64,000 nt of DNA from Chloroflexota bacterium (GTDB lineage: Bacteria; Chloroflexota; Limnocylindria; Limnocylindrales; CSP1-4). Below, piece after piece: positions 1 to 64,000 of the stretch. Under the pieces are notes generated by a model, which made no database searches, was not told the DNA's origin, and saw only the letters and a list, made by a program, of their open reading frames with translations. Both the position numbers and the translations under genes were made by a program. The DNA lies in assembly GCA_019637815.1 (NCBI GenBank), contig JAHBUZ010000001.1, positions 271,211 through 335,210 on the forward strand, in the 5' to 3' direction. Every line of letters begins with the position of its first letter. The first letter of the stretch is position 1.

Positions 1-1287
1 GCCGTGCGCAGCGAGTGCGGGCACCCGGCCGTCCAGCACGACCAGGTCCGCGCGAGCGCCCACGTCGATGCGCCCCACGGGCGCACCCACCACCGGATCC
101 ATGCTCGCGTCCGTGCCCAGCGCCGCGTCCAGGAGCGCCCGGCCGGTGTGACGACGGATGCCGTCGGAGGCCGCGACGACGTTGCGCCGTCCCTCGCGGA
201 GTCGCTGGCCGAGCTCCAGACAGCGCAGCTCCGTCGCGACGTCCGTGGTGTGATGGCCGTCCGTGCCGATCCCCCATCGTCCGCCGAGCGCGGTGAAGGC
301 AGACAGCGGGAAGAGCCCGTCCGCGAGCGTCGCCTCGGTCATGGGGCAGAGCGCGACGGTCGAGCCTGCTGCGGCCACACCAGCCAGCTCCTCGGTCGTG
401 GCGTGGGTCGCGTGGACCAGGCACCAGTCACGGTCGAGTCCCACCTCGTCGAGCAGCAGCCGGATGGGCGACGCGCCCAGCCGTGCGCGGCACTCGTCCA
501 CCTCCTCGACGCGTTCAGCGACGTGGATGTGCACCGGGCCGCCGCCCGTCGCCCGCCACGCGTCGAGCAGCGCCCGGATCTCGGCCGTGGTCGTCGCCCG
601 CAGGCTGTGGGGTGCCACGCCCCCGGTCACCAGCGGATCATCGCGGTCACGTGCCGCCGCCGCGACGGCCACGACCTCGTCCACGTCGAGCCGGAACCGT
701 TCCTGCTCGGGTCGCAGCGGCGCGCCGATCCCGCCGTGCCGATAGAGGACCGGCAGCAGCGTCAGACCGATGCCCACCGTGCTCGCCGCGTCCACGAGCG
801 CCCACGCCATGGTGCCCGGGTCGGCGAAGACCCGCCCGTCCAGGTCGCGATGGAGGTAGTGGAACTCCCCGACCTGCGTGGAGCCGCCGCGCAGCAGCTC
901 CAGGTAGACCATCGCAGCGATATCCCGGAGCTCGTCCGGCCCGACCTTCGTCGCGAAGTCATACATCGCGCGCCGCCAGGTCCAGAGGTCATCCTGACCG
1001 CCCGGCTGGCGGCACTCCGTCCGCCCGGCGATGGCGCGGTGGAAGGCATGTGAATGCAGGTCGGGGATCCCAGGGATGACGAACCCCTCGACATGCTCGT
1101 CCGGCTGCCACCTGACCGGGGCGACGGCGTGGACCCCCGTGATCAGACCATCGTGGCCGATCTCCAGGTAGCCCGGCGAGGCCCATCCGGTGGGTCGGTG
1201 GAGGTGCTCGACCTGCAATCGCCAGGGATGCGTCAGTGGTTCGATCGAGGCGGGACGACCGGCCTCGAGCACCCCTCCCCACTCCAT
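1..1287 (-). CDS. hutF: Formimidoylglutamate deiminase (HutF-like amidohydrolase); C-terminus cut by the window edge
   Basis: My own reverse-strand translation from the ATG (complement of 1285-1287) gives MEWGGVLEAG...IPGIPDLHSHAFHRAIAGRTE...GPVHIHVAERVEEVDEC...CPMTEATLADG. These are amidohydrolase metal motifs (HSH, HIH) and a HutF-like AFHRA block. The frame stays open to position 1, so it is missing from the ORF track. It is divergent from the hutUHI operon. Confidence 0.8.
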   Translation of the reverse strand, partial: MEWGGVLEAGRPASIEPLTHPWRLQVEHLHRPTGWASPGYLEIGHDGLITGVHAVAPVRWQPDEHVEGFVIPGIPDLHSHAFHRAIAGRTECRQPGGQDDLWTWRRAMYDFATKVGPDELRDIAAMVYLELLRGGSTQVGEFHYLHRDLDGRVFADPGTMAWALVDAASTVGIGLTLLPVLYRHGGIGAPLRPEQERFRLDVDEVVAVAAAARDRDDPLVTGGVAPHSLRATTTAEIRALLDAWRATGGGPVHIHVAERVEEVDECRARLGASPIRLLLDEVGLDRDWCLVHATHATTEELAGVAAAGSTVALCPMTEATLADGLFPLSAFTALGGRWGIGTDGHHTTDVATELRCLELGQRLREGRRNVVAASDGIRRHTGRALLDAALGTDASMDPVVGAPVGRIDVGARADLVVLDGRVPALAAHG

Positions 1288-1332
1288 GCGACGCGTGCCC
1301 TCCTCCTGGTCCGATCGTCACCGGTTGGCACC

Positions 1333-1400
1333 TTGACGGTGATCCACCGTACATGTACTGTCAACCGCTCGTACGGCTGGATGTCGACTGTTGACATGTA
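1333..1400. promoter_or_regulatory. Divergent hutF / hut-operon control region: -35/-10-like hexamers plus palindromes (candidate operator)
   Basis: Locally AT-richer patch in a GC-rich genome. TTGACG (1333-1338), a 17-nt spacer, then TACTGT (1356-1361) on the plus strand. Perfect 10-bp palindrome GTACATGTAC (1349-1358) overlaps the spacer and -10. TGTCAAC (1359-1365) is inverted against GTTGACA (1390-1396). GTCGAC at 1383-1388. Confidence 0.4.
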
Positions 1401-1502
1401 GCCGGGCGATCATGACAGGGACGGCGCGAGGACATCCGATCCGTGATCCGACGCAGCATCGGATCGGTCCGTCTCGCCGAGCTGGTACCGGGAGGATTGC
1501 AC

Positions 1503-2051
1503 GTGGTCGCTCAGGCGGAGGTCCGCACGGTCGTCGAGTCGGTCGATGCCGTGGTCCATCACATCGACGCGGCCCGCGATGCGATCTGGGAGTCGCCGCC
1601 CCAGGAGGTACTGTCGCTCGGTGCGGGCAACGTGCCGCGCGGGACGGGTGCCAAGAACAACTACCTGTCGACGCTCATCTTCGCCGAGAACGAGCTGCGC
1701 ACCCTGACCGACGAGATCCTGTGGTTCGGCTGGGTGACCGCGACGCGGCAGCCCGACCTCGACCTGCGCACGCTCGTGGCGTACATGGACGAGATCGCCC
1801 AGTACAAGGCGAACATGTTCGACTACGTGGGTCTGCCGGAGGGCTGCGAGGTCCTCAAGGAGTACGTCGGGGGCATCCGCATCGCCACCACGATGGAGGA
1901 GTTCGCGCGCCTCACCGAGTCCGCGATGACCTACTTCAACCGACTCCATGGCTGGGTGGACATCGTGTTCCCGTGGGGCCTCGTCAACGGCTTCCATCGC
2001 GTGAACCCGCTCCAGAAGATCGCGGACGCACACCGCGCCGGCCAGGCCTGA
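1503..2051 (+). CDS. Hypothetical protein, first gene of the hut-associated operon (predicted helical; no motif I can name)
   Basis: ORF track gives 1443..2051. An in-frame GTG at 1503 sits 6 nt after GGAGGA (1491-1496), so I prefer 1503. GC3-rich frame, 19 nt upstream of the next gene. Sequence ...NNYLSTLIFAENELRTLTDEILWFGW...MDEIAQYKANMFDY... Confidence 0.65.
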   Translation: MVAQAEVRTVVESVDAVVHHIDAARDAIWESPPQEVLSLGAGNVPRGTGAKNNYLSTLIFAENELRTLTDEILWFGWVTATRQPDLDLRTLVAYMDEIAQYKANMFDYVGLPEGCEVLKEYVGGIRIATTMEEFARLTESAMTYFNRLHGWVDIVFPWGLVNGFHRVNPLQKIADAHRAGQA

Positions 2052-2070
2052 GCAGAGGACCGAACGAGCC

Positions 2071-2499
2071 ATGAAGATCCGGTTCAACCTCGCGGGCGAG
2101 GACGTCGCGGTCATCGAGATCTGGGAGGACAAGGTCCCCCAGCTCGCCGAGAAGATCCGCGAGGCATTGCCCTTCGCGACCTATCTCCAGCACGGCAAGC
2201 TCACCGGCGACCTGCTGCTGATGCAGACCAAGATCCTCGCGGACTGGGAGAACATCTTCTATCCGGATGACCTGGTCGCCGAGAAGCTGGCCACCCACTC
2301 GGAGGTCCGCGGCGCGGTCTCCTACTACGGCCCGCGTCAGCAGATCTCGATCATGTACGGCAACGACATCCCGCCCGAGCCACTGCCGGTCTCGGCGATC
2401 GGCTGGGTGATCGAGGGTGCCGACCAGCTGGAGCTCATCGGCCTGCGGACCTGGCTCGAGCCGGGCATGCGCGTGTGGCTGTCGCTCATCGACGAGTAG
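2071..2499 (+). CDS. Cyclophilin-like-fold protein (DUF3830-like, from memory); function unknown
   Basis: 142 aa: MKIRFNLAGEDVAVIEIWEDKVPQLAEKIREALPF..HGKLTGD...GAVSYYGPRQQISIMYGND...GWVIEG. The overall pattern matches small cyclophilin-like families as I recall them. No HMM search was run. Confidence 0.7.
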   Translation: MKIRFNLAGEDVAVIEIWEDKVPQLAEKIREALPFATYLQHGKLTGDLLLMQTKILADWENIFYPDDLVAEKLATHSEVRGAVSYYGPRQQISIMYGNDIPPEPLPVSAIGWVIEGADQLELIGLRTWLEPGMRVWLSLIDE

Positions 2500-2534
2500 C
2501 AGGAGGTGTCGCCTAGGGGGGAGCACACGACCCG

Positions 2535-4169
2535 GTGTCGGGGGGCCGACGAATGACGGTGATGACCGCGGTCGCGCGAGCGGCACGCTTCGGAGGAAGT
2601 TCCATGCACGCACCAACCAGGACCCACCCGGGTCGGTCGGGCCGCCGATCGTCCGGGGTCCTCGTCGCGGCGGTGTTGGCCGCGACGGCAGCCATCCTGC
2701 CGGGCGCCCAGGTCGCCGCCCAGGACGCCACACCGACCGGCACGCTCCGCGTCGGCATCGCGGCGCTGAGCACGGCCGACACCCTCGATCCGGCGATGGC
2801 CACCACGGCCGGTGGCTACGCCATCGCGCGCCAGCTCTACGACACGCTCGTGGAGTACGGCACCGACGGCGCCGTGAGGCCCCGCCTCGCCGAGTCCATG
2901 ACACCCGGTGAGACCGCTGACATCTGGACCGTCACGCTGCGTGAGGCGACCTGGTCGGACGGCCGACCCGTGACCTCGGACGACGTGATCGCCACCTTCC
3001 AGCGGTGGTTCGACGCGGATGCGCCGCTGCCGCCCGCCAACTCGCTGCCGTTCGTGGACCCCGAGGCCATCACCAGGGTGGACGATCGCACGGTCGAGTT
3101 CCGTCTCAAGTACCCCACCGTCGTGTTCCCCGACGCACTGACATCGCCCCTGGCGGCGATCGTGCCCGCGGACTTCGACCCTGCGGCGCCGGTCGGCTCC
3201 GGTCCCTTCGTGCTCGCACAGCACGACCCGGGTGTCCGCGTCAGCTTCACGGCCAATCCCGGCTACTGGGAGGAGGGCAAGCCCGGCGTCGCCGAGCTGG
3301 AGCTCATCTCGTTCCCGGACAGCACCGCCATGATCAATGCGCTCATCGGCGACCAGGTCGATGTCGCGTCGTCGATGGATCCGAGCCTCCTGCCGCTCGT
3401 CGAGGCGGGCGGGGACGGCTACACCGTCTTCAGCTACCCGACCAGTGGCACCCTCACGTGGCAGATGAACGTGCTTCAGGAGCCGTTCGATGACCCGCTC
3501 GTGCGTGAGGCCTTCCGGCTGGCCGTGGACCGCCAGCAGCTCATCGACCAGGTCTACGTCGGCCACGCGCTCATCGGCAACGACATCTTCTCGCCGTTCG
3601 ATCCGCTCTACAGCAGCGACCTGCCGCAGCGCACCCAGGACGTCGCGCGGGCCCGTGAGCTCCTCGCCGAGGCCGGGTTCCCGGACGGTGTCGATGTCGA
3701 GCTGACGGCAGCGCCCATCCAGCCCACCGCCGTTCGTCAGAACCAGGTGATGGTCGAGCAGGTCGCCGACGCCGGCTTCCGGGTGAACTTCAACCAGGTG
3801 GATGCCGCGACCTACTACGGCGAGGGCTACGGGACCTATCCGCTGTCCCTCTCCTTCTGGGGCCAGCTGGGCATCTTCGACCAGGCGGCCTTCACGATCG
3901 TCAACAACGCCCCGTACAACGCCACCAAGTGGCAGGATGACGAGTACAACGCGCTCTACGAACAAGCGGTCCGCACCGTCGATGACGCGACGCGAGCGGG
4001 GCTCGTCCGCCAGATGCAGCAGATCGAGTACGACCGCGGGCCCTACCTGGTGCCCCTGTTCCTCAATAACCTGAGTGCCTATGACACGAAGGTGACGGGC
4101 TACCAGCCATACCCCAACAACAGCGGTCCGAGTGGCTACAACTTCAAGGACATGCGCATCAGCGAGTAG
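2535..4169 (+). CDS. ABC transporter substrate-binding protein, family 5 (peptide/nickel/opine type)
   Basis: 544 aa. Arg-rich N-terminus followed by hydrophobic VLVAAVLAATAAILPGA (Tat/Sec-like signal). LRVGI...DTLDP...YDTLVEY...W(S)DG.PVTSDDV is typical of SBP_bac_5. The start could instead be an internal ATG (2553 or 2604). Confidence 0.9.
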   Translation: MSGGRRMTVMTAVARAARFGGSSMHAPTRTHPGRSGRRSSGVLVAAVLAATAAILPGAQVAAQDATPTGTLRVGIAALSTADTLDPAMATTAGGYAIARQLYDTLVEYGTDGAVRPRLAESMTPGETADIWTVTLREATWSDGRPVTSDDVIATFQRWFDADAPLPPANSLPFVDPEAITRVDDRTVEFRLKYPTVVFPDALTSPLAAIVPADFDPAAPVGSGPFVLAQHDPGVRVSFTANPGYWEEGKPGVAELELISFPDSTAMINALIGDQVDVASSMDPSLLPLVEAGGDGYTVFSYPTSGTLTWQMNVLQEPFDDPLVREAFRLAVDRQQLIDQVYVGHALIGNDIFSPFDPLYSSDLPQRTQDVARARELLAEAGFPDGVDVELTAAPIQPTAVRQNQVMVEQVADAGFRVNFNQVDAATYYGEGYGTYPLSLSFWGQLGIFDQAAFTIVNNAPYNATKWQDDEYNALYEQAVRTVDDATRAGLVRQMQQIEYDRGPYLVPLFLNNLSAYDTKVTGYQPYPNNSGPSGYNFKDMRISE

Positions 4170-4177
4170 CACGACCT

Positions 4178-4213
4178 CGGCCCGGTCCCGGTCAGCCGAC
4201 CGGGGTCGGGCCG
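4178..4213 (+). terminator. Intercistronic GC-rich stem-loop after the SBP gene (partial terminator or mRNA-stabilising hairpin)
   Basis: A 14-bp stem (4178-4191 pairs with 4200-4213, including 2 G-U pairs) with the 8-nt loop tcagccga. It lies 9 nt after the SBP stop codon, inside the 92-nt gap before the permease gene. No U-tract follows. Confidence 0.4.
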
Positions 4214-4261
4214 GTGTCCCATCCCGCTCACCCGAGCCCGACTCGCCATGACCCCTGACCC

Positions 4262-5344
4262 GTGCCCACGCGTGCCGGACCGTCAGGGCCTTCGCGCGTC
4301 GTGAGCAGCTCGCTGCCCGGGGCGCTCCCCCCGCCACAGGTCCCGCTCGAGCCCACGGCGCCCACCAGCGCGCCATCCGTCCGGGCGCCGCTGCTGCGCT
4401 ACGTCGGACGGCGTGTGGTGTATGGCCTGGTGATGCTCGCGATCGTGTCGGTCGCCGTGTTCGTGTTCACCCAGGCACTGCCCGGCGACGTCGCACGTCA
4501 GGTGCTCGGCCAGACCGCGACCGACCAGCAGATCGAAGCGCTCCGCGCTCGCCTCGGTCTCGACCAACCGTTGCTCACGCAGTATCTCGACTGGGTCCGA
4601 GGGCTCGTCACCCTGGATCTGGGCACCTCGCTCACCTCGGGTCGGGATGTCGTGGAGGTCCTCACGCCCCGCGTCACCGCGTCCGTCCTGCTCGTGGGCC
4701 TGACCGTCCTGGTGCTGGTGCCGCTCGCCTTCCTGCTGGGTGCGGCTGCCGCGATCCGGCCCCATGGCATCGTCGATCGGGTGGTATCCACGATGGTGCT
4801 GGCCATCATCGCGCTGCCCGGCTTCATCATCGCCATCCTGCTGGTCGTGGTCTTCGCCACGAACGTGGTCCGATGGTTCCCGCCGACCTCCATCATCGAC
4901 ACCCGGCTGCCGCTCTGGCAGCAGCTCCACCTGTTCACGCTGCCGGTGCTCGCGCTCGTGCTCGGATCGCTGCCCTACATGACCGAATCCATCCGGACGA
5001 CCCTGCGGGAGGAGCTCGCCTCCGAGCACGTCGCGTGGGCTCGGCTCTCCGGGGTACCCGGCTCCCGGGTGCTGCTGCGGTACGCGGTCCCGAACGCCAT
5101 CGCGCCGACGCTCCAGGTCGCCGGCACGACCCTCATCTACCTCGTGGGCGGCATCGTGGCCGTCGAGACGGTCTTCGCCTTCCCGGGCGTCGGTGCGTCC
5201 CTTGCGGCGGGTGTGGCCAATCGGGACATCCCGGTGGTCCAGGCCATCACGATGCTGCTCGCGCTCGTGGCGCTCGTCATCTATCTCGGCGCGGACATCC
5301 TGGGCATCCTGCTCACGCCGAGACTCCGGACATCGCTCCGATGA
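4262..5344 (+). CDS. ABC transporter permease (DppB/OppB-like)
   Basis: The conserved N-terminus LLRYVGRRVVYGLVMLAIVSVAVFV and multiple TM segments are typical of BPD_transp_1 permeases. The real start is probably downstream of 4262 (GTG at 4301, or a non-canonical codon near 4390). Confidence 0.85.
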   Translation: MPTRAGPSGPSRVVSSSLPGALPPPQVPLEPTAPTSAPSVRAPLLRYVGRRVVYGLVMLAIVSVAVFVFTQALPGDVARQVLGQTATDQQIEALRARLGLDQPLLTQYLDWVRGLVTLDLGTSLTSGRDVVEVLTPRVTASVLLVGLTVLVLVPLAFLLGAAAAIRPHGIVDRVVSTMVLAIIALPGFIIAILLVVVFATNVVRWFPPTSIIDTRLPLWQQLHLFTLPVLALVLGSLPYMTESIRTTLREELASEHVAWARLSGVPGSRVLLRYAVPNAIAPTLQVAGTTLIYLVGGIVAVETVFAFPGVGASLAAGVANRDIPVVQAITMLLALVALVIYLGADILGILLTPRLRTSLR

Positions 5345-6246
5345 GCGAGCGACCGATGGATCTCGTGCTGCCGGTCGCGACCGGGCCGACCGAGCCAAGC
5401 GTGCCGACCGAGCCCTCGACGCCCCGACGGTATCGGTCCGCGCGCGCCAGGGTCGTCGCCGATCGTCGTGCGTGGGTCGGCGCCGCGTGTGTCGTCGTCG
5501 TGATGGTCATCGCGTTCGGCGGGCCACTCGTGACCACGTTCGATCCGGGTGGCTTCGTGGGCCCACCGTTCCAGCGAGCGTCCCCGGAGTTCGTGCTCGG
5601 CCTGGATGCCCTCGGCCGCGACGTCTTCTCGCAGGTGCTCGCCGGCGGCGCGCTGTTCCTGACCGAGGTCGTCCTCGCGACCATCCTGGGCGTGGGCCTG
5701 GGCACCCTGCTCGGCATCGCGCTCGCTGCGGCACCGCGTCGGGTATCCGAGGCGATGCTGACCGTCAACGACACGATCCTCGTGATGCCCCAGATCGTGG
5801 TGGCCCTGCTGGTGCTCACCCGCCTGGGTGCCACGCCGGTGACCCTCACCCTCGTCATCGGCTTCGTGCACATCCCCCAGACCGCACGCGTGGTCATGGC
5901 CGCGACCCAGCGCGTGATCGCCCAGGACTACGTGGCCGCCGCGCTCGGGCTGGGCGTCGGTCGCATCGGTCTCGTGGTCCACGAGATCCTGCCCAACATC
6001 GCGGGCGTCGTGTCGCTCGAGGCGAGCATCCGGCTCGCCATCTCTGCGGTCGTCCTGGCGTCCCTGTCGTACCTCGGGTTCGCCGCATCCGGCGTGGAGT
6101 GGGGTCGGATGATCCACGACAACCAGGGTGGCCTCGCGATCCAGCCCTGGGCGGTCATGGCGCCCGTCATCGTCCTGGGCGTGTTCCTCATCGGTGCGAA
6201 CCTCCTGCGGGACGCCATCGCGCGCGCACTCGCGAGTCACACATGA
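5341..6246 (+). CDS. ABC transporter permease (DppC/OppC-like)
   Basis: ATG at 5341 overlaps the upstream stop (ATGA). MSERPMDL... then TM-rich sequence; the LGLDALGRDVFSQVL motif is typical of DppC. It is in frame within track ORF 4873..6246. Confidence 0.85.
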   Translation: MSERPMDLVLPVATGPTEPSVPTEPSTPRRYRSARARVVADRRAWVGAACVVVVMVIAFGGPLVTTFDPGGFVGPPFQRASPEFVLGLDALGRDVFSQVLAGGALFLTEVVLATILGVGLGTLLGIALAAAPRRVSEAMLTVNDTILVMPQIVVALLVLTRLGATPVTLTLVIGFVHIPQTARVVMAATQRVIAQDYVAAALGLGVGRIGLVVHEILPNIAGVVSLEASIRLAISAVVLASLSYLGFAASGVEWGRMIHDNQGGLAIQPWAVMAPVIVLGVFLIGANLLRDAIARALASHT

Positions 6247-7853
6247 GCGATCCGACCATGGCCCTGCCGTCGACCAGGTCACGGCCCACCGAGGTCCGGG
6301 GCCTGCGCATCACCACGACCACCGGTGGCACGATCATCCCGGCGCTCGACCTGCGGGTCGACCGGGGCAGCATCGTGGGTGTCGCCGGCGAGACCGGCTC
6401 GGGCAAGACCACGCTCGGCCTCGCGCTCCTCGGCTGGCAGCGCCCGGGTCTCGTGCGTGCCTCGGGCGTCGTGCTGCTCGATGACGATGACCTGGGGACG
6501 CTCTCGGGCGAGGGACTCCGGCGCATCCGGGGCCGGCGTATCGCGTACGTGCCGCAGGATCCGGGGACGGCGCTCGACCCGGCGATGCGCATCCGCGACG
6601 CCCTGGGCGAGGTGCTCCGCGCACACGAGGTCACCGACCACGCCGCCCAGCTGGCGCGCATCGGGGAGCTGTTCGGCCAGGTCGGGCTGCCGCACGACGC
6701 CGCGTTCCTGGCCCGCTTCCCTCATCAGCTGTCGGGTGGGCAGCAGCAGCGGGTCGCCATCGCGACCGCGTTCCTGCTCGATCCCGAGGTGGTGGTCATG
6801 GACGAGCCGACCACCGGTCTCGATGCGGCGACGAAGGCGGGCGTCCTGGCGCTCATCCACGACCTCGCGCGTCGTCGCCAGGCGAGCGTGCTGCTCATCA
6901 GCCATGACCTGCGGATGCTGCTCGCGGCCACGGACCGCATCCTCATCATGCGCGACGGCGTCATCGTCGAGGACGCACCGAGCACGGATCTGCCGCGGCC
7001 CGGGATGCATCCCTACACCGAGCAGCTGCTCGCGGCGCTGCCCGACCCCACCGCGCACCGGGTGGCCGATCACGGCAGCACGACGGGGGACGGTCTGGCG
7101 CTCCGTGGGATCACGGCGCGCCATGCGGGTGTCGTCATCACCGACGCCATCGACCTGGTGGTCGCGCAGGGCGAGTGCGTGGCCCTGGTGGGCGAGTCGG
7201 GCAGTGGCAAGACCACGCTCGCTCGATGCATCGCCGGGTTCCACACCGAGTACTCGGGCAGCGTCGAGTGGGATGGGCGCGTGCTGCCACATGGCGTGCG
7301 TGAGCGTGCCCTCGGCGACCTCCGGACCATCCAGTACGTGTTCCAGAACCCGTATGCGTCGCTCAACCCGCGTCGGACGGTGGGGGACACGCTTGCCATG
7401 GCCGCGCGCACCATCCGGGGCGTGGACCGCGCGACCGCGACCGCGGATGCCGGGCGTGCCCTCGATCGCGTGGGCATGGATCGGTCGTTCCTCGCCGCGC
7501 CGCCCCAGGCGCTCTCGGGCGGCCAGCGACAGCGCATCGCGCTCGCCCGAGCCCTCATCGCCCAGCCGCGACTGCTGGTCTGTGACGAGGTGACCTCATC
7601 GCTCGATGTGTCCGTGCAGGCAGGCATCATCGAGCTGCTCATGGACCTGCGCCGCAGCGAGGGGCTCGCGATGCTGTTCATCACCCACGACCTGGCGCTC
7701 GTCAGCTCGATCGCCGCTCGGACGGTCGTGCTCCAGCGCGGTCGGATCGTGGAGCAGGGCCCCACGGCCCAGGTGCTCGATCATCCGGACCATCCGTACA
7801 CCCGGATGCTCCTGAGCCATCACGACGCGACCCAGTCGCGGCAGCCCCGATGA
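6243..7853 (+). CDS. ABC transporter ATP-binding protein with two fused ATPase domains (DppD/DppF-like)
   Basis: ATG at 6243 overlaps the upstream stop (ATGA). Two Walker A motifs ([18 protein letters not shown]), two LSGGQ signatures and two Walker B motifs ([16 protein letters not shown]). Confidence 0.9.
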
Positions 7854-9526
7854 GCGTGGGCACGGGCACCACGGCCCGCATCATCCGCGCCCCGCGTGGC
7901 GCCGAGCTGACGTGTCGCGGCTGGTCCCAGGAGGCGGCCCTGCGGATGCTCATGAACAACCTCGACCCCGACGTCGCGGAGCGGCCAGCGGACCTCGTGG
8001 TCTATGGCGGGACAGGTCGCGCGGCGCGCTCGTGGGAGGCCTTCGACGCCATCGTCCGGGAGCTGCGCACGCTCGCCGATGACGAGACGCTCCTCGTGGC
8101 ATCGGGCAAGCCCGTGGGCGTGTTCCGGACCCACCCCTGGGCACCACGCGTGCTCATCGCGAACAGCAACCTGGTGGGGCGCTGGGCCAACTGGGAGACG
8201 TTCCGGGAGCTGGAGCGAGCCGGGCTCACGATGTACGGCCAGATGACGGCGGGCTCGTGGATCTACATCGGCACCCAGGGCATCCTCCAGGGCACCTACG
8301 AGACGTTCGCGGAGCTCGCTCGGCAGCACTTCGGGGGGACGCTCCGGGGCCGCGTCGTGCTGACCGCCGGTCTGGGTGGCATGGGTGGCGCCCAGCCGCT
8401 CGCGGTGACCATGAACGAGGGCGTGTGCCTCGCCATCGAGGTGGATGCGGAGCGTGCCCGTCGACGCCTGGACATCGGCTATGTCGACCGGATGACCGAC
8501 TCGCTCGACGAGGCGCTGCGCATCGCTCGCGAGGCTGCGGCGGCCGGCCAGGCGCTGTCGATCGCGCTCGTGGGCAACGCCGCGGCGCTGGAGCCCGAGC
8601 TCGTGCGACGCGGTGAACGCTTCGATGCGGTCACCGACCAGACCTCGGCCCATGATTCGCTCGGTGGGTACATCCCGGCGGGGCTGACGCTGGAGGCCGC
8701 CGCCGATCTGCGGACCTCCGATCCAGATGGCTATGTGGCACGTGCGATGGCCTCCATGGCCGACCAGGTGCGGGCGATGCTGGCGCTCCAGGCATCGGGC
8801 GCCGTGACCTTCGACTATGGCAACAACATCCGGGCACAGGCACAGGCCGAGGGTGTCACCGACGCCTTCGCGTTCCCGGGGTTCGTGCCCGCGTTCATCC
8901 GACCGCTCTTCTGCGAGGGCAAGGGCCCCTTCCGCTGGGTCGCCCTGTCCGGTGACCCACGGGATATCGCACGGACCGACGAGGCGATTCTCGACCTGTT
9001 CCCGGACGATCCGGCGCTGCGACGCTGGATCACCATGGCCCAGGAGCGGGTGCCGGTCCAGGGGTTGCCGGCACGCATCTGCTGGCTGGGCTATGGCGAG
9101 CGGGCACGGGCAGGCGCCGCCTTCAACGAGCTCGTCCGGACAGGGGCGGTCCAGGCACCCATCGTCATCGGCCGGGACCATCTCGATGCCGGCTCGGTCG
9201 CGTCGCCCAACCGGGAGACGGAGGCGATGGCCGATGGCTCCGATGCGATCGCGGACTGGCCGCTGCTCAACGCGCTCGTCAACACCGCGGCCGGCGCCAG
9301 CTGGGTGAGCATCCATCACGGCGGTGGCACGGGCATCGGCTTCAGCCAGCACGCGGGCATGGTCGTGGTCGCGGACGGCACCGAGCTCGCCGCGCAACGC
9401 CTGGAACGGGTACTCACCACCGACCCGGGCATGGGTGTCATCCGGCACGTGGATGCCGGCTACGAACGCGCCATCGAGGTCGCACGGGCGCGCGGCGTCC
9501 ACGTCCCGATGCTGTCGCAGCCATGA
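7850..9526 (+). CDS. hutU: Urocanate hydratase
   Basis: 558 aa. ...[41 protein letters not shown]..., full-length urocanase pattern. The start overlaps the ATPase stop (ATGA). Confidence 0.95.
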
Positions 9527-11151
9527 TCGATGGAGCGTCCACCGGGCGCGCTCCCGTCGTGCTCACGGGCGCCGGGCTGACCATCGAGGACGTGGTCGCG
9601 GTCGCGCGCCACGGCGCGCTCGCCCGCCTGGACGACGATGCCCGGACACGCGTGGCCGAGTCCCGAGCCGTCATCGAACGTCTGGTCGCGGCCGGCGAGG
9701 TGGTCTACGGCGTGACCACCGGCTTCGGTGCGCTGGCCACCACGTTCGTGCCACCCGAGCACGCCCAGGACCTCCAGGAGCGGCTGCTGCGCAGCCACGC
9801 GGCGGGGGTCGGTCCGGCGTTCCCGACCGAGGTCGTTCGGGCGATGCTCCTCCTGCGGGCCAACACGCTGGCCCTCGGTCACTCGGGATGTCGCCCGGAG
9901 GTCATCGACCGGCTGTGTGACCTGCTTCGCCTGGGCATCCACCCGGTCGTGCCGGAGCAGGGCAGCGTGGGCGCATCGGGCGATCTTGCGCCACTCGCGC
10001 ATCTCGCGCTGCCACTCATCGGCCGTGGCGAGGTGGAGCTGGACGGTCGGGTGATGCCCGCGTCGGCGGCCCTCGATGCGGTCGGCTTGGCGCCCCTCGT
10101 GCTGGGACCCAAGGAGGGCCTGGCGCTCCTCAACGGGACCCAGATGATGAGCGCCATCGGGGCCTTGCTGCTCGCCGACGCCGACCGGCTGGCGCGCACC
10201 GCCTCCACGGTCGCGGCGCTCTCCGTGGAAGCACTCCTGGGGACCTCGGTCGCGTTCAGCGCCGCGTACCAGCTCGCGCGACCCCACGCTGGGCAGGTGC
10301 GCACGGCCGCTGAGCTCCGCTGGCTGCTCCGTGACAGCTCGCTCCAGGCTGCCCACCGCGCGCTCGATCACCGGGTCCAGGATCCGTACTCGCTCCGCTG
10401 CGTGCCCCAGGTCCACGGCGCGAGCCGGGATGCGCTCGACCACCTGCGACGGGTGCTGGACATCGAGATCAACGCCGCGACGGACAACCCGCTGGTCTTC
10501 CCGGAGGCCGGAGTGGTCCCCGCGGACGCCCTCGCGACGGGGGGCGGCCACGTCATCAGCGGCGGCAACTTCCACGGGCAACCGATCGCCCTCGCCCTCG
10601 ACTTCGCGAAGCTCGCCATCGCGGAGCTGGGCTCCATCAGCGAACGCCGCGTGGCGCTGATGCTCGATCCGCGGCTCAACGAGGGTCTGCCGGCGTTCCT
10701 GGGTGCGTCGTCGGGTCTCGACTCCGGGCTCATGATCCTCCAGTACACCGCCGCCGCGCTCGTGTCCGAGGACAAGGTGCTGGCACACCCTGCCTCTGCG
10801 GATTCGGTGCCCACGTCGGCGAACCAGGAGGACCACGTCTCGATGGGCTCCATCGCGGCACGCCACGCCCGGCGCGTGCTGGAGCATGTCGAGCACATCC
10901 TCGCCATCGAGCTCATCTGCGCGAGCCAGGCGCTCGATCTCCGCCTCGACGGTCATCCGGGGACGCAGCCCGGCGTGGGCGTCCGCGAGGCACACGCCCT
11001 GGCGCGCTCGGTCGTCCCGCGGCTCGAGAGTGACCGCGAGCCCGGGCCGGACATCGCGGCCGCGCTGATGCTCGTGCGCAGTGGCCGGCTGGCCCGTCTC
11101 GCCGATCCGCCCGAGCTGCCACCCGGGCCGTGGCTCGACCTGGGCGTCTGA
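9523..11151 (+). CDS. hutH: Histidine ammonia-lyase
   Basis: 542 aa. The MIO-forming [16 protein letters not shown] motif is present and the layout is HAL/PAL family. The start overlaps the hutU stop. Confidence 0.95.
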
Positions 11152-12332
11152 TGCAGCACGCCATCACGGGACGGGGCCGTCTGCTGCCCATGACCGGTCC
11201 GCCCTCGGGAGATCTCGGGACCATCGATGGTCCATGGATCATCCTCGTGACGGACGGGGTGGTCGTGGAGGTCCGGCCAGGTGGCCTACGCCCCGGGGAC
11301 CCGGAGTCGGTCACCGATGTCGGGGCGGCGCTGTGCACGCCGGGCCTGGTCGATCCGCACACGCATCTCGTGTTCGGTGGCGACCGCAGCGACGAGGCCG
11401 CTGCCCGCGCGCGTGGCGAGCGCTACACGGGCGGCGGCATCCTGCGCACCGTCGCAGCGACCGAGGCGACTCCCGACGACGTGCTGCGGGATGGGCTCCG
11501 CGGACGCCTCGGGCGTGCCATGGCGACCGGCACCACGACCATCGAGGTCAAGTCCGGCTACGGCCTGACCGCTGCTGCCGAGATCCGTCTCCTGCGGCTG
11601 ATCGGGGAGGCGGCGGCACCGCTCCCGCTGCGCGTGGCGCGCACCTACCTGGGGGCCCACGCCGTGCCACCGGGCATGACGCCAGCGTCACAGGCGCAGG
11701 CGGTCATCGACGCGCTCCCGCAGGTCGCGTCCCTTGCGGACCACATCGACGTGTTCTGCGAGCCGGACCTGTTCGATGTGTCGCTCGCGCGATCGATCCT
11801 GCTGGCCGGACGTGCGCACGGCCTCGGCCTGCGGATCCACGCCGACCAGCTCCGACGGTCGGGTGCGCTCTCGCTCGGTGTGGAGCTGGGCGCTCGCTCG
11901 GTGGACCACCTGGAGCAGGCGACGGCCGATGATGCGCGCCTGCTCGCGGACAGTGGCACCGTCGCGACCGTGCTGCCGGGGCCGGCGCTCCTGCTGCGAG
12001 GCGGCCTGCCCCCGGTGCGTGCCCTGTTCGACGCGGGCGCGACCGTGGCCCTCGGCAGTGATGCCAACGCGGGCACGTTCGGCGAGCCGTCGATGCCCCT
12101 CGCCATCGGGCTCGGCGTCATGATCGGATGCTCGGTCGAGGAGGCGTGGTGGGCCGCGACCCGGGGCGCGGCCGCGTCGCTCGGGCTCGCGGACACGGTG
12201 GGCTGTCTCGGGCCCGGCATGGCTGCGGACATCGTGGCCTGGGACGTGGAGCACGAGGGTGCGGCCGCGATGCGACCCGGGGCCATCCGGCCCGTCCGGG
12301 CCTGGTTCGCGGGACGGCCCCGATCGGACTGA
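11151..12332 (+). CDS. hutI: Imidazolonepropionase
   Basis: Amidohydrolase with GLVDPHTHLVFGGDR and ...RIHADQL... motifs. ATG at 11151 shares one nt with the hutH stop (TGATG). The track start at 11130 is the alternative. Confidence 0.9.
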   Translation: MQHAITGRGRLLPMTGPPSGDLGTIDGPWIILVTDGVVVEVRPGGLRPGDPESVTDVGAALCTPGLVDPHTHLVFGGDRSDEAAARARGERYTGGGILRTVAATEATPDDVLRDGLRGRLGRAMATGTTTIEVKSGYGLTAAAEIRLLRLIGEAAAPLPLRVARTYLGAHAVPPGMTPASQAQAVIDALPQVASLADHIDVFCEPDLFDVSLARSILLAGRAHGLGLRIHADQLRRSGALSLGVELGARSVDHLEQATADDARLLADSGTVATVLPGPALLLRGGLPPVRALFDAGATVALGSDANAGTFGEPSMPLAIGLGVMIGCSVEEAWWAATRGAAASLGLADTVGCLGPGMAADIVAWDVEHEGAAAMRPGAIRPVRAWFAGRPRSD

Positions 12333-12354
12333 CGGCGCTGCCACGGGACGGCCG

Positions 12355-12738
12355 CTATGCGATCGGCTCGAGCACGAACCTCCCGTAGGCCACGAACAGC
12401 GCGAGCGCGCCCAGCACCGCGTTGATGATGATGTTGGGATACTCCCGGCGCTGGATGTGCAGCACGATGGCGCCGACCATCACGAGCGCGAGTCCCACGG
12501 CCGCCACCGGCGTGAGCCAGGGCAGCACCCGGGATGCCGCCGGCGCGACCAGCCCGATGGCTCCCAGGATCTCGAGGATGCCGATGATGCGCATCCGCTC
12601 CTGGCCGACCGCGTGCATCCAGGCCATCGGCGGCCGGCGTGCCGCCCGCTCGAAGTCGAAGGCGTGGGAGTAGCCGGCGACCAGGAACGCCAGCGCGAGC
12701 CCGATCTGTACCGCCCACAGGGCGACATCCATGTCCAC
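12355..12738 (-). CDS. DoxX-family membrane protein
   Basis: 127 aa with 4 predicted TM helices and a DoxX-like pattern (ALAFLVAGYSH...GILEILGAIGLV...). Convergent with hutI. Confidence 0.75.
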   Translation of the reverse strand: MDMDVALWAVQIGLALAFLVAGYSHAFDFERAARRPPMAWMHAVGQERMRIIGILEILGAIGLVAPAASRVLPWLTPVAAVGLALVMVGAIVLHIQRREYPNIIINAVLGALALFVAYGRFVLEPIA

Positions 12739-12762
12739 GCCCTCCTTGGTGCGTGTGACCGG

Positions 12763-13407
12763 CTATGTGCCGGTCGATGCCTCCGACGCCTGCTCCAGCG
12801 CGGACAGGAGCACGGAGACCTCCTGCGCACCGGAGACGCCGAAGCGCCGGTCGAACACGAAGAACGGCACCCCTCGGATGCCCAGCTCCGCGGCCAGCCG
12901 CTCGTCCTCGCGTACCGCGGCCCCGAACTCGTCGCTCGCGAGGGTCGCTCGCGCTCGGTCGGCGTCCACGCCGACCTCGCTCGCGAGACGCACCAGCGTG
13001 TCCGGGTCCGAGATCGCGGCACCCTCCGTGAAGTACGCGGCGTGCAGGCGGTCGGTCATCGCGGCGCCCATGCCGAGGCTGTCCGCGAGATGGGACAAAC
13101 GATGGGCATCGAAGGAGTTGCCGGGTCGCGCGATGTCCAGGCGATAGCTGAGCCCTTCGCTCGCCGCGACGTCGGTCACGCGCTGGTTCATGGCGCGTGC
13201 CTGGTCCGCGCTGACGCCGTACTTCGTGGACAGCATCGTCTCCAGGGACTCGTCCGTGGTCGCGGGTCGGCCCGGGTCCAGCTCGAAGCTGCGATACGTG
13301 ACCGTGACGTCGTCACGCTTCCCGGATCGCTCCAGCGCTCGATGGAGCCGCGTCGTGCCGATGTAGCACCACGGGCAGACGACGTCCGACCACACCTCGA
13401 TGTCCAT
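12763..13407 (-). CDS. DsbA/FrnE-family thiol-disulfide oxidoreductase
   Basis: MDIEVWSDVVCPWCYIG... contains the CPWC active site. Length and layout resemble FrnE / 2-hydroxychromene-2-carboxylate isomerase-like DsbA proteins. Confidence 0.85.
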   Translation of the reverse strand: MDIEVWSDVVCPWCYIGTTRLHRALERSGKRDDVTVTYRSFELDPGRPATTDESLETMLSTKYGVSADQARAMNQRVTDVAASEGLSYRLDIARPGNSFDAHRLSHLADSLGMGAAMTDRLHAAYFTEGAAISDPDTLVRLASEVGVDADRARATLASDEFGAAVREDERLAAELGIRGVPFFVFDRRFGVSGAQEVSVLLSALEQASEASTGT

Positions 13408-13496
13408 GACTTACATCGTACACCTGGCCCACGTGCCACGACCGGATCGACCGGGCCGAGTGCTAGGCTGTCGACACGTCCCGCACGAGGTCCCAT

Positions 13497-13856
13497 GTGA
13501 TGCCCGACCAGACCCTCACCACCGACGCCATCGGTCCGACCATCGACCAGGCTCCCACCACGCCCGTCATCGACCCGCAGGCACGTGCCCGCGAGCTCGC
13601 CGTCCTCGACGCGCTGCGCTCGGTGGTGGACCCGGAGATCGGCATGAACGTGGTCGAGCTGGCGCTCATCCGCCAGGTGGTGCTCGGTGACACGCTGACC
13701 GAGGTGCGCATGGTCATGACCACGCCCTTCTGCCCGTACGCCGGCGCCCTCATGCAGCAGGTCAAGGAGGCAGCCGAGGAGGTCGAGGAGCACGAGGTCA
13801 AGGTGACCCTGCTGGCCGAGCGGTGGGACCCCCGCGATGCCGGCTTGATGTGGTGA
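13497..13856 (+). CDS. DUF59 / MIP18-family Fe-S assembly protein (SufT/PaaD-like)
   Basis: VVDPEIGMNVVELALIR...TTPFCPYAG is the signature of DUF59 proteins. Confidence 0.8.
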   Translation: MMPDQTLTTDAIGPTIDQAPTTPVIDPQARARELAVLDALRSVVDPEIGMNVVELALIRQVVLGDTLTEVRMVMTTPFCPYAGALMQQVKEAAEEVEEHEVKVTLLAERWDPRDAGLMW

Positions 13857-13869
13857 GTCGGGTCATCGC

Positions 13870-13919
13870 CCGATGAGCCTGCCCATCCACCGATGAGCCC
13901 CCGGGACCACCGATGAGCC
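13870..13919 (+). repeat. Three direct copies of CCGATGAGCC spaced exactly 20 bp apart; the last overlaps the start codon of the next gene
   Basis: Copies at 13870-13879, 13890-13899 and 13910-13919. The last two extend to CCACCGATGAGCCC. Each copy contains an ATG, and the ATG at 13913 is the predicted start. Confidence 0.6.
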
Positions 13920-14584
13920 CGCGGGCGCGCCGGGACGCGCTCGCAACGAGCGTCGTCGCGACCGGTGCCGGCGATGACGGGACCACGGGCCTCCTGTTCG
14001 GCGGCCGTGTCTCGAAGGACGACCTCGCCGTCGAGGCGTACGGCACGGTGGACGAGACGGTCGCGGCCCTGGGGACCGCGCGGGCAGAGCTGCCCGCCGA
14101 CGATCCGCTGCCCGCCGACGATCCGCTGCCCGCACTGGATGGCCTGGCGCCACTCGTCCTGCGGCTCCAGCGGGAGCTGTTCGTGGCGGGTGCGGAGCTG
14201 GCCACGAACCCGACGGCCACGGACCGGCTCCAGGATGGCGTGACCCGCGTGGACGAGGCGATGCTCGTCGCGATCGAGGCCGATCTCGCCGCGTGGGAAG
14301 CGCGCATCACGATGCCCCGTGAGTTCGTGGTGCCCGGCCAGAGCCGGCTGTCCGCCGCGCTCGAGGTCGCCCGGGTCACCTGTCGCCGCGCCGAGCGACG
14401 GGTCATCACCGCACGCCGTGCGGGGCACCCCACCGGAGAGTGGCTGGTGCCATGGCTCAATCGCGTGGCGGACCTGTTGTGGGTGCTCGCGCGGGCCGCC
14501 GAGCAGGCCGAGGATGCGGGCACGACGGCCGCCATCGTGGGCGAGCGTCGTCGGACCGCGGGTCGTTCTCGGGACGGGCGGTGA
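13913..14584 (+). CDS. ATP:cob(I)alamin adenosyltransferase, PduO type
   Basis: TGAGDDGTTGL..G.RV.KDD..VEAYGTVDE...LQRELF..GAELAT...FV.PG.S..SAALEVAR..CRRAERR matches the PduO/MMAB family. Confidence 0.85.
   Translation: MSPRARRDALATSVVATGAGDDGTTGLLFGGRVSKDDLAVEAYGTVDETVAALGTARAELPADDPLPADDPLPALDGLAPLVLRLQRELFVAGAELATNPTATDRLQDGVTRVDEAMLVAIEADLAAWEARITMPREFVVPGQSRLSAALEVARVTCRRAERRVITARRAGHPTGEWLVPWLNRVADLLWVLARAAEQAEDAGTTAAIVGERRRTAGRSRDGR
14090..14133 (+). repeat. In-frame 18-bp tandem duplication (about 2.4 copies) inside the adenosyltransferase gene
   Basis: ctgcccgccgacgatccg occurs at 14090-14107 and is repeated exactly at 14108-14125. A partial third copy follows at 14126-14133. It encodes LPADDP-LPADDP-LPA. 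Confidence 0.9.
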
Positions 14585-14701
14585 CGCCCGCTCGCGTCAC
14601 ACGTACGGCCCCGGACCATCGAGCGGCGGACGCCTTGTGAGGCGCCGCTAGACTATCCGGAGACCGCCCGGGCCGGGCGGCCGCTCGAAAGGGACCTCAC
14701 G

Positions 14702-15481
14702 GTGTTCAACAACGACCCCAACCGGACGAACCAGTACGGTCAGTCGCAGCCACAGGGCTGGGACCAGCCGTCCGCCGCTCCCAACACGCTCTCTGATGGC
14801 GTCCGTGTCGGCGCAGCGTCCGTCCCCCGCCAGGGCTTCCTGACCGCGAGCTTCGTGTGGATGTTCGTGGGCCTGCTCCTGAGCGCGGGGGCCGGCCTCT
14901 TCGTCATGAACAACGAGCAGGCGCTCCAGCAGGTGGTCAACAACTGGATCATCCTGATCATCGCGGAGCTCGGCCTCGTGCTCGGCCTCAGCTTCCTCAT
15001 CACGCGCCTCAACCCCATGGTGGCACTGGGCGCGTTCTTCGTGTACGCGCTGCTCAACGGCCTGACGCTCGGCGTCATCGTCCTCGCCTACATGGGCACG
15101 ACCGCGGGCGTGTCCGGCGTGGTCACGGCGTTCCTGGGCGCTTCTGCCATCTTCGCGGGCGCCGCCATCTACGGATATGCCACCAAGCGCGACCTGACGA
15201 GTCTGGGCGGCATCCTGTTCATGGGCCTCATCGGCCTCATCGTCGTGATGATCGCCCAGATGTTCCTGTTCCCCGGGGACGCGATGATCAACATCGCCAT
15301 CGGTGTCGTGGGCGTGGTCCTGTTCACGGGTCTCACGGCCTACCACGTCCAGCAGCTCAAGGCGGGCGCGGTCGAGGGTATCAATGCCGATTCCGCGTCG
15401 GTCATGGGCGCGCTCGTGCTGTACCTCGCCTTCGTCAACCTGTTCCTGTTCCTGCTGCGCATCTTCGGCAGCAACCGCTGA
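14702..15481 (+). CDS. Bax-inhibitor-1 / YccA-family membrane protein
   Basis: 259 aa. Gln/Pro-rich N-terminus followed by 7 TM helices; conserved F..V..WM..GL and ...LYL.F.NLFLFLLRI C-terminus. Confidence 0.8.
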   Translation: MFNNDPNRTNQYGQSQPQGWDQPSAAPNTLSDGVRVGAASVPRQGFLTASFVWMFVGLLLSAGAGLFVMNNEQALQQVVNNWIILIIAELGLVLGLSFLITRLNPMVALGAFFVYALLNGLTLGVIVLAYMGTTAGVSGVVTAFLGASAIFAGAAIYGYATKRDLTSLGGILFMGLIGLIVVMIAQMFLFPGDAMINIAIGVVGVVLFTGLTAYHVQQLKAGAVEGINADSASVMGALVLYLAFVNLFLFLLRIFGSNR

Positions 15482-15564
15482 CCGGTGGGCGACCACCGCG
15501 CGTGGCCGCCGTCTCGTCGCCCGAGGACCCTCCGCCGCGTACCATCACGCGGAAGGAGGGTCTC

Positions 15565-16458
15565 GTGGTCGAAGGTACCGACACCGAACGCATCGGTTTC
15601 TGTGGCATGGGCACGATGGGCGCCGCGATGGCGGCGAACCTCGTGCGGACGGGCTTCCGGACGAGCGTCTGGAACCGCACGGCCGGACGGGCGGACGTGC
15701 CCGTCTCGCTGGGCGCCGTCGAGGCCGCCAGCCCGGCGGAGCTCGCGCGGACCTCGGACATCGTGGTCATCTGCGTCTCGGACACCCCGGACGTGGAGGG
15801 GGTCCTGTTCGGCGCGGATGGCGTCGCGGACGGGCTCGCGGCAGGCGCCCTGGTCATCGATTGCTCCACCATCTCGCCGGCGGCCAGTCGCATGTTCGCC
15901 ACGCGCCTCGCGGAGCGCGGCATCGCCTTCGTGGACGCGCCCGTCTCGGGGGGCTCGGAGGGCGCGCTCCACGCGACGCTGACCATCATGGTGGGCGGAG
16001 CGGAGGCGGACGTGGAGCGGGCACGACCGGTGCTCGCGGCGATGGGTCGCTCCGTCACCCGCATGGGCCCCGTGGGGGCAGGTCAGGCGACCAAGGCCGT
16101 CAACCAGGTGATCATCTGCGGGGCGTATCTCGGCGTGGCCGAGGGCATCGTGCTCGCCATCAAGTCGGGTCTCGATCCCGAACAGGTCGTGGAGGCGCTC
16201 TCGGGTGGCGCGGCCCGCTCGTGGGTGCTGGAGAACCGGGCCGGCCGGATGATCACGGACGACTATCCGCCCGGGTTCCGGATCGCGCTCCACCTCAAGG
16301 ACCTGGGGATCGCCCTGGGTCTCGCACGGGAGGTCGGTGCCTCCCTGCCGGTGGCCGGCCTCGCGGCGCAGATCGAGGCCGGTCTGGTGGCGCAGGGTCA
16401 TGGCGACGACGACAACTCGGCGCTGGCGCGGGCCGTCCGCACCTGGTCGGGGCTGTAG
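15565..16458 (+). CDS. NAD(P)-dependent 3-hydroxyisobutyrate / 2-hydroxy-3-oxopropionate reductase family dehydrogenase
   Basis: GTG at 15565 follows GGAAGGAGGG. IGFCGMGTMGAAMAANL is a Rossmann motif, and ...DAPVSGG..GA..ATLTIMVGG... follows. In frame within track ORF 14857..16458. Confidence 0.85.
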   Translation: MVEGTDTERIGFCGMGTMGAAMAANLVRTGFRTSVWNRTAGRADVPVSLGAVEAASPAELARTSDIVVICVSDTPDVEGVLFGADGVADGLAAGALVIDCSTISPAASRMFATRLAERGIAFVDAPVSGGSEGALHATLTIMVGGAEADVERARPVLAAMGRSVTRMGPVGAGQATKAVNQVIICGAYLGVAEGIVLAIKSGLDPEQVVEALSGGAARSWVLENRAGRMITDDYPPGFRIALHLKDLGIALGLAREVGASLPVAGLAAQIEAGLVAQGHGDDDNSALARAVRTWSGL

Positions 16459-16538
16459 GCTCGCTGGACGATCGGGCGGCACCCCTGGACGATCGGGCCG
16501 ATCCGGTGCCGTCCGGCCCTGCCGCACACCGGGTGTTG

Positions 16539-16925
16539 ATGCGCCTCGTCGTGGTGGCGCTCCTGTCGGCTGCGCTCATGGGGTGCGCCCCGGACGCTCC
16601 TGTCGCGTCCCCCTCGCCGTCACCGCTCGCCTCGGGCATCCGAGGGCTCGTGCTGGTGGGCCCGGAGTGCCCGCGACCATCGGAGGCGTCGCCCTGTCTC
16701 GCCGCGTACGTCGCGCGGATCGTCATCCTCGACATCGACGGGCAGCGGGTCGGCGAGGTGACCTCCGACGCGGACGGCACGTTCGAGGTCCTGCTGCCCC
16801 CGGGCGAGTACATCCTCCAGCCCGTCCCGGGCGGCGACCCCTGGCCGCGCGCGGAGGCCCGCTCGGTCACCGTGATCGAGGGCGAGCTGTCCGATGTGGA
16901 GATCGACTACGAGCGGGGCCGCTGA
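16539..16925 (+). CDS. Lipoprotein with a carboxypeptidase-regulatory-like (Ig-like beta-sandwich) domain
   Basis: MRLVVVALLSAALMGCAP has a signal peptide and a lipobox Cys. ...DADGTFEVLLPPGEYILQP is typical of CarboxypepD_reg-like domains. Confidence 0.65.
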   Translation: MRLVVVALLSAALMGCAPDAPVASPSPSPLASGIRGLVLVGPECPRPSEASPCLAAYVARIVILDIDGQRVGEVTSDADGTFEVLLPPGEYILQPVPGGDPWPRAEARSVTVIEGELSDVEIDYERGR

Positions 16926-16944
16926 CGTCCACGCAGGTACCGGC

Positions 16945-17580
16945 TCAGGGCTCCGCGATGCCCACGATCGCCCAGGTCACCTCGACCACCACCTCGATCG
17001 TCTCCTCGCCGGCGGCCACGGGCATGGACGCCTCCATGGCCATCGCCATCCTGGCACGAGGCATCGGCACGGGGCCCGGGCTGGTATCCGTCTCGACGAT
17101 GGCGAGGGGCGACCCGATGCGCACCCCGCCGGCGCGCGCCAGCGCCTCGGCCGTGGCACGTGCGTCGGCCATGGCACGATCCCGAGCCACCATGCGTGCC
17201 GCCGAGGGATCGGCGATGCCCAGGGTGACCTCCGCGACCTGGTTGGCACCAGCGTCCACGGCTGCGTCCACCACCGGCCCCACGAGCGCGAGGTCGCGGA
17301 CCCGGATGGCCAGGTGCTGGCCCGCCTGATAGCCGGTCGGCGTCGGTCGGTCACCACGGTGGTCCCACGTCTGGTCGAGTGACACCCGTCGCGTGGTCAC
17401 GTCGCTCGCCGCGATGCCGAGGGGCGTGATCGCGGCGAGGACGGCACGCATCCGCTCGTTGGCGAGTCGCTGCGCCTCACCCGCGGTGGCCGCTTCCACC
17501 TCGACGCCCAGCACGAGGGTCGCCATGTCCGGTGCCTGTTCTGCCCGTCCGCTGCCCCTGACCCGGATCCCGCGCATCAT
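16945..17580 (-). CDS. SIMPL-domain (DUF541) protein
   Basis: The start MMRGIRVRG is preceded by GGGAGG. ...ANERMRAVLAAI...GIAASDVTT..VSL... and the C-terminal ...GEETIEVVVEVTWAI match the SIMPL family pattern. Confidence 0.7.
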   Translation of the reverse strand: MMRGIRVRGSGRAEQAPDMATLVLGVEVEAATAGEAQRLANERMRAVLAAITPLGIAASDVTTRRVSLDQTWDHRGDRPTPTGYQAGQHLAIRVRDLALVGPVVDAAVDAGANQVAEVTLGIADPSAARMVARDRAMADARATAEALARAGGVRIGSPLAIVETDTSPGPVPMPRARMAMAMEASMPVAAGEETIEVVVEVTWAIVGIAEP

Positions 17581-17637
17581 CACCTCCCGCCCTGTTCGGG
17601 CACCGTCACGACCGTGGCGTGGAGGGTACCCCCGACG

Positions 17638-17666
17638 TTGACGCTGGGGCGCCCGCGCCGTACACT
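17638..17666 (+). promoter_or_regulatory. Sigma-70-like promoter for the Rrf2-suf-cys cluster
   Basis: TTGACG (17638-17643), a 17-nt spacer, then TACACT (17661-17666), about 100 nt upstream of the Rrf2 start. Confidence 0.4.
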
Positions 17667-17667
17667 C

Positions 17668-17691
17668 AATCCTGACGCCCATACTCGGATT
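17668..17691 (+). promoter_or_regulatory. Inverted repeat just downstream of the -10 hexamer (candidate Rrf2/IscR-type operator)
   Basis: AATCCTGAC-gcccat-ACTCGGATT. Arms AATCC/GGATT, with half-sites CCTGAC and ACTCGG separated by 6 nt. This loosely resembles the IscR type-1 layout (SYYGAC-N6-AGTCRR) as I remember it. Confidence 0.3.
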
Positions 17692-17763
17692 TCCCTCGTG
17701 GTGGCCCCGCCGACCGGTGCCGATGCCACGTCCGCATGTCCGGGGCGTCAAGGAGTCGACCCC

Positions 17764-18302
17764 ATGCCGTCAATGCCCCACACCACCGGTGCCCTCCACT
17801 TCTCCACGCGTGGCGAGTACGGTGTCCGGCTCATGGTGGAGCTCACTCGCCACCACGGCACCGGGCCCGTCAGCCTCGCCGAGATGGCCGACCACGAATC
17901 GCTGCCCCGGCCCTACCTGGAGCAGCTCGTGAGCAGCCTTCGGGAGGCGGGTCTCGTGCGCAGCACCCGCGGTGCACGGGGTGGCTACGAGCTCGCTCGG
18001 GATCCGTCGGCGATCCGCATGAGCGAGGTGATCGTAGCCCTGGAGGGGCCCATCACGCCCATGATCTGCGCCTCGGACGGTCCGGAGGCGGACGCCGCCC
18101 ATGGGGGCTGCGATCGGGTCTCCTTCTGCCACGTCCAGGGCCTCTGGATCCGGGTGCGTGAGGCCGTGGTCCAGGCGCTCGACTCGATGACCCTGCTGGA
18201 TCTCGCCCAGCCCGCCTCAGCCCATCCGCACCACCCGGTGCTCATCCATCCCAGCACGCTCACGCTCGACCGACCCACCCGCACGGAGCCCGTTCCCAAC
18301 GC

Positions 18303-18306
<4 letters not shown>
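17764..18306 (+). CDS. Rrf2-family transcriptional regulator (IscR/SufR-like; three Cys plus His, likely cluster-binding)
   Basis: STRGEYGVRLMVEL...PVSLAEMAD.ESLPRPYLEQLVSSLREAGLVRSTRGARGGYELAR is an Rrf2 HTH. C-x13-C-x5-C-H (ICASDG...GGCDRVSFCH) gives candidate cluster ligands. Confidence 0.85.
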
Positions 18307-19201
<895 letters not shown>

Positions 19202-19205
<4 letters not shown>

Positions 19206-20521
19206 GCGATCCCACCGCCCACCGCGTGCCGCTCGACCCGGACGTCATCCGGGCCGACTTCCCACTGTTCGAGCGGGACTTCGGCGGTCGACCGCTGGCC
19301 TACCTGGACAGCGCCGCGACCTCGCTCAAGCCGCGCGCGGTGCTGGACGCGCTGGACGACTACAACGAGCGCTACACCGCGAACATCCACCGGGGCATCT
19401 ATACGACCGCGGAGGAGGCGACGGCCGCCTACGAGGCGGCGCGCGCGTCGGTGGCGACGTTCATCGGTGCGGGCTCGCCCTCGGAGATCGTGTTCGTGCG
19501 CAACGCCACGGAGGCCATCAACCTCGTGGCGCATTCGTGGGGTCGGCGGCACATCCATCAGGCGGACACCATCGTGCTCACGGAGCTGGAGCACCACTCC
19601 AACCTGGTGCCGTGGCAGCTGCTCGCCCAGGAGAAGGACGCGGACCTCGAGTTCGTGGCCATCGACGATCAGGGTCGGCTCGACCAGCAGAGCTTCGAGG
19701 TGCTGCTGCGCACACGACCCCGCCTGGTCGCCTTCAACCATGTCTCGAACGCGCTGGGCACCATCAACCCGGTGCGCGAGATGACCCGCATGGCCCACGA
19801 GGCGGGCGCGCTGGTGCTCGTGGATGGCGCCCAGGGAGTGCCCCACGGGCCCGTGGACGTGCAGGCCCTGGACGTCGACTTCTACGTGTTCTCCGGTCAC
19901 AAGACGCTCGGACCCACCGGATCGGGCGCGCTGTGGGCGCGTCGGGAGCTGCTCGACGCGATGCCGCCGTTCATGGGTGGCGGCGAGATGATCCGCGAGG
20001 TCCATCTGCGACACACCACCTTCAATGACGTCCCCTGGAAGTTCGAGGCGGGGACACCGGACATCGCCGCGGCCATCGGCCTTGGTGCGGCCATGGGCTA
20101 TCTCGGCGCCCTGGGCATGGATCGGGTGCGTGCCCACGAGCAGGAGCTCGCGGCGTATGCGCTCGAGCTGCTGCCCCGGGAGGTGCCGGGCATCCGCATC
20201 CTGGGTCCGCGCGATCCCGCTGAACGCGCGGGGATCGTGACCTTCACGCTGCCGGGCATCCATGCGCATGATGTCGCCACGCTCCTCGACCGGGAGGCGA
20301 TCGCCATCCGGGCGGGCCATCACTGCACGCAGCCGCTCCATGAGCGACTCGGTGAATCCGCGACCGGCCGCGCCAGCTTCAACGTCTACACCACGACCGA
20401 TGACATCGACCGGCTGGCCGCCGGGCTGCGCTCGGTCCAGCGCGTGTTCGGTGCCCCGGACGCGCCCGCTGCGACCGACGGCGACCGGGCGGTCCGGTAC
20501 CCTGTGGGCAGCCATGGATGA
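19202..20521 (+). CDS. sufS: Cysteine desulfurase SufS (class V, group II)
   Basis: ...YLDSAATS.KP..V...NIHRG.Y...FSGHKTLGPTGSGALW (PLP Lys)...RAGHHCTQPL (catalytic Cys). The start overlaps the sufC stop. Confidence 0.9.
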
Positions 20522-20921
20522 CCTCTACCGGGATGAGATCCTGGAGCACTACCGGCGACCCCACAACTTCGGCACGCTGTCGGCGCCCGATGTCTCGTAC
20601 GAGGGTGCCAACCCGCTGTGCGGCGACCGCCTCACGCTGATGCTCGACCTCGACGAGGCGGGCACCGTGACGGACGTGGCGTTCACGGGCCGGGGCTGTG
20701 CCATCAGCCAGGCCTCCGCGTCGTTGCTCACGGACACCCTTCGCGGCCGCTCGTCGGCGGAGCTGCTTGCCCTGGGCAAGGATGATGTCCTGGAGCTCCT
20801 GGGCATCGAGATCAGCCCGGCGCGACTCAAGTGCGCGCTGCTCTCGCTCGACACGCTCCAGCGAGCGCTCGCGGAGCGGCCAGCCGATGGCGTGGGCACG
20901 GCCCCGGACGGTCACGCATGA
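20514..20921 (+). CDS. sufU: SufU/IscU-like sulfur-transfer scaffold protein
   Basis: MDDLYRDEILEHYRRPHNFG...NPLCGD.LTL...GRGCAISQASAS...ARLKCALLS has the three Cys plus Asp of SufU. It overlaps the sufS stop by 8 nt. Confidence 0.9.
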   Translation: MDDLYRDEILEHYRRPHNFGTLSAPDVSYEGANPLCGDRLTLMLDLDEAGTVTDVAFTGRGCAISQASASLLTDTLRGRSSAELLALGKDDVLELLGIEISPARLKCALLSLDTLQRALAERPADGVGTAPDGHA

Positions 20922-21020
20922 TGTGCCACGGATGGTGTACCGGGCCGGCCTGACCGGCGACCCGCTGCCCCTCCCGTCTTCCCGGCCATCGACGGCCCCT
21001 GCACCCGGAGCACGAACCCC

Positions 21021-22178
21021 ATGACCGCATCCCTGTCCGACCTGTTGCGCGCGGCGCGCTCGAACGTGCCCGAGGTGGACGCTGGCCAGGCCGAGCTGCT
21101 CGTGGAGCAGGGCGCCCGCCTCATCGACGTCCGTGAGCGGAGCGAATGGGACGAGGGCCACATCGCGGGCGCCAGCCACATCTCCCGCTCCTACCTCGAG
21201 CAGCAGATCGAGAACGCGGAGCCCGACCGTGGCGCGCCCATCGTCCTGTACTGCGCCGGTGGCACACGCTCGCTGTTCGCAGCCCAGACGCTCCAGGCGA
21301 TGGGCTACTCGGACGTCCGCTCGATGACCGGCGGCTTCCAGGGCTGGAAGTCGAGCGGTCGCCCGTGGACCACCCCGGTCGTGCTCTCGAAGGAGCAGAA
21401 GCAGCGGTACAGCCGCCACCTGCTGGTCCCCGAGGTGGGTGCGGACGGCCAGGCGCGGCTGCTCGGCTCCAAGGTCCTGTTCATCGGCGCGGGCGGCCTC
21501 GGCGCGCCGGCGATGCTGTACCTCGCGGCCGCGGGTGTGGGCACCATCGGCATCGTCGACTTCGACGTGGTCGACGTCTCGAACCTCCAGCGGCAGGTCA
21601 TCCACACCACCGACCGGGTCGGGCACAAGAAGACCGAGTCGGCCGCCCAGACGATCCGGGCGCTCAACCCCGACGTCCAGGTGATCGCCCACGAGGAGAT
21701 GCTCACCGAGGCGAACGTGGAGCGGCTCATCGCCGGGTACGACCTCATCCTCGACGGCACCGACACCTTCGAGACGCGCTACACCCTCAACGATGCCGCG
21801 GTCCGGGCGCGCATCCCGGTGGTCCACGCCTCGGTCTTCCGGTTCGAGGGTCAGCTGACGGTCTTCCAGCCCTACGAGGGACCCTGCTACCGCTGTCTGT
21901 ACCCCACGCCGCCCCCACCCGAGCTGGCTCCCGGCTGCTCCGTGGCAGGGGTGCTCGGCGTGGTGCCCGGCATCATGGGCATGCTCCAGGCATCCGAGGC
22001 GCTCAAGGTGCTGCTGGGCATCGGTGAGCCGCTCATCGGTCGCCTGCTCATCCACGACGCGCTGGACGGCACCTTCCAGGAGCTCCAGCTGCGACGTGAC
22101 CCCCACTGCCCGGCGTGTGGTGACGGTGCTCCCGTCACGCAGTCGTCCGGCACCTTCACCCTGGGAGCCTCCGCATGA
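21021..22178 (+). CDS. moeZ: Sulfur-carrier-protein adenylyltransferase/sulfurtransferase (MoeZ/MoeB-ThiF family) with an N-terminal rhodanese domain
   Basis: Residues 1-118 form a rhodanese domain with the active loop YCAGGTRS. The rest is a ThiF/MoeB E1-like domain: RYSRHLL.PEVG..GQ..L..SKVL.IGAGGLG, the CYRCLYP...CPACG zinc motif and the CSVAGVLG loop. Confidence 0.85.
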   Translation: MTASLSDLLRAARSNVPEVDAGQAELLVEQGARLIDVRERSEWDEGHIAGASHISRSYLEQQIENAEPDRGAPIVLYCAGGTRSLFAAQTLQAMGYSDVRSMTGGFQGWKSSGRPWTTPVVLSKEQKQRYSRHLLVPEVGADGQARLLGSKVLFIGAGGLGAPAMLYLAAAGVGTIGIVDFDVVDVSNLQRQVIHTTDRVGHKKTESAAQTIRALNPDVQVIAHEEMLTEANVERLIAGYDLILDGTDTFETRYTLNDAAVRARIPVVHASVFRFEGQLTVFQPYEGPCYRCLYPTPPPPELAPGCSVAGVLGVVPGIMGMLQASEALKVLLGIGEPLIGRLLIHDALDGTFQELQLRRDPHCPACGDGAPVTQSSGTFTLGASA

Positions 22179-22447
22179 CCGCCGTCCGCATCCCGCCCGT
22201 CCTCCGCGCCCAGGTGGGCGGCCAGAAGCAGCTCGAGGCATCCGGCGAGACCGTCGGTGCGGTGCTCGAGGGTCTCGTCGCCGCATATCCCTCGCTGCGG
22301 GAGCAGCTGCTGACCCCGGACGGCGAGCTCAACCGGTTCGTCAACGTGTACCTGAACGGACGCGATGTCCGATACGAGCAGGGTCTCGCGACGGCCGTGG
22401 GTGCCACGGACACCGTGGTCCTGCTGCCCGCGATGGCGGGCGGCTGA
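22175..22447 (+). CDS. cysO: ThiS/MoaD-family sulfur carrier protein (CysO-like), C-terminal Gly-Gly
   Basis: 90 aa ending ...LLPAMAGG. The start overlaps the E1 stop (ATGA). It lies between the E1-like gene and cysM. Confidence 0.85.
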   Translation: MTAVRIPPVLRAQVGGQKQLEASGETVGAVLEGLVAAYPSLREQLLTPDGELNRFVNVYLNGRDVRYEQGLATAVGATDTVVLLPAMAGG

Positions 22448-22458
22448 GCCGTCCCGCG

Positions 22459-23463
22459 ATGCGCGCAACGGCGGATCCACCTCCGGTCGACGCGTCCCCG
22501 GCCCATCACGACGCTCCGCCCCACGGCGGGCGGTATGCATCCATCGTCGATGCCATCGGGCACACCCCGCTCGTGGCCATCCCCCGCATGTCCCCGAACC
22601 CGGACGTGGTGCTGCTCGCCAAGCTGGAGTTCCTGAACCCGACCGGCTCGGTCAAGGACCGTGTGGCGCGGGCGCTCATCGAGGATCTCGAGGCATCCGG
22701 TCGGCTGCGGCCGGACTCGATCATCATCGAGCCCACGAGCGGCAACACGGGCATCGCCCTCGCCATGATCGCCCGGCGCAAGGGATATCGCGTGGCGGTG
22801 GTCCTGCCGGACAACGTGACCCAGGAGCGGCGACAGCTGCTGGGACTGTTCGGCGCGGAGATCATCGATTCCCCCGGTGCGCTCGGATCCAACGGGGCCG
22901 TTGCCATGGCCAAGGAGCTCGTTGCACGTGACGAGCGCTTCGTGATGCCCTACCAGTACGGCAATCCCGCCAACCCCCGGATCCACGAGGAGACCACGGC
23001 CGAGGAGATCATCGCGGACTGCCCGGAGGTCGACGTGTTCGTGGCTGGCCTCGGCACGGGCGGCACGCTCATGGGCGTTGGGCGTCGACTCAAGCGATAT
23101 CGGTCGGACATCCGGGTGTATGCCGCCGAGCCGCTGCCCGGCGATGCGGTCCAGGGGTTGCGGTCCCTGGACGAGGGCTTCATCCCCGAGATCTTCGACC
23201 CCGAGGTCCTGGACGGGCGGCTGCTGGTCAGCAACGCGGAGTCCATCGCGGCCCTGCGGGACCTCACCGAGCAGGAGGGCATCTTCGCGGGTGTCTCGTC
23301 CGGCGGCGCGGTCGTGGCGGCCCAGCAGGTGGCCGCGCGCATGGACCGCGGCACCATCGTGGTGCTGCTCGCGGACGGAGGCTGGAAGTACCTCTCGGAG
23401 GACGTCTGGACCCGTGACCTGGACGCGGACGCCGCCGCGATCGAGCGCGTGAGCCTGTGGTGA
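22459..23463 (+). CDS. cysM: Cysteine synthase (CysM-type, predicted CysO-thiocarboxylate dependent)
   Basis: ATG at 22459 within track ORF 22024..23463. ...NPTGSVKDR (PLP Lys)...EPTSGNTGIALA...GLGTGGTLMG... The CysM-versus-CysK call rests on the cysO/mec context. Confidence 0.85.
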   Translation: MRATADPPPVDASPAHHDAPPHGGRYASIVDAIGHTPLVAIPRMSPNPDVVLLAKLEFLNPTGSVKDRVARALIEDLEASGRLRPDSIIIEPTSGNTGIALAMIARRKGYRVAVVLPDNVTQERRQLLGLFGAEIIDSPGALGSNGAVAMAKELVARDERFVMPYQYGNPANPRIHEETTAEEIIADCPEVDVFVAGLGTGGTLMGVGRRLKRYRSDIRVYAAEPLPGDAVQGLRSLDEGFIPEIFDPEVLDGRLLVSNAESIAALRDLTEQEGIFAGVSSGGAVVAAQQVAARMDRGTIVVLLADGGWKYLSEDVWTRDLDADAAAIERVSLW

Positions 23464-23467
23464 TCGG

Positions 23468-24040
23468 ATGACCGATGCCACGCGGCACGGAGCGTCGACC
23501 GTCCGCTCCATCGGGTCGGAGCCGGCGGCGACGGGCGCGGATGATCGGGTCCCCTCGATCGACGACTGGCAGCGTGCCGCGGATTCCGGCCACGGGCGAC
23601 GGTCGGACGGATCGGGTGACCTGGTGGCCCGGGTGCCGACCGGGCTGCTCGACGCGGTCGTGGCGTGGTGCCAGGCTGGTCGACCCAACGAGGCGTGCGG
23701 TCTGCTCGCCGGCCCGGTGCTCGCGGGTGACGGCGGCGTGCCGACCCGGTTCCTGCCGCTCATGAACGCGGCTGCCTCGCCGTACCGGTATCTCATCGAC
23801 CCGCAGGAGCAGCTGCGTGCCGTGCTCGACATCGATGACGCGGACGAGGAGGTCTGGGGCATCGTCCATTCCCACGTCGCGTCGCCAGCCGTGCCCTCGG
23901 ACACGGACGTGGGGCTCGCCGGGTGGCCGGACGCGCTCTATCTCATCTGCTCGCTCGCGACCGAGCCGCCGGTCATCCGGGCCTGGTCGATCCGCGACGG
24001 CGCGGTCGCCGAGGTCACGCTCGAGCGCGGCCGCGACTGA
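23468..24040 (+). CDS. mec: JAMM/MPN+ metalloprotease (Mec-like CysO-cysteine peptidase)
   Basis: NEACGLL (Glu) and [14 protein letters not shown] (HxHx7Sx2D) form the JAMM motif. About 55 N-terminal residues are non-conserved, so the true start may be further downstream. Confidence 0.8.
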
Positions 24041-24084
24041 CGTCGCGTGATCGACACGTAAGAGCGGCGCGCTACGATCGGGGC

Positions 24085-25926
24085 GTGACCGATCCACGCG
24101 CGCTCGAGGTCCTCCAGCGTGTCTGGGGCTACCCGGACTTCCGTGGCATGCAGGGCGAGATCATCGATGCGGTCATGCGGGGCGATGACGCGATCGTGCT
24201 CATGCCCACGGGTGCCGGCAAGTCGCTGTGCTACCAGATCCCGGCACTCGTGCGTGACGGGACGGGGATCGTGGTCTCCCCGCTCATCGCGCTCATGCAG
24301 GACCAGGTCGATGCGCTCGCCGAGGTCGGGGTGCGCGCCGCCTTCCTGAACTCGACACAGGACCCGGATGCCCGCCGCGAGGTCGAGGGTGCGTTCCTCG
24401 CCGGCAGGCTGGACCTGCTCTACCTCGCGCCGGAGCGACTCGCGGTTGCGGGCACGCAGGCCCTCCTCGACCGCGGCCGGCTCTCGCTGTTCGCGATCGA
24501 CGAGGCGCACTGCGTGAGCCAATGGGGGCACGACTTCCGGCCCGACTACCTGGGGCTCTCGTCGATCGCGAAGCGGTGGCCCGATGTGCCGCGCATCGCC
24601 CTGACCGCGACCGCGACCGTCGCGACCCGCGACGAGATCGCCGAGCGACTCCGACTGACCGATGCCCGGCGGTTCGTGGCCTCCTTCGACCGACCGAACA
24701 TCCAGTACCACATCGTGCCCAAGGACCAGCCGGTCCGCCAGCTCATCCGGCTCATCCGGACCGAGCACCCGGGTGACGCCGGCATCGTCTACCGCCTGTC
24801 GCGCCGCTCGGTCGACGAGACCGCGGAGGCGCTCGTCGCGGCCGGCATCCCGGCGTCGCCCTACCACGCGGGTCTCGACGCGCGGACCCGGCGTGCCAAC
24901 CAGGCGCGCTTCCTCCGCGAGGACGGCGTCGTCATGGTCGCCACGATCGCCTTCGGCATGGGCATCGACAAGCCAGACGTCCGGTTCGTGGCGCATCTCG
25001 ACCTGCCCAAGTCCGTCGAGGGCTACTACCAGGAGACCGGCCGTGCCGGTCGGGACGGCGAGCCCGCGACCGCGTGGCTGACGTACGGACTCCAGGACGT
25101 CGTCCAGCAGCGCCGCATGATCGACGAGTCCGAGGGGGACCTCACCCACAAGCGGAACCTCACGGCCCATCTGGACGCGATGCTCGCGCTGTGCGAGACG
25201 GCCACCTGCCGGCGACTCCAGCTGCTCCGCTACTTCGGCCAGGAGTCCGAGCCCTGCGGGAACTGCGATACGTGCCTGTCCCCGCCCGAGACCTGGGATG
25301 GCACCGTCGCCGCACAGAAGCTGCTTTCGACGATCGTCCGGCTCGATCGGGAGCGGCGTCAGCGCTACGGCGCGGGGCAGCTCATCCACATCCTGCGTGG
25401 GCAGGACACGGAGCGGGTCCGACAGCTCGGTCATGACTCGCTGGCGACCTTCGGCATCGGCACGGAGCTGGACGAGCCCGCCTGGCGTGGCGTGGTCCGC
25501 CAGCTCCTCGCGCTCGGGTTGCTCGCGACCGACGAGCACGGTGCCTTCCGGGTCACCGAGGCGAGCGCGGAGGTCCTGCGCGGAACGCGACAGGTCACCT
25601 TCCGGAGCGATCTCGCGGTCGCGCGGAGCCGTGGCGATCGCCGGCGTCGCAGCTCGACGGCGGGCGCCACGGCCACGACCACCGAGCTCTCGGCGACGGC
25701 GCGCGACCTGTTCGAGACGCTCCGGGTGTGGCGGGCGGGTGTCGCGAAGGAGCAGGACGTCCCGGCCTATGTCGTCTTCCCCGACTCGACCCTCCGCACC
25801 ATCGCGATGCTCCGGCCGACGAGCCTGGATGCGCTCCGGGCCATCAGCGGCGTCGGCGACAAGAAGCTCCAGAGCTACGGTACGGCCGTGCTCGGCGTGG
25901 TGGCGAGCGCGGAGGCAGCGGCCTGA
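24085..25926 (+). CDS. recQ: ATP-dependent DNA helicase RecQ
   Basis: GTG at 24085. [15 protein letters not shown]...[16 protein letters not shown]...[15 protein letters not shown]...; zinc-finger CGNCDTC; RQC and C-terminal HRDC (...[10 protein letters not shown]...) regions. Confidence 0.95.
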
Positions 25927-25939
25927 TCGACCGTGTGCC

Positions 25940-26407
25940 TCACTCGCCGATGTCCTCGTTCCAGATGTCGGGATGGTCACGGATGAAGTCGCGCATCAGC
26001 TGCTTGCACTCCTCGGAGTCGAGGTTCACGACCTCCACGCCGCGTGCTCGCAGGTAGCCCTCGCCACCCACGAAGGTCTCGTTCTCGCCGATGACCACGC
26101 GTGGGATGCCGTACAGCAGGATCGTGCCGGTGCACATGTCGCACGGCGACAGCGTGGTGTACATCGTCGCCGTCCGGTAGACGGATGCCTTCAGGCGCCC
26201 CGCGACCTCCATGGCATCGGTCTCGCCGTGTCGGATCGCCGAGCCCAGCTGGACGCGTCGATTGTGACCCGCACCGAGGACCACGCCGTCCGCCACCAGC
26301 GCCCCGCCGATGGGCACGCCGCCCTCGTCCCGGCCGATGCGGGCCTGCTCGATGGCCACAGCGAGGAACCGCTCGTCGATGGCGCGCTGGTCCCGATCGT
26401 GTCCCAT
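25940..26407 (-). CDS. Cytosine deaminase, yeast-FCY1 type (CDA-fold zinc deaminase)
   Basis: Start MGHDRDQ after GGAGGAG. GHNRRVQLGSAIRHGE...TMYTTLSPCDMCTG.ILLYGIPRVVIGEN...FIRDHPDIWNEDIGE is nearly collinear with yeast Fcy1 as I recall it, including the C-terminal ...W.EDIGE. Confidence 0.85.
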   Translation of the reverse strand: MGHDRDQRAIDERFLAVAIEQARIGRDEGGVPIGGALVADGVVLGAGHNRRVQLGSAIRHGETDAMEVAGRLKASVYRTATMYTTLSPCDMCTGTILLYGIPRVVIGENETFVGGEGYLRARGVEVVNLDSEECKQLMRDFIRDHPDIWNEDIGE

Positions 26408-26408
26408 G

Positions 26409-27323
26409 TCAGCTCCTCCGATACGGCTTGAGGTAGGCACCCGGGTACGCCACGTTGCGCCCCGAGATGGCGAGCGCGGCGATGACCGCGAGATAGGGCA
26501 GCGCGAGCATGATCTCCGGCGGCACGCCCTGCCAGCCGTCCATGATCTGGAGTCGCAGGCCGAGCGAGTACACGAACGAGAACAGCAGGGCACCCAGGAC
26601 GCCCCGCCCGATGCGCCAGCGACCGAAGATGACGAGCGCGACGCACACCCAGCCCCGCCCCGCGATGATGTCCAGCGTGAAGGTGCCCAGGACGGCGAGC
26701 GTCAGGAACGCGCCGCCGACGGCCATGAGCGCCGAGCCGAGCATCAGCGCGAAGTAGCGCACCCGGGCCACCCGGATCCCCGCCGCGTCGGCCGCCTCCG
26801 GGTCCTCGCCCACCGCCCGGATGGACAGACCGATGGGTGTCCGGTCGAGCAGCCACCACGCGGCCGGTACCACGAGCAGGAACGCCACGTAGGTCAGGCC
26901 GTACTGCTGCGCCACGTGACCGATGTCGCCGAACCCGGCGAGCGGATCCCAGAGTGGCATGGGCGTGATGCGCGGCGCCTGTGAGCCACTGAGCAACAAG
27001 CGATTGCTGAACTCGGACAGGCCGACCAGCGCGATGGTCAGGCCGAGACCCGCGACGTGCTGGTTGGCGCCCAGGGTCACCGTCAGGAGCGCCATCACGG
27101 CACCCGCCAGGAGCCCGACCACGACCGCGGCGAGGAGACCCAGCAGGGGATCGCCGGTCTGCCACGCCACCGCGAACCCGGCGAACGCGCCCGCGTACAT
27201 CGTCCCTTCGATGCCCAGGTTGAGCACACCCGAGCGCTCCGTGATGGTCTCGCCGGTCGTGCCATAGACCAGCGGCGTGGCATTCCGGAAGGTGGACGCG
27301 AGCAGGTCGAACAGGAAGGTCAT
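26409..27323 (-). CDS. ABC transporter permease (BMP/nucleoside-type importer, YufQ/NupQ-like)
   Basis: 304 aa. MTFLFDLLASTFRNATPL.YG..GE.ITERSGV.NLG.EG.M is the typical N-terminus of this permease family. Multiple TM segments. Confidence 0.85.
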   Translation of the reverse strand: MTFLFDLLASTFRNATPLVYGTTGETITERSGVLNLGIEGTMYAGAFAGFAVAWQTGDPLLGLLAAVVVGLLAGAVMALLTVTLGANQHVAGLGLTIALVGLSEFSNRLLLSGSQAPRITPMPLWDPLAGFGDIGHVAQQYGLTYVAFLLVVPAAWWLLDRTPIGLSIRAVGEDPEAADAAGIRVARVRYFALMLGSALMAVGGAFLTLAVLGTFTLDIIAGRGWVCVALVIFGRWRIGRGVLGALLFSFVYSLGLRLQIMDGWQGVPPEIMLALPYLAVIAALAISGRNVAYPGAYLKPYRRS

Positions 27324-28465
27324 CCGACCCCCTCCGCCGCGATCGGTGGCGGCTCACCGGGCCGGTCGGTCGGGGAGGCGCGTGACCCATCGGCCGGGGA
27401 CGGGCCCGCGGGTGGTGGCTCGTCGATGGCCGCGCGGCGAGAGCGCCACGCACGCGTTGCGAGCACCGCCACCATGGCCAGCAGCAGCATCCCCTGGATG
27501 ACCTCGCCCATCTGGGAGGGCACCGACAGCGTCCGCTCGGCGATGCTCGAGCCGATGGTCAGGTCACCCAGCAGCAGACCGGCGAGCAGCACGCCGGGCA
27601 TCGTGAGGCCACCCAGCATCGCGACCACGATGCCGCTGTAGCCGTAGCCCGGCGAGAGACCGGCGGTGAGGCGGTACTGGAGCCCGGCGACCTCGCTCAC
27701 ACCCGCGATCCCCGCGATGGCGCCACTCACGAGCGCGACCCGCAGCAGGGTCCGCTCCACCGGGATGCCCGCGAAGCGCGCCGCGCCCGGGGCGAGGCCC
27801 ACGGCACGCACCCGGAGCCCGGTCGCGGTGCGGGTGAGCACGTACCACGCGATGACGATGCCCACGATGCCCAGCACGAAGCCGAGATGCAGCCGCGATC
27901 CCTCCAGCAGGCGCGGGAAGTGGGCCGACGCGGCGATGGGCGGTGATTCGGTGATGCCCATGGGATCGCGCCACGGTCCCTGGACGAGGGCCTTCACGAA
28001 CAGCAGCGCCACCGGGTTGAGGAGCAGCGTCGTGACCACCTCGTCGATGCCCAGGCGGACGCGCAGCAGCGCCGGCACGAACGCCCACGCCGCCCCCGCG
28101 AGCGCTCCACCACCGATCATCACGGGCACGGCCAGGATGGGCGGCACGTCGGTGAGCACCTGGCCCAGCCCGCCCGCGGCGATGGCGCCCAGGAGCAGCT
28201 GCCCCTCCGCGCCGATGTTCCAGTAGCCGGCGCGGAAGGCGATCGCGACCGACAGTCCACACAGCAGCAGGGGCGTGCTCGCCACGAGCACCTCGAGCAG
28301 GCGGAACTGGCTGGTGAGCGGCGCGACCAGGAACTGGTACCACGCGGCGAGCGGGTCGGCACCCGCGACCACGATCGCGGCGCCCGTGACACCCAGCACC
28401 GTGATGAGCGCCACGACGGCCACGCCCACAGGACTCTGGAGCCCGGCGAGCGCCTGCCGGTTCAC
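27320..28465 (-). CDS. ABC transporter permease (BMP/nucleoside-type importer, YufP/NupP-like)
   Basis: 381 aa, TM-rich, with ...GYWNIGAEGQLLLGA... typical of the family. ATGA-type overlaps on both sides. Confidence 0.85.
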   Translation of the reverse strand: MNRQALAGLQSPVGVAVVALITVLGVTGAAIVVAGADPLAAWYQFLVAPLTSQFRLLEVLVASTPLLLCGLSVAIAFRAGYWNIGAEGQLLLGAIAAGGLGQVLTDVPPILAVPVMIGGGALAGAAWAFVPALLRVRLGIDEVVTTLLLNPVALLFVKALVQGPWRDPMGITESPPIAASAHFPRLLEGSRLHLGFVLGIVGIVIAWYVLTRTATGLRVRAVGLAPGAARFAGIPVERTLLRVALVSGAIAGIAGVSEVAGLQYRLTAGLSPGYGYSGIVVAMLGGLTMPGVLLAGLLLGDLTIGSSIAERTLSVPSQMGEVIQGMLLLAMVAVLATRAWRSRRAAIDEPPPAGPSPADGSRASPTDRPGEPPPIAAEGVG

Positions 28466-30018
28466 GCGGCGGTCCCCGCCTGGCTCGCCCTCAGGCGCCC
28501 CGCCATGAGCATGCCCAGGCGGTCGACGTCGGCGTCGGCGGTCGCCATCGATCCGACGATCCGTCCCTCGTACATCACGACCAGTCGATCCGCCACCGCG
28601 AGCAGCTCATCGAGATCCTCGGACACGAGCAGCACGCCCGCTCCTCCACGTGCCCGCGCGATGAGCGTCGAGCGGACGTACTCGGACGCGCCCACATCCA
28701 GGCCGCGCGTCGGCTGCGCCACCACCACGACCCGCGGATCGTGCTCCAGCACGCGGGCCAGGAGCACCTTCTGGATGTTGCCGCCGGACAGCGTCCGCAC
28801 CGGATCGCGCGGGGTCGCCCGGATCTGGTAGCGCTCGATGAGCTCGCGCGCGTGCCGCTCGATGCGTCGGTGGTCGAGCCCTGCCGCGCCCCGGAAGTCA
28901 TCGATCCGCTCGAGGATGAGGTTGAGGGACACCGGCAGGTCCATCACCAGGCTCGCGCGGCGGTCCTCCGGGATCCGCCCCACGCCCGCGGCCATCATCC
29001 CGGCCGGACCCAGGCCCGTGACATCGCGACCCGCGACCGTGACGCGTCCCTCGGTCGGGGCTCGCATCCCCGCGAGGACCTCCACCAGCTCCGTCTGGCC
29101 GTTGCCGGACACGCCCGCGACACCCACGACCTCACCCGCGGCGACCTCCAGGTCGATACCCCGGAGCGCCGGCAGGCCGCGTGCGCCATCGGCGACGACG
29201 GCCCCCACGTGCAGGACGACGGTCCGGCCCGCGTCGCCGGCAAGCGGTGGTCGCTCGACCCCGAACGTGGGCCGACCCACCATCATCCGGGCCAGCTCGC
29301 GCTCGTCGGTGTCACCGGGCGCGGTGCCCACGAGCTGTCCCCGTCGGAGCACGCTCACGCGGTCCGAGATGGCGCGGACCTCACCCAGCTTGTGGCTGAT
29401 GAACACGACGCCGAGCCCGCCCGCGACGAGCCGGCGGAGCGTCGTGAACAGCGCGTCCACCTCCTGTGGCACGAGCACCGCGGTCGGCTCGTCGAGGATG
29501 AGCACCCGACAGTCGCGCGACAGCGCCTTGAGCACCTCGACGCGCTGCTGCTGGCCGACCGACAGGTCCGCGATCCGGGCATCGGGGTCGATGGGCAGCT
29601 CGGCTGCCACGGACACGCGACGCACGGCGTCCCGCATCCCCTCCCGGTCGAGCCGCGCACCGCTCACCCGGCCCAGGGCCAGGTTCTCCGCCACGGTCAT
29701 CGGTGCCACCAGCGAGAAATGCTGCGTGACCATGCCGATGCCCGCCGCGATGGCGTCCCGGGGGGAGCCGATGTGCACCGGTCGGCCGCGGACCTCGATG
29801 GTGCCTCGATCGGGCATCGTCAGCCCGTAGAGGATGCGCATGAGCGTGGTCTTGCCCGCGCCGTTCTCGCCGAGCAGCGCGTGCACCTCGCCCGGACGCA
29901 CATCGAAGGTGACCCCGTCGTTCGCGACGAGGTCACCGAAGCGCTTCGTGATGTCCCGGAGCGCGACCGCGGCAGGGACGGACGCGGCCGGGTCGGGGGA
30001 TGCCGGGTGGTCCGGCAC
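28462..30018 (-). CDS. ABC transporter ATP-binding protein with two fused ATPase domains (sugar/nucleoside type)
   Basis: GENGAGKTTLM Walker A, LSVGQQQRVEVLKAL, ILDEPT. The second half has SGGNIQKVLLAR, the usual degenerate second signature of this family. Confidence 0.9.
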   Translation of the reverse strand: MPDHPASPDPAASVPAAVALRDITKRFGDLVANDGVTFDVRPGEVHALLGENGAGKTTLMRILYGLTMPDRGTIEVRGRPVHIGSPRDAIAAGIGMVTQHFSLVAPMTVAENLALGRVSGARLDREGMRDAVRRVSVAAELPIDPDARIADLSVGQQQRVEVLKALSRDCRVLILDEPTAVLVPQEVDALFTTLRRLVAGGLGVVFISHKLGEVRAISDRVSVLRRGQLVGTAPGDTDERELARMMVGRPTFGVERPPLAGDAGRTVVLHVGAVVADGARGLPALRGIDLEVAAGEVVGVAGVSGNGQTELVEVLAGMRAPTEGRVTVAGRDVTGLGPAGMMAAGVGRIPEDRRASLVMDLPVSLNLILERIDDFRGAAGLDHRRIERHARELIERYQIRATPRDPVRTLSGGNIQKVLLARVLEHDPRVVVVAQPTRGLDVGASEYVRSTLIARARGGAGVLLVSEDLDELLAVADRLVVMYEGRIVGSMATADADVDRLGMLMAGRLRASQAGTAA

Positions 30019-30035
30019 CCCCGCCCCTGGAGGGA

Positions 30036-31064
30036 CTATCCCCCGACCGTCGTGGAGCCGGCCGGCTGGGCCTCGTTGATGCTCACCCGGAGCACACCCG
30101 AACGGATCTGCGCCTCCGCATCCATGACGGCTGCGACCAGCTCCTCGGGGATGCCACCCGTGACGCCGGTATTGATGGGTGCGAGCGCGGCCCCACCCTT
30201 GGCCATCATCGAGAAGTCCTTGAGGTCCTGGCTCGTGTAGGAGCCGGCGAGCACCTGGTCCACGACGTACTCGACGGTGGGCGTCATGTTCCAGGTCACG
30301 CTCGTGATGACGTTCTGCGGGCCATCGACCTGCTGGTCAGCCATGTTGCCGATCGCCAGGACGCCCCGCTCGACCGCAGCCTCGATGACACCCGCGCGCT
30401 CGGCGTACAGCACGTCCGCACCGGCACCGATGTGGGCGAGCGCGGCCTCCTTGGCCGTGGCCGGGTCGAACCAGCTGTTGATGAAGGTGACCTTCACCTC
30501 GACCGCGGGATTCTGGACCTGCGCGCCCGCGATGAACGCGTTCGTGATGCGGTTCACCTCCGGCACGGGGTAGCCGGCCACCACGCCGACCACGTTGGAC
30601 TTCGTGAGCCCGCCCGCGAGCATGCCCGCCAGATAGGCCGGCTCGTGGATCCAGTTGTCGAACACCGAGAAGTTCGGCTCGGCTGGACCGCCGCCCGACC
30701 CGAACACGAACGGGATATCCGGGAACTGTGCCGCCACGCGACGGACCGCCTCCTCGTTGCCGAAGGAGTCGCCGAAGATGATCGCCGGGCCCTCCGACGC
30801 CACCTCCTGGAGCACGAACTCCATCTGGCCGTCGTAGCCGACGTCGTCCTGATAGCTGTGGGTGATCCGCCCGGCGGCAGCCTCCGCCTCCAGTGCCGCG
30901 TGGATGACGCCATCCCACGGCTCCTCGATGACCGACGAGTACACCGCCTTGACGGTGAGTGGCTCGGCTGGCTCCTGGGCGATGACGCCCGGCATCGCCG
31001 CCACCAGCAGCGCCGCGGTACCCAGTGCGACCGCACCCGCGGTCCTGGTCCGATGCATGCTCAC
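30036..31064 (-). CDS. BMP-family (PnrA-like) ABC substrate-binding protein, probable purine/pyrimidine nucleoside receptor
   Basis: Signal-like AGAVALGTAALLVAAMPG. ...FGDSFG...FVFGSG...VVGVVAGYPVPEVNR..NAF..GA...N....V.V.F.NSW.DP is a Bmp pattern. GTG at 31064 lies 6 nt after GAGGAGGAGG; ATG at 31058 is the alternative start. Confidence 0.85.
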   Translation of the reverse strand: MSMHRTRTAGAVALGTAALLVAAMPGVIAQEPAEPLTVKAVYSSVIEEPWDGVIHAALEAEAAAGRITHSYQDDVGYDGQMEFVLQEVASEGPAIIFGDSFGNEEAVRRVAAQFPDIPFVFGSGGGPAEPNFSVFDNWIHEPAYLAGMLAGGLTKSNVVGVVAGYPVPEVNRITNAFIAGAQVQNPAVEVKVTFINSWFDPATAKEAALAHIGAGADVLYAERAGVIEAAVERGVLAIGNMADQQVDGPQNVITSVTWNMTPTVEYVVDQVLAGSYTSQDLKDFSMMAKGGAALAPINTGVTGGIPEELVAAVMDAEAQIRSGVLRVSINEAQPAGSTTVGG

Positions 31065-31190
31065 GCGAACCCTCCTCCTCGTGGCCCGCGGGAACCTCCG
31101 CCGCCGGCCGTCGCGCAACCTTGCCGAGCCGTCCACTCGCGTGTCAAGCCGTCGGATGGTGGCGCCTCGGTGGCGCGTCCGACGACCGGC

Positions 31191-32006
31191 TCAGGCGGTC
31201 CGTGCCCGGAGTGCGGCGACGACCGCGTCCGGGGTGGGTGTCGATCCCAGGTCCAGGCGAGCGCCGACGACGGCGGCGAGCGGCGGCTCGAGGAACGTGG
31301 ACGCGAGGATCGGCCAGGCCGCCTCCGCGAAGACATCGGCCGGTGACCCATCGAGGATGATGCGTCCGGCCCGCATCACGACGACCCGCGCGAAGTGCTC
31401 CGCCACGAACGTCATATCGTGGCTGATGGCAACGACCGTCCGGCCCTCCGCCGCCAGCTGTCGGACGATGGCCCCGATGCGCGCCACGCCCCGCGCGTCC
31501 TGGCCGGTCGTCGGCTCGTCGAGGACCACGACCGGCGTCCCCATCGCGAGCACCGAGGCGATGGTCAGGAGCTTGCGTCGGGAGTCCCCCAGGTCATACG
31601 GATTCGTGCGCTGGTCGCCTGCGAGGCCCACCGCGTCCAACGCGGTCGCCACGGCGGTCCGCCGGACGTCCGCCGACCATCCGAGATTGCGGGGCCCGAA
31701 GTCCACCTCGGCCGCGACGGTCCCCGAGAAGACCTGGCGGTCCGGGTCCTGGAAGCACACGGCCACGTCGCCCGCGAGTGACGCGACCGTCCGTTCCCGG
31801 GCATCCTGACCATCGACCAGCACGAGCCCCTCGGTCGGTCGGAGCAGGCCGTTCAGGTGGCGCGCCAGGGTGGACTTGCCGCTGCCGTTCTGACCGATGA
31901 GCGCGACCCGTTCGCCGGTATCGATCCGGAGGTCGATCCCATCGAGCGCGCGTACGCCGCTGTCCGGGTAGACGTGCACCAGCCCTTCGAGCCGCAGCTC
32001 GGTCAC
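31191..32006 (-). CDS. ecfA: ECF transporter ATPase subunit with a degenerate ABC signature motif
   Basis: Walker A GQNGSGKST, Q-loop CFQDPDRQ, Walker B VVLDEPT and H-loop AISHD are all canonical. LGDSRRK stands in place of the LSGGQ signature. Confidence 0.85.
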   Translation of the reverse strand: MTELRLEGLVHVYPDSGVRALDGIDLRIDTGERVALIGQNGSGKSTLARHLNGLLRPTEGLVLVDGQDARERTVASLAGDVAVCFQDPDRQVFSGTVAAEVDFGPRNLGWSADVRRTAVATALDAVGLAGDQRTNPYDLGDSRRKLLTIASVLAMGTPVVVLDEPTTGQDARGVARIGAIVRQLAAEGRTVVAISHDMTFVAEHFARVVVMRAGRIILDGSPADVFAEAAWPILASTFLEPPLAAVVGARLDLGSTPTPDAVVAALRARTA

Positions 32007-32821
32007 GTCTCGACCACGTCCAGCACCCGGGCGTCGATCCCGGCATCCGCGACGGCACGTCGGAGCACGACCATCAGGGGCAGCGGGATGCCCAGTGTCT
32101 CGATGCTCGGATCGGCGAGCACGGTGTCGGTCAGGCCCTCCATGGCGATCCGTCCCTCGTCCAGCACCACGACCCGGTCAGCGATGCGCGCCAGGAGATC
32201 CGTCTTCTGCTCGGCGATGAGGATGGACGCGCCATCCGACGCCAGCCGCTGGAGCGCGTCACCCACGAGCCGTGTGCCGGCGGGATCCAGCTGTGCCGTG
32301 GGTTCGTCCAGGACCAGGTGGCGTGGTCGTATCGCGAGCAGGCCTGCCAGCGCCACGAGCTGCATCTGACCGCCCGAGAGTCGCGCGGGGTCCCGTTCGG
32401 CGAGATCCGTGATGCGCAACGCGTCCAGTGCCCACCACGCGCGATCCACGATCTCGGCTCGGGGCATGCCGAGGTTCATGGGGCCGAAGCAGACCTCCTC
32501 GAAGACGCTGCCGTTCACACCGCTGAGCTGGCGAGACGGATCCTGCGACATGCTGCCGACGACTTCCGCCAGTCGATGCATCGGCCACGGCCCCACGTCC
32601 TCGTCGTCGATACGGACCGTGCCCCGCAGCTCGCCCCGGATCGCCCGTGGCGCCAGCCCGGCCACGAGCAGGCAGAGGGTCGTCTTGCCTGCCTCGGCCG
32701 CCCCGACCACTCCCACGACCTCGCCGTCGCGGAGCTCCAGGTCCAGCCCGAGCACGCTCGGTCGGGGTGCCCCCGCATATCGGTATCCGACGCCTTCGAG
32801 ATGGATCATGGCAGGCCCCAA
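32003..32821 (-). CDS. ecfA: ECF transporter ATPase subunit with a canonical signature but a Gln in the H-loop position
   Basis: Walker A GAAEAGKTT, signature LSGGQMQ, Walker B LVLDEPT. ILIAEQKTD stands where the switch His normally sits. Confidence 0.85.
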   Translation of the reverse strand: MGPAMIHLEGVGYRYAGAPRPSVLGLDLELRDGEVVGVVGAAEAGKTTLCLLVAGLAPRAIRGELRGTVRIDDEDVGPWPMHRLAEVVGSMSQDPSRQLSGVNGSVFEEVCFGPMNLGMPRAEIVDRAWWALDALRITDLAERDPARLSGGQMQLVALAGLLAIRPRHLVLDEPTAQLDPAGTRLVGDALQRLASDGASILIAEQKTDLLARIADRVVVLDEGRIAMEGLTDTVLADPSIETLGIPLPLMVVLRRAVADAGIDARVLDVVET

Positions 32822-33657
32822 CCGCCCGCTCGGACGATCACGACGACCGGGATGGTGAGCACGAGGGACCAGCGCACCAGACGCTCATACGCAGGGTCGG
32901 ACGGGCTCCACAGCAGGGTCCGTCGGCCCGGCCTCGTGAAGCCTCGTGCCTCGAGGGCCAGGGTGCGCTCCTCGACCTCGTTGAGGGCACCCATGATCGT
33001 GGGCCCCACGAGCGGCAGGACCCCCCGCATGCGACGCCAGGGGGAGCCCTCGGTGTCCAGGCCCCGGGCACGTTGTGCGGCGGCGATGGCGCTCGCCCGG
33101 TCGACCATCTGGGGGACCATCGTCACGGCTGACCCGACGACGAACGTGAGTCGTGGTGACATCCCCCGTCGTTCCAGGTCCACCACGAGGTCACTCGTGC
33201 GGGTGGTGATGTAGAACAGGGTGAGCGCACCGGCGATCGCCACCACCCGGATCACGATCTCCAGCGCGAAGCGAGCCCCCTCCTCGGTGGCGCGGAAGGG
33301 GCCCAGCTCGAACAGGGTCGTGGGGGCATCCGGGAGGAAGAACAGGTTGACGAGCGACGCACTGATGGCGAGCGGCAGGGCGAGCAGCAGGCTCGTCCGG
33401 ATCACCTGACGGCCGACCCCCGTCCGCACGGCCGGCAGGACGACCGCGAGCAGCAGGACCATCGATGGTCCCACGATGCCACCCAGGAGGACCGCCTGGA
33501 TGGAGGTGACCACTGCGATGGTCAGCTTCGTCAACGGGTTCAGACGATGCCACGAGGTGGGCCCGGGACGTCCGAGCCAGGCCGGCAGCGGTCGTGCGAG
33601 CCGGTCGCCGGCGGGCTCTGCAGGATCCCCGACAGTGGTCAGCGTGTCGTGTCCCAC
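32806..33657 (-). CDS. ecfT: ECF transporter transmembrane (T) component
   Basis: TM-rich 283 aa with the two conserved Ala-Arg-Gly coupling motifs (AAQRARGLD and ALEARGF). Confidence 0.85.
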   Translation of the reverse strand: MGHDTLTTVGDPAEPAGDRLARPLPAWLGRPGPTSWHRLNPLTKLTIAVVTSIQAVLLGGIVGPSMVLLLAVVLPAVRTGVGRQVIRTSLLLALPLAISASLVNLFFLPDAPTTLFELGPFRATEEGARFALEIVIRVVAIAGALTLFYITTRTSDLVVDLERRGMSPRLTFVVGSAVTMVPQMVDRASAIAAAQRARGLDTEGSPWRRMRGVLPLVGPTIMGALNEVEERTLALEARGFTRPGRRTLLWSPSDPAYERLVRWSLVLTIPVVVIVRAGGWGLP

Positions 33658-34715
33658 GGATCCGCGGCGGACCGGGTCGGGTCGCCGATCGGGATGAGCC
33701 GCTCTCCCTGGGGGAACCGAGCCTTGGTCCGCACGGCCATCGCGCCCACGATCACGTAGACCACGAAGAAGGTGATGACCTTGTCGATGGGGTCGGAGAT
33801 CAGTCCCTGGCCCAGGGTGGCCTGCTGGATGTCCGCGCCGGCCGTCCGGAACGCGGTGACCAGGAAGTCGGTGCCTGCACCCGTGACGCCACCGAACACG
33901 TTGGCGCTGATGGGTGCGCTGATGAGGGCGGCGACGATGCCCGTCGCGAGCCCGGCGACGACCACGTACGCCGCCGTCACGTCGCGTCGCACGAACAGCA
34001 GCGCCAGGAGCCCCACGATGGCCGCCACGACCACCGCGATGACGATCCAGCCCAGGACCACGAAGATCAGGTCGTCACTGGCAGGCTGGAGCGCCCAATC
34101 GCCACCGACGTACTGGTAGCCCGCGATGGTGAACCCGACCAGTACCAGGATGAGCCCGACCGACACCGCCGCCGCGAGCATGAGCTCCTGGGGTGGCCGC
34201 TGGAGGCGGGGCCGCATCCAACCCATGGCGCCGAACACGCCGGCGAGCAGGCCGATGACCGCTGCGACGACCGCGAACGGCGCCGCGTAGGCACTCTGGA
34301 ACGGCGGTGGGATGACGTACGTCCAGAGCAGGTTGGCGAGGAGCCCGGTGAGAGCACCCGGGATCGGGCCTGCGAGGACGCCCACGAGGATCGTCCCGAT
34401 GGAGTCGAGATAGACCGGGATCTTGAGTGCTGCTGCGACCGCCTGGCCGAGCACGATATTGAGCGCGATCGCGATCGGGATGAGCACGATGGTGCGGGTA
34501 TCGAACTGGCGGCTGATGGACTCCAGCCGACCGGTCTGCGCGTACTCGATCGCGGCGTACACGGCGAGCGCTGCCGCGAGGGAGAGCACGCCCACCAGGG
34601 ACCACGACCCGGTGGCCTCGTCAGGCGCGAAGCTGAACAGCCCGGCGATGCCGATGACCGCGACGACGACGAACGCCACGATGGCTGCGCCGATGCGCAT
34701 GGTTGTCTGCGACAT
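33639..34715 (-). CDS. Enlarged ECF-type substrate-capture (S) component, substrate unknown
   Basis: ATG at 34715 after GGGAGGGAG. S-component-like blocks: ...IPIAIALNIVLGQ......IPVYLDSIGTILVGVLAGP..GALTGLLANL... and ...GGVTGAGTDF...SDPIDKVITFFVVYVIV. About 10 TM segments and 358 aa, roughly twice the usual size. Confidence 0.7.
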   Translation of the reverse strand: MSQTTMRIGAAIVAFVVVAVIGIAGLFSFAPDEATGSWSLVGVLSLAAALAVYAAIEYAQTGRLESISRQFDTRTIVLIPIAIALNIVLGQAVAAALKIPVYLDSIGTILVGVLAGPIPGALTGLLANLLWTYVIPPPFQSAYAAPFAVVAAVIGLLAGVFGAMGWMRPRLQRPPQELMLAAAVSVGLILVLVGFTIAGYQYVGGDWALQPASDDLIFVVLGWIVIAVVVAAIVGLLALLFVRRDVTAAYVVVAGLATGIVAALISAPISANVFGGVTGAGTDFLVTAFRTAGADIQQATLGQGLISDPIDKVITFFVVYVIVGAMAVRTKARFPQGERLIPIGDPTRSAADPWDTTR

Positions 34716-34782
34716 GCCTTCTCCCTCCCTCGTGCCCACCCGCCCTCCGCCGGGGGTGGCCGCCGGTGCGGGATGGCGCTGC

Positions 34783-35835
34783 CTAGCGTGCCACGCCGGA
34801 CCGCTCGGCCGCCAGTCCCCCGACCCGCTCGATGAACCGATCGAGGAACGTCGCGACGTCCGCGGTCACGGCCACGTCCGCGTTGGGTGGTCGGCCCCAG
34901 TGACCGCGCCAGTCCGCGACGGTCTGGCCACGGCTCAGCGCGCCACCCAGCTCCACGTCCACCGTCACGGCACGGGTCGTCACGAGCCCGGGATCGAGCG
35001 CGGCTGCGAGTGCCAGCGGGTCGTGGATGAAGGCGCCCCGGAAGCCGTCGAACCGCTCGTGGAACCGGAAGTAGAACGCGAGCGCGTCATGCACGAACCG
35101 GACGATGGGCGAGTCGACCCCGTCCCGCCCGATGGCCGAACCATCGGCGCGACAGCCGGCGACGTGCGCGAGCCGCTCCTGGTGTGTCGGCAGGTAGCGG
35201 GCGCCCTCGGTGACATCGAGACCCAGGAGCAGGGGTCGCGGCGGCGGTCCGGCCGTCCAGTCGACCGGACCATCGGGTGACCAGGCGCGCAGGACGACCG
35301 CCATCGCATCGGGATCCACCGCGACGTTCCACTCCGAGACGGGTGTGGTGTTGCCAGCGGCGCCGTAGGCGCCACCCATCACCACGAGCCGTCGGAGCAG
35401 CACGGGCAATCGGGGCTCGCGCAGGACCGCGAGCGCGAGGTCGGTCATCGGGCCGAGCGTCACGAGCGTCAGCTCGCCAGGGTGCGCCGCCGCTTCCTCG
35501 ATGATGAGGTCGGCGGCGTGGCGCGAGGACACCGATCGCCCCGGTGGCGGCAGGACCGCGTCGCCGATGCCCTGCGGACCATGCGTCTCGGGCGTGGTCA
35601 CGAGTGGCTGGAGGAGGGGCACGGTGCGGCCCACCGCGACGTCGACATCGCTCCGACCGGCCAGCTCCAGCACCGCGAGGGTGTTGCGCGCCACGTCCGC
35701 AGCGGTGACGTTGCCGGCCTCGCAGGTGACCGCCCGGATGTCGGCGTCCGGTGAGGCACAGGCGTACAGCAGCGCCAGGGCGTCGTCGATACCCGTGTCG
35801 CAGTCGATGAGGATGGGGGTCGATCCGTTCGTCAC
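34783..35835 (-). CDS. Nucleoside hydrolase (IUNH family)
   Basis: ILIDCDTGIDDALALL is the N-terminal Asp cluster. ...LVTLGPMTDLA...VVMGG... and ...EWNV..DP.A follow. Confidence 0.9.
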   Translation of the reverse strand: MTNGSTPILIDCDTGIDDALALLYACASPDADIRAVTCEAGNVTAADVARNTLAVLELAGRSDVDVAVGRTVPLLQPLVTTPETHGPQGIGDAVLPPPGRSVSSRHAADLIIEEAAAHPGELTLVTLGPMTDLALAVLREPRLPVLLRRLVVMGGAYGAAGNTTPVSEWNVAVDPDAMAVVLRAWSPDGPVDWTAGPPPRPLLLGLDVTEGARYLPTHQERLAHVAGCRADGSAIGRDGVDSPIVRFVHDALAFYFRFHERFDGFRGAFIHDPLALAAALDPGLVTTRAVTVDVELGGALSRGQTVADWRGHWGRPPNADVAVTADVATFLDRFIERVGGLAAERSGVAR

Positions 35836-36114
35836 AGCGAGATGCTACTGGTCGTCACGACGACGGCGCGCCACCATGTCGCCGTTCCGCCCGGCCTTCG
35901 CCGACCCGGATCGATGTCGTCTGCGCAGCCGCTGATCCCGCTGCCCACCTCCATGCGGCTCGCTGACGTCAGCAGCGCTCCCCGTGTGGCGCATCGGATC
36001 CCGGCACGGCCCGACGAGCGGGGTGCCGTTGGACGTTCGATGGACGTCGGTCGGGCAGATTCATCGGCCTCGACCCCGATCGGCGACCTTCCACCCTCCG
36101 AGGAGACCTCCCGC

Positions 36115-38169
36115 ATGCGTGCCGCACGACTCATCACGTTGCTCGGTCCCCTGGTGCTCGTGAGCGTGCTCCCGGGCGCTGCGGTCCATGCGCAGGCCCC
36201 ATCGGGCTCGCCGGGACCTGCGGTGCCCGCGGCATCGATCGCGCCGGTCGATCCGGATGACCTGCCGGCCGGCGTGCAGTGGGACGACCGGACCTGGGCC
36301 ACCCTCGAGCCCGAGTCCGGGCTGACCGGTCTCGTGGCCGTCCACGACGGCGTGGAGGTCACGCTCACGTCTCGCCAGCGGCGTGGGCGCGCCCAGACCA
36401 TCGCCCGCGTGCGGTCGACCGATGGCGGACGTTCGACGACCGTCATCGTGGATGACGGCACGCGGTGGCCCGCACCCGCCGGCTACCCATCGCGACGGGG
36501 CGCCTATCCCTCGGCGCTGGTGGCCGGTCCGGAGGGTTTCGTCGCCGCGGGTCGCCAGCAGTTCTGGGATAGCGCAGGCAACTTCCGACTGACCATGGTG
36601 TCGGTCATCTGGACCTCGAAGGACGGTCGACGATGGACGCGCTTCGATCCGCGGACCATCGTTGGTCGGCGAGCATCCGACACGGTCGATGCACTCGGCG
36701 TCGGGCGCGACGGCCGGATGTTCGCGCTGGTGTCCGTGGGTGGCCTGGGCATGAGCGGCCCGTCCACCATCCATGTGCTCCGCTCGGCGGATGGCCGGCG
36801 ATGGACCCGCACGGCGACCCTCACGGCACGCTGGGCGCTCCAGGCTCGCGCGATCGAAGCGACCGCCACGGGCCTGCGCGCGTCCGCGGTGGAGTACATC
36901 TGCGATGACAGCGCGGGTGCCCTGTACAGCTTCAGCGTCGGGCCCCAGCCGCGTGCCTGGGTCGCCGATGAGGACGGCGAGCGGTGGCGTTCCGTGCCCA
37001 CCGATGCGGGAGGGCTGCTGACATCCCGGGAGCCCGCGCCGTCCCGGGCGTCGCAGTGCCCCCGCGACCTCGCCACCAGGGAGGAGCGGTATCGGACGAG
37101 CGGCACGCTCGTGACCCTCCCGGACGGCACGCGAGCGGCGCTGGACCGGGACGTGACACGCGTCGGCGTGAGCACGGATGGTGCGTCCTGGACCGTCCGT
37201 GAGCTGCCTGGTGCGGTCCCGGACGGAGAAGCCAGCCGACGGCTCACGGTCGCCACGGTGACCATGGACCCGGCCGGGGCCCTGCTGGTGATCTCCATCG
37301 AGTCGAGCCGGCTCGTGGACACGCCCTGGCGGGCGGGGTACCAGGCGTTGACGTGGCGAAGCGGCGACATGGGCGAGACCTGGGAGCGACTGCCGCTGGG
37401 TCGTCCGTTCTGGCTGTCTGGTGGTCAGCATCGGTTGTCGACGCTGGAGGACGGGTCGGTCGCGCTGACAGCGCTCGTCAGTGGCGGCGATGACCGCCGG
37501 ATGGTCTCGACGGCCGGTCCGTTCGTGCCCTGGGAGACGTGTGTGCCGGCCGCGGGCGCGGATTGTCGCTACTCGGTCATCGAGGACGCCCATGTCGCGG
37601 GGCAGGACCTGCGCGGCATGGACCTCGAGGCAGCGGTGGTCCGAGGAGGTGACTGGACCGGGGTGGACCTCTCGGGCTCGCGGCTGCAACGCGCCAGGTT
37701 CATCGCCGACCAGGAGGGTCGAGCGTACCTGCCGCTGACGGGCGCGGACCTGTCGGGTTCGGACCTGGCCAGCGCGTCCATCGACCTGTCGGGCACGATC
37801 CTCACGGGTGCCCTGCTGCGCGGGACATCCATCCCGCTGGGTTCCCTGGCCGCCGAGGCACACGACGCCGACCTCCGGGGCGCCTGGATCGTGGTTCCCA
37901 CCGAGCCCGTCGCCGTCGACTACGCCGGGATGGACCTGCGGAACGCGACGTTCGTCAACTACGACGATGCGGGCGACCTGCGGGCCGTCGACTTCCAGGA
38001 CGCCCGGCTGGACGCCGTGACGTTCATCGGTGTGGACCTCACGGGCGCCCGCCTGGGCAAGGCCCGCTGGACGAGCCTCACCTTCCGGGACGATGTCATC
38101 TGCCCGGATGGCCGGAAGCCGAGGTCCGGTGTGTTCTCCGAGGCGGTGTGTCGACTCAAGGAGCGCTGA
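36115..38169 (+). CDS. Secreted protein: Asp-box (BNR) beta-propeller fused to C-terminal pentapeptide repeats
   Basis: ATG at 36115 after GAGGAG, then a signal peptide MRAARLITLLGPLVLVSVLPGAAVHAQA. Six Asp-box-like motifs: STDGGRS, SKDGRRWT, SADGRRWT, DEDGERWR, STDGASWT, SGDMGETW. From about 37590 there are A(D/N)LxG-type pentapeptide repeats: GQDLRGMDLEAA..., GADLSGSDLASASIDLSGTIL..., DFQDARLDAVTFIGVDLTGARL. Confidence 0.8.
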   Translation: MRAARLITLLGPLVLVSVLPGAAVHAQAPSGSPGPAVPAASIAPVDPDDLPAGVQWDDRTWATLEPESGLTGLVAVHDGVEVTLTSRQRRGRAQTIARVRSTDGGRSTTVIVDDGTRWPAPAGYPSRRGAYPSALVAGPEGFVAAGRQQFWDSAGNFRLTMVSVIWTSKDGRRWTRFDPRTIVGRRASDTVDALGVGRDGRMFALVSVGGLGMSGPSTIHVLRSADGRRWTRTATLTARWALQARAIEATATGLRASAVEYICDDSAGALYSFSVGPQPRAWVADEDGERWRSVPTDAGGLLTSREPAPSRASQCPRDLATREERYRTSGTLVTLPDGTRAALDRDVTRVGVSTDGASWTVRELPGAVPDGEASRRLTVATVTMDPAGALLVISIESSRLVDTPWRAGYQALTWRSGDMGETWERLPLGRPFWLSGGQHRLSTLEDGSVALTALVSGGDDRRMVSTAGPFVPWETCVPAAGADCRYSVIEDAHVAGQDLRGMDLEAAVVRGGDWTGVDLSGSRLQRARFIADQEGRAYLPLTGADLSGSDLASASIDLSGTILTGALLRGTSIPLGSLAAEAHDADLRGAWIVVPTEPVAVDYAGMDLRNATFVNYDDAGDLRAVDFQDARLDAVTFIGVDLTGARLGKARWTSLTFRDDVICPDGRKPRSGVFSEAVCRLKER

Positions 38170-38244
38170 TCCGCCGAGCCTGACGCCGCCCGGATCCGCG
38201 CGTCCAGCGAAGGCGGGCGTGGACCCGCCAAGATATGGCTTCCC

Positions 38245-39432
38245 ATGACCGAGCCAGCCGCGGACACCGTGCCGCCCATCCTGCCACCCGCGACCATCGG
38301 CATCCTGGGTGGCGGCCAGCTGGGACGGATGCTCGGGACCGCCGCGCGCGCGCTCGGTTATGGCGTGCGGGTCCTCGACCCGGACATCGATTGTCCTGCG
38401 TCGGCCGTGGCAGACCGCGTGGAGGTGGGCGCGTACGACGATGTCTCCGCGGCGGTGCGGCTGGCGTCCGGCTGTGCCGTGATCACCTACGAGCTGGAGC
38501 ACGTCGATGCGGCGCTCGTGGACACCATCGTCACGAGCGGCGTGCCCGTGCGACCCGGTGCGCGGGCGCTGCGGGTCACCCAGGATCGGATCGCCGAGCG
38601 TCGCTTCGTCCAGGATGCTGGTGTCGCGGTCGCTCCGTGGCGTCCCGTCACGACCGGTGACGACGACGCGCTCGACGCGGCGATCGAGGAGCTGGGTGCG
38701 CCGATCCGGCTGAAGGCCGCGTTCGGTGGCTACGATGGTCGCTCCCAGGTCCGCATCGCGACCGACAGGGATCGACGGCTCGCCTGGATGGATCTCGGCC
38801 GACCGCCGGGTCGACCGGCCATCGTGGAGCGCGAGCTGCGGTTCGCGGACGAGCTGTCCGTCATCGTCGCGCGGAGCGTGTCCGGGACGGTCGTCCCGTG
38901 GTGCTGTGCCCGGAACGTCCACGACCAGGGGATCCTCGTGGAGTCCGAGTGGCCGGCGGCATTGCCCGAGGCGGTCCAGGCGGATGCGGCAGCGATAGGG
39001 ACGCGTCTGGCGACCGGGCTCGATCTCGTGGGACTGCTGACCGTGGAGCTGTTCCTGATGCCCGAGGGGGACCTCGTGGTCAACGAGCTGGCACCCCGCG
39101 TGCACAACTCCGGCCACGCGACGATCGAGGCCGCTGCGACGTCCCAGTTCGAGCAGCACATCCGGATGGTGTGTGGGCTGCCGCATGGTGACCCGGCGCC
39201 GCTCGGATCCGCGGCCATGGTCAACCTCCTGGGGACCGGCGTCCGGCGACCGGCTCGGCTGGCCGGCATCGAGGCGGCACTCGCAGAGCCTGCGGCGCAT
39301 CTGCACCTGTATGGCAAGCGGGACGTCGTGGAGCGCCGGAAGATGGGCCATCTCACGGCGTTGGGGCCTACCACCGGGGATGCCCTGGCGACCGCCAGGA
39401 GTGCGGCGGAGCGCCTGTCGTGGATGCCCTAG
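38245..39432 (+). CDS. purK: N5-carboxyaminoimidazole ribonucleotide synthase
   Basis: [12 protein letters not shown]...A...LGY.V.VLDP... and an ATP-grasp layout, directly upstream of purE. Confidence 0.9.
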
Positions 39433-39442
39433 CATCTGCATC

Positions 39443-39958
39443 GTGAGCAGTCAGACCACGAGCGTGATCGCACCACTCGTCGGCGTGGTCGGCGGCAGTC
39501 GCTCGGACTTCCCCATCCTCGAGCTCGCGGTCGTCATCCTGGACGAGCTGGGCGTGCCGAACGAGTTGCGCGTCGTCTCCGCACATCGGACGCCCGACCA
39601 CCTCTTCCGCTATGCGGAGGAGGCCCAGGGTCGCGGCATCCGGGTCATCGTGGCAGGGGCCGGCGGTGCGGCACATCTGCCGGGCATGCTCGCGGCCAAG
39701 ACGCAGCTGCCCGTGATCGGAGTGCCCATCCCGACCCAGCACCTCGGCGGCATGGACTCGCTGCTGTCCATCGTCCAGATGCCCCGCGGCATCCCGGTCG
39801 CGACCGTTGCCATCGGCAATGGTCTCAATGCCGGCCTCCTGGCCGCGTCCATCCTCGCCCTGTCGGACCCAGGGCTCTCGGAACGCCTCGCGGCGTGGCG
39901 CGCGAGCCAGACCGACGCGGTGCTCGCCGATCCGTCCAACGAGGCGCCGCTCGCATAA
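39443..39958 (+). CDS. purE: N5-carboxyaminoimidazole ribonucleotide mutase
   Basis: GTG at 39443. [14 protein letters not shown]...V.SAHRTP......[24 protein letters not shown] is a class I PurE signature. Confidence 0.9.
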
Positions 39959-40025
39959 GCCAGCGGTAAGGATCCGTGCGGCAGGATGGTGTCGTCGCGC
40001 CCGCCGGTGTCAACCGGAGGTCGTC

Positions 40026-40979
40026 ATGCCATCCAAGCGGCTCCAGGGAGCCATCGACATCCTGCGGGAGCATGGCCCGCTCACCGTGGAGGAGTTGGGG
40101 CCACGCCTGGCCGCGATCGGCGCGACCACGGCGCGCGACCCCGTCAAGGCCGCACTCCAGGCGGTGGAGCGAGAGGAGCGCTTCCTGCGCCTGACCGACG
40201 GACGCTGGATGGAGCTGGCGGCTGCGCTCGAGGGTGCGTCACTGCCGCACCGGATCACCCGTGACGAGCGTCGACGAGCGGCGCTCCGGATGGACCCGGA
40301 TCTGTCCGTCCTGGGTCGCGCTGTCGGGGTGCACGAACGATGGTGGTCGCCGCCGCCGCTCTTGTACGCGCACATCGTGGTCGGCTGGGTGCGAGACCGC
40401 CGCCTGGACCGCCGCCATGCGGCGCCGGACCGCTACCTGGCCATCCCGTATGACTTGGCGCGGTCGATGCAGCCGGGGGACATGGTCCGCGTCAGGGTCA
40501 CCAACGGGACGTTGCTGGTGGAGCCGGACCCGGTCTGGCAGGATCCCGACCCCGTGGAGCACCCGGAGGTAGAGGCTGCGGCGCGACGGCTGCTGCGATC
40601 GGGACGGTCGGACCATCCCGCCGACCCGGTGCGCATCGATGAGCTGCTGCTGGAGGCCGTGGGTGATGCCCCGGACCTCCTGCGACGCCTCCGGGCGCCC
40701 GTGGGGACGCTCCTCCGCCATCACGATCTGGTGCCGCACCGGGACCTCGTCGGGACCCCATCCACGGACTGGGCCGAGCACGATGACGCCGCCGCGGTGT
40801 GGGACATGGTGCGCCACCTAGTCTGGGAGCAGGAGGATCGCACCCGCGAGCACGAGCGTCTCGCCGAGCTCGACCTGTGGGACGACCCGGCCGACCACGA
40901 CGACTGGCTGGACGACGACGACACCGACCTGCTGGAGCCAAGGCTCGAGTCGATCGGGGGCGCGTTCGCTGCTGGTTGA
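40026..40979 (+). CDS. Hypothetical protein: N-terminal winged-helix (HARE-HTH-like), unknown middle region, acidic C-terminal tail
   Basis: ATG at 40026 after GGAGG. AIDILREHGPLTVEELGPRL...ERFLRLTDGRWMEL resembles the HARE-HTH pattern of the RNA polymerase delta subunit (from memory). The C-terminus DLWDDPADHDDWLDDDDTDLLE is strongly acidic. Confidence 0.6.
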   Translation: MPSKRLQGAIDILREHGPLTVEELGPRLAAIGATTARDPVKAALQAVEREERFLRLTDGRWMELAAALEGASLPHRITRDERRRAALRMDPDLSVLGRAVGVHERWWSPPPLLYAHIVVGWVRDRRLDRRHAAPDRYLAIPYDLARSMQPGDMVRVRVTNGTLLVEPDPVWQDPDPVEHPEVEAAARRLLRSGRSDHPADPVRIDELLLEAVGDAPDLLRRLRAPVGTLLRHHDLVPHRDLVGTPSTDWAEHDDAAAVWDMVRHLVWEQEDRTREHERLAELDLWDDPADHDDWLDDDDTDLLEPRLESIGGAFAAG

Positions 40980-40995
40980 CCAACCTGGTTGACCA
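40973..40995 (+). promoter_or_regulatory. Two tandem TGGTTGACCA boxes upstream of the antitoxin gene (candidate TA operator/promoter)
   Basis: TGGTTGACCA at 40973-40982 and 40986-40995. Each is an inverted repeat TGGT-NN-ACCA and each contains a TTGACC -35-like hexamer. The first box overlaps the stop codon of the upstream gene. The antitoxin ATG is at 41011. Confidence 0.4.
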
Positions 40996-41010
40996 GATCA
41001 TGCTGATCGG

Positions 41011-41277
41011 ATGGAGACCCTGAACGTGTACGAGGCCAAGACCCAGTTGTCGAAGCTGCTGGAGCGGGTCGAGCATGGCGAGCGGATCACCATCGCCCGC
41101 GCCGGCAAGCCGATCGCGATGCTGGTTCCGTACGAGGACCCGACGAAGACCCCGCGTGTGCCGGGGCTCATGCGGGGCCAGATCTGGATGTCGGATGATT
41201 TCGACGATCCACTCCCGGAGTTCGACCTGCCTGGCTACGGCCTGGGTGAGCCAGGCGACCCGAGCGAGTCGGCATGA
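41011..41277 (+). CDS. Type II antitoxin, Phd/YefM family
   Basis: METLNVYEAKTQLSKLLERVEHGERITIARAGKPIAMLVP is a classic Phd/YefM N-terminus. The gene overlaps the PIN toxin gene by 4 nt. Confidence 0.85.
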   Translation: METLNVYEAKTQLSKLLERVEHGERITIARAGKPIAMLVPYEDPTKTPRVPGLMRGQIWMSDDFDDPLPEFDLPGYGLGEPGDPSESA

Positions 41278-41660
41278 GGGCCCTGCTGGACACGCACGTG
41301 TTCCTGTGGTGGCTCGCCGACGACGATCGCCTCCGGAGGTCCACCCGGACGATCATCGAAGACCCGGGCAACACGCTGCTGCTCAGTGCGGCGAGTGCAT
41401 GGGAGGTCGCCATCAAGTCGGCGCACGGACGCCTGGACATGGCGCGCTCTGTGGAGGACGTCCTGACCACGATCCTGATGCAGGCGCGATTCGAGCGGCT
41501 GGCGATCGAGTTCGAGCACGCTGTCGCGGCGGCGACCCTGCCTGGCATCCATGGCGACCCGTTCGACCGGATGCTGGTGGCCCAGGCCATGGCACTGGGC
41601 TGCCCGATCGTGACCCAGGACCCCAGGATCGCCAGCTACCCGGTCCAGACCATCTGGTAG
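41274..41660 (+). CDS. vapC: Type II toxin, PIN-domain ribonuclease (VapC)
   Basis: LLDTHVFLWW (first acidic residue)...SAASAWEVAIK...DPFDRMLVAQA...ITQD is a PIN-domain pattern. Confidence 0.85.
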   Translation: MRALLDTHVFLWWLADDDRLRRSTRTIIEDPGNTLLLSAASAWEVAIKSAHGRLDMARSVEDVLTTILMQARFERLAIEFEHAVAAATLPGIHGDPFDRMLVAQAMALGCPIVTQDPRIASYPVQTIW

Positions 41661-41683
41661 GGAGGGGTCCGGGTCGATCGTGA

Positions 41684-42370
41684 TCAGCTGGCGCAGCTGG
41701 CCGCGACCTCGGCGAGGGCCTCGCTGAGGTCGTCCAGACGCAGTCTCGAGATCGCTCGGATGACGCGGTCGCCACGCTCGGCCAGCTCGGACCCACGATC
41801 ACCGCCACTGGCCGCGATCAGCAGGCTGGACAGCGCCTGGAGCTCCCAGAGCAGCGGGTCGTCGAGGGCGGGCATGTCGTCACGTGAGAACGTGAAGCCG
41901 GCGAACCGGCCGGCGATCTCGCATGCGTACTGTCGGTCGAGTGCCATCGCACCCGCCGAACCAGGTTCGACGGGAGTGGCGGGGACTCCGTCCGATGCAC
42001 AGGCCACCTGGACCGCAGCCACCGTCGCGGTGATCGCCTCGGTGTCGATCCGGTTGAGCGCCGTGAGGACCTGCGTGCCCAGGAGACCCAGCCCGGCATC
42101 CCGGTCCCCGCCCTCGGCAGCCACCAGCAGCGAGGAGAGGGCCTGGAGCTCCCACGGCCCCGCCTGGTCGATGGCTCGGAACCAGTAGTCGCGTGAGGTC
42201 TCCGTGGGATCGAACCGTCCGGCGATCTCGCACGCGTATTGCCGGTCCAGTGCGGTGTTCCCGGCCGGACGGATGAGCGGGCCCAGCGCCCGACAGCCGG
42301 ACAGCGTCAGCGCGATCACCAGGAGCAGCAGCGAGGAGCGGACGAGATGACGCACGCGCGCAGGATACAT
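41684..42370 (-). CDS. Lipoprotein made of two tandem ~87-aa repeats (unknown family)
   Basis: Start MYPARVRH at 42370 with the lipobox LTLSGC. Repeat A (41993-42253) and repeat B (41687-41944) both begin ALDRQYACEIAGRF, share WELQALSSLL.AA.GGDR, and end ...CAS. Confidence 0.65.
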   Translation of the reverse strand: MYPARVRHLVRSSLLLLVIALTLSGCRALGPLIRPAGNTALDRQYACEIAGRFDPTETSRDYWFRAIDQAGPWELQALSSLLVAAEGGDRDAGLGLLGTQVLTALNRIDTEAITATVAAVQVACASDGVPATPVEPGSAGAMALDRQYACEIAGRFAGFTFSRDDMPALDDPLLWELQALSSLLIAASGGDRGSELAERGDRVIRAISRLRLDDLSEALAEVAASCAS

Positions 42371-42452
42371 GCCTGCGATCCGGTCACCACCCCTCGTCCG
42401 GTACCCTTGGCGCGGCGAGACCCCACGCACCCTGGAGGCACCGAACCCACCC

Positions 42453-43913
42453 ATGTCCCATCGCGTCACGCTCATCCCCGGCGACGGCGTCGGACCGGAG
42501 ATCACCGAGTCCGCGCGACGCATCATCGACGCGGCGGGCGTCGCCATCGACTGGGAGGTCGCCGAGGCGGGCGCGGAGGTCTTCAAGCGCGGTGACACCA
42601 CGGGCGTGCCCCGCGAGACCGCGGACTCCATCGCGCGCACCAAGGTCGCCCTCAAGGGTCCCCTGGAGACACCGGTCGGCTTCGGCGAGAAGAGCGCCAA
42701 CGTCACGCTCCGCAAGCTGTTCGAGACCTACGCCAACATCCGTCCCGCCCGCCAGCTGCCGGGCGTGCCCACCCGCTATGACGGCGAGGGCGTCGACTTC
42801 ATCGTGGTCCGCGAGAACATCGAGGACCTGTATGCCGGCGTCGAGTACCTCGAGACACGGGACGTCGCGGTCGCGCTCAAGATCATCAGCCGCAAGGGCT
42901 CCGAGAAGATCATCCGGTACGCCTTCGAGCTGGCTCGTCGAGAGGGTCGCACCAAGGTCACCGTCGCCACCAAGGCGAACATCCTCAAGCTGACCGAGGG
43001 GATGTTCAAGCGCATCGGCGAGGAGATCGCGGCCGAGTACCCGGAGATCACCCACCAGCACTTGATCATCGACAACGTCGCCCACCAGATGGCCAAGGAT
43101 CCGGCCCAGTTCGACGTGATAGTCACCACGAACCTCGCCGGCGACATCGTGAGCGACCTGGCATCCGGGCTCGTCGGAGGGCTCGGGTTCGCGGCGTCCG
43201 GCAACTACGGCGACGACGTCGCGATCTTCGAGGCGGTCCACGGGTCCGCGCCCAAGTACGCGGGCAAGAACGTCATCAACCCCACGGCGCTCATCCTCAG
43301 CTCCGTGATGATGCTCCGACACCTCGGCGAGCACGCGGCTGCCCAGCGGGTGGAGGACGCGGTGTTCGTGACCCTCGCGGAGGGTCAGGCGGTCACCCTG
43401 GATGTCGCGCGTCAGCAGGGTGACGTGGAGGAGGCCACCTCCACCACCGGATTCACGGACGCCATCATCGGCAACCTGGGGCGAAGCCCGTCGGAGCGAT
43501 ACGGACGTGAGCGGCAGGTGCCCGCCGACCCACCGACGCCCCGCGCACGCTGGTCGTACGCTCCCGCGGATCGGGCGGTGCCCACCGAGGTCGTCGGCGT
43601 GGACGTCTACCTGGAGACGAGTGACGCTCCGGCGGTGATCGGCCAGCACCTGGAGGCCATCGCGGGTGCCGACTTCCGGCTGGCCGCGGTGACGACCCGT
43701 GGGACCCTCGCGTGGCCCGCGACGTCCGCCCGTATCGACAGCGTCGACTGGTGGAGTGCCCGGTTCGTGCCCGCCGCCGAGGGCGGCGCCGTCACCGATG
43801 CGGCGATCCTGGCCCTGCTCGGTCGCGTCTCGGAGCGGTATCGCTGGATGGATGTCCAGAAGCTGACCCGCTTCGGGGACGAGGAGGGCTTCACGCGCGC
43901 CCAGGGTCAGTGA
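42453..43913 (+). CDS. icd: Isocitrate dehydrogenase (beta-decarboxylating dehydrogenase family) with a ~140-aa C-terminal extra domain
   Basis: ATG at 42453. VTLIPGDGVGPEI...ALKGPL.TP.G.G..S.NV.LRK.F..YAN.RP...VRENIEDLYAG.E...TKANILK...NL.GDI.SDL..GL.GGLG...EAVHGSAPKYAGKN..NP. Residues ~345-486 lie beyond the usual core. Confidence 0.9.
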   Translation: MSHRVTLIPGDGVGPEITESARRIIDAAGVAIDWEVAEAGAEVFKRGDTTGVPRETADSIARTKVALKGPLETPVGFGEKSANVTLRKLFETYANIRPARQLPGVPTRYDGEGVDFIVVRENIEDLYAGVEYLETRDVAVALKIISRKGSEKIIRYAFELARREGRTKVTVATKANILKLTEGMFKRIGEEIAAEYPEITHQHLIIDNVAHQMAKDPAQFDVIVTTNLAGDIVSDLASGLVGGLGFAASGNYGDDVAIFEAVHGSAPKYAGKNVINPTALILSSVMMLRHLGEHAAAQRVEDAVFVTLAEGQAVTLDVARQQGDVEEATSTTGFTDAIIGNLGRSPSERYGRERQVPADPPTPRARWSYAPADRAVPTEVVGVDVYLETSDAPAVIGQHLEAIAGADFRLAAVTTRGTLAWPATSARIDSVDWWSARFVPAAEGGAVTDAAILALLGRVSERYRWMDVQKLTRFGDEEGFTRAQGQ

Positions 43914-43968
43914 CATCCCGCCCGGTCGATCCGCGGCCCGGTCGGAGGGCGCGGCCTACACTCGACCA

Positions 43969-44388
43969 GTGACCGAACACGACCCCATCGGCGGGGGACC
44001 GGCCCTCGACCGGCAGGCACGGCCCGTCCGGGTCGATGTCCAGGGCCGTCCCATCGTGCCCAGTCGCGTCCCCGAGGAGCGGCCGACACCGCTCCGTGAC
44101 AGCTTCATCTACGTCTCGATCGGTGTCCTGGTGTGTGGTGTCATGGCCATCGTGGCGCTGGAGCTGGGGACACCCTTCAGCTCCCTGTGGGTGCGCATCC
44201 CCGTGCTCATCGGGGGTGTCCTGCTGCTCATCGTGACCATCGACGCCATCGTGCGCATCGCGCGCTCCGCGCGGGCCTGGATGCCGGTGCACCGGGCCAC
44301 GGCGTGGTTCCGCGTGGTCTGGGCGGCAGTGCTGACCGCCGCAGCGATCGCGACGGTGGCGGTCATGGTCCTGGTCCTGGTGGCGTGA
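43969..44388 (+). CDS. Hypothetical membrane protein (three predicted TM helices)
   Basis: 139 aa with hydrophobic segments FIYVSIGVLVCGVMAIVALEL, IPVLIGGVLLLIVTIDAIV and VVWAAVLTAAAIATVAVMVLVLV. GTGA overlap with the next gene. Confidence 0.55.
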   Translation: MTEHDPIGGGPALDRQARPVRVDVQGRPIVPSRVPEERPTPLRDSFIYVSIGVLVCGVMAIVALELGTPFSSLWVRIPVLIGGVLLLIVTIDAIVRIARSARAWMPVHRATAWFRVVWAAVLTAAAIATVAVMVLVLVA

Positions 44389-45014
44389 CGGACCCGCTCA
44401 TGGACGGACGGCTGCGCTCCCTGTGGGATCCCGGCGCGGACGAGCCCCTCGACGGGTTCGTGGACCGCGTCCCTGCCTGGATCAGGAGCACGCTCGGCTA
44501 CTGCTCGCGCTGTGGCAGCCCGCTGGCCCTGGGGGAGATCCCGGGTGAGCACCGGGAGCGACTCGTGTGCGAGGCATGCGGCTTCATCGCGTATGTCAAT
44601 CCTCGGCTCGTCGTGACGACCCTGCCACTCACCGACAGCGGGGAGCTGGTGCTGCTCCGGCGCGCGATCGAGCCGGCCTATGGCACCTGGGCCCAGCCCG
44701 GCGGGTTCCTCGAGGCGGACGAGACGGCCATCCAGGGCGCGGTCCGAGAGACGCTCGAGGAGACCGGCCTGGTGGTGGCACCCACGTCCATCGTGGGTCT
44801 CTACTCGCAGCCGCGCTCCGCGGTCGTGGTCGCGGTCTTCGAGGCGACCATCATCGGGGGCGAGGCGCAGGTCACCGACGAGGCGCTCGAGGTCGCGACG
44901 TTCCGCGCGGACGCGTTGCCGTGGCCGTCCATCGGGCTGGACACCACGCGCTGGGCGCTCCGCGACTGGGTCCGCTCCCGGGGCGTCACGCCCCCCGATC
45001 CCGATCGCCCCTGA
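44385..45014 (+). CDS. NUDIX hydrolase with an N-terminal zinc ribbon
   Basis: CSRCGSPL...CEACG forms a zinc ribbon. The Nudix box is GG.LE..E....A..RE..EETG. The start is GTG at 44385 or ATG at 44400. Confidence 0.8.
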   Translation: MTDPLMDGRLRSLWDPGADEPLDGFVDRVPAWIRSTLGYCSRCGSPLALGEIPGEHRERLVCEACGFIAYVNPRLVVTTLPLTDSGELVLLRRAIEPAYGTWAQPGGFLEADETAIQGAVRETLEETGLVVAPTSIVGLYSQPRSAVVVAVFEATIIGGEAQVTDEALEVATFRADALPWPSIGLDTTRWALRDWVRSRGVTPPDPDRP

Positions 45015-45047
45015 CCCTCGGGTCACCCGAGGGTCACCCGAGGGTCC
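45015..45047. terminator. GC-rich hairpin / 11-bp tandem repeat between convergent genes
   Basis: CCCTCGGG-tca-CCCGAGGG-tca-CCCGAGGG. The unit GGGTCACCCGA is repeated about 2.5 times. An 8-bp perfect stem with a 3-nt loop can form in two registers. It begins 1 nt after the NUDIX stop codon. Confidence 0.45.
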
Positions 45048-45130
45048 AGACTGCGCGCGCTGCGGGACCTGTCGTCCATCGGAGGCTTCGCGCCGCATGA
45101 TCCGCGCTCGGCGACCGGGCGCGCTGACCC

Positions 45131-45424
45131 TCAGATGGTGATGACGTTGGAGACGCCACCCACGACGCCCAGCACGATGCCCACGCTCAGCACACCCGCA
45201 GCGACCATGGGCCGCCGTGGCATGAGGAGGAACGCGGAGAACGCGAGGAAGATGACGGCGCCGGCCTTGACGATGGTCAGGCCGAACATGCCCACGCTCT
45301 GGTGGAGGGCCACCACGATCGGGTTGAGCTCCGCGGCCAGCCCGTGCTTCTCGATCATGACCATGAAGGAGAAGTAGTCGAACATCTGGGCGGACGCGAG
45401 CAGCACCAACGCCACGATGCGCAT
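45131..45424 (-). CDS. Small membrane protein (DUF5658-like, from memory)
   Basis: MRIVALVLLASAQMFDYFSFMVMIEKHGLAAELNPIV... with 3 hydrophobic helices. The start is uncertain: upstream in-frame ATGs reach 45637, but that region is not hydrophobic or conserved-looking. Confidence 0.5.
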   Translation of the reverse strand: MRIVALVLLASAQMFDYFSFMVMIEKHGLAAELNPIVVALHQSVGMFGLTIVKAGAVIFLAFSAFLLMPRRPMVAAGVLSVGIVLGVVGGVSNVITI

Positions 45425-45642
45425 GAGACCCCCGATCCTGTTCCCTGGTGACGGGACCGGGCTCGCCATTGCTCCACGTGGTCCACCGGCGACCGAGTGA
45501 TCCGGACCACGCATCGACGCTTCCCGCATTCGTAGCTGCACCGAGGATAGGGTGTCATGCGTGGCGCCGTCGACGGTAGGATCGCTGACGGTGGTGCGCG
45601 CACGCACCAGGCGAGGCTCGTGAAGGTGCCTGCCCACGCCGC

Positions 45643-46182
45643 TCAGGCGTCGCGCAGGGTCGTCTCGAGGAGGCTGGTCGCGGTGTCGAGCACGCGCAGG
45701 TCGTCCGCCGACAGGGGGGCCAGCCAGCCGGTGATCGTCTCCGTTCGCTGGTCACCTCGGGTCGCCAGGAGCGTGCTGCCCGCAGGGGTGATCCGGACGT
45801 CGACCTGGCGACCGTCGGTGACGCTCGGCGAACGCTCAGCGAGGCCATCGGACTCCAGCGCATGGACGAGACGGGTCATCGATGGTGGGGTCACGCGCTC
45901 CAGGCGAGCGAGCGTGCCCAGCGTGCACGGACCATGCGACGCGAGCGTGGCGAGCGCGGACAGCCGCGCGGGCCTGGTGCCGGACGCCGCCTCCTCGCGA
46001 GCGAGGCGCCGCAACAGGTGGAGCGACACGGAGTTGAGACGCTGTGCGACCACGGCGGCGTCGACCGGGCCGGCCTTCACCGCACCCTTCCCGCGTCGCG
46101 GGAGGTCCGCTGCTTCGATCGACAGCGACGCTTCGCTCGCAGCGTGCTTGCGACCGTCCTTCTTCTTCGACTTCTTGCCCAT
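45643..46182 (-). CDS. MarR-family transcriptional regulator with a Lys-rich N-terminal tail
   Basis: ...LSALATLASHGPCTLGTLARLERVTPPSMTRLVHALESDGLAERS.SVTDGRQV.V.ITPAG is a MarR winged helix. The N-terminus is MGKKSKKKDGRK. Confidence 0.85.
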   Translation of the reverse strand: MGKKSKKKDGRKHAASEASLSIEAADLPRRGKGAVKAGPVDAAVVAQRLNSVSLHLLRRLAREEAASGTRPARLSALATLASHGPCTLGTLARLERVTPPSMTRLVHALESDGLAERSPSVTDGRQVDVRITPAGSTLLATRGDQRTETITGWLAPLSADDLRVLDTATSLLETTLRDA

Positions 46183-46239
46183 GCGGACAGTGTGTGTGCC
46201 TGGAGCAACGATGTCCAGCGCGCCGGAGGTCCCGGGTGG

Positions 46240-46842
46240 TCAGGCCGCTGGGTACGGGTCGCCCGGCCCGCCCACGAAGCAGCTCGCGAGGTGGTCGTCG
46301 ACCATGCCGCTCGACTGCATGAAGGCGTACACGATGACGGGACCCACGAACCGGAAGCCGCGTCGACGCAGGTCCTTGCTGAGCGCGACCGACTCGGGGG
46401 TCTCCGCGGGTACGGCTGCGGCATCCCGGAGTCGCGTCGCTCGTGGCGGCGGCGCGAAACGCCACAGGTAGGCGTCGAGGCTGCCGTGCTCGTCGCGCAC
46501 GCGGAGCGTGGCGCGCGCGTTGTCCCGGAACGCGGCCACCTTGGCGCGGTTCCGGATGATGCGCGGATCCTGGAGCACCGCCGCCTGGCGCGCATCGTCC
46601 CAGCTCGCCATCCCGGCGGCATCGAAACCCTCGTACGCCGCCCGGTATCCCTCCCGCCGATGGAGGATCGTGTGCCACGCGAGACCGGCCTGGGCACCCT
46701 CGAGGCACAGCAGCTCGAACAGTCGCTGGTCATCGTGGATCGGGCGTCCCCACTCCCGGTCGTGGTAGTCGCGCATGAGAGGATCGTCACCCGCCCAGGG
46801 ACATCGCACCCGGTCTGGAGCGCTGGTCGGCGTCTGGGTCAT
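46240..46842 (-). CDS. tag: DNA-3-methyladenine glycosylase I
   Basis: RCPWAGDDPLMRDYHDREWG.P.HDD..LFE.L.LEGAQAGL.W.TIL.RR..YR.A...FD is a diagnostic Tag N-terminus. The start MTQTPTS is at 46842. Confidence 0.9.
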   Translation of the reverse strand: MTQTPTSAPDRVRCPWAGDDPLMRDYHDREWGRPIHDDQRLFELLCLEGAQAGLAWHTILHRREGYRAAYEGFDAAGMASWDDARQAAVLQDPRIIRNRAKVAAFRDNARATLRVRDEHGSLDAYLWRFAPPPRATRLRDAAAVPAETPESVALSKDLRRRGFRFVGPVIVYAFMQSSGMVDDHLASCFVGGPGDPYPAA

Positions 46843-46852
46843 CGGACCGTGC

Positions 46853-47623
46853 TCAGTAGATGCGCCGGACGTCCTCGGGGAGGTGGACCACGAACGCCTC
46901 GTCCGGGATCGCCGGGTCGACCTCGAGCGAGACCACCTCGGCATGGCGGGTCACGAGGTCGCCGATGTGCTCCACGAGGAGCGTGATGATGCCGGTCTGA
47001 CGGTCGACGCCCAGCTCTACCCAGCGGTCCGGTCGGTCGGTCAGCACGTACGTGGAGCGGGGATGGTCGATGCGCAGCAGGAACGTCTGGCGGCCGTGCT
47101 GCACCGTGCTGCCGAGCGAGGTGGTGACGCCCGTGAGCGCCACGTTCCGGATGTAGCCCTGGGGATGCACGAACGTGTCCGGCAGGGACTCCGCGGGCAG
47201 CCTGGTGAGCGGCAGACGGACCCGCGCGAAGCGGGGCAGGTCGGTGGCGGTCGCACCCACCGGTGCGCGCACGAGCGGCCGGATGCTGGCTCGCCCGGCC
47301 GACGCGTCATAGGTCGTGACGGTCACGCCGTCGGTCGCCCAGACGTCATGGTCGCGGGACATCGGTTCCGCCGAGCGGCGCCGCGTGACACGTGCCCAGC
47401 CCTCGTGACGCACCAGTACGTCGGCGATCACGAGGGACTCGCCGCGCGCGGTCATCGTCCGCTCCTCGATGCGCATCCGGAGCGAGCGGAACCGGAGCTC
47501 CGCGTCCGTCATGAACGCGAACAATTCCGTGATGGGCGGCTCCTCGCCGTCGAGGGCGATGGCCGCGGCCACGGTGGCGCGGGCTGGTTCGACGGGGACA
47601 GGCAGCGACGAATGGTCGGACAT
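46853..47623 (-). CDS. Hypothetical protein (beta-rich; possibly a LolA/RseB-like fold; no signal peptide seen)
   Basis: Start MSDHSSLPVP at 47623, within track ORF 46853..47782. Sits 10 nt upstream of tag on the same strand. I recognise no catalytic motif. Confidence 0.55.
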   Translation of the reverse strand: MSDHSSLPVPVEPARATVAAAIALDGEEPPITELFAFMTDAELRFRSLRMRIEERTMTARGESLVIADVLVRHEGWARVTRRRSAEPMSRDHDVWATDGVTVTTYDASAGRASIRPLVRAPVGATATDLPRFARVRLPLTRLPAESLPDTFVHPQGYIRNVALTGVTTSLGSTVQHGRQTFLLRIDHPRSTYVLTDRPDRWVELGVDRQTGIITLLVEHIGDLVTRHAEVVSLEVDPAIPDEAFVVHLPEDVRRIY

Positions 47624-47723
47624 GGGCCCATCGATCGTAGCAGACCGTCCCGCGCCCGCGATGCCCGCCCGACGACCGTAGACTGGTGGCTCGACACCGT
47701 CACAGCGCACCCCGGGGGACCCA

Positions 47724-49298
47724 GTGAGCCAGCCATCGCCCGACCCAGTCCGCACCGTCTCGACCGCCGGAGCCGGTGCCACGCGCCTCGAGCGCGACCC
47801 GCTCGGCGAGCTGGAGGTCCCGGCGGATGCCTACTACGGGGTCCAGACGGCCAGGGCGATCCGCAACTTCCCCATCAGCGGGCGACTCCCGGACATCGCG
47901 CTCGTACGAGCGGCGGTCCAGGTCAAGAAGGCGGCGGCACGCGCGAACCTCCGGACGGGGCGGCTGCCGGAGCATCTCGCGGGCGCCATCATCCAGGCGG
48001 CGGATGAGATCCTGGGCCTGCGACCGGACAGCGACACCCCGCAGGGACGAGCGCAGCAGGCGCTGCTCGTGGACGCCTTCCGGGTGGACCCGTTCCAGGC
48101 GGGTGCCGGCGTCAGCCACAACATGAACACCAACGAGGTGCTCGCCAACCGGGCCATCGAGATCCTGGCGAGCCAGGGCGTCGGCAGCGGTCGACGCGGG
48201 GACTACGCGGTGGTCAGTCCCAACGACCACGTGAACATGGCCCAGTCGACCAACGACACGTTCCCGACCGCGATGCGGGTGGCCACGCTCGACCGGGCGC
48301 AGGAGACCCTCGCGGCGGTCGAGCAGCTCGCCGATGCCTTCGCGGAGCGGGGAGTGGCGCTGGACGGCGTGCTCAAATCCGGCCGGACGCACATGCAGGA
48401 CGCGGTGCCCATCCGGATGGGCCAGGAGTTCGCGGCGTATGCGCTGACCATCCGTCGCGCGCACGCCCGGATCCTTGCCGCAGCCGAGGGGCTCGCGGAG
48501 CAGAACATCGGGGCGACCGCCGTGGGCACCGGGCTCAACGCGGAGCCCGAGTACATCAGCGCCGTCGTCGAGCTGCTGTCCGAGCAGACCGGCTTCCGGC
48601 TGCGGACCGCGGAGCACCTGGTCCAGGCGACGCAATCGATGGCCCCGATGCTCGACATGTCCGCGGCGCTGCGTGGTCTGGCGGTGGATCTCGCCAAGAT
48701 CATGGAAGACCTGCTGCTCATGTCCTCGGGCCCACGGACCGGGTTCGCGGAGATCCGACTGCCCGCCAGACAGCCCGGGTCCTCGATCATGCCCGGCAAG
48801 GTGAACCCGGTGATGGTCGAGAACCTGTCGATGATCTGCTATCACGTCATCGGCAACGACACCGCGGTCGCCTGGTGCGCCTCACGTGGCCAGCTGGAGC
48901 TGAACGTGATGATGCCCATGATCGCCCACGAGGTGATCGAGGCGTTGAGCGTGCTCACGACCGGTTGCCGCCAGTTCGCGGTGGAGTGCGTGGCGGGCAT
49001 CGAGGCGGACGTCGAGCGCTGCCGGATGCTGCTGGAGCAGTCGAGCGCCATGGCGACCCCGCTCGCGCCCTACATCGGGTACGCCCTGGCCGCAGCGATC
49101 GCCAAGGAGGCGGTCGCCACGGGACGGACCATCCGGGAGCTGGTGCTGGACAAGGGCGTGTTCGACCAGGAGGCCCTCGATGCCATCCTCGACCCCCACG
49201 AGCTGACCGAGCCGGGTGTCGCAGGCGGCTTCCGCTTCGAGCCGCGCATGCCCGAAGGCTACGAGCGACCGACCGGACCGGTCGGCTCCGGGGGGTAG
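47724..49298 (+). CDS. aspA: Aspartate ammonia-lyase (fumarate-lyase superfamily)
   Basis: E.D.LGE.EVPADAYYGVQT.RA..NF.ISG...GVSHNMNTNEV.ANRA...GSSIMPGKVNPVM.E. The SS-loop resembles Bacillus-type aspartase more than FumC. It carries extra N- and C-terminal tails. Confidence 0.8.
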   Translation: MSQPSPDPVRTVSTAGAGATRLERDPLGELEVPADAYYGVQTARAIRNFPISGRLPDIALVRAAVQVKKAAARANLRTGRLPEHLAGAIIQAADEILGLRPDSDTPQGRAQQALLVDAFRVDPFQAGAGVSHNMNTNEVLANRAIEILASQGVGSGRRGDYAVVSPNDHVNMAQSTNDTFPTAMRVATLDRAQETLAAVEQLADAFAERGVALDGVLKSGRTHMQDAVPIRMGQEFAAYALTIRRAHARILAAAEGLAEQNIGATAVGTGLNAEPEYISAVVELLSEQTGFRLRTAEHLVQATQSMAPMLDMSAALRGLAVDLAKIMEDLLLMSSGPRTGFAEIRLPARQPGSSIMPGKVNPVMVENLSMICYHVIGNDTAVAWCASRGQLELNVMMPMIAHEVIEALSVLTTGCRQFAVECVAGIEADVERCRMLLEQSSAMATPLAPYIGYALAAAIAKEAVATGRTIRELVLDKGVFDQEALDAILDPHELTEPGVAGGFRFEPRMPEGYERPTGPVGSGG

Positions 49299-49407
49299 CT
49301 CCACGGAGCGAGTCCCGGCGTGGTTGCCCGGCTCGACGCGAGTGCTACGATCGCTGCGATCCCCGTGCCAGTCGGGGTCGGAGGAGACTTGGGAGGAGAC
49401 ACGCCCC

Positions 49408-50436
49408 ATGCATCGTCGTCTCGCGTCCGTCGTCGGCGCCGCGCTCATCGCGAGTGCACTCGCCGTCCCAGCGGTCGGACAGTCGCCTGAGGGACGGGTC
49501 CCGGACGAGCTCGTCCTCGGCCTGGTGCCATCCAGTGATGCGAACGTGCTCATCACGAACGCCCAGCCGCTCGCGGACTACCTCACGGAGACCCTGGGCA
49601 TCCCCACCAGGAGCCTGGTGCCCACGGATTACACCGCGCTCGTCGTGGCGATGGGCACCGGCGGTGCCGACATCGGCGCCTTCGGTCCGTTCGCGCTCGT
49701 CCAGGCTGCCGATGAGTCCGGTGCGGAGATCGTGCTCCAGTCCGTGCGCAGTGGTTCCACCACGTACCACACGCAGTGGATGACCAATGATCCCGACACC
49801 TTCTGCGCCACCGAGGTGGTGACCATGGTCGCGCCCTCGCAGGAGGAACCGCCGCAGGACGTGACGGTCGGCTTCTGCAATGGCACGGACACCGCCACGC
49901 TGGGGCCCCTCGGCGAGGACGCGCTGGCCAAGATCCCCGCGGGGTCGACCGTCTCGTTCACCGACCAGACGTCCGCCTCCGGCTACATCTACCCGTACGT
50001 CCAGCTGCTGAACGCCGGTATCGGCGACCCGGCGCTCACGCCGGCAGGTGGCGAGGCACCGACCACGGAGATCGCCGCGCTGTTCGCGGGCGGCCATGAC
50101 GCCTCCGTGGCGGCCGTGTGCAAGGGTGATGCCATCGCGGGTGTGAGCTTCAACGACGCCCGGCTGGTGCCGGCCGCTGTCGCAGCATGTGGCACCGACC
50201 AGTCCCGGAACGTCGTGTTCGCACTGTCCCCGGAGATCCCGAACGACGGCGTGGCCGTCGCGGGTGACCTTGATCCCGAGCTGAAGCAGCGCATCACCGA
50301 TGCCCTGCTGGCGTACGGTGAGACGGAGGAGGGCTCCGCGGTCCTGACCTCCATCTACCGCATCAGCAAGTTCGCACCCGCGGACCAGGCGTCGCTCGAG
50401 GTCGTCCGCGAGGCGGCTGCGAAGCTCGGGCTGTAG
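49408..50436 (+). CDS. phnD: Phosphonate/phosphite ABC transporter substrate-binding protein
   Basis: ATG at 49408 after GGGAGGAG, then a signal peptide MHRRLASVVGAALIASALAVPAVG. L.LGLVPS....L....QPLADYL...LG......VPTDY.A.V.AM..G.ADI..FGP...TSASGY.YP is a PhnD pattern. It contains a ~40-aa Cys-containing insert. Confidence 0.85.
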   Translation: MHRRLASVVGAALIASALAVPAVGQSPEGRVPDELVLGLVPSSDANVLITNAQPLADYLTETLGIPTRSLVPTDYTALVVAMGTGGADIGAFGPFALVQAADESGAEIVLQSVRSGSTTYHTQWMTNDPDTFCATEVVTMVAPSQEEPPQDVTVGFCNGTDTATLGPLGEDALAKIPAGSTVSFTDQTSASGYIYPYVQLLNAGIGDPALTPAGGEAPTTEIAALFAGGHDASVAAVCKGDAIAGVSFNDARLVPAAVAACGTDQSRNVVFALSPEIPNDGVAVAGDLDPELKQRITDALLAYGETEEGSAVLTSIYRISKFAPADQASLEVVREAAAKLGL

Positions 50437-50450
50437 TCGGGAACGTCGCT

Positions 50451-51278
50451 CTGACCGCGACCATCGAAGGGCCGGCTTCGGGCCGGCCCTTCACGCACCC
50501 CCGGGGGATCCGGTTCCAGTCCGCCTCGGTCACCTATCGGGGCGGTGTCCGTGCGCTCCGCGAGCTGACCCTGGACATCCCTGCCGGTCAGTTCATGGTC
50601 CTCGTGGGCCTGTCGGGCGCCGGCAAGTCCACGCTCATCCGGGCCATCAACGGGCTGGTGCCGGTCACGGGTGGCAACGTGTTCGTGGGCGACCGGGACG
50701 TCGCGAAGGCATCGGGTCGCCAGCTGCGCGAGATCCGTGCCGGCATCGGCATGATCTTCCAGGGCTTCAACCTCGTGAAGCGCGCGTCCGTCATGGACAA
50801 CGTGCTCATGGGCCGATTGCATGCGACATCGTCCTGGCGCTCCCTGCTGGGTCGCTGGACCGCCGCGGACCTGGAGCTGGGATTCGAGGCGCTCGAACGC
50901 GTGGGCATCGTGGACAAGGCCTGGGTGCGCGCGTCCGACCTGTCGGGCGGGCAACAGCAGCGGGTCGGCATCGCGCGGGCGCTCGCCCAGGGACCCGGCA
51001 TCCTGCTCGCCGACGAGCCGGTCGCCTCGCTCGACCCACCGACCTCGCACCAGGTGATGCGGGACCTGCAGCGCATCAACCGGGAGCTGGGCATCACGAC
51101 CATCGTCAACCTCCACTTCCTGGACCTCGCCCGGACGTATGGCGACCGGGTCATCGGTCTGCGTGCCGGCGAGATGGTCTACGACGGGACCGGCGCCGCC
51201 GCGGACGAGCAGGTGTTCCGGGACATCTATGGCCGGTCGTTGACCAGCGACGACCTGCTGGGTGCGCCCGGGTCGTGA
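50451..51278 (+). CDS. phnC: Phosphonate ABC transporter ATP-binding protein (start codon uncertain)
   Basis: GLSGAGKSTLIR.ING Walker [28 protein letters not shown] and NLH. The conserved N-terminal strand [29 protein letters not shown] lies upstream of the first ATG (50595). The frame opens at 50322 with no ATG/GTG/TTG. CTG at 50451 is my guess for the start. Confidence 0.8.
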   Translation: MTATIEGPASGRPFTHPRGIRFQSASVTYRGGVRALRELTLDIPAGQFMVLVGLSGAGKSTLIRAINGLVPVTGGNVFVGDRDVAKASGRQLREIRAGIGMIFQGFNLVKRASVMDNVLMGRLHATSSWRSLLGRWTAADLELGFEALERVGIVDKAWVRASDLSGGQQQRVGIARALAQGPGILLADEPVASLDPPTSHQVMRDLQRINRELGITTIVNLHFLDLARTYGDRVIGLRAGEMVYDGTGAAADEQVFRDIYGRSLTSDDLLGAPGS

Positions 51279-52107
51279 CGACGCGTTCCCGGTGACCGCA
51301 CTCCCGTCCGGCGCCCGGCCCGTCCGACCCGCCCGACCGCGCCGATCGCTGTTCGGGATCGTCGCGCTCGTGGTCGGCGTCGTGATCACCCTCTGGTTCG
51401 CGGCACCGACCCCGATCGGGATCGGGTTCGACCTGGGCAAGCTCGCTGCCAACTGGTCGCGCGGCCAGAGGATCCTGGGCGAGCTCCTCTCCCCGAACTT
51501 CGCGTTCTTCCCGCAGACCGTGCGGCCGCTCATCGAGACGTTCCAGATGGCCGTCGTGGCCTGCGTCATCGGCTGCGCGGTCGCACTCCCGCTGTCGTTC
51601 CTGGCGTCGCGGGTGACCTCGCCGGGCCGCTGGGTGCTGTGGCTGGATCGCTCGGTCCTGAGCGTCATCAGGGCGCTCCCGGACCTGCTGTATGCGGTCG
51701 TGTTCGTGGCCGCGGTGGGCATCGGACCCCTGGCGGGCGTGCTCGCCCTCATCCTGTTCAACATCGGCGTCGTGGCCAAGCTCCTGTCGGAGACCGTCGA
51801 TGCCGTGGACACCGGCCCCATCGAGGCGGCATGGGCGGTCGGTGCGACGCGCACCCAGATGGTCCGGAGCGCAGCGCTGCCCCAGGTCATGCCCAACTTC
51901 ATCGCCTTCGCGCTGTACACGTTCGAGCTGAACATCCGCGCCTCGACGGTCCTGGGCATCGTGGGCGCGGGCGGCCTGGGGACCACCTTGAACACCCAGA
52001 TGCGAGCGTTCAACTTCGAGAACGTGGGACTCGTGGTGCTCGAGCTGTTCGTGCTCGTGATGCTCATCGAGCTGGTGTCGGTCAGCCTCCGCAGGCGGCT
52101 GGTATGA
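51262..52107 (+). CDS. phnE: Phosphonate ABC transporter permease
   Basis: ...ETF.MA..A..IG...ALPLSFLASR...R.LPDL..A..FVA.VG.GPLAGVLAL...N.GV..KL..E..D....GP.EA. Alternative start at GTG 51292. Confidence 0.85.
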   Translation: MRPGRDDAFPVTALPSGARPVRPARPRRSLFGIVALVVGVVITLWFAAPTPIGIGFDLGKLAANWSRGQRILGELLSPNFAFFPQTVRPLIETFQMAVVACVIGCAVALPLSFLASRVTSPGRWVLWLDRSVLSVIRALPDLLYAVVFVAAVGIGPLAGVLALILFNIGVVAKLLSETVDAVDTGPIEAAWAVGATRTQMVRSAALPQVMPNFIAFALYTFELNIRASTVLGIVGAGGLGTTLNTQMRAFNFENVGLVVLELFVLVMLIELVSVSLRRRLV

Positions 52108-52988
52108 GCATCACCCGGACCCGACCGGACCGGCCGTCCCGCGTCAAGCGGGACCTGGCGCTGCTGGTCGTCGTGCTCGTGTTCCTGTGGGCGACGGTCG
52201 GCCTGGGCTTCAAGATCGAGCGGCTGGTGGATCTGCCCGCCAGCCTGGGCCATCTCATCGGCAGCATGCTCCTGCCGCCCGCCTGGGACTACGTGGGCGA
52301 GGCGATGTCCGCGATGCTGGTGTCCATCCAGATCGCCTGGATCGGCACGCTCATCGGCGCCGTCCTGTCGCTGCCGTTCGGGTTCTTCGCCGCACACAAC
52401 GTCTCGCCCCGTCCGGTGAGCGTCGCCATCCGGGTGGTCCTGGACGCCATCCGTGCGGTGCCGGAGCTGGTGCTGCTGCTGGTGGTCTTCGTGCCCGTCG
52501 CGGGTCTTGGACCGTTCCCCGCGGCGCTGGCCATCGGTGTCCACTCCGTGGGGACCCTGGGCAAGCTGACCGCGGAGGCCATCGAATCGATCGACCCGGG
52601 TCCCGTGGAGGCGGCTCGTGCCTCCGGTGCGAGCTCGCTCCAGGTCCAGCGCTGGGGGGTGCTGCCGCAGGTGCTGCCGGAGGTGGTCGCGTTCTGGCTG
52701 TATCGCTTCGAGATCAACATCCGCGCCGCATCCGTCCTGGGCATCGTCGGCGCCGGCGGTGTCGGCGCGCAGCTGACCGAGAACATCCGCTATGGGCGGT
52801 ACAGCGACGCGGGCATGGTCATCGTGGTGGTGATCGTGGCGACCATCCTCATCGATGCCGTGTCAGGTCGGGTGCGGCGGCGGATCATCGAAGGGCCCGG
52901 GTCCTCTGGTCCGCCGAGCGCTCTCGAGGAGCCGGAGCACCTCGTCGCCGAGCCTGCGTCCCGACCGTCGACGGCCGCAGCATCCTAG
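52104..52988 (+). CDS. phnE: Phosphonate ABC transporter permease (second copy)
   Basis: ATG at 52104 overlaps the upstream stop (ATGA). A paralogous PhnE pattern: ...IRAVPEL....VFV...GLGPF.A.LAIG.HSVG.LGKL..EAIE..D.GP.EA. Confidence 0.85.
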   Translation: MSITRTRPDRPSRVKRDLALLVVVLVFLWATVGLGFKIERLVDLPASLGHLIGSMLLPPAWDYVGEAMSAMLVSIQIAWIGTLIGAVLSLPFGFFAAHNVSPRPVSVAIRVVLDAIRAVPELVLLLVVFVPVAGLGPFPAALAIGVHSVGTLGKLTAEAIESIDPGPVEAARASGASSLQVQRWGVLPQVLPEVVAFWLYRFEINIRAASVLGIVGAGGVGAQLTENIRYGRYSDAGMVIVVVIVATILIDAVSGRVRRRIIEGPGSSGPPSALEEPEHLVAEPASRPSTAAAS

Positions 52989-53002
52989 ACTGGCGGCCGG
53001 AC

Positions 53003-54028
53003 ATGACCCCGACGACCTTCATCCTGCGCACCCGCGAGACCCGCGAGACCGAGGAGCTGGAGCGCCTCGCACCAGCCGCCGTGCCCGCCATCCGGTCACG
53101 GGGTCGGGTGCGCCCGGAGCCGCCCGATCGATTGCGGACCGCGTTCGAGCGCGACCGGGACCGGATCCTCCATGCCAAGGCCTTCCGACGGCTCAAGCAC
53201 AAGACGCAGGTATTCATCGATCCCGAGGGCGACCACTACGTGACACGCCTGACACACACGCTCCAGGTGACCCAGATCGCCCGGTCGCTGGCCGCCGCGC
53301 TGTCGCTCAACGAGACGCTCGCGGAGGCCATCGCGCTGGGTCATGACGTGGGCCACTCCCCGTTCGGGCATACGGGTGAGGAGGCGCTCTCGCCGTACTT
53401 CCCCACGAGCGGCGGCTGGCATCACGCGGCCCAGAGCGTGCGCATCTTCGAGGTGCTGGAGGACCTCAACCTCACGTGGGAGGTGCGGGACGGCATCCGG
53501 GCCCATTCCTGGCGCATCGACCCGCCGCCCGCCACCCAGGAGGCGATGTGCATCCGCTACGCGGACCGCATCGCGTACCTCACCCATGACGTCCTCGATG
53601 CGATGCGTGCCGGCCTCATCACGGCGGATGACCTGCCAGCGGCCATCGGCGAGCGGTTCGGTGCCGTGGGCAGCGACTGGATCGGGGCCATGATCGAGGC
53701 GGTCGTGGACCATTCGATGACCGTCGGTGAGGTCGCCATGGATCCGGAGTCCCTGGCCGTCATGAACCAGCTGCGGGACTTCATGTTCCAGCGGGTGTAT
53801 CTGGGGCCCGAGCAGCGGCGCCATCACCGTGAGGCGATCGACCTCATCCGGCGGCTCGTGGATCACCACCTGGCCCATCCGGACGAGCTGCCGATGTCCT
53901 ACCGCGACACGGAGGCGGACCTCGTCACCCAGGTGGCCGACTATGTGGCGGGCATGACCGACCGATACGCCATCGCCACCCACCAGCGCCTGTTCGGGAC
54001 CCCCGGCATGGCCGACCCGGTGCTGTAG
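53003..54028 (+). CDS. dgt: dGTP triphosphohydrolase-like HD-domain protein
   Basis: R..FERDRDRI.H.KAFRRL..KTQVF......HY.TRLTH.L.V.QIAR.....L.LNE.L.EA.ALGHD.GH.PFGH is typical of the short Dgt-like family. Confidence 0.85.
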   Translation: MTPTTFILRTRETRETEELERLAPAAVPAIRSRGRVRPEPPDRLRTAFERDRDRILHAKAFRRLKHKTQVFIDPEGDHYVTRLTHTLQVTQIARSLAAALSLNETLAEAIALGHDVGHSPFGHTGEEALSPYFPTSGGWHHAAQSVRIFEVLEDLNLTWEVRDGIRAHSWRIDPPPATQEAMCIRYADRIAYLTHDVLDAMRAGLITADDLPAAIGERFGAVGSDWIGAMIEAVVDHSMTVGEVAMDPESLAVMNQLRDFMFQRVYLGPEQRRHHREAIDLIRRLVDHHLAHPDELPMSYRDTEADLVTQVADYVAGMTDRYAIATHQRLFGTPGMADPVL

Positions 54029-54030
54029 GC

Positions 54031-54627
54031 ATGTCCGACCGACTGACCGACTCGCCCGAGCACCTCCGCCTGGGCATCGACATGGACGGCGTGGTCGCGG
54101 ACTTCAACGCCGGCTGGATCGAGCGCTACAACCGGGACTTCGGCGCGGCGCTCCATCCCGATCACGTGGTGGGTTGGGACGAGCTCCATGGCCTCACCAC
54201 GTTCGGCTCGATGGGCGAGTTCTGGGAGTGGGCGCGTGGCAACGGCCGGAGCGTGTTCCGGGACCTGCCGCCCATGCCGGGAGCGCTCGAGGCGCTCCGC
54301 GAGCTGTCCCGCGACCACCGCATCGTCATCATCACGGCACGCTTCGACTGGGCGATCGGCGACACCCTCGGCTGGCTGTCCGAGCACGGCGTGCTGGCAC
54401 GCGAGGTCCACTTCACGGCGACCAAGTACGAGGTCGCCTGTGACGTCTACCTGGACGACTCGCCGTACCAGATCGACGCGCTGGCCCATGGTCGACCGGA
54501 TGCGACCGTGTGTCGCCGCGTGACGGCCTGGAACCGCCCGGTCGCGGGGGTCCGCGACGTGACCACCTGGCCCGAGTTCCAGGACGTGGTCGCGGACGTC
54601 GCGGCCGGTCGTCTGAACGGGTCCTGA
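54031..54627 (+). CDS. 5'(3')-deoxyribonucleotidase-like HAD phosphatase (NT5C family)
   Basis: LGIDMDGVVADF is the DxDGV HAD motif I, and the size (198 aa) fits. Only 2 nt separate it from the dgt-like gene. Confidence 0.7.
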   Translation: MSDRLTDSPEHLRLGIDMDGVVADFNAGWIERYNRDFGAALHPDHVVGWDELHGLTTFGSMGEFWEWARGNGRSVFRDLPPMPGALEALRELSRDHRIVIITARFDWAIGDTLGWLSEHGVLAREVHFTATKYEVACDVYLDDSPYQIDALAHGRPDATVCRRVTAWNRPVAGVRDVTTWPEFQDVVADVAAGRLNGS

Positions 54628-54630
54628 GGC

Positions 54631-55410
54631 GTGCCGCTGGTCGTTGCCAATGGCATCGAGATGCAGGTGACCACGGAGGGATCGGGTCCGCCTCTGGTGC
54701 TGCTGCATGGTGCGAGCTCATCCGCGACCGAGGACTGGGCGCAGCAGCGACCCCTGTTCCGGCAGTCCTTCACGTGCCACCTGGTCGATGCCCGGGGTCA
54801 CGCGGGCACGCGCTGGGACGCGCGGGACGGCTGGTCACGGGACACGCTCGTGGAAGACCTCCGAGCGCTCGCCGATGCGCTCGGTCTCGAGACGTTCCAT
54901 GTGGCGGGCTTCTCGATGGGGGCCATGACCGCCATCACCTTCGCGACCCGCTGGCCGGAGCGACTCCGGAGCGCGATCATCGTGGGCATCGACGTCCAGC
55001 CCGAGCCACGTACGTCGATCGCGCGACGAGCCATGGACCCCGAGCGCATCGAGCGGGAGGAGCCGGCATGGGCCGCCCAGCTGGAACGACGCCACGGTCC
55101 GGTGCAGGGTCCTGGTGCGTGGCGGGCGCTCATGGCGGCCATGGCCGCGGAGGTCGCCGATCAGGTCCCCCTGACGCCGGCCGAGCTACGTGGCGCGCGC
55201 GCGCCGAGCCTGCTGGCGTGTGGTGACCGCGACCCGTGGGTGCCACTCGACCACGCGGTGCAGCTCCACCGTCAGCTGCCCGACTCGCGACTGCTGGTGG
55301 TGCCCGACTGCACGCACGTGGTGCCGGTCCGTCAGCCGGCGCTGTTCAACGCGGCCGCGCTCGCCTTCTGGCGCTCGATCGGGGCCCTGCCCGGGCCGTC
55401 GACCCCATGA
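54631..55410 (+). CDS. Alpha/beta-fold hydrolase
   Basis: PLVLLHG..SS...W..Q...; nucleophile elbow VAGFSMGA; C-terminal ...P.C.H. with the catalytic His. Confidence 0.8.
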   Translation: MPLVVANGIEMQVTTEGSGPPLVLLHGASSSATEDWAQQRPLFRQSFTCHLVDARGHAGTRWDARDGWSRDTLVEDLRALADALGLETFHVAGFSMGAMTAITFATRWPERLRSAIIVGIDVQPEPRTSIARRAMDPERIEREEPAWAAQLERRHGPVQGPGAWRALMAAMAAEVADQVPLTPAELRGARAPSLLACGDRDPWVPLDHAVQLHRQLPDSRLLVVPDCTHVVPVRQPALFNAAALAFWRSIGALPGPSTP

Positions 55411-56216
55411 CGACGCAGCCCATCATCCGGGTGGAGCTGCCTGCCGCGGCGCCGTCGGCGGCTGCGCCCGTGGCAGGTGTCGCGCTCGTGACCATCCACC
55501 GGCCCGAGGTGCTCAACGCGCTCGACCGGTCGACCATGCGCTCGCTCGCGGAAACCCTCGAGACGCTCGACGCCGATCCGGCCTGCCGGGCCATCGTCAT
55601 CACGGGGGCCGGTGAGCGGGCGTTCGCGGCGGGCGCCGACATCCGGGCCATGGTCGACATGTCCCGCGAGGACCACCTCGCCGACGATCCGCTGGCGGCC
55701 TGGGACCGGGTCGCGGCGATCGGCACGCCCACCATCGCGGCGGTCCGGGGCTACTGTCTGGGCGGCGGGTTCGAGCTCGCGCTCGCATGCCACATGGTCG
55801 TGGCCGCCGATGACGCGGTCCTCGGGTTGCCGGAGGTCGGGTTGGGCATCATGCCCGGTGCTGGCGGCACGCAGCGGCTGACCCGGATCGTGGGACCGGC
55901 GCGGGCCACGGAGCTCATCCTGACCGGCCGCCGGATGGACGCCCGGGAAGCGGACCGACTGGGGCTGGTGAGTCGGCTGGTGCCCGCTGCCGACCTGCTG
56001 GACGCGGCCCTCGCGCTCGCCGCGGCCGTCGCGGCCATGCCGACACAGGCCGTGCGTGCGGCGCTCGGGGCCATCGCCGCGGCATCGCGACTCCCGTTGG
56101 ACCAGGGCGTGGCCCTCGAGCGCCGACTGTTCGCGGACCTATTCGATACCCCGGACCAGGCCGAGGGGATGCGTGCGTTCCTCGAACGACGGGAGCCGCG
56201 CTGGTCCGATCGCTGA
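55407..56216 (+). CDS. Enoyl-CoA hydratase/isomerase (crotonase) family protein
   Basis: ...I.RPE.LNAL......L...L..LD.D...RAIVITGAGERAFAAGADI...GGGFELALACH...A.LGLPEV.LGI.PG.GGTQRL. Confidence 0.9.
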   Translation: MTTQPIIRVELPAAAPSAAAPVAGVALVTIHRPEVLNALDRSTMRSLAETLETLDADPACRAIVITGAGERAFAAGADIRAMVDMSREDHLADDPLAAWDRVAAIGTPTIAAVRGYCLGGGFELALACHMVVAADDAVLGLPEVGLGIMPGAGGTQRLTRIVGPARATELILTGRRMDAREADRLGLVSRLVPAADLLDAALALAAAVAAMPTQAVRAALGAIAAASRLPLDQGVALERRLFADLFDTPDQAEGMRAFLERREPRWSDR

Positions 56217-56243
56217 GGTCCGCTGGGCTCGTCCTGGGAGCGG

Positions 56244-56693
56244 TCAGCCGCCGCGGAGCCCGGACACGATGCGCTCGATCCGGCGTGCCCGGGTCTCGGG
56301 CGCCTTCGCGGTCTCGACCTGCCGGACGTGCTCCTTGCGCCTCGATGGAGCCAGTCCGTCGAACGCCTCTCGACCGCCCGGGACCGCCGCCAGGGCGGCC
56401 GCCAGGTCGGCTGGCACCTCGACGGTACGTGGCTGGGTGTCCAGCTCGAGGGTGACCTCCATGGGATCGCCGGGACCGAGACCGGTGCGTGCCCGATGCT
56501 CCTTCGCGAACGGGATCATGTACCGACCACCCATCGAGGCGATGGTGCTGCGATACGTGTGGTCGCCGACGGTCACGACCACGGCCGGTCGCCGCGATCC
56601 ACCGAGGGTCGCCACGACCTCCGCTGGCACCTCGATGCCCGTGGCGTCGAGGGTGTCGTCCTTGAGCAGATGGGTCCGGAAGGTGGTCGCCAT
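56244..56693 (-). CDS. DUF1905 plus YdeI/OmpD-associated-domain protein
   Basis: MATTFRT.L......ATGI.VP.EVV..LG...RP.V.VTV....YRST...MGG.YM.P... followed by ...VP.DL..AL......AF..L..S.RKE.V..V..AK..ETR.RRI. Track ORF 56244..56729 extends 12 codons further. Confidence 0.7.
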   Translation of the reverse strand: MATTFRTHLLKDDTLDATGIEVPAEVVATLGGSRRPAVVVTVGDHTYRSTIASMGGRYMIPFAKEHRARTGLGPGDPMEVTLELDTQPRTVEVPADLAAALAAVPGGREAFDGLAPSRRKEHVRQVETAKAPETRARRIERIVSGLRGG

Positions 56694-56847
56694 GGGGACA
56701 GGATAGGCCGGTCGTCGAGTCGCGCCCATCCGCCGCAGGCCATCGTTCGCCCTGGGGTCCTGCCCCGGTCGGGTCGATCGGTGTGGGGTCGTCCTGTGAC
56801 CTTCGGGTCATCCTGGTGGGGTCCGGACCCGGTGCTACAGTCCAGCG

Positions 56848-58092
56848 ATGGTCCGAGATCCGCATCGACCGCTGCGCGAGGCATGGATCGTGCACGCCGT
56901 CCGTACCCCCATCGGGCGGTACGGCGGAGCACTCCGTGACGTGCGCCCTGATGACCTCGCGGCCCTCGTGGTCGGCGCGGTCGTCGAGCGTGCGGGCGTC
57001 GATCCTGCGCTCGTGGATGACGTGATCCTGGGCAACGCCAACGGCGCAGGTGAGGAGAACCGCAACGTGGCGCGCATGGCGGCCTTGCTCGCGGGGTTCC
57101 CGGTGAGCGTCGCGGGCCAGACCGTCAATCGATTGTGTGGCTCTGGGCTCCAGGCCATCAACAGCGCTGCGCACGCGATCATGACGGGCGATGGCGACGT
57201 GTTCGTCGCGGGGGGCGTGGAGAGCATGACCCGCGCGCCACTCGTGATGCTCAAGCCGGAGACCGCGTGGCAGCGGGGTGATCGCGGGCTCGTGGACACC
57301 ACCCTGGGGTGGCGGTTCGTCAATCCCCGGCTCGCCGAGCGATATGGCACCCACAGCATGGGCGAGACCGGCGAGCAGGTCGCGGAGCGGTGTGGTGTGG
57401 ACCGCGCCGCCCAGGATGCGCTCGCGCTGCGCAGCCAGCAGCGGGCCGCGGCCGCCATGGCGGATGGTCGCCTGGAGGGCCAGCTCGTGCCGGTACCGGT
57501 GACCCAGCGGGATGGCAGCGTGACACTCGTCGAGCGGGATGAGCATCCCCGGCCCGACACCACCGCGGAAGGGCTCGCCCGGCTGCGACCCGCGTTTCGC
57601 CCGGATGGCAGCGTGACCGCCGGCAACTCGTCCGGGATCGATGACGGGGCAGCCGCGGTCCTCCTGGTGGAGGCGGAGCGTGCCCGGTCGCTCGGTCTCT
57701 TCCCGCTCGCGCGGGTCGTGAGCACGGCCGTCGCGGGCGTGGACCCGTCGGTCATGGGCCTTGGCCCGATCCCCGCCACGCGACGCGCCCTCGAGCGTGC
57801 CGGCATCGGCGTGGAGGATCTCGATCTCGTCGAGCTCAACGAGGCGTTCGCCAGCCAGTCCGTGGCGTGCATCCGGGAGCTCGGGCTCGATCCCGACCGG
57901 GTCAACGTGGACGGCGGTGCCATCGCACTCGGTCATCCCCTCGGCATGAGTGGCGCCCGCCTCATGACGAGCCTCGTCCACGGGTTGCGCCGCGACGGCG
58001 GTCGATATGGCCTGGCCACGATGTGCATCGGGGTCGGCCAGGGGATCGCCACGATCGTCGAGCGCCTGGACCAGACAGGAGCAGCGGCATGA
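56848..58092 (+). CDS. Acetyl-CoA C-acyltransferase (thiolase)
   Basis: ...VRTPIGRYGG.L...RPDDLAA.V.......VNRLCGSGLQA (active Cys)...NEAFA.Q......GGAIALGHPLG.SGAR...C.G.GQG. Confidence 0.9.
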   Translation: MVRDPHRPLREAWIVHAVRTPIGRYGGALRDVRPDDLAALVVGAVVERAGVDPALVDDVILGNANGAGEENRNVARMAALLAGFPVSVAGQTVNRLCGSGLQAINSAAHAIMTGDGDVFVAGGVESMTRAPLVMLKPETAWQRGDRGLVDTTLGWRFVNPRLAERYGTHSMGETGEQVAERCGVDRAAQDALALRSQQRAAAAMADGRLEGQLVPVPVTQRDGSVTLVERDEHPRPDTTAEGLARLRPAFRPDGSVTAGNSSGIDDGAAAVLLVEAERARSLGLFPLARVVSTAVAGVDPSVMGLGPIPATRRALERAGIGVEDLDLVELNEAFASQSVACIRELGLDPDRVNVDGGAIALGHPLGMSGARLMTSLVHGLRRDGGRYGLATMCIGVGQGIATIVERLDQTGAAA

Positions 58093-60044
58093 CGAACGAC
58101 GTCCAGGATCCCCTCGTGCGTGACCCGTGGTCCGTCTCCCCGGATGACATGGCATCCACGGCGACGTTCGACCAGAGCTGGTTCACCGATGCGCTCCGCG
58201 AAGGCGGCTTCCTCCTCGCTGAGACGCCACCGACCGATACTCCAACGGTCGGGACCGAGGACACCGACCAGGACCCGGCAGCCACCGTGCCGTCGCCCGT
58301 GGCGTCGGACATCGACGAGCCGGCCGCGGCGTCGACCCCATGGCACGCCGAAGAAACACCGGAGCCGGCCACGGTGTCGATGGTCTCGGGCATCGATGGG
58401 ACATCCGAGCCGGACCCGGCATCGACGGCGTCGAGCATGGACGCGACGGTCGAGCCAGCGCCTGTGCCGGCATCGGACCTCACGCCCACGGCCGCGCCGG
58501 TCGACTCGCCGCTGGTCTCGACATCGACGACCGCGGCGATCCCATCGGCCGAGGCGCCTGTCGCGCAGCGCCACGACCCAGTGGCTCCTGCCTGGCCGCG
58601 CATGACCCTTCCACCAGTGGCTGCACCGCCGACACCGATCGAGGTGACGGCACCGTCCACGCGGGCCATGGTGACGCCCTCCACGCTCCCGGCCGACCGG
58701 CCGCCGACCCCACCGGCTTCGCTCTCGACACGCATCGCTGCACGTCGCGCGTCCGTCGTCGCTGCGCCTGCCGTCAGCCCGGGCGCGGCGCCCGCCCCGC
58801 ACGCGCCGTCGACCACGAGCGCCCCGCCGGTACCGTTCGCATCGAGCGTGTCCGCACCGGCCACGCCGGACATCGCGGGCGCGTCGTCGCCACCGGCCCT
58901 GGAGGGTCCTGCCGGCCCGACCGCACCCACGACGACATCCCAGCCACCGACCCCCGCCGCCTTCCTGCTGCGGGGCGCCGTGACACCGCCGGTCGATCAG
59001 GTCACGACCACGCCCGAGTCCCTCGATGTGCCAGCCGGCACGACATCACCCGACGATGCGACGACCGCGGCCGTCCTCGAACCCCGGGATATGTGGGATC
59101 GACTGGAGACCATCGATGGTCCTGCGGAGGACGACGTCGTCGATGCCGACCTGGTCGTCGATGCCGACCTGGTCGTCGACACCGAGCTGGTCGTCGACAC
59201 CGACACCCACCTCGACGCGTCCCCGGTGGACATCGAGGACCTGTCCACACCCAGCTGGCCGACGCCTGCCGAGGACGCGAGCGCCTGGGTCATGGCGCCC
59301 CCCGACGCGACGGATGACGAGGCGCTCGAGAGCACGGAGTGGCGGCTGGTCCTCGAGCCGGATGCCGGGTCGACCCTGACGTCGACCGGCACGACCGATG
59401 TCGGGGCCGACGCCACCGCATCGCCGGACGCCATGTGGGCCGCCGACTTCCACGACCCGGGTGTCACCGACCTCGATGCAGCGAACGCGGAAGCCGATGC
59501 CGTCGAGGCGGCCCTGTTCGAGGCGACGGACCTCGATCGCTCGATCGATGGCGACATGGCCGATGTCGATCCGGCCCACGGCGACGACACGACGGTGCGC
59601 CTTGCGGCCCTGGGCCTCATGGATACGGTGGCGTCCCCGGCGCCCGCACTCGAACCTGGGCTCGCCGAGCCCGCCGCCTCGCCGACCTCCGCTGGCCGAA
59701 CGGATCCGACCGCTCCCATGGTCCTGGCCGAGCCTCCGGCCGATCGTGACCCGATGGCCCCCGCCGCATCCCGCGACGAGCGTCTCGCTGCCGCCTTCCC
59801 GGGCCTGACCGCGAGCCCGGTCGGGAGCGCCGCGACCCTCGAGCGAGGCCCGGTGGGTGGTGCGGAGCCGGAGGCCTCGGAGGGTGAGCTCTGGGCGCTG
59901 GTGGGCACTGCTGCCGGCCCTGGACAGGCCACCACGGTGCCGCGGGCGACCCGCGCAGCGACCCTCGTGCTCACGGCGCTCGTGGCACTCGTCATCGTCG
60001 TGCTCGTCATCGGGTTCGTGGTCCTCCTCGGCCAGCTCGTGTGA
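58089..60044 (+). CDS. Low-complexity Pro/Thr/Ala/Asp/Ser-rich acidic protein with a single C-terminal TM helix (tail-anchored), unknown function
   Basis: ATG at 58089 overlaps the thiolase stop (ATGA). 651 aa with a GC3-rich frame and no recognisable domain. The last ~28 residues, ATLVLTALVALVIVVLVIGFVVLLGQLV, are strongly hydrophobic. Confidence 0.6.
   Translation: MTNDVQDPLVRDPWSVSPDDMASTATFDQSWFTDALREGGFLLAETPPTDTPTVGTEDTDQDPAATVPSPVASDIDEPAAASTPWHAEETPEPATVSMVSGIDGTSEPDPASTASSMDATVEPAPVPASDLTPTAAPVDSPLVSTSTTAAIPSAEAPVAQRHDPVAPAWPRMTLPPVAAPPTPIEVTAPSTRAMVTPSTLPADRPPTPPASLSTRIAARRASVVAAPAVSPGAAPAPHAPSTTSAPPVPFASSVSAPATPDIAGASSPPALEGPAGPTAPTTTSQPPTPAAFLLRGAVTPPVDQVTTTPESLDVPAGTTSPDDATTAAVLEPRDMWDRLETIDGPAEDDVVDADLVVDADLVVDTELVVDTDTHLDASPVDIEDLSTPSWPTPAEDASAWVMAPPDATDDEALESTEWRLVLEPDAGSTLTSTGTTDVGADATASPDAMWAADFHDPGVTDLDAANAEADAVEAALFEATDLDRSIDGDMADVDPAHGDDTTVRLAALGLMDTVASPAPALEPGLAEPAASPTSAGRTDPTAPMVLAEPPADRDPMAPAASRDERLAAAFPGLTASPVGSAATLERGPVGGAEPEASEGELWALVGTAAGPGQATTVPRATRAATLVLTALVALVIVVLVIGFVVLLGQLV
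59136..59204 (+). repeat. In-frame 18-bp tandem repeat (about 3.8 copies) inside the disordered-protein gene
   Basis: gtcgtcgatgccgacctg appears twice exactly (59136-59153, 59154-59171). It is followed by gtcgtcgacaccgagctg and a partial copy. It encodes VVDADL-VVDADL-VVDTEL-VVDTD. Confidence 0.9.
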
Positions 60045-60118
60045 CGCTTGCCGAAACCGGGCCCGGGGCCTACGATGACGACCGGCGGACACCGTAAGGC
60101 GGTCCCGCCGCATCACAC

Positions 60119-60565
60119 TTGTCCCGGGAGGACATCGCGCACATGATCGACACCACCACCGACATCCCGCAGCCGCAGCGCCTGACGGATGTCGAGGCGA
60201 CCCCCCTCGTCGTGCTCAGCGAGGCTGCGGCAGCGAAGCTGACGGAGCTGACCGCGGGTGAGACGGACCCGAACACGGGACTCCGTGTCTACGTGTACAG
60301 CGGCGGCTGCTCGGGATTCCGTTACGGCATGATGCTCGAGGATCAGCCCGGTCCCGAGGACATCACCGTGGAGAGCCGGGGCATCAAGGTCTACGTGGAC
60401 CAGCAGAGCACCCAGTACCTGACCGGCTCGGAGATCGACTACCTCGACACCCTCATGGGCGCCGGGTTCACGGTGAACAACCCCAACGCGGTCTCGGGCT
60501 GTGGCTGCGGCAGCAGCTTCCGCACCGCGGAATCCGCGGGCATGCCCGGCGGTTGCAGCCACTGA
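60119..60565 (+). CDS. erpA: A-type Fe-S cluster carrier (ErpA/IscA/SufA, HesB family) with extra N- and C-terminal residues
   Basis: ...LRV.V.SGGCSGF.Y.M.L.........G.K..VD..S..YL.G.EIDY......GF...NPNA...CGCG.SF. The possible shorter start is MIDTTTD at 60143. The extra tail is RTAESAGMPGGCSH. Confidence 0.85.
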   Translation: MSREDIAHMIDTTTDIPQPQRLTDVEATPLVVLSEAAAAKLTELTAGETDPNTGLRVYVYSGGCSGFRYGMMLEDQPGPEDITVESRGIKVYVDQQSTQYLTGSEIDYLDTLMGAGFTVNNPNAVSGCGCGSSFRTAESAGMPGGCSH

Positions 60566-60605
60566 CCCGTCCCGGGACGTACCGGATCGGCATCGAGAGC
60601 GGCGC

Positions 60606-61226
60606 TCAGGCGCCACTCTTCCGTTCCTCCGACTCGCTCGCGGCCGCCCAGCTCGTCTCGAGGCCTGGCCATTCGGGTCGCAGGATGCCCATCTGGAGCT
60701 CGTCCCAGTAGCCATCCTCCCGGCGGATCGCTTCGCGCAGGCGGCCCTCGATCCGGAACCCCACCTTCTGGTAGCTCCGGATGGCCCGCTCGTTGAAGGC
60801 GAACACCGACAGACCGACGCGGTGCAGGCCGATGCGCTCGAAGGCCAGCCAGAGCATCAGCCGTGCCGCGTCCGTGCCGTACCCGCGGCCCCAGGCGTCG
60901 TGCTCCCCGATGGTGATGTGGAACAGCACCGACCCGTTGTCGGGGTCGAGCGCGCTGAACGTGGTGAGACCGATGAGCCGGCCCGTCCGGCGCTCGTGGA
61001 TGCCATAGGCCACGGAGCCGCTCGCGAGGAGCCGCGACTGGAAGAAGCGCTCCACCTCCTCGGGCGGCATCGGTCGCAGGGAGTAGCGGGTGAGCCGGGC
61101 GACCTCGGGGTCGGCGTACCAGCGGAGCACCGTGGCCAGGTTCTCCGGCGCATGACGACGCAGCTCGATGAGCCGGCCCTCGATGCGGGGCGGGTTCCAC
61201 TCGCTCGGATCGTCGTGGCGGGCCAT
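60606..61226 (-). CDS. GNAT-family N-acetyltransferase (RimJ/RimL-like)
   Basis: Start MARHDDPSEW at 61226. ...G.IG......D..N.S......IG....WG.GYGT.A..L....AFE..GLHRV.L.V...N..AI..Y.K.GF..EG..R. Confidence 0.85.
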   Translation of the reverse strand: MARHDDPSEWNPPRIEGRLIELRRHAPENLATVLRWYADPEVARLTRYSLRPMPPEEVERFFQSRLLASGSVAYGIHERRTGRLIGLTTFSALDPDNGSVLFHITIGEHDAWGRGYGTDAARLMLWLAFERIGLHRVGLSVFAFNERAIRSYQKVGFRIEGRLREAIRREDGYWDELQMGILRPEWPGLETSWAAASESEERKSGA

Positions 61227-61298
61227 GCACGCGACAGGATGCCATCCCGCGGGTCGTTCCTGACGATCGCTGACCCAGGAGGTGGGTACTCTCGTGTG

Positions 61299-63035
61299 AT
61301 GCGCGAATGGAGCGAGCTCGCGGATCCGGTGGCCGGGACCCGCAGCACCACCACCAAGGTCGCGACCGTGGCCAGGTATCTCACCGAGCTCCCGGATGCC
61401 GAGCTGCCCGCCGCGGTGACCTTCCTCGCAGGTCGCCCGTTCCCGGAGGCGGATGGTCGGACGACGGGTCTCGGCTGGCGGGCCATCGCGGATGCCACGG
61501 AACGGCTCGCGGCGGAGGCGAGCGCACAGCACGGCGTGGTCGCGATGGGCCTGGGTGCGGCGTACGACCGCTCGTCGGACATCGGCACGGCGGTCGAGGA
61601 GACGCTCGCGTCCGCGCAGCACGCCGCTGTCGGGCGACCGCCCGGCGTGGCCGAGGTCCAGGCCGTGTTCGGGGCGATCGCACAGGCCCGCGGCCCTGCC
61701 GCCAAGACGCAGCTCCTGGTCGACCTCATGCGTCGATGCGAGCCCGCGACGGCTCGGGCCGTGGTCAAGGTGCTGACCGGGGAGCTGCGCATCGGGCTGC
61801 GCCAGGGGCACCTGGAGGCGGCTGTCGCCAAGGCGTTCGGTCGGCCCCTGGAGGAGGTGCAGTGGGCCGCGATGCTCACCGGTGACATCGGGCGGACCGC
61901 GCTGCTGGCGCGCCACGACGAGCTCGCGACCGCGACCCTGGTGCCCTTCCACCCGCTCACGAGCATGCTCGCCTCACCCGTCGCGGACGAGACGGAGGCG
62001 CTCGCGCGGATGACCCCGCCGGTCTGGGTGGAGGACAAGTACGACGGCATCCGGGTGCAGCTGCACAAGGTGGGTGATGAGGTCCGGCTCTACAGCCGTG
62101 AGCTGCGGGACGTGAGCGGGCAGTTCCCGGAGATCGTCCGCGCGGCCGCGGGCCTGCCGTGGGACGCCATCCTGGACGGCGAGATCCTCGGTTGGCGGGA
62201 CGGCGCCGTGCTCCCGTTCCTGTCGCTCCAGACACGCCTCGGCCGGAAACGGCCATCCGAGCGCGTCCAGGCGGAGGTGCCGGTGCTGTACGTCGCCTTC
62301 GATGCGCTGGCCATGGGCCGACCCGGTGAGCCGCTGGAACCCCTGCTGCGTCTGCCGCTCCGTGAGCGTCGGGCGAGACTGGCGTCGCTCGAGCTCGAGG
62401 CGACCGATGGCTTCGGTCTCGCCGCACTGACCACCGCGGACGATGCGGCCGAGCTGGCGACCATCTTCGACATCGCCCAGGCGCGTGGCAACGAGGGTCT
62501 GATGGTCAAGGATCCCGAGAGCGGCTATGCGCCGGGTCGCCGAGGATACGCGTGGCTCAAGCTCAAGAAGGCACTCACCACCCTCGATTGCGTGGTCGTC
62601 GGCGTGGAGGTCGGCCACGGTCGGCGTCATGGCGTGCTCTCGGACTACACGTTCGCGGTCATCGACGACCGACCCGGCGCTCCCGACGGCCGCCTGGTGA
62701 CCATCGGCAAGGCGTACAGCGGTCTCACGGACGCCGAGATCGCCACGATGACCCGCTGGTTCGAGGCACATACCCTGTCCGTCCACGGTCGGTATCGCGT
62801 GGTGGAGCCGACCGTCGTCGTGGAGATCGCGTTCGACGTCATCCAAGCCTCGACGCGACACGCATCGGGGTTCGCGATGCGCTTCCCGCGCATCGCTCGG
62901 ATCCGGGAGGACAAGACGGCCGCGGAGGCCGATCGGTGGAGCACCGTCGCGGCCATCCACGCACGGCTCCAGTCCGGCATGCGCTTCCACGTCCTGACCG
63001 TCGACCAGGGTGCAGCCGAGGACCCGGGCGCCTGA
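61299..63035 (+). CDS. lig: ATP-dependent DNA ligase, three-domain (DNA-binding, adenylation, OB) LigB/Lig1-like type
   Basis: AGGAGGTGG RBS, then GTG at 61296 or ATG at 61299. Motif I is EDKYDGIR, with the Lys codon at 62037-62039. Also ...EGLMVK..., ...WLKLKK... and C-terminal ...LRFPR..R.R.DK. Confidence 0.9.
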   Translation: MREWSELADPVAGTRSTTTKVATVARYLTELPDAELPAAVTFLAGRPFPEADGRTTGLGWRAIADATERLAAEASAQHGVVAMGLGAAYDRSSDIGTAVEETLASAQHAAVGRPPGVAEVQAVFGAIAQARGPAAKTQLLVDLMRRCEPATARAVVKVLTGELRIGLRQGHLEAAVAKAFGRPLEEVQWAAMLTGDIGRTALLARHDELATATLVPFHPLTSMLASPVADETEALARMTPPVWVEDKYDGIRVQLHKVGDEVRLYSRELRDVSGQFPEIVRAAAGLPWDAILDGEILGWRDGAVLPFLSLQTRLGRKRPSERVQAEVPVLYVAFDALAMGRPGEPLEPLLRLPLRERRARLASLELEATDGFGLAALTTADDAAELATIFDIAQARGNEGLMVKDPESGYAPGRRGYAWLKLKKALTTLDCVVVGVEVGHGRRHGVLSDYTFAVIDDRPGAPDGRLVTIGKAYSGLTDAEIATMTRWFEAHTLSVHGRYRVVEPTVVVEIAFDVIQASTRHASGFAMRFPRIARIREDKTAAEADRWSTVAAIHARLQSGMRFHVLTVDQGAAEDPGA

Positions 63036-63070
63036 CGGCCGCCGTCGGCTGCTGTCGGGTATCGGGTGCG

Positions 63071-64000
63071 ATGATGGACCCGATGGATCCCGTCGCCACC
63101 ACCGAGCAGCGTCTGACCGCCATCCGGGAGGTGCTGCCCGCGACCGGTGCCGGGATCCGGCTGGACGCCACCATCGCCGGGCCGTTCCCCGCCGAGACCG
63201 ACCGCGCGATGCGCGAGCTGGACGCATGGCGGCTGCGGGTCGGGCGCAGCGATCCGGGACGCCTGGACGACCTCGCGCAACGCGGCGCGGAGGCACGTTC
63301 CGTGGTCGCCGCCGTGCTGGGAGCCGACCCCGACCGGATCGTCCTCGCGTCGGGCATCCGGGCGATCCTGGGGGCGCTCGCCACGCGTGCCGATCGCGGC
63401 GCCGTGCTGTGCGTGGTGGGCGCGGCCCCGTCTGCGCTCGAGGCGGCATGCGCGGCCGTGGCTCGGGGCCACGACCTGGGGCTGCGCGTGGTGGAGCCCG
63501 GCGACCCGCTCCCGCCCGCGACCCGGCTCGTGGTGGTGCCCCTGCTGGATGCGCGCACCGGCGACCCGGTCGATCTCTCCCCGATCGCGCAGCAGGCCCG
63601 GGGCATCGATGCGCTCGTCGTGGTCGATGCCTCGTGGACCGCGGGTGCCACCGAGCTCCGGGTGGATGCCCTCGACGCCGATGCGGTCGTCATCGAGACG
63701 GACCACTGGCTGCTGGGTCCGGACGGCGTGACCGCCGGCTGGCTGGGCGATCGCCTGGACGTGGGGACCATCGATGGCCTGCTCGATCCGCCGCCCCTGA
63801 CCTCGATGCTCGGCGTCGCACGGAGCGTCGGCTGGCTGCTGATGTATGTCGGCCTGCCATGGGCGCTCGAGCGGACCCGGGACACGGCGCGCTCGCTCCG
63901 GGATGCCCTGGCCGTCCTGCCGGGCGTCTCGATCCTGGGCGACGCCGCATCGACCTCGCACGTGCTGGGACTGCGTCTCGATGCCTGGTCGGCGGTCGAC
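63071..64000 (+). CDS. Class-V aminotransferase/cysteine-desulfurase-fold protein lacking the PLP lysine (probable pseudoenzyme); C-terminus beyond the window
   Basis: My own translation: MMDPMDPVATTEQRLTAIREVLPA...VVVDASWTAG...DADAVVIETDHWLLGPDGVTAGWL. This is collinear with the SufS in this window (VLVDGAQGV...DVDFYVFSGHKTLGPTGSGALW), but Trp (63707-63709) replaces the Schiff-base Lys. The frame is open to the window end, so it is absent from the ORF track. Confidence 0.65.
   Translation, partial: MMDPMDPVATTEQRLTAIREVLPATGAGIRLDATIAGPFPAETDRAMRELDAWRLRVGRSDPGRLDDLAQRGAEARSVVAAVLGADPDRIVLASGIRAILGALATRADRGAVLCVVGAAPSALEAACAAVARGHDLGLRVVEPGDPLPPATRLVVVPLLDARTGDPVDLSPIAQQARGIDALVVVDASWTAGATELRVDALDADAVVIETDHWLLGPDGVTAGWLGDRLDVGTIDGLLDPPPLTSMLGVARSVGWLLMYVGLPWALERTRDTARSLRDALAVLPGVSILGDAASTSHVLGLRLDAWSAVD

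Follow-up and report, generated by a model that had tools for sequence, protein, structure and literature searches.

The closest described relatives of the enzyme considered here belong to the Pictet-Spenglerase family PF18631 (Cucumopine_C), which includes the cucumopine and mikimopine synthases, McbB (3x27), KslB (9ns6/9k0a), StnK2 and the fungal tryptopine synthases. All characterised members carry both a helical-bundle and a cyclophilin-like domain on one polypeptide, ordered bundle to cyclophilin in KslB; the usual setting of the genes is a biosynthetic cluster or a T-DNA. The synthases of cucumopine and mikimopine need no cofactor for their condensation of L-histidine and 2-oxoglutarate (PMC12536604). 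The role of Glu274 in KslB has been described, and the E274Q mutant is dead (PMC12012969); the equivalent catalytic glutamate in McbB is Glu97. No description of a family member working in the direction of cleavage was found in the literature.

Genes of this family are also found outside biosynthetic settings. The mikimopine plasmid pRi1724 carries, besides its fused T-DNA gene (presumably mis), a split DUF3830 and Cucumopine_C pair at the edge of an ABC/hydantoinase/hutFIHGU region. The same split pair adjoins RpiR-hutH-ABC-hydantoinase genes on pHS1 of Sodalis praecaptivus, and pMl1 of Sinorhizobium medicae has a split pair too. These genes are annotated just as DUF3830 or hypothetical, and no functional study of the pair was found in the literature.

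The window analysed here, 64 kb (64,000 nucleotides) of chromosomal DNA from a Limnocylindria (Chloroflexota) bacterium, contains nine co-directional, tightly packed genes on the + strand (1503-12332), with hutF divergent from them. All were found where the initial annotation had placed them, and its junctions, ATGA overlaps at 5341, 6243, 7850 and 9523 and a TGATG at 11151, were matched exactly. Its gene order also stands overall, although the label "unknown" on the first gene does not, as this gene clearly belongs to PF18631. When the longest ORF starts are taken, the intergenic gaps are 19, 35 and 92 nt, and neither a terminator-like nor a promoter-like site was detected within the nine-gene run. 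A 17-bp GC-rich hairpin between the binding-protein gene and the first permease gene (4177-4214, + strand; RNA fold -46.3 kcal/mol, z = -2.15) has no U tail and was not called as a terminator. The unit is taken to end at 12332 because the next genes after hutI (DoxX, DsbA) are convergent. This arrangement supports the single operon proposed earlier, in which the genes would be transcribed together.

The first gene, g1 (1503-2051, + strand), encodes a 182-aa helical-bundle protein with a score of 123 bits against PF18631 (cut-off 27; E 1.2e-35). Its GTG start at 1503 is favoured over 1443 because of a GGGAGGA Shine-Dalgarno sequence and because homologues are about 180 aa long. McbB (3x27) and KslB are its sequence matches in the PDB and the only significant fold matches of its AF2 model (pLDDT 88). 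The second gene, g2 (2071-2499, + strand), encodes a 142-aa cyclophilin-like protein which by sequence alone reaches 20 bits against PF04126, under the Pfam threshold of 27; its AF2 model (pLDDT 84), however, has KslB (TM 0.75-0.78, E 3e-7) and McbB as best PDB fold matches. The two are separate ORFs in different frames with 19 nt between them, yet a natural fusion protein, P0132, joins them in the same order, its N-terminal half being 40% identical to g1 (E 2e-43) and its C-terminal half 35% identical to g2 (E 2e-25). Domain order is thereby the same as in KslB. Glu103 of g2, invariant in alignments of 21 and 28 sequences, aligns with catalytic Glu274 of KslB both directly and via P0132, while H41/T45/G46/D47 align with KslB H221/S225/G226/E227, so that the catalytic glutamate and the H-x3-(S/T)-G-(D/E) motif of the family are conserved. 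The initial annotation had named the two leading genes as the candidates for releasing histidine; profile, fold and fusion place them in the PF18631 family, and they are predicted to be the two halves of one cucumopine-synthase/Pictet-Spenglerase-type enzyme, g2 being the putative catalytic subunit, with cofactor-free chemistry as a further likeness to its relatives.

In further comparing the pair to KslB, other active-site residues differ. The ligands of the 2-oxoglutarate carboxylate, Arg256 and Lys264, are not conserved column-wise (Ser84 and Gln91 in g2), and the invariant Arg89 is the sole arginine near these positions. At the position of KslB Phe89, which stacks on the indole ring, the alignments show Met without exception across the g1 family. 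Only four clusters score E<=1e-30 with a g1 profile, and g1 and g2 can be described as a distinct, highly conserved clade of PF18631, in which the enzyme is encoded by two genes rather than one.

The importer genes which follow are of the PepT type. A family-5 substrate-binding protein (SBP; Opp/Dpp/Nik/opine-type) is encoded at 2535-4169 (+ strand; PF00496, E 2e-76) and has a signal-like N-terminal segment with RR; an alternative ATG at 2604 has a better ribosome-binding site than 2535 and would widen the gap from g2 to 104 nt. It is followed on the same strand by an OppB/NikB-like permease (4262-5344; PF19300 and PF00528, with Opp2B and NikB as nearest NCBIfam models, below cut-off), an OppC/NikC-like permease (5341-6246; PF00528 and OppC_N, beginning at the ATGA of 5341) and an OppD-OppF-type double ATPase (6243-7853) with two ABC_tran stretches, an oligo_HPY tail and an ATGA at both ends. 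This architecture of SBP_bac_5, OppB/C and OppD/F with oligo_HPY is shared with the systems of AgaA, AccA (agrocinopine), CntABCDF (staphylopine) and NikABCDE; unlike these, the window importer has its two ATPases fused into a single polypeptide and reaches no equivalog threshold, all of the specific NCBIfam models (Dpp, Opp, Nik, Gsi, Cnt) being below cut-off. Among solved structures, the SBP has its best relative in AgaA (6hlx, E 1e-38), an opine-binding protein whose ligand is agropinic acid. This kinship, the family of g1 and g2 and their conserved association with the importer support the earlier suggestion that a histidine conjugate, not free histidine, would be the ligand.

A conjugate of another kind, a His-peptide such as carnosine or His-X, had been among the first candidates; housekeeping cytoplasmic peptidases would free the histidine, and g1 and g2 would have an unrelated or accessory role. 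Although the transporter is of the peptide/nickel/opine class and DppA and GsiB are among the SBP matches, the SBP lies far under every peptide-SBP equivalog cut-off (DppA 92 bits vs 1005), and g1 and g2 are inseparable from the transporter in 25/25 loci. Their family forms C-C and C-N bonds, neither protein has peptidase homology, and, as had been remarked at the outset for the operon, no peptidase was seen there; no conserved one occurs near the cassette in other genomes either. His-peptide import is therefore disfavoured and appears very improbable.

The operon ends in genes for histidine degradation. These are hutU for urocanate hydratase (7850-9526; TIGR01228, 970 bits vs cut-off 375), hutH for histidine ammonia-lyase (9523-11151; TIGR01225, 663 vs 539) and, as the last gene of the unit, hutI for imidazolonepropionase (11151-12332; TIGR01224, 311 vs 298), all on the + strand, with the TGATG overlap joining the last two. 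On the opposite strand, hutF for formimidoylglutamate deiminase (1-1287; TIGR02022, 418 bits vs 413; NF006684, E 3e-134) is partial, with its ATG at 1287-1285 and its 3' end cut off by the window's left edge; all four score above the NCBIfam cut-offs for their equivalogs. The window shares hutU, hutH, hutI and hutF with canonical hut operons (hutHUI, hutF/hutG and HutC), but hutU is here separated from the divergent promoter by six foreign genes, and the 64 kb contain no tblastn match to HutG of either the FGase or the arginase type, in agreement with the initial annotation. In other Limnocylindria hut loci, hutH, hutU and hutI are scattered and no such cassette is present.

The spacer between hutF and g1 contains an island (1338-1397, assigned to neither strand) with the palindrome GTACATGTAC at 1349-1358 and the inverted repeat TGTCAAC (1360-1366) / GTTGACA (1391-1397). 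It is nearly identical in the closest relative, locus L006, where the remaining spacer has diverged, and among the fetched loci the combined motif is present only in these two; it may serve as an operator or promoter. Neither a HutC-type GntR nor an IclR regulator is detectable by tblastn in the whole 64 kb, as had been noted for hutC. Since L006 has a GntR/UTRA gene directly after hutF, the regulator most likely lies just past the left edge of the window, and the missing hutC gene is probably found there.

Taken together, these genes suggest a catabolic route that we hold to be somewhat probable: a histidine adduct of the cucumopine/mikimopine/spinacine type is imported, cleaved by a retro-Pictet-Spengler reaction to histidine and a 2-oxo acid or aldehyde, and passed on to Hut degradation. 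The SBP and the Opp-type transporter would bring the compound in, and the g1 bundle and g2 with its catalytic glutamate would pair up as the two subunits of a cucumopine-synthase/McbB/KslB-family enzyme that runs the reaction in reverse, opposite to the direction of the characterised enzymes. Glu103 would protonate the imidazole carbon, causing the C-C bond to break and leaving an iminium, hydrolysis of which would yield L-histidine and the 2-oxo acid or aldehyde; if cucumopine or mikimopine were the substrate, the acid would be 2-oxoglutarate. HutH, HutU, HutI and the divergent HutF would then degrade the histidine and pull the equilibrium, and the urocanate formed would be the expected inducer of a HutC-type repressor encoded past hutF. 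As the forward condensation is cofactor-free, its reversal would need no extra genes and would yield central metabolites, which fits an operon without further enzymes. The substrate is likely a tetrahydro-imidazo[4,5-c]pyridine carboxylate resembling cucumopine, mikimopine or spinacine; a His-derived opine had been proposed before the family of the leading genes, which is also that of the enzymes producing the histidine opines cucumopine and mikimopine, was recognised. The true substrate may be neither of these two, since the cassette is carried by MAGs from lakes, soil, digesters and termite guts, habitats in which opines of Agrobacterium are hardly to be expected.

Conservation of the neighbourhood was checked across 25 genomes, mostly of Actinomycetota. 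The order g1-g2-SBP-permease-permease-ATPase is invariant in 25/25 loci, with g1 and g2 split in every one of them, and in 12/25 there are hut genes no more than 10 kb from the cassette, their placement (upstream, downstream, divergent, fused) taking at least seven distinct forms, one of them with an arginase-type HutG. Ruicaihuangia caeni and Herbiconiux ginsengi are examples of cultured carriers. Among 80 hutU loci of other lineages, g1 and g2 occur in none (0/80), and there were no SBP or permease matches. In Actinomycetota, its native group, the cassette comes with an IclR regulator of its own; this Limnocylindria lineage appears to have acquired it from there horizontally, with insertion between hutF and hutUHI. 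As insertions can land anywhere, the adjacency to hut could be an accident of this transfer without functional link. Against this, the ATPase gene is coupled to hutU by the four-nucleotide ATGA, the same ATPase-hutU fusion is kept in L006 despite hutF and hutI being at 71% identity, and independent hut linkage occurs in 10 further loci from several actinobacterial orders, whereas by a rough estimate a random locus would have a hut cluster within 10 kb in <1/100 genomes. An accident is accordingly extremely improbable.

The hut genes not seen in the fetched flanks of the other 13/25 loci bear on a different alternative, in which g1 and g2 act on the import without releasing histidine, either by epimerising its quaternary carbon, as in turning cucumopine into mikimopine, or by processing an adduct not based on histidine, for instance a tetrahydro-beta-carboline derived from tryptophan; the hut linkage would then reflect a shared regulon or nitrogen scavenging only. 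KslB, McbB and the fungal enzymes do use tryptophan (PMC12012969, PMC12536604), and histidine as the amino-acid moiety is not fixed by the residue-level evidence. However, it is hut genes that recur beside the cassette in many arrangements, not catabolic genes for tryptophan or other amino acids, the window genes are translationally coupled to hutUHI, and the loss of the indole-stacking Phe89 argues weakly in the same direction. This alternative is considered unlikely, and release of histidine is preferred.

A biosynthetic role must also be weighed, in which g1 and g2 make a cucumopine-like chelator from histidine and a keto acid, and a Nik/Cnt-like importer recovers the metal complex, as Cnt does for staphylopine. 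Metal chelation would be expected of an imidazole compound with several carboxylates, and the permeases and the ATPase score best against nickel/staphylopine (Nik/Cnt) models, though below cut-off. Synthesis is also the direction of all characterised PF18631-family members (PMC12012969, PMC12536604). The conserved seven-gene module nevertheless has no exporter gene, and its recurrent linkage and, in the window, translational coupling to histidine-destroying genes would be counter-productive with histidine as precursor. The cassette is flanked by IclR or GntR(/UTRA) regulators, which are not metal-responsive and, being taken as typical of catabolic operons, support a catabolic role. A metallophore pathway is thus quite improbable, and catabolism of an imported histidine adduct is the reading retained.

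The pRi1724-type pair comes closest to being a precedent for such a role, as it is likewise a two-gene PF18631-family enzyme placed among uptake and histidine-utilisation genes outside any T-DNA. It is nonetheless distant: its Cucumopine_C member is only 24-26% identical to g1, g2 has no tblastn match there, the cyclophilin-like gene comes first, opposite to the window, and the hosts are Proteobacteria. The transporter of pRi1724 and Sodalis is an amino-acid-type ABC system with hydantoinase/oxoprolinase genes, whereas that of the window is PepT-type, and hydantoinase genes are absent among the scanned neighbouring genes of the window. The same applies to the agrobacterial cucumopine/mikimopine catabolic regions of Ti/Ri or At plasmids, which share the hut linkage but differ in transporter class and in replicon, the window being chromosomal Limnocylindria DNA; the relationship is one of analogy, not membership.

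Counted against the proposed route are the 13/25 hut-less flanks, the loss of Arg256 and Lys264, the different transporter of pRi1724 and Sodalis and the lack of hutG in the window. Pictet-Spengler condensations are, moreover, generally held to be strongly favourable, which leaves the thermodynamic case for reversal unproven. If the proposed route is true, g1 and g2 would constitute an enzyme of a kind for which no description has been found so far, a member of the PF18631 family working in the cleavage direction.

Nine co-directional forward-strand genes with a divergent hutF make up the operon, as the initial annotation had described, and G+C is ~70% across the window. The leading genes g1 (1503-2051) and g2 (2071-2499) are followed by a family-5 substrate-binding protein (SBP; 2535/2604-4169, two alternative starts), two permeases (4262-5344 and 5341-6246), a fused double ATPase (6243-7853), hutU (7850-9526), hutH (9523-11151) and hutI (11151-12332); hutF, on the reverse strand, has its ATG at 1287 and extends past the left window edge, and all four hut genes score above the NCBIfam equivalog cut-offs. 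The overlaps originally listed, ATGA at 5341, 6243, 7850 and 9523 and TGATG at 11151, match exactly, and the claim that every gap is 92 nt or less holds with the SBP start at 2535 (35 nt between g2 and SBP) and fails with the start at 2604 (104 nt). The nine-gene run contains no terminator-like or promoter-like site; a consensus scan detected neither a sigma-70-like promoter nor an internal terminator, and an Rfam search of 1-13500 returned no riboswitch or leader. Possible SBP starts within 2535-2760 are GTG 2535, ATG 2553/2562 and ATG 2604, the last with the best ribosome-binding site; the N-terminus carries an RR-containing signal-like segment without a lipobox cysteine, which would be atypical for a monoderm actinobacterium as donor. 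Directly 3′ of the SBP stop lies a perfect 17-bp GC-rich hairpin without a U tail (4177-4214; -46 kcal/mol, z = -2.15), which has the look not of a terminator but of an intercistronic element that stabilises mRNA and would let more SBP than permease be made. Downstream of the operon, 12355-30336 is ordinary chromosomal content with no link to the cassette or hut finding: DoxX and DsbA, both 3′ of hutI and convergent to the operon, a FeS-assembly protein, cobalamin adenosyltransferase, Bax1-I, SIMPL, an ABC ATPase, a class-V aminotransferase, a ThiF/rhodanese protein, RecQ and a branched-chain-type ABC importer.

The first leading gene, originally left as unknown, can now be assigned to the cucumopine-synthase/Pictet-Spenglerase family; the AlphaFold model of g1 (pLDDT 88) has the solved Pictet-Spenglerases McbB and KslB as its sole significant fold matches. 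The g2 sequence is weakly cyclophilin-like, its Pfam and PDB sequence matches are sub-threshold, and as a tblastn query against plasmids it gave no match; its assignment is instead made through a fold search and a natural fusion protein, P0132. The g2 model (pLDDT 84) matches KslB best (TM 0.75-0.78, E 3e-7), with McbB next and TM1367-type cyclophilin-like proteins after it. Searching 1.84 billion representative proteins with a g1 profile gives a small superfamily (228 clusters at E<=1e-3) of standalone proteins of ~150-190 aa and fused proteins of ~300-340 aa, the latter in either domain order. In P0132 (299 aa), the N-terminal half shares 40% identity with g1 (E 2e-43) and the C-terminal half 35% with g2 (E 2e-25), which makes it a Rosetta-stone fusion with the same domain order as g1-g2.

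The alignment of P0132 with KslB spans the full length, and through it g2 H41/T45/G46/D47 correspond to KslB H221/S225/G226/E227, while the invariant g2 E103 falls at the position of Glu274, the general base of KslB, whose E274Q mutant is inactive (PMC12012969). This alignment and the equivalence of E103 with Glu274 therefore indicate that g1 and g2 are the halves of a Pictet-Spenglerase-family enzyme with an intact catalytic residue. Both domains and the catalytic Glu of the family are present and its single-polypeptide architecture is not; g1/g2 is a split cucumopine-synthase/Pictet-Spenglerase-family member in a catabolic, importer-linked and hut-linked context. Characterised members of the family are the cucumopine and mikimopine synthases, which use L-histidine and 2-oxoglutarate without a cofactor, McbB, StnK2, KslB and the fungal tryptopine synthases (PMC12536604). 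Unlike in KslB, the position of the indole-stacking Phe89 is an invariant Met (g1 M105, window 1815-1817), that of Tyr230, which contacts the tryptophan carboxylate, is Leu (g2 L50, window 2218-2220), and Arg256 and Lys264, which bind 2-oxoglutarate, are not conserved (g2 S84 and Q91, with an invariant R89 close by). The changes at these positions point to a substrate pocket unlike that of the tryptophan enzymes. The family assignment also leads us to reject uptake of His-peptides by the importer, including the His-dipeptide or carnosine candidates raised in the initial annotation, as this explanation has no supporting peptidase and leaves g1/g2 out of account.

Both g1 and g2 have standalone homologues, of ~180 and 142 aa respectively, nearly all from Actinomycetota. 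A scan of one genome per species, with neighbours located by tblastn using the window's proteins, gave 25 loci, and the neighbourhood proved to be conserved, with the g1-g2-SBP-permease-permease-ATPase cassette present in 25/25 as far as contigs reach. In 12 of these loci, hut genes are no more than 10 kb away, in at least seven arrangements, among them fused downstream (the window and L006, the syntenic locus of the closest relative, MAG STL-CHL39), downstream as hutH-hutU (Cellulomonas, Protaetiibacter), downstream and convergent with an arginase-type HutG (Ruicaihuangia), upstream and co-directional (Propionicimonas, Solirubrobacterales), upstream and divergent (Lacisediminihabitans, Actinomycetales bin_70) and as hutH alone (Dactylosporangium); they are not adjacent in the other 13. 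Among 80 hutU loci of other lineages, g1/g2 were found in none and an SBP or permease match likewise in none. The synteny of the 25 loci and the 80-locus control thus describe the module as seven genes forming a unit of their own, which came to lie beside histidine catabolism repeatedly and on independent occasions. An accidental adjacency of cassette and hut genes is rejected: translational coupling and the independent hut linkages contradict it, and the synteny statistics are against it. Action of g1/g2 on a non-histidine substrate, or as an epimerase, is a less likely rival explanation that the residue-level evidence still allows, but it would leave the specific, recurrent hut linkage unexplained. 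The cassette copy in a Flexilinea MAG (L034, 12800-16430) looks decayed, with its permease region in small ORFs and its ATPase split in two; g1, g2 and SBP are intact.

The host background is that of Candidatus Limnocylindria (Chloroflexota), with which both hutU and a fumarase/aspartase-family gene at 47.8 kb affiliate, the latter being 93% identical to MAG STL-CHL39, 77-85% to other Limnocylindria and at most 60% to other phyla. The cassette is absent from other Limnocylindria hut loci, and in comparison with Microbacteriaceae and Jiangella proteins g1 and g2 are 83-85% identical and SBP 66-68%. Such actinobacterial-level identity in a Limnocylindria host makes an inter-phylum transfer from Actinomycetota to Limnocylindria the most likely origin of the cassette. 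Most actinobacterial cassette loci are flanked by an orthologous IclR regulator; after transfer, the IclR gene was most likely lost and the cassette placed between hutF and hutU, the hut regulatory context replacing IclR. STL-CHL39 retains the same fused layout and has a GntR/UTRA (HutC-like) gene after hutF, a position that falls past the left edge in the window. In the divergent spacer between hutF and g1, a 55-nt island at 1338-1397 is near-identical between the window and this relative, the flanking spacer having diverged. The island contains the palindrome GTACATGTAC and the inverted repeat TGTCAAC/GTTGACA, with an outward-facing TTGACA-like box in each arm, and is a plausible candidate operator/promoter for the HutC-like GntR regulator.

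On the mikimopine plasmid pRi1724 (L001), two PF18631 loci are present (coordinates 12611-13537 and 14528-15495). A fused gene (308 aa), which we take to be mis, occupies the right-hand end of the rol-gene (T-DNA) region, and a separate split pair, DUF3830 (139 aa) and Cucumopine_C (181 aa), is found at the edge of the catabolic/hut region, beside two ABC importers, hydantoinase/oxoprolinase genes, GntR and RpiR regulators and hutF-hutIHGU-hutD. The same split pair adjoins RpiR, hutH, an ABC importer and hydantoinase genes on Sodalis praecaptivus pHS1 (L004, 11528-12507), and a DUF3830 and Cucumopine_C pair is present on S. medicae pMl1 (L002, 11528-12495); the regions examined on these two plasmids contain no rol- or T-DNA-type genes. 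The split pairs of pRi1724, pHS1 and pMl1 are annotated solely as DUF3830 or hypothetical protein. On pTiAg57, a PF18631 gene, presumably cus, lies beside hutF/hutG/hutD and an importer; a DUF3830 domain as the N-terminal half of its protein was ruled out, since the bundle comes first. The literature searched contained nothing on DUF3830 pairs, retro-Pictet-Spengler enzymes or cucumopine together with hut genes. Nor did it contain a cucumopine- or mikimopine-degrading enzyme, with the possibly relevant Hooykaas et al. 2022 (Plasmid 121:102629), reportedly on pAtAg67's region for cucumopine catabolism, left out of the search.

A catabolic reading best fits all the evidence, and it both upholds and sharpens the original interpretation of histidine-conjugate import ahead of hut, the leading genes being a split Pictet-Spenglerase-family member. 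The best solved relative of SBP is AgaA (E 1e-38), which we take to be an opine-binding protein. SBP and the Opp-type transporter would import a histidine-derived Pictet-Spengler adduct, and g1:g2 would run the condensation backwards, with Glu103 protonating the ring carbon and the C-C bond opening to an iminium, followed by hydrolysis to histidine and a 2-oxo acid or aldehyde. HutH/U/I/F would use up the histidine, pulling the equilibrium, and urocanate from this step would be the likely inducer. Such a route would need no cofactor or accessory enzyme, which agrees with the operon gene content, where no accessory enzyme hints at the second (keto-acid) product. In this scheme we infer the reaction direction, the substrate, the assembly of g1 with g2, co-transcription and regulation. 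By analogy with Cnt, g1/g2 could instead make a cucumopine-like metallophore that is then re-imported, in agreement with the known synthetic direction of the family and with a transporter that scores Nik/Cnt-like; however, no exporter is present, the regulators are of catabolic type and the operon is coupled to the destruction of histidine. Counting against the catabolic reading are the 13 of 25 loci without adjacent hut genes and the lack of conservation at KslB Arg256 and Lys264, and in the literature searched no PF18631-family member is described as running in reverse. We give slightly less than an even chance to g1/g2 being a retro-Pictet-Spenglerase, the first found in nature: a C-C lyase of two subunits that needs no cofactor and opens tetrahydro-imidazopyridine rings to yield histidine. 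The cleavage prediction is open to direct test, since a number of carriers are in culture (Ruicaihuangia caeni, Herbiconiux ginsengi, Herbiconiux wuyangfengii, Jiangella endophytica, Acrocarpospora catenulata, Dactylosporangium sucinum and Microbacterium tumbae). Carrier habitats (lake, soil, digester and termite gut) speak against the usual substrate being an agrobacterial opine; it is more likely a more general adduct, either a spinacine-type compound or something made by the many PF18631 synthases not yet characterised.

Pictet-Spenglerases are prized as biocatalysts and, to our knowledge, all those characterised have been described as ring-forming. If the proposal is true, a ring-opening family member would represent a novel enzyme activity and offer a new means of deracemising or degrading alkaloid-like scaffolds; for cucumopine and mikimopine, both histidine opines, it would provide the step missing from their catabolism, and the same chemistry would account for their consumption by agrobacteria. 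The cassette would then be a seven-gene, horizontally mobile nutrient-acquisition module drawing on an unrecognised histidine-adduct pool in soils, waters and guts. Its spread across Actinomycetota of soil, lake, digester and gut, and through transfer to Chloroflexota, would make histidine-carbonyl Pictet-Spengler adducts a widespread environmental nutrient, possibly supplied as opines by plant, fungal and bacterial PF18631 synthases or as spontaneous compounds such as spinacine.

Follow-up and report, generated by a model that had tools for sequence, protein, structure and literature searches.

Two small neighbouring genes at the head of a histidine utilization operon, here called ORF A and ORF B, are, as judged from sequence profiles and predicted structures, the separately encoded halves of an enzyme with the Pictet-Spenglerase fold of McbB, KslB, Cus and Mis. 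ORF A encodes a stand-alone helical-bundle subunit belonging to the Pfam family Cucumopine_C, and ORF B a stand-alone cyclophilin-like beta-barrel subunit with a predicted catalytic glutamate, Glu103. The pair is a split, importer-linked form of the bacterial Pictet-Spenglerases, and probably a catabolic one. It is encoded in a stretch of 64,000 nucleotides from a Chloroflexota bacterium (contig JAHBUZ010000001.1), which is referred to as the window.

ORF A occupies positions 1503–2051 of the forward strand (GTG start, 182 aa) and ORF B positions 2071–2499 of the same strand (ATG start, 142 aa), leaving a gap of 19 nt (2052–2070). Coordinates, strand and the row of genes that follows all agree with an earlier note on this DNA, which had described two small ORFs 19 nt apart heading a hut/ABC operon. 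A longer open reading of ORF A begins at a GTG at position 1443 and would yield 202 aa. The start at 1503 is regarded as the real one because homologues begin at the residues equivalent to MVAQAE/MVSQAE and cover approximately 88–90% of the 202-aa query, and because a GGGAGGA sequence is found 7 nt 5' of this start. The third-position GC content of 0.85–0.97 in the coding frames of A and B, together with the dozens of conserved homologues that each of them has, indicates that both are real genes.

The pair is followed by genes for a complete ABC importer and for histidine degradation. The first of these encodes a substrate-binding protein of the SBP_bac_5 family (2535–4169, forward strand; PF00496, E 2e-76; exact start uncertain), which carries an N-terminal signal-like segment. 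It is followed on the same strand by two ABC permeases with BPD_transp_1 matches (4262–6246, divided into approximately 4262–5344 and 5341–6246, the first start being uncertain) and by a fused double ABC ATPase (6243–7853) with two ABC_tran domains and an oligo_HPY domain. The remaining forward-strand genes are hutU, encoding urocanate hydratase (7850–9526; TIGR01228, 970 bits against a cut-off of 375), hutH, encoding histidine ammonia-lyase (9523–11151; TIGR01225, 663 bits against 539), and hutI, encoding imidazolonepropionase, the last gene of the operon (11130–12332; TIGR01224, 310.6 bits against 298). A convergent DoxX_2 gene (12355–12738, reverse strand) comes after hutI. Upstream and divergent from the operon lies hutF, encoding formimidoylglutamate deiminase (3–1287, reverse strand, with its 3' end beyond the window; TIGR02022 in NCBIfam, 417.8 bits against 413). 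All four hut genes thus score above their NCBIfam equivalog cut-offs, and the hutU product falls below the NCBIfam cut-offs for thiourocanate hydratases. An IclR regulator and an arginase-type hutG were sought in the window and neither was found.

From A to hutI all genes lie on the forward strand with overlapping or short junctions. The start of the ATPase gene overlaps the stop of the preceding permease gene, its own stop overlaps the start of hutU, and the overlaps continue through hutH to hutI, which indicates a single transcript. A scan of positions 1250–12800 revealed no terminator-like sites between the operon genes; promoter and terminator consensus scans of the same interval gave no match, a result that is uninformative at high GC, and the hutF/A intergenic region shows no sigma-70 consensus. 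This region does contain a conserved block (1330–1398) with the palindrome GTACATGTAC at 1349–1358 and the inverted sequences TGTCAAC/GTTGACA at 1359–1365 and 1390–1396. In the related locus L006 the block recurs almost unchanged between diverged flanks, and it is a candidate promoter-operator.

The best solved relative of the substrate-binding protein is AgaA (6hlx), which binds agropinic acid. NikA-type proteins are also found among its relatives, with scores worse than that of AgaA, and the protein reaches no NCBIfam equivalog cut-off, lying far below that for NikA.

ORF A is recognizable at the level of sequence. It matches PF18631 (Cucumopine_C) with 123.2 bits (E 1.2e-35) over profile positions 1–139 of 141. 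Its sequence matches in the PDB are McbB from Marinactinospora thermotolerans (3x27), which is the best of them, and the KslB-type Pictet-Spenglerases 9ns6, 9k0a and 9uwa, and the profile of the A family finds McbB in the PDB with E 1.6e-16. The two proteins were modelled separately with AF2. In a Foldseek search of the PDB with the model of A (pLDDT 89.8), the helical domains of McbB and KslB are the only matches, with TM scores of 0.62–0.74, the next entry having an E value above 0.4.

ORF B is recognized through its fold and through profile comparison. Its scores stay below all Pfam cut-offs, among them those for DUF3830 (PF12903; 15.2 bits against 26), Cyclophil_like (PF04126; 20.4 against 27) and Cyclophil_like2 (15.7 against 22.7), and an NCBIfam search returned no match for either A or B. 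The B model (pLDDT 85.8) finds the barrel of KslB as its best Foldseek match, with TM 0.76–0.79 and E 2e-7, followed by TM1367 and McbB. Furthermore, hhalign comparison of the B family with the barrels of KslB, Cus, Mis and the plasmid paralogues described below gives a probability of 95.8% (E 7e-9). The TM1367/DUF3830 proteins (1zx8, 2ka0, 2nnz, 3kop) resemble B in fold and size (TM 0.6–0.7) and have weak sequence similarity to it. Unlike B, the sampled members of this group have no helical partner, as in the case of a solitary Azospirillum DUF3830 gene. The Azospirillum plasmid DUF3830 genes, which stand alone beside amidohydrolases, were considered and set aside as a guide to the pair. We know of no function for these small cyclophilin-like proteins.

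Taken together, the Pfam and PDB matches, the Foldseek and hhalign results and the existence of a natural fusion lead to the conclusion that A and B correspond to a single enzyme divided in two. The fusion, P0132, is a metagenomic protein of 299 aa in which an A-like part (40% identity to A) precedes a B-like part (35% identity to B). Both folds of the McbB/KslB/Cus-type Pictet-Spenglerases are thus represented in the pair, on two chains: McbB, KslB and Cus are single polypeptides, whereas A and B are encoded by separate genes in all 25 loci evaluated for context. The earlier note had suggested that the pair might be a split relative of cucumopine synthase, and this suggestion is borne out by the PF18631 match, the fold matches to KslB and McbB, the hhalign probability and the A–B fusion. 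It could name no motif in the first ORF, a statement superseded by the Cucumopine_C score of 123 bits, far beyond the cut-off of 27. Its description of the second ORF as cyclophilin-like and DUF3830-like holds at the level of the fold; in Pfam the protein is sub-threshold for the cyclophilin-like families and is no formal DUF3830 member. The Pfam and Foldseek searches that it had proposed as checks, the latter run on the separate halves, are those reported above.

KslB from Kitasatospora setae (9ns6, 9nst, 9k0a) is a Pictet-Spenglerase joining L-Trp and 2-oxoglutarate. Like the pair, it consists of a helical bundle followed by a cyclophilin-like barrel. Unlike the pair, it is a single chain of 317 aa and is biosynthetic, being encoded in a beta-carboline cluster, and its sequence identity to the pair is approximately 18–21%. 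McbB is a structural match to both halves, with E97 as its catalytic glutamate; it differs from the pair in its domain order (barrel, then bundle), in being a single chain and in its biosynthetic reaction with Trp and oxaloacetaldehyde. Its 3x27 entry is deposited under the name 'cucumopine synthase'. Cus and Mis, from the T-DNA of plasmids pRi2659 and pRi1724, respectively, are members of this family that act on L-histidine, which is also the amino acid that the gene context in the window points to. They are single-chain synthases expressed in the plant, unlike the bacterial pair, with 22–28% identity to A and weak similarity to B. Since the helical domain is N-terminal in the true Cus and in KslB, the A-then-B gene order in the window mirrors these two enzymes and not McbB.

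The catalytic residues of the known enzymes can be traced in the pair. In KslB, Glu274 (Glu97 in McbB) is the essential general base that takes the ring proton after cyclisation (PMC12012969). Both HMM and hhalign alignments place E103 of B, within the motif EPLPVS, opposite this residue. E103 is invariant in 23 sequences, and the column of the catalytic glutamate shows no variation among KslB, Cus, Mis and the pairs on Ri plasmids; the catalytic glutamate and many pocket residues stay invariant over a range of 50–100% sequence identity. The substrate carboxylate of KslB is bound on the backbone of residues 223–225 (PMC12012969), and the corresponding carboxylate-binding loop, HAVVSGE (221–227), aligns with HGKLTGD (41–47) of B. 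In addition, the barrel motif GAVSYYGPRQQISIMYG...E of B resembles GAVYLYAPGQSIVLTYG...E of Mis, and F46 and R52 of KslB correspond to F60 and R66 of A. The latter two, together with N146, R147, W151 and an FPW motif, are residues of A that are common across the superfamily.

Other parts of the pocket have diverged. The indole-pocket residues F89, H134, Y230 and W232 of KslB are replaced in the pair by M105, D153, L50 and Q52, respectively. Two further KslB residues, R256 and K264, bind the carboxylates that stem from 2-oxoglutarate (PMC12012969). Neither has a counterpart in B: R256 falls in an alignment gap and K264 lies opposite Q91. Both residues are present in Cus, and they are missing from Mis and the pRi1724 pair as well. 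The clade of the window pair has invariant charged and polar residues of its own, namely K51, E62, N63, E64, D70, E71, K102, D107 and D153 in A and R89, Q90 and Q91 in B. Scaffold and acid/base residue are therefore kept, in a pocket unlike that of the 2-oxoglutarate-using enzymes; accordingly, the substrate may be a compound other than cucumopine, and the chemistry could likewise be different. The pair has no metal-binding or nucleophile motif of the kind typical for hydrolases. His149 of A is present in Mis and in the pRi1724 pair and replaced by T or N in KslB and McbB; it was considered as a marker of histidine-using enzymes and rejected because Cus has Ala at this position.

The family of the pair is rare, with 228 proteins at E <1e-3 among 1.84 billion representatives. 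When one genome per species was scanned, 26 loci emerged, 25 of which could be evaluated for gene context. They come mostly from Actinomycetota, with three labelled as Chloroflexota, Clostridiales and Flexilinea. The carriers include the Microbacteriaceae Ruicaihuangia, Herbiconiux, Protaetiibacter and Lacisediminihabitans, and further Cellulomonas, Propionicimonas, Jiangella, Acrocarpospora, Dactylosporangium, Coriobacteriia and Solirubrobacterales, from habitats such as soil, sludge and termite gut. The order A, B, SBP_bac_5 protein, permease, permease is found in 25/25 loci, and the fused ATPase comes next at every locus long enough for it to be scored. Most of these loci have a divergent IclR regulator; in the window and in L006, the locus nearest to it, the upstream position is taken by hutF instead. 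Among the 25 loci, no other conserved enzyme was found in the cassette of A, B and importer, nor any exporter or tailoring enzyme. The lack of a further conserved enzyme argues that the product of A/B enters central metabolism directly.

At 11 of the 25 loci, hutH, hutU or hutI is located within 10 kb of the pair. These hut genes occur upstream or downstream, on either strand and in several orders, making up at least six arrangements. With a chance expectation of approximately 0.8% per locus, a binomial test of this linkage gives P of approximately 5e-17, or 5e-8 when the number of independent events is set at six. The importer accompanies the pair at every evaluated locus, and the condition that the earlier note had named as refuting its idea, frequent occurrence of the pair apart from hut genes as well as transporters, does not arise. 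Two features of opine-type modules, a binding-protein-dependent importer beside the pair and a link to hut catabolism, are thus present. No T-DNA genes were found near the window pair or at the loci of its relatives, some of which lie on megabase-sized contigs. Three more distant split pairs from metagenomes are likewise embedded in operons for binding-protein-dependent importers, in some cases with two pairs in tandem, and these operons contain no hut genes.

Distant relatives of the pair are also found on opine plasmids, outside the T-DNA. On the mikimopine plasmid pRi1724, a split pair of 139 aa and 181 aa, annotated as 'DUF3830 family protein' and 'hypothetical protein', lies just outside the T-DNA gene mis; its members share 54% and 40% identity with the two Mis halves. 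The pair is followed by an amino-acid ABC importer, the A and B subunits of a hydantoinase/oxoprolinase, regulators and a second ABC system, after which comes a complete hutF-I-H-G-U-D block. The cucumopine plasmid pRi2659 carries, outside its T-DNA, a copy of cus that is 92% identical to the T-DNA gene but has a different N-terminus, and a domain-permuted paralogue of 318 aa, annotated as 'DUF3830 family protein', that directly adjoins hutH and hutC. A hydantoinase pair and an ABC importer are found there as well. Plasmid pHS1 of Sodalis praecaptivus carries a pair of the pRi1724 type by an RpiR regulator, hutH, an amino-acid ABC system and a hydantoinase pair, and the split architecture also occurs on pMl1 of Sinorhizobium medicae. 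For hydantoinase/oxoprolinase pairs in opine regions, a role in the opening of lactam opines has been proposed (PMC6733357).

The window pair and the Ri and Sodalis plasmid proteins share the split architecture (pRi1724, pMl1 and pHS1) and the connection with an importer and with hutH or a full hut set (pRi1724, pRi2659 and pHS1). The plasmid pairs differ from the window pair in having the barrel before the bundle, with 24–28% identity to A and B, and in their importers, which are of the polar amino-acid type; the hydantoinase/oxoprolinase found there is absent here. Importers and hutH thus recur beside three branches of the family that are only distantly related to one another. By analogy, the paralogues outside the T-DNA of the Ri plasmids and on the Sodalis plasmid would be the closest functional counterparts of the window pair, their own function being predicted. 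The contexts on pRi1724, pRi2659 and pHS1 offer independent support for the opine idea. Moreover, the near-identical plant-side and bacterial-side copies of cus on pRi2659 would fit a single enzyme that works in both directions.

The reading that accounts best for these data, to which we give an even chance, is that A and B form a two-subunit, cofactor-free lyase that would carry out a retro-Pictet-Spengler reaction on an imported adduct of histidine and a keto acid and so feed HutH. By analogy with the KslB and McbB homodimers, an A2B2 assembly of the subunits is probable, and the active site would lie where barrel and bundle meet. Import of a cyclic adduct derived from histidine would be the task of the SBP_bac_5 ABC system, the likeliest substrate class being the 4,5,6,7-tetrahydro-imidazo[4,5-c]pyridines formed from L-histidine and a 2-oxo acid. 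Cucumopine and mikimopine, both derived from histidine and 2-oxoglutarate, are known examples of this class. In the cytoplasm, A/B would catalyse the Pictet-Spengler reaction in reverse and need no cofactor: Glu103 of B would protonate the imidazole ring carbon, the C–C bond would break to give an iminium, and hydrolysis of the iminium would release L-histidine and the oxo acid. HutH, HutU, HutI and HutF would then consume the histidine and pull the equilibrium. Neither a cofactor nor a partner enzyme is required by the model, in keeping with the small gene content of the cassette. The lack of R256 and K264, the different transporter family and the soil, sludge and termite-gut habitats leave room for adducts other than those derived from 2-oxoglutarate. 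Several observations speak against the lyase model: every characterised relative is a synthase, the KslB residues for the 2-oxoglutarate carboxylates are not conserved, the hosts are not known as opine consumers, the transporter family is unlike that of the Ri plasmids, and 14 of the 25 loci are without hut genes within 10 kb.

Chemical retro-Pictet-Spengler reactions are known. In the literature searched, no enzymatic counterpart was found, only papers on synthases and chemical reviews; nor did the search return anything on DUF3830 or on a catabolic role of PF18631 proteins, or any enzyme assigned to the degradation of cucumopine or mikimopine. A wider reading, which is put forward more tentatively, is that A/B would be the first dedicated 'retro-Pictet-Spenglerase' and that the importer-linked split pairs would form a so far unrecognised catabolic branch of the superfamily, including the cucumopine and mikimopine degraders of the Ri plasmids. 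In free-living Actinomycetota, the substrate might then be no plant opine but spontaneous adducts of histidine with oxo acids or aldehydes, in which case the pathway would salvage chemically damaged histidine.

The pair could also act on an imported histidine compound by some other reaction, the fold contributing only a pocket for the amino acid. Such a reaction might be the epimerisation of an adduct, the opening or rearrangement of a related ring, or the splitting of a histidine substituted at N-alpha or of a conjugate resembling a peptide. The polar invariants of the clade, which differ from Cus and KslB, and the missing equivalents of R256 and K264 are compatible with this, as is the family of the binding protein, SBP_bac_5 members typically binding peptides, nickel complexes or opines. 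We nevertheless consider it rather unlikely, given that Pictet-Spengler condensation is the sole chemistry known for this pairing of folds, that the general acid/base glutamate and the carboxylate loop are kept, and that the pair has no hydrolase-type metal or nucleophile motif and the cassette no second conserved enzyme.

All characterised members of the Pictet-Spenglerase family are synthases (PMC12012969, PMC12536604), which raises the question of whether A/B work in the synthetic direction, joining histidine or another amino acid to a carbonyl compound to give an alkaloid or opine-like product, or trapping reactive carbonyls. A precedent may be seen in a fused relative on a Paraburkholderia symbiosis plasmid, which looks biosynthetic by its neighbours (hisZ, hisG, hisC and an MFS transporter). 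For the window pair this direction is improbable: a binding-protein-dependent importer is present at 25/25 loci, exporters and tailoring enzymes are absent and the usual regulator at these loci is of the IclR type; furthermore, the histidine-degrading enzymes to which the pair is translationally coupled would compete with it for substrate.

That the hut link is incidental, with the cassette serving an unrelated solute or the adduct of an amino acid other than histidine, is what the 14 loci with no hut genes within 10 kb and the distant split pairs in hut-free importer operons would suggest. This appears decidedly improbable in view of an enrichment far above chance that arises in several arrangements and orders, the overlaps in the window indicating one transcript, and the recurrence of the link on three proteobacterial plasmids with only distantly related family members. 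Least probable of all is a binding or regulatory module, such as a cytoplasmic receptor for an imported ligand or a metal–histidine complex, which could be read from the NikA-type relatives of the binding protein and the small TM1367-type proteins without known activity, but sits poorly with an invariant catalytic glutamate and pocket at 50–100% identity, with NikA-type scores below AgaA and far under the NikA cut-off, and with a family that is otherwise enzymatic.

Pictet-Spenglerases are valued as biocatalysts and, to our knowledge, are known only as ring-forming enzymes. If the retro-Pictet-Spengler reading of the pair is true, a natural ring-opening direction would be new enzymology, and the reaction would be physiologically reversible. 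Candidate genes for the catabolism of cucumopine and mikimopine would then also be at hand. The comparison leads to a testable rule, in which a fused gene with biosynthetic or export functions nearby would be a synthase and a split pair within an importer operon a lyase. For the Actinomycetota, in which most of the loci are found, the pair would constitute a new entry point to histidine utilization.

The intergenic region between the divergently transcribed hutF and A, the gene for the helical half of the split enzyme, contains a conserved block (window 1330-1398) that is nearly identical to the corresponding segment of the related locus L006, while the flanking sequences are divergent. Inside this block lie a perfect palindrome, GTACATGTAC, at window 1349-1358, and the inverted pair TGTCAAC/GTTGACA. 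The block may be an operator, and its regulator would stand in for the IclR gene that is present in most relatives.

The L006 contig (JAXLXC010000012.1) is labeled as a Chloroflexota MAG and is syntenic with the window, with encoded proteins being 71-99% identical. Because the other close relatives are Microbacteriaceae, this contig may have been mis-binned, and two further records (L014 and L018), titled Clostridiales and Flexilinea, raise the same question.

Elsewhere in the window, a c-di-GMP-II-GCG riboswitch variant (RF03170) is matched by Rfam at 45445-45533 on the reverse strand, scoring 58 bits where the gathering cut-off is 47.9. In addition, ORF 13913-14584 contains a perfect 18-bp tandem repeat of 2.5 copies (14089-14133), coding for a repeated DDPLPA segment.

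Among the metagenomic relatives, two tandem pairs of cyclophilin-like barrel plus helical bundle are found at L042 (8567-10495) and L044 (7583-9534), within operons for ABC importers that belong to other transporter families (SBP_bac_1/8, Peripla_BP_6); those of L042 have UbiD/UbiX-like and M20 peptidase genes in their vicinity.

The cucumopine Ri plasmid pRi2659 (L040) carries two genes of the cucumopine synthase (Cus) family beyond its T-DNA, at 2436-3383 (reverse strand) and 3765-4721 (forward strand), annotated only as hypothetical or DUF3830. One is an additional cus gene with 92% identity to the T-DNA copy and a different N-terminus, and the other a domain-permuted paralogue, barrel then bundle, adjoining hutH and hutC.

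A fused Cus-like gene with 52% identity to Cus is encoded on the symbiosis plasmid pSYMBR3459 of Paraburkholderia phenoliruptrix (L036, 9983-10969), immediately after hisZ and hisG and with hisC and an MFS transporter nearby. The locus looks as if it serves this nodule symbiont to make and export an opine-like compound derived from histidine.
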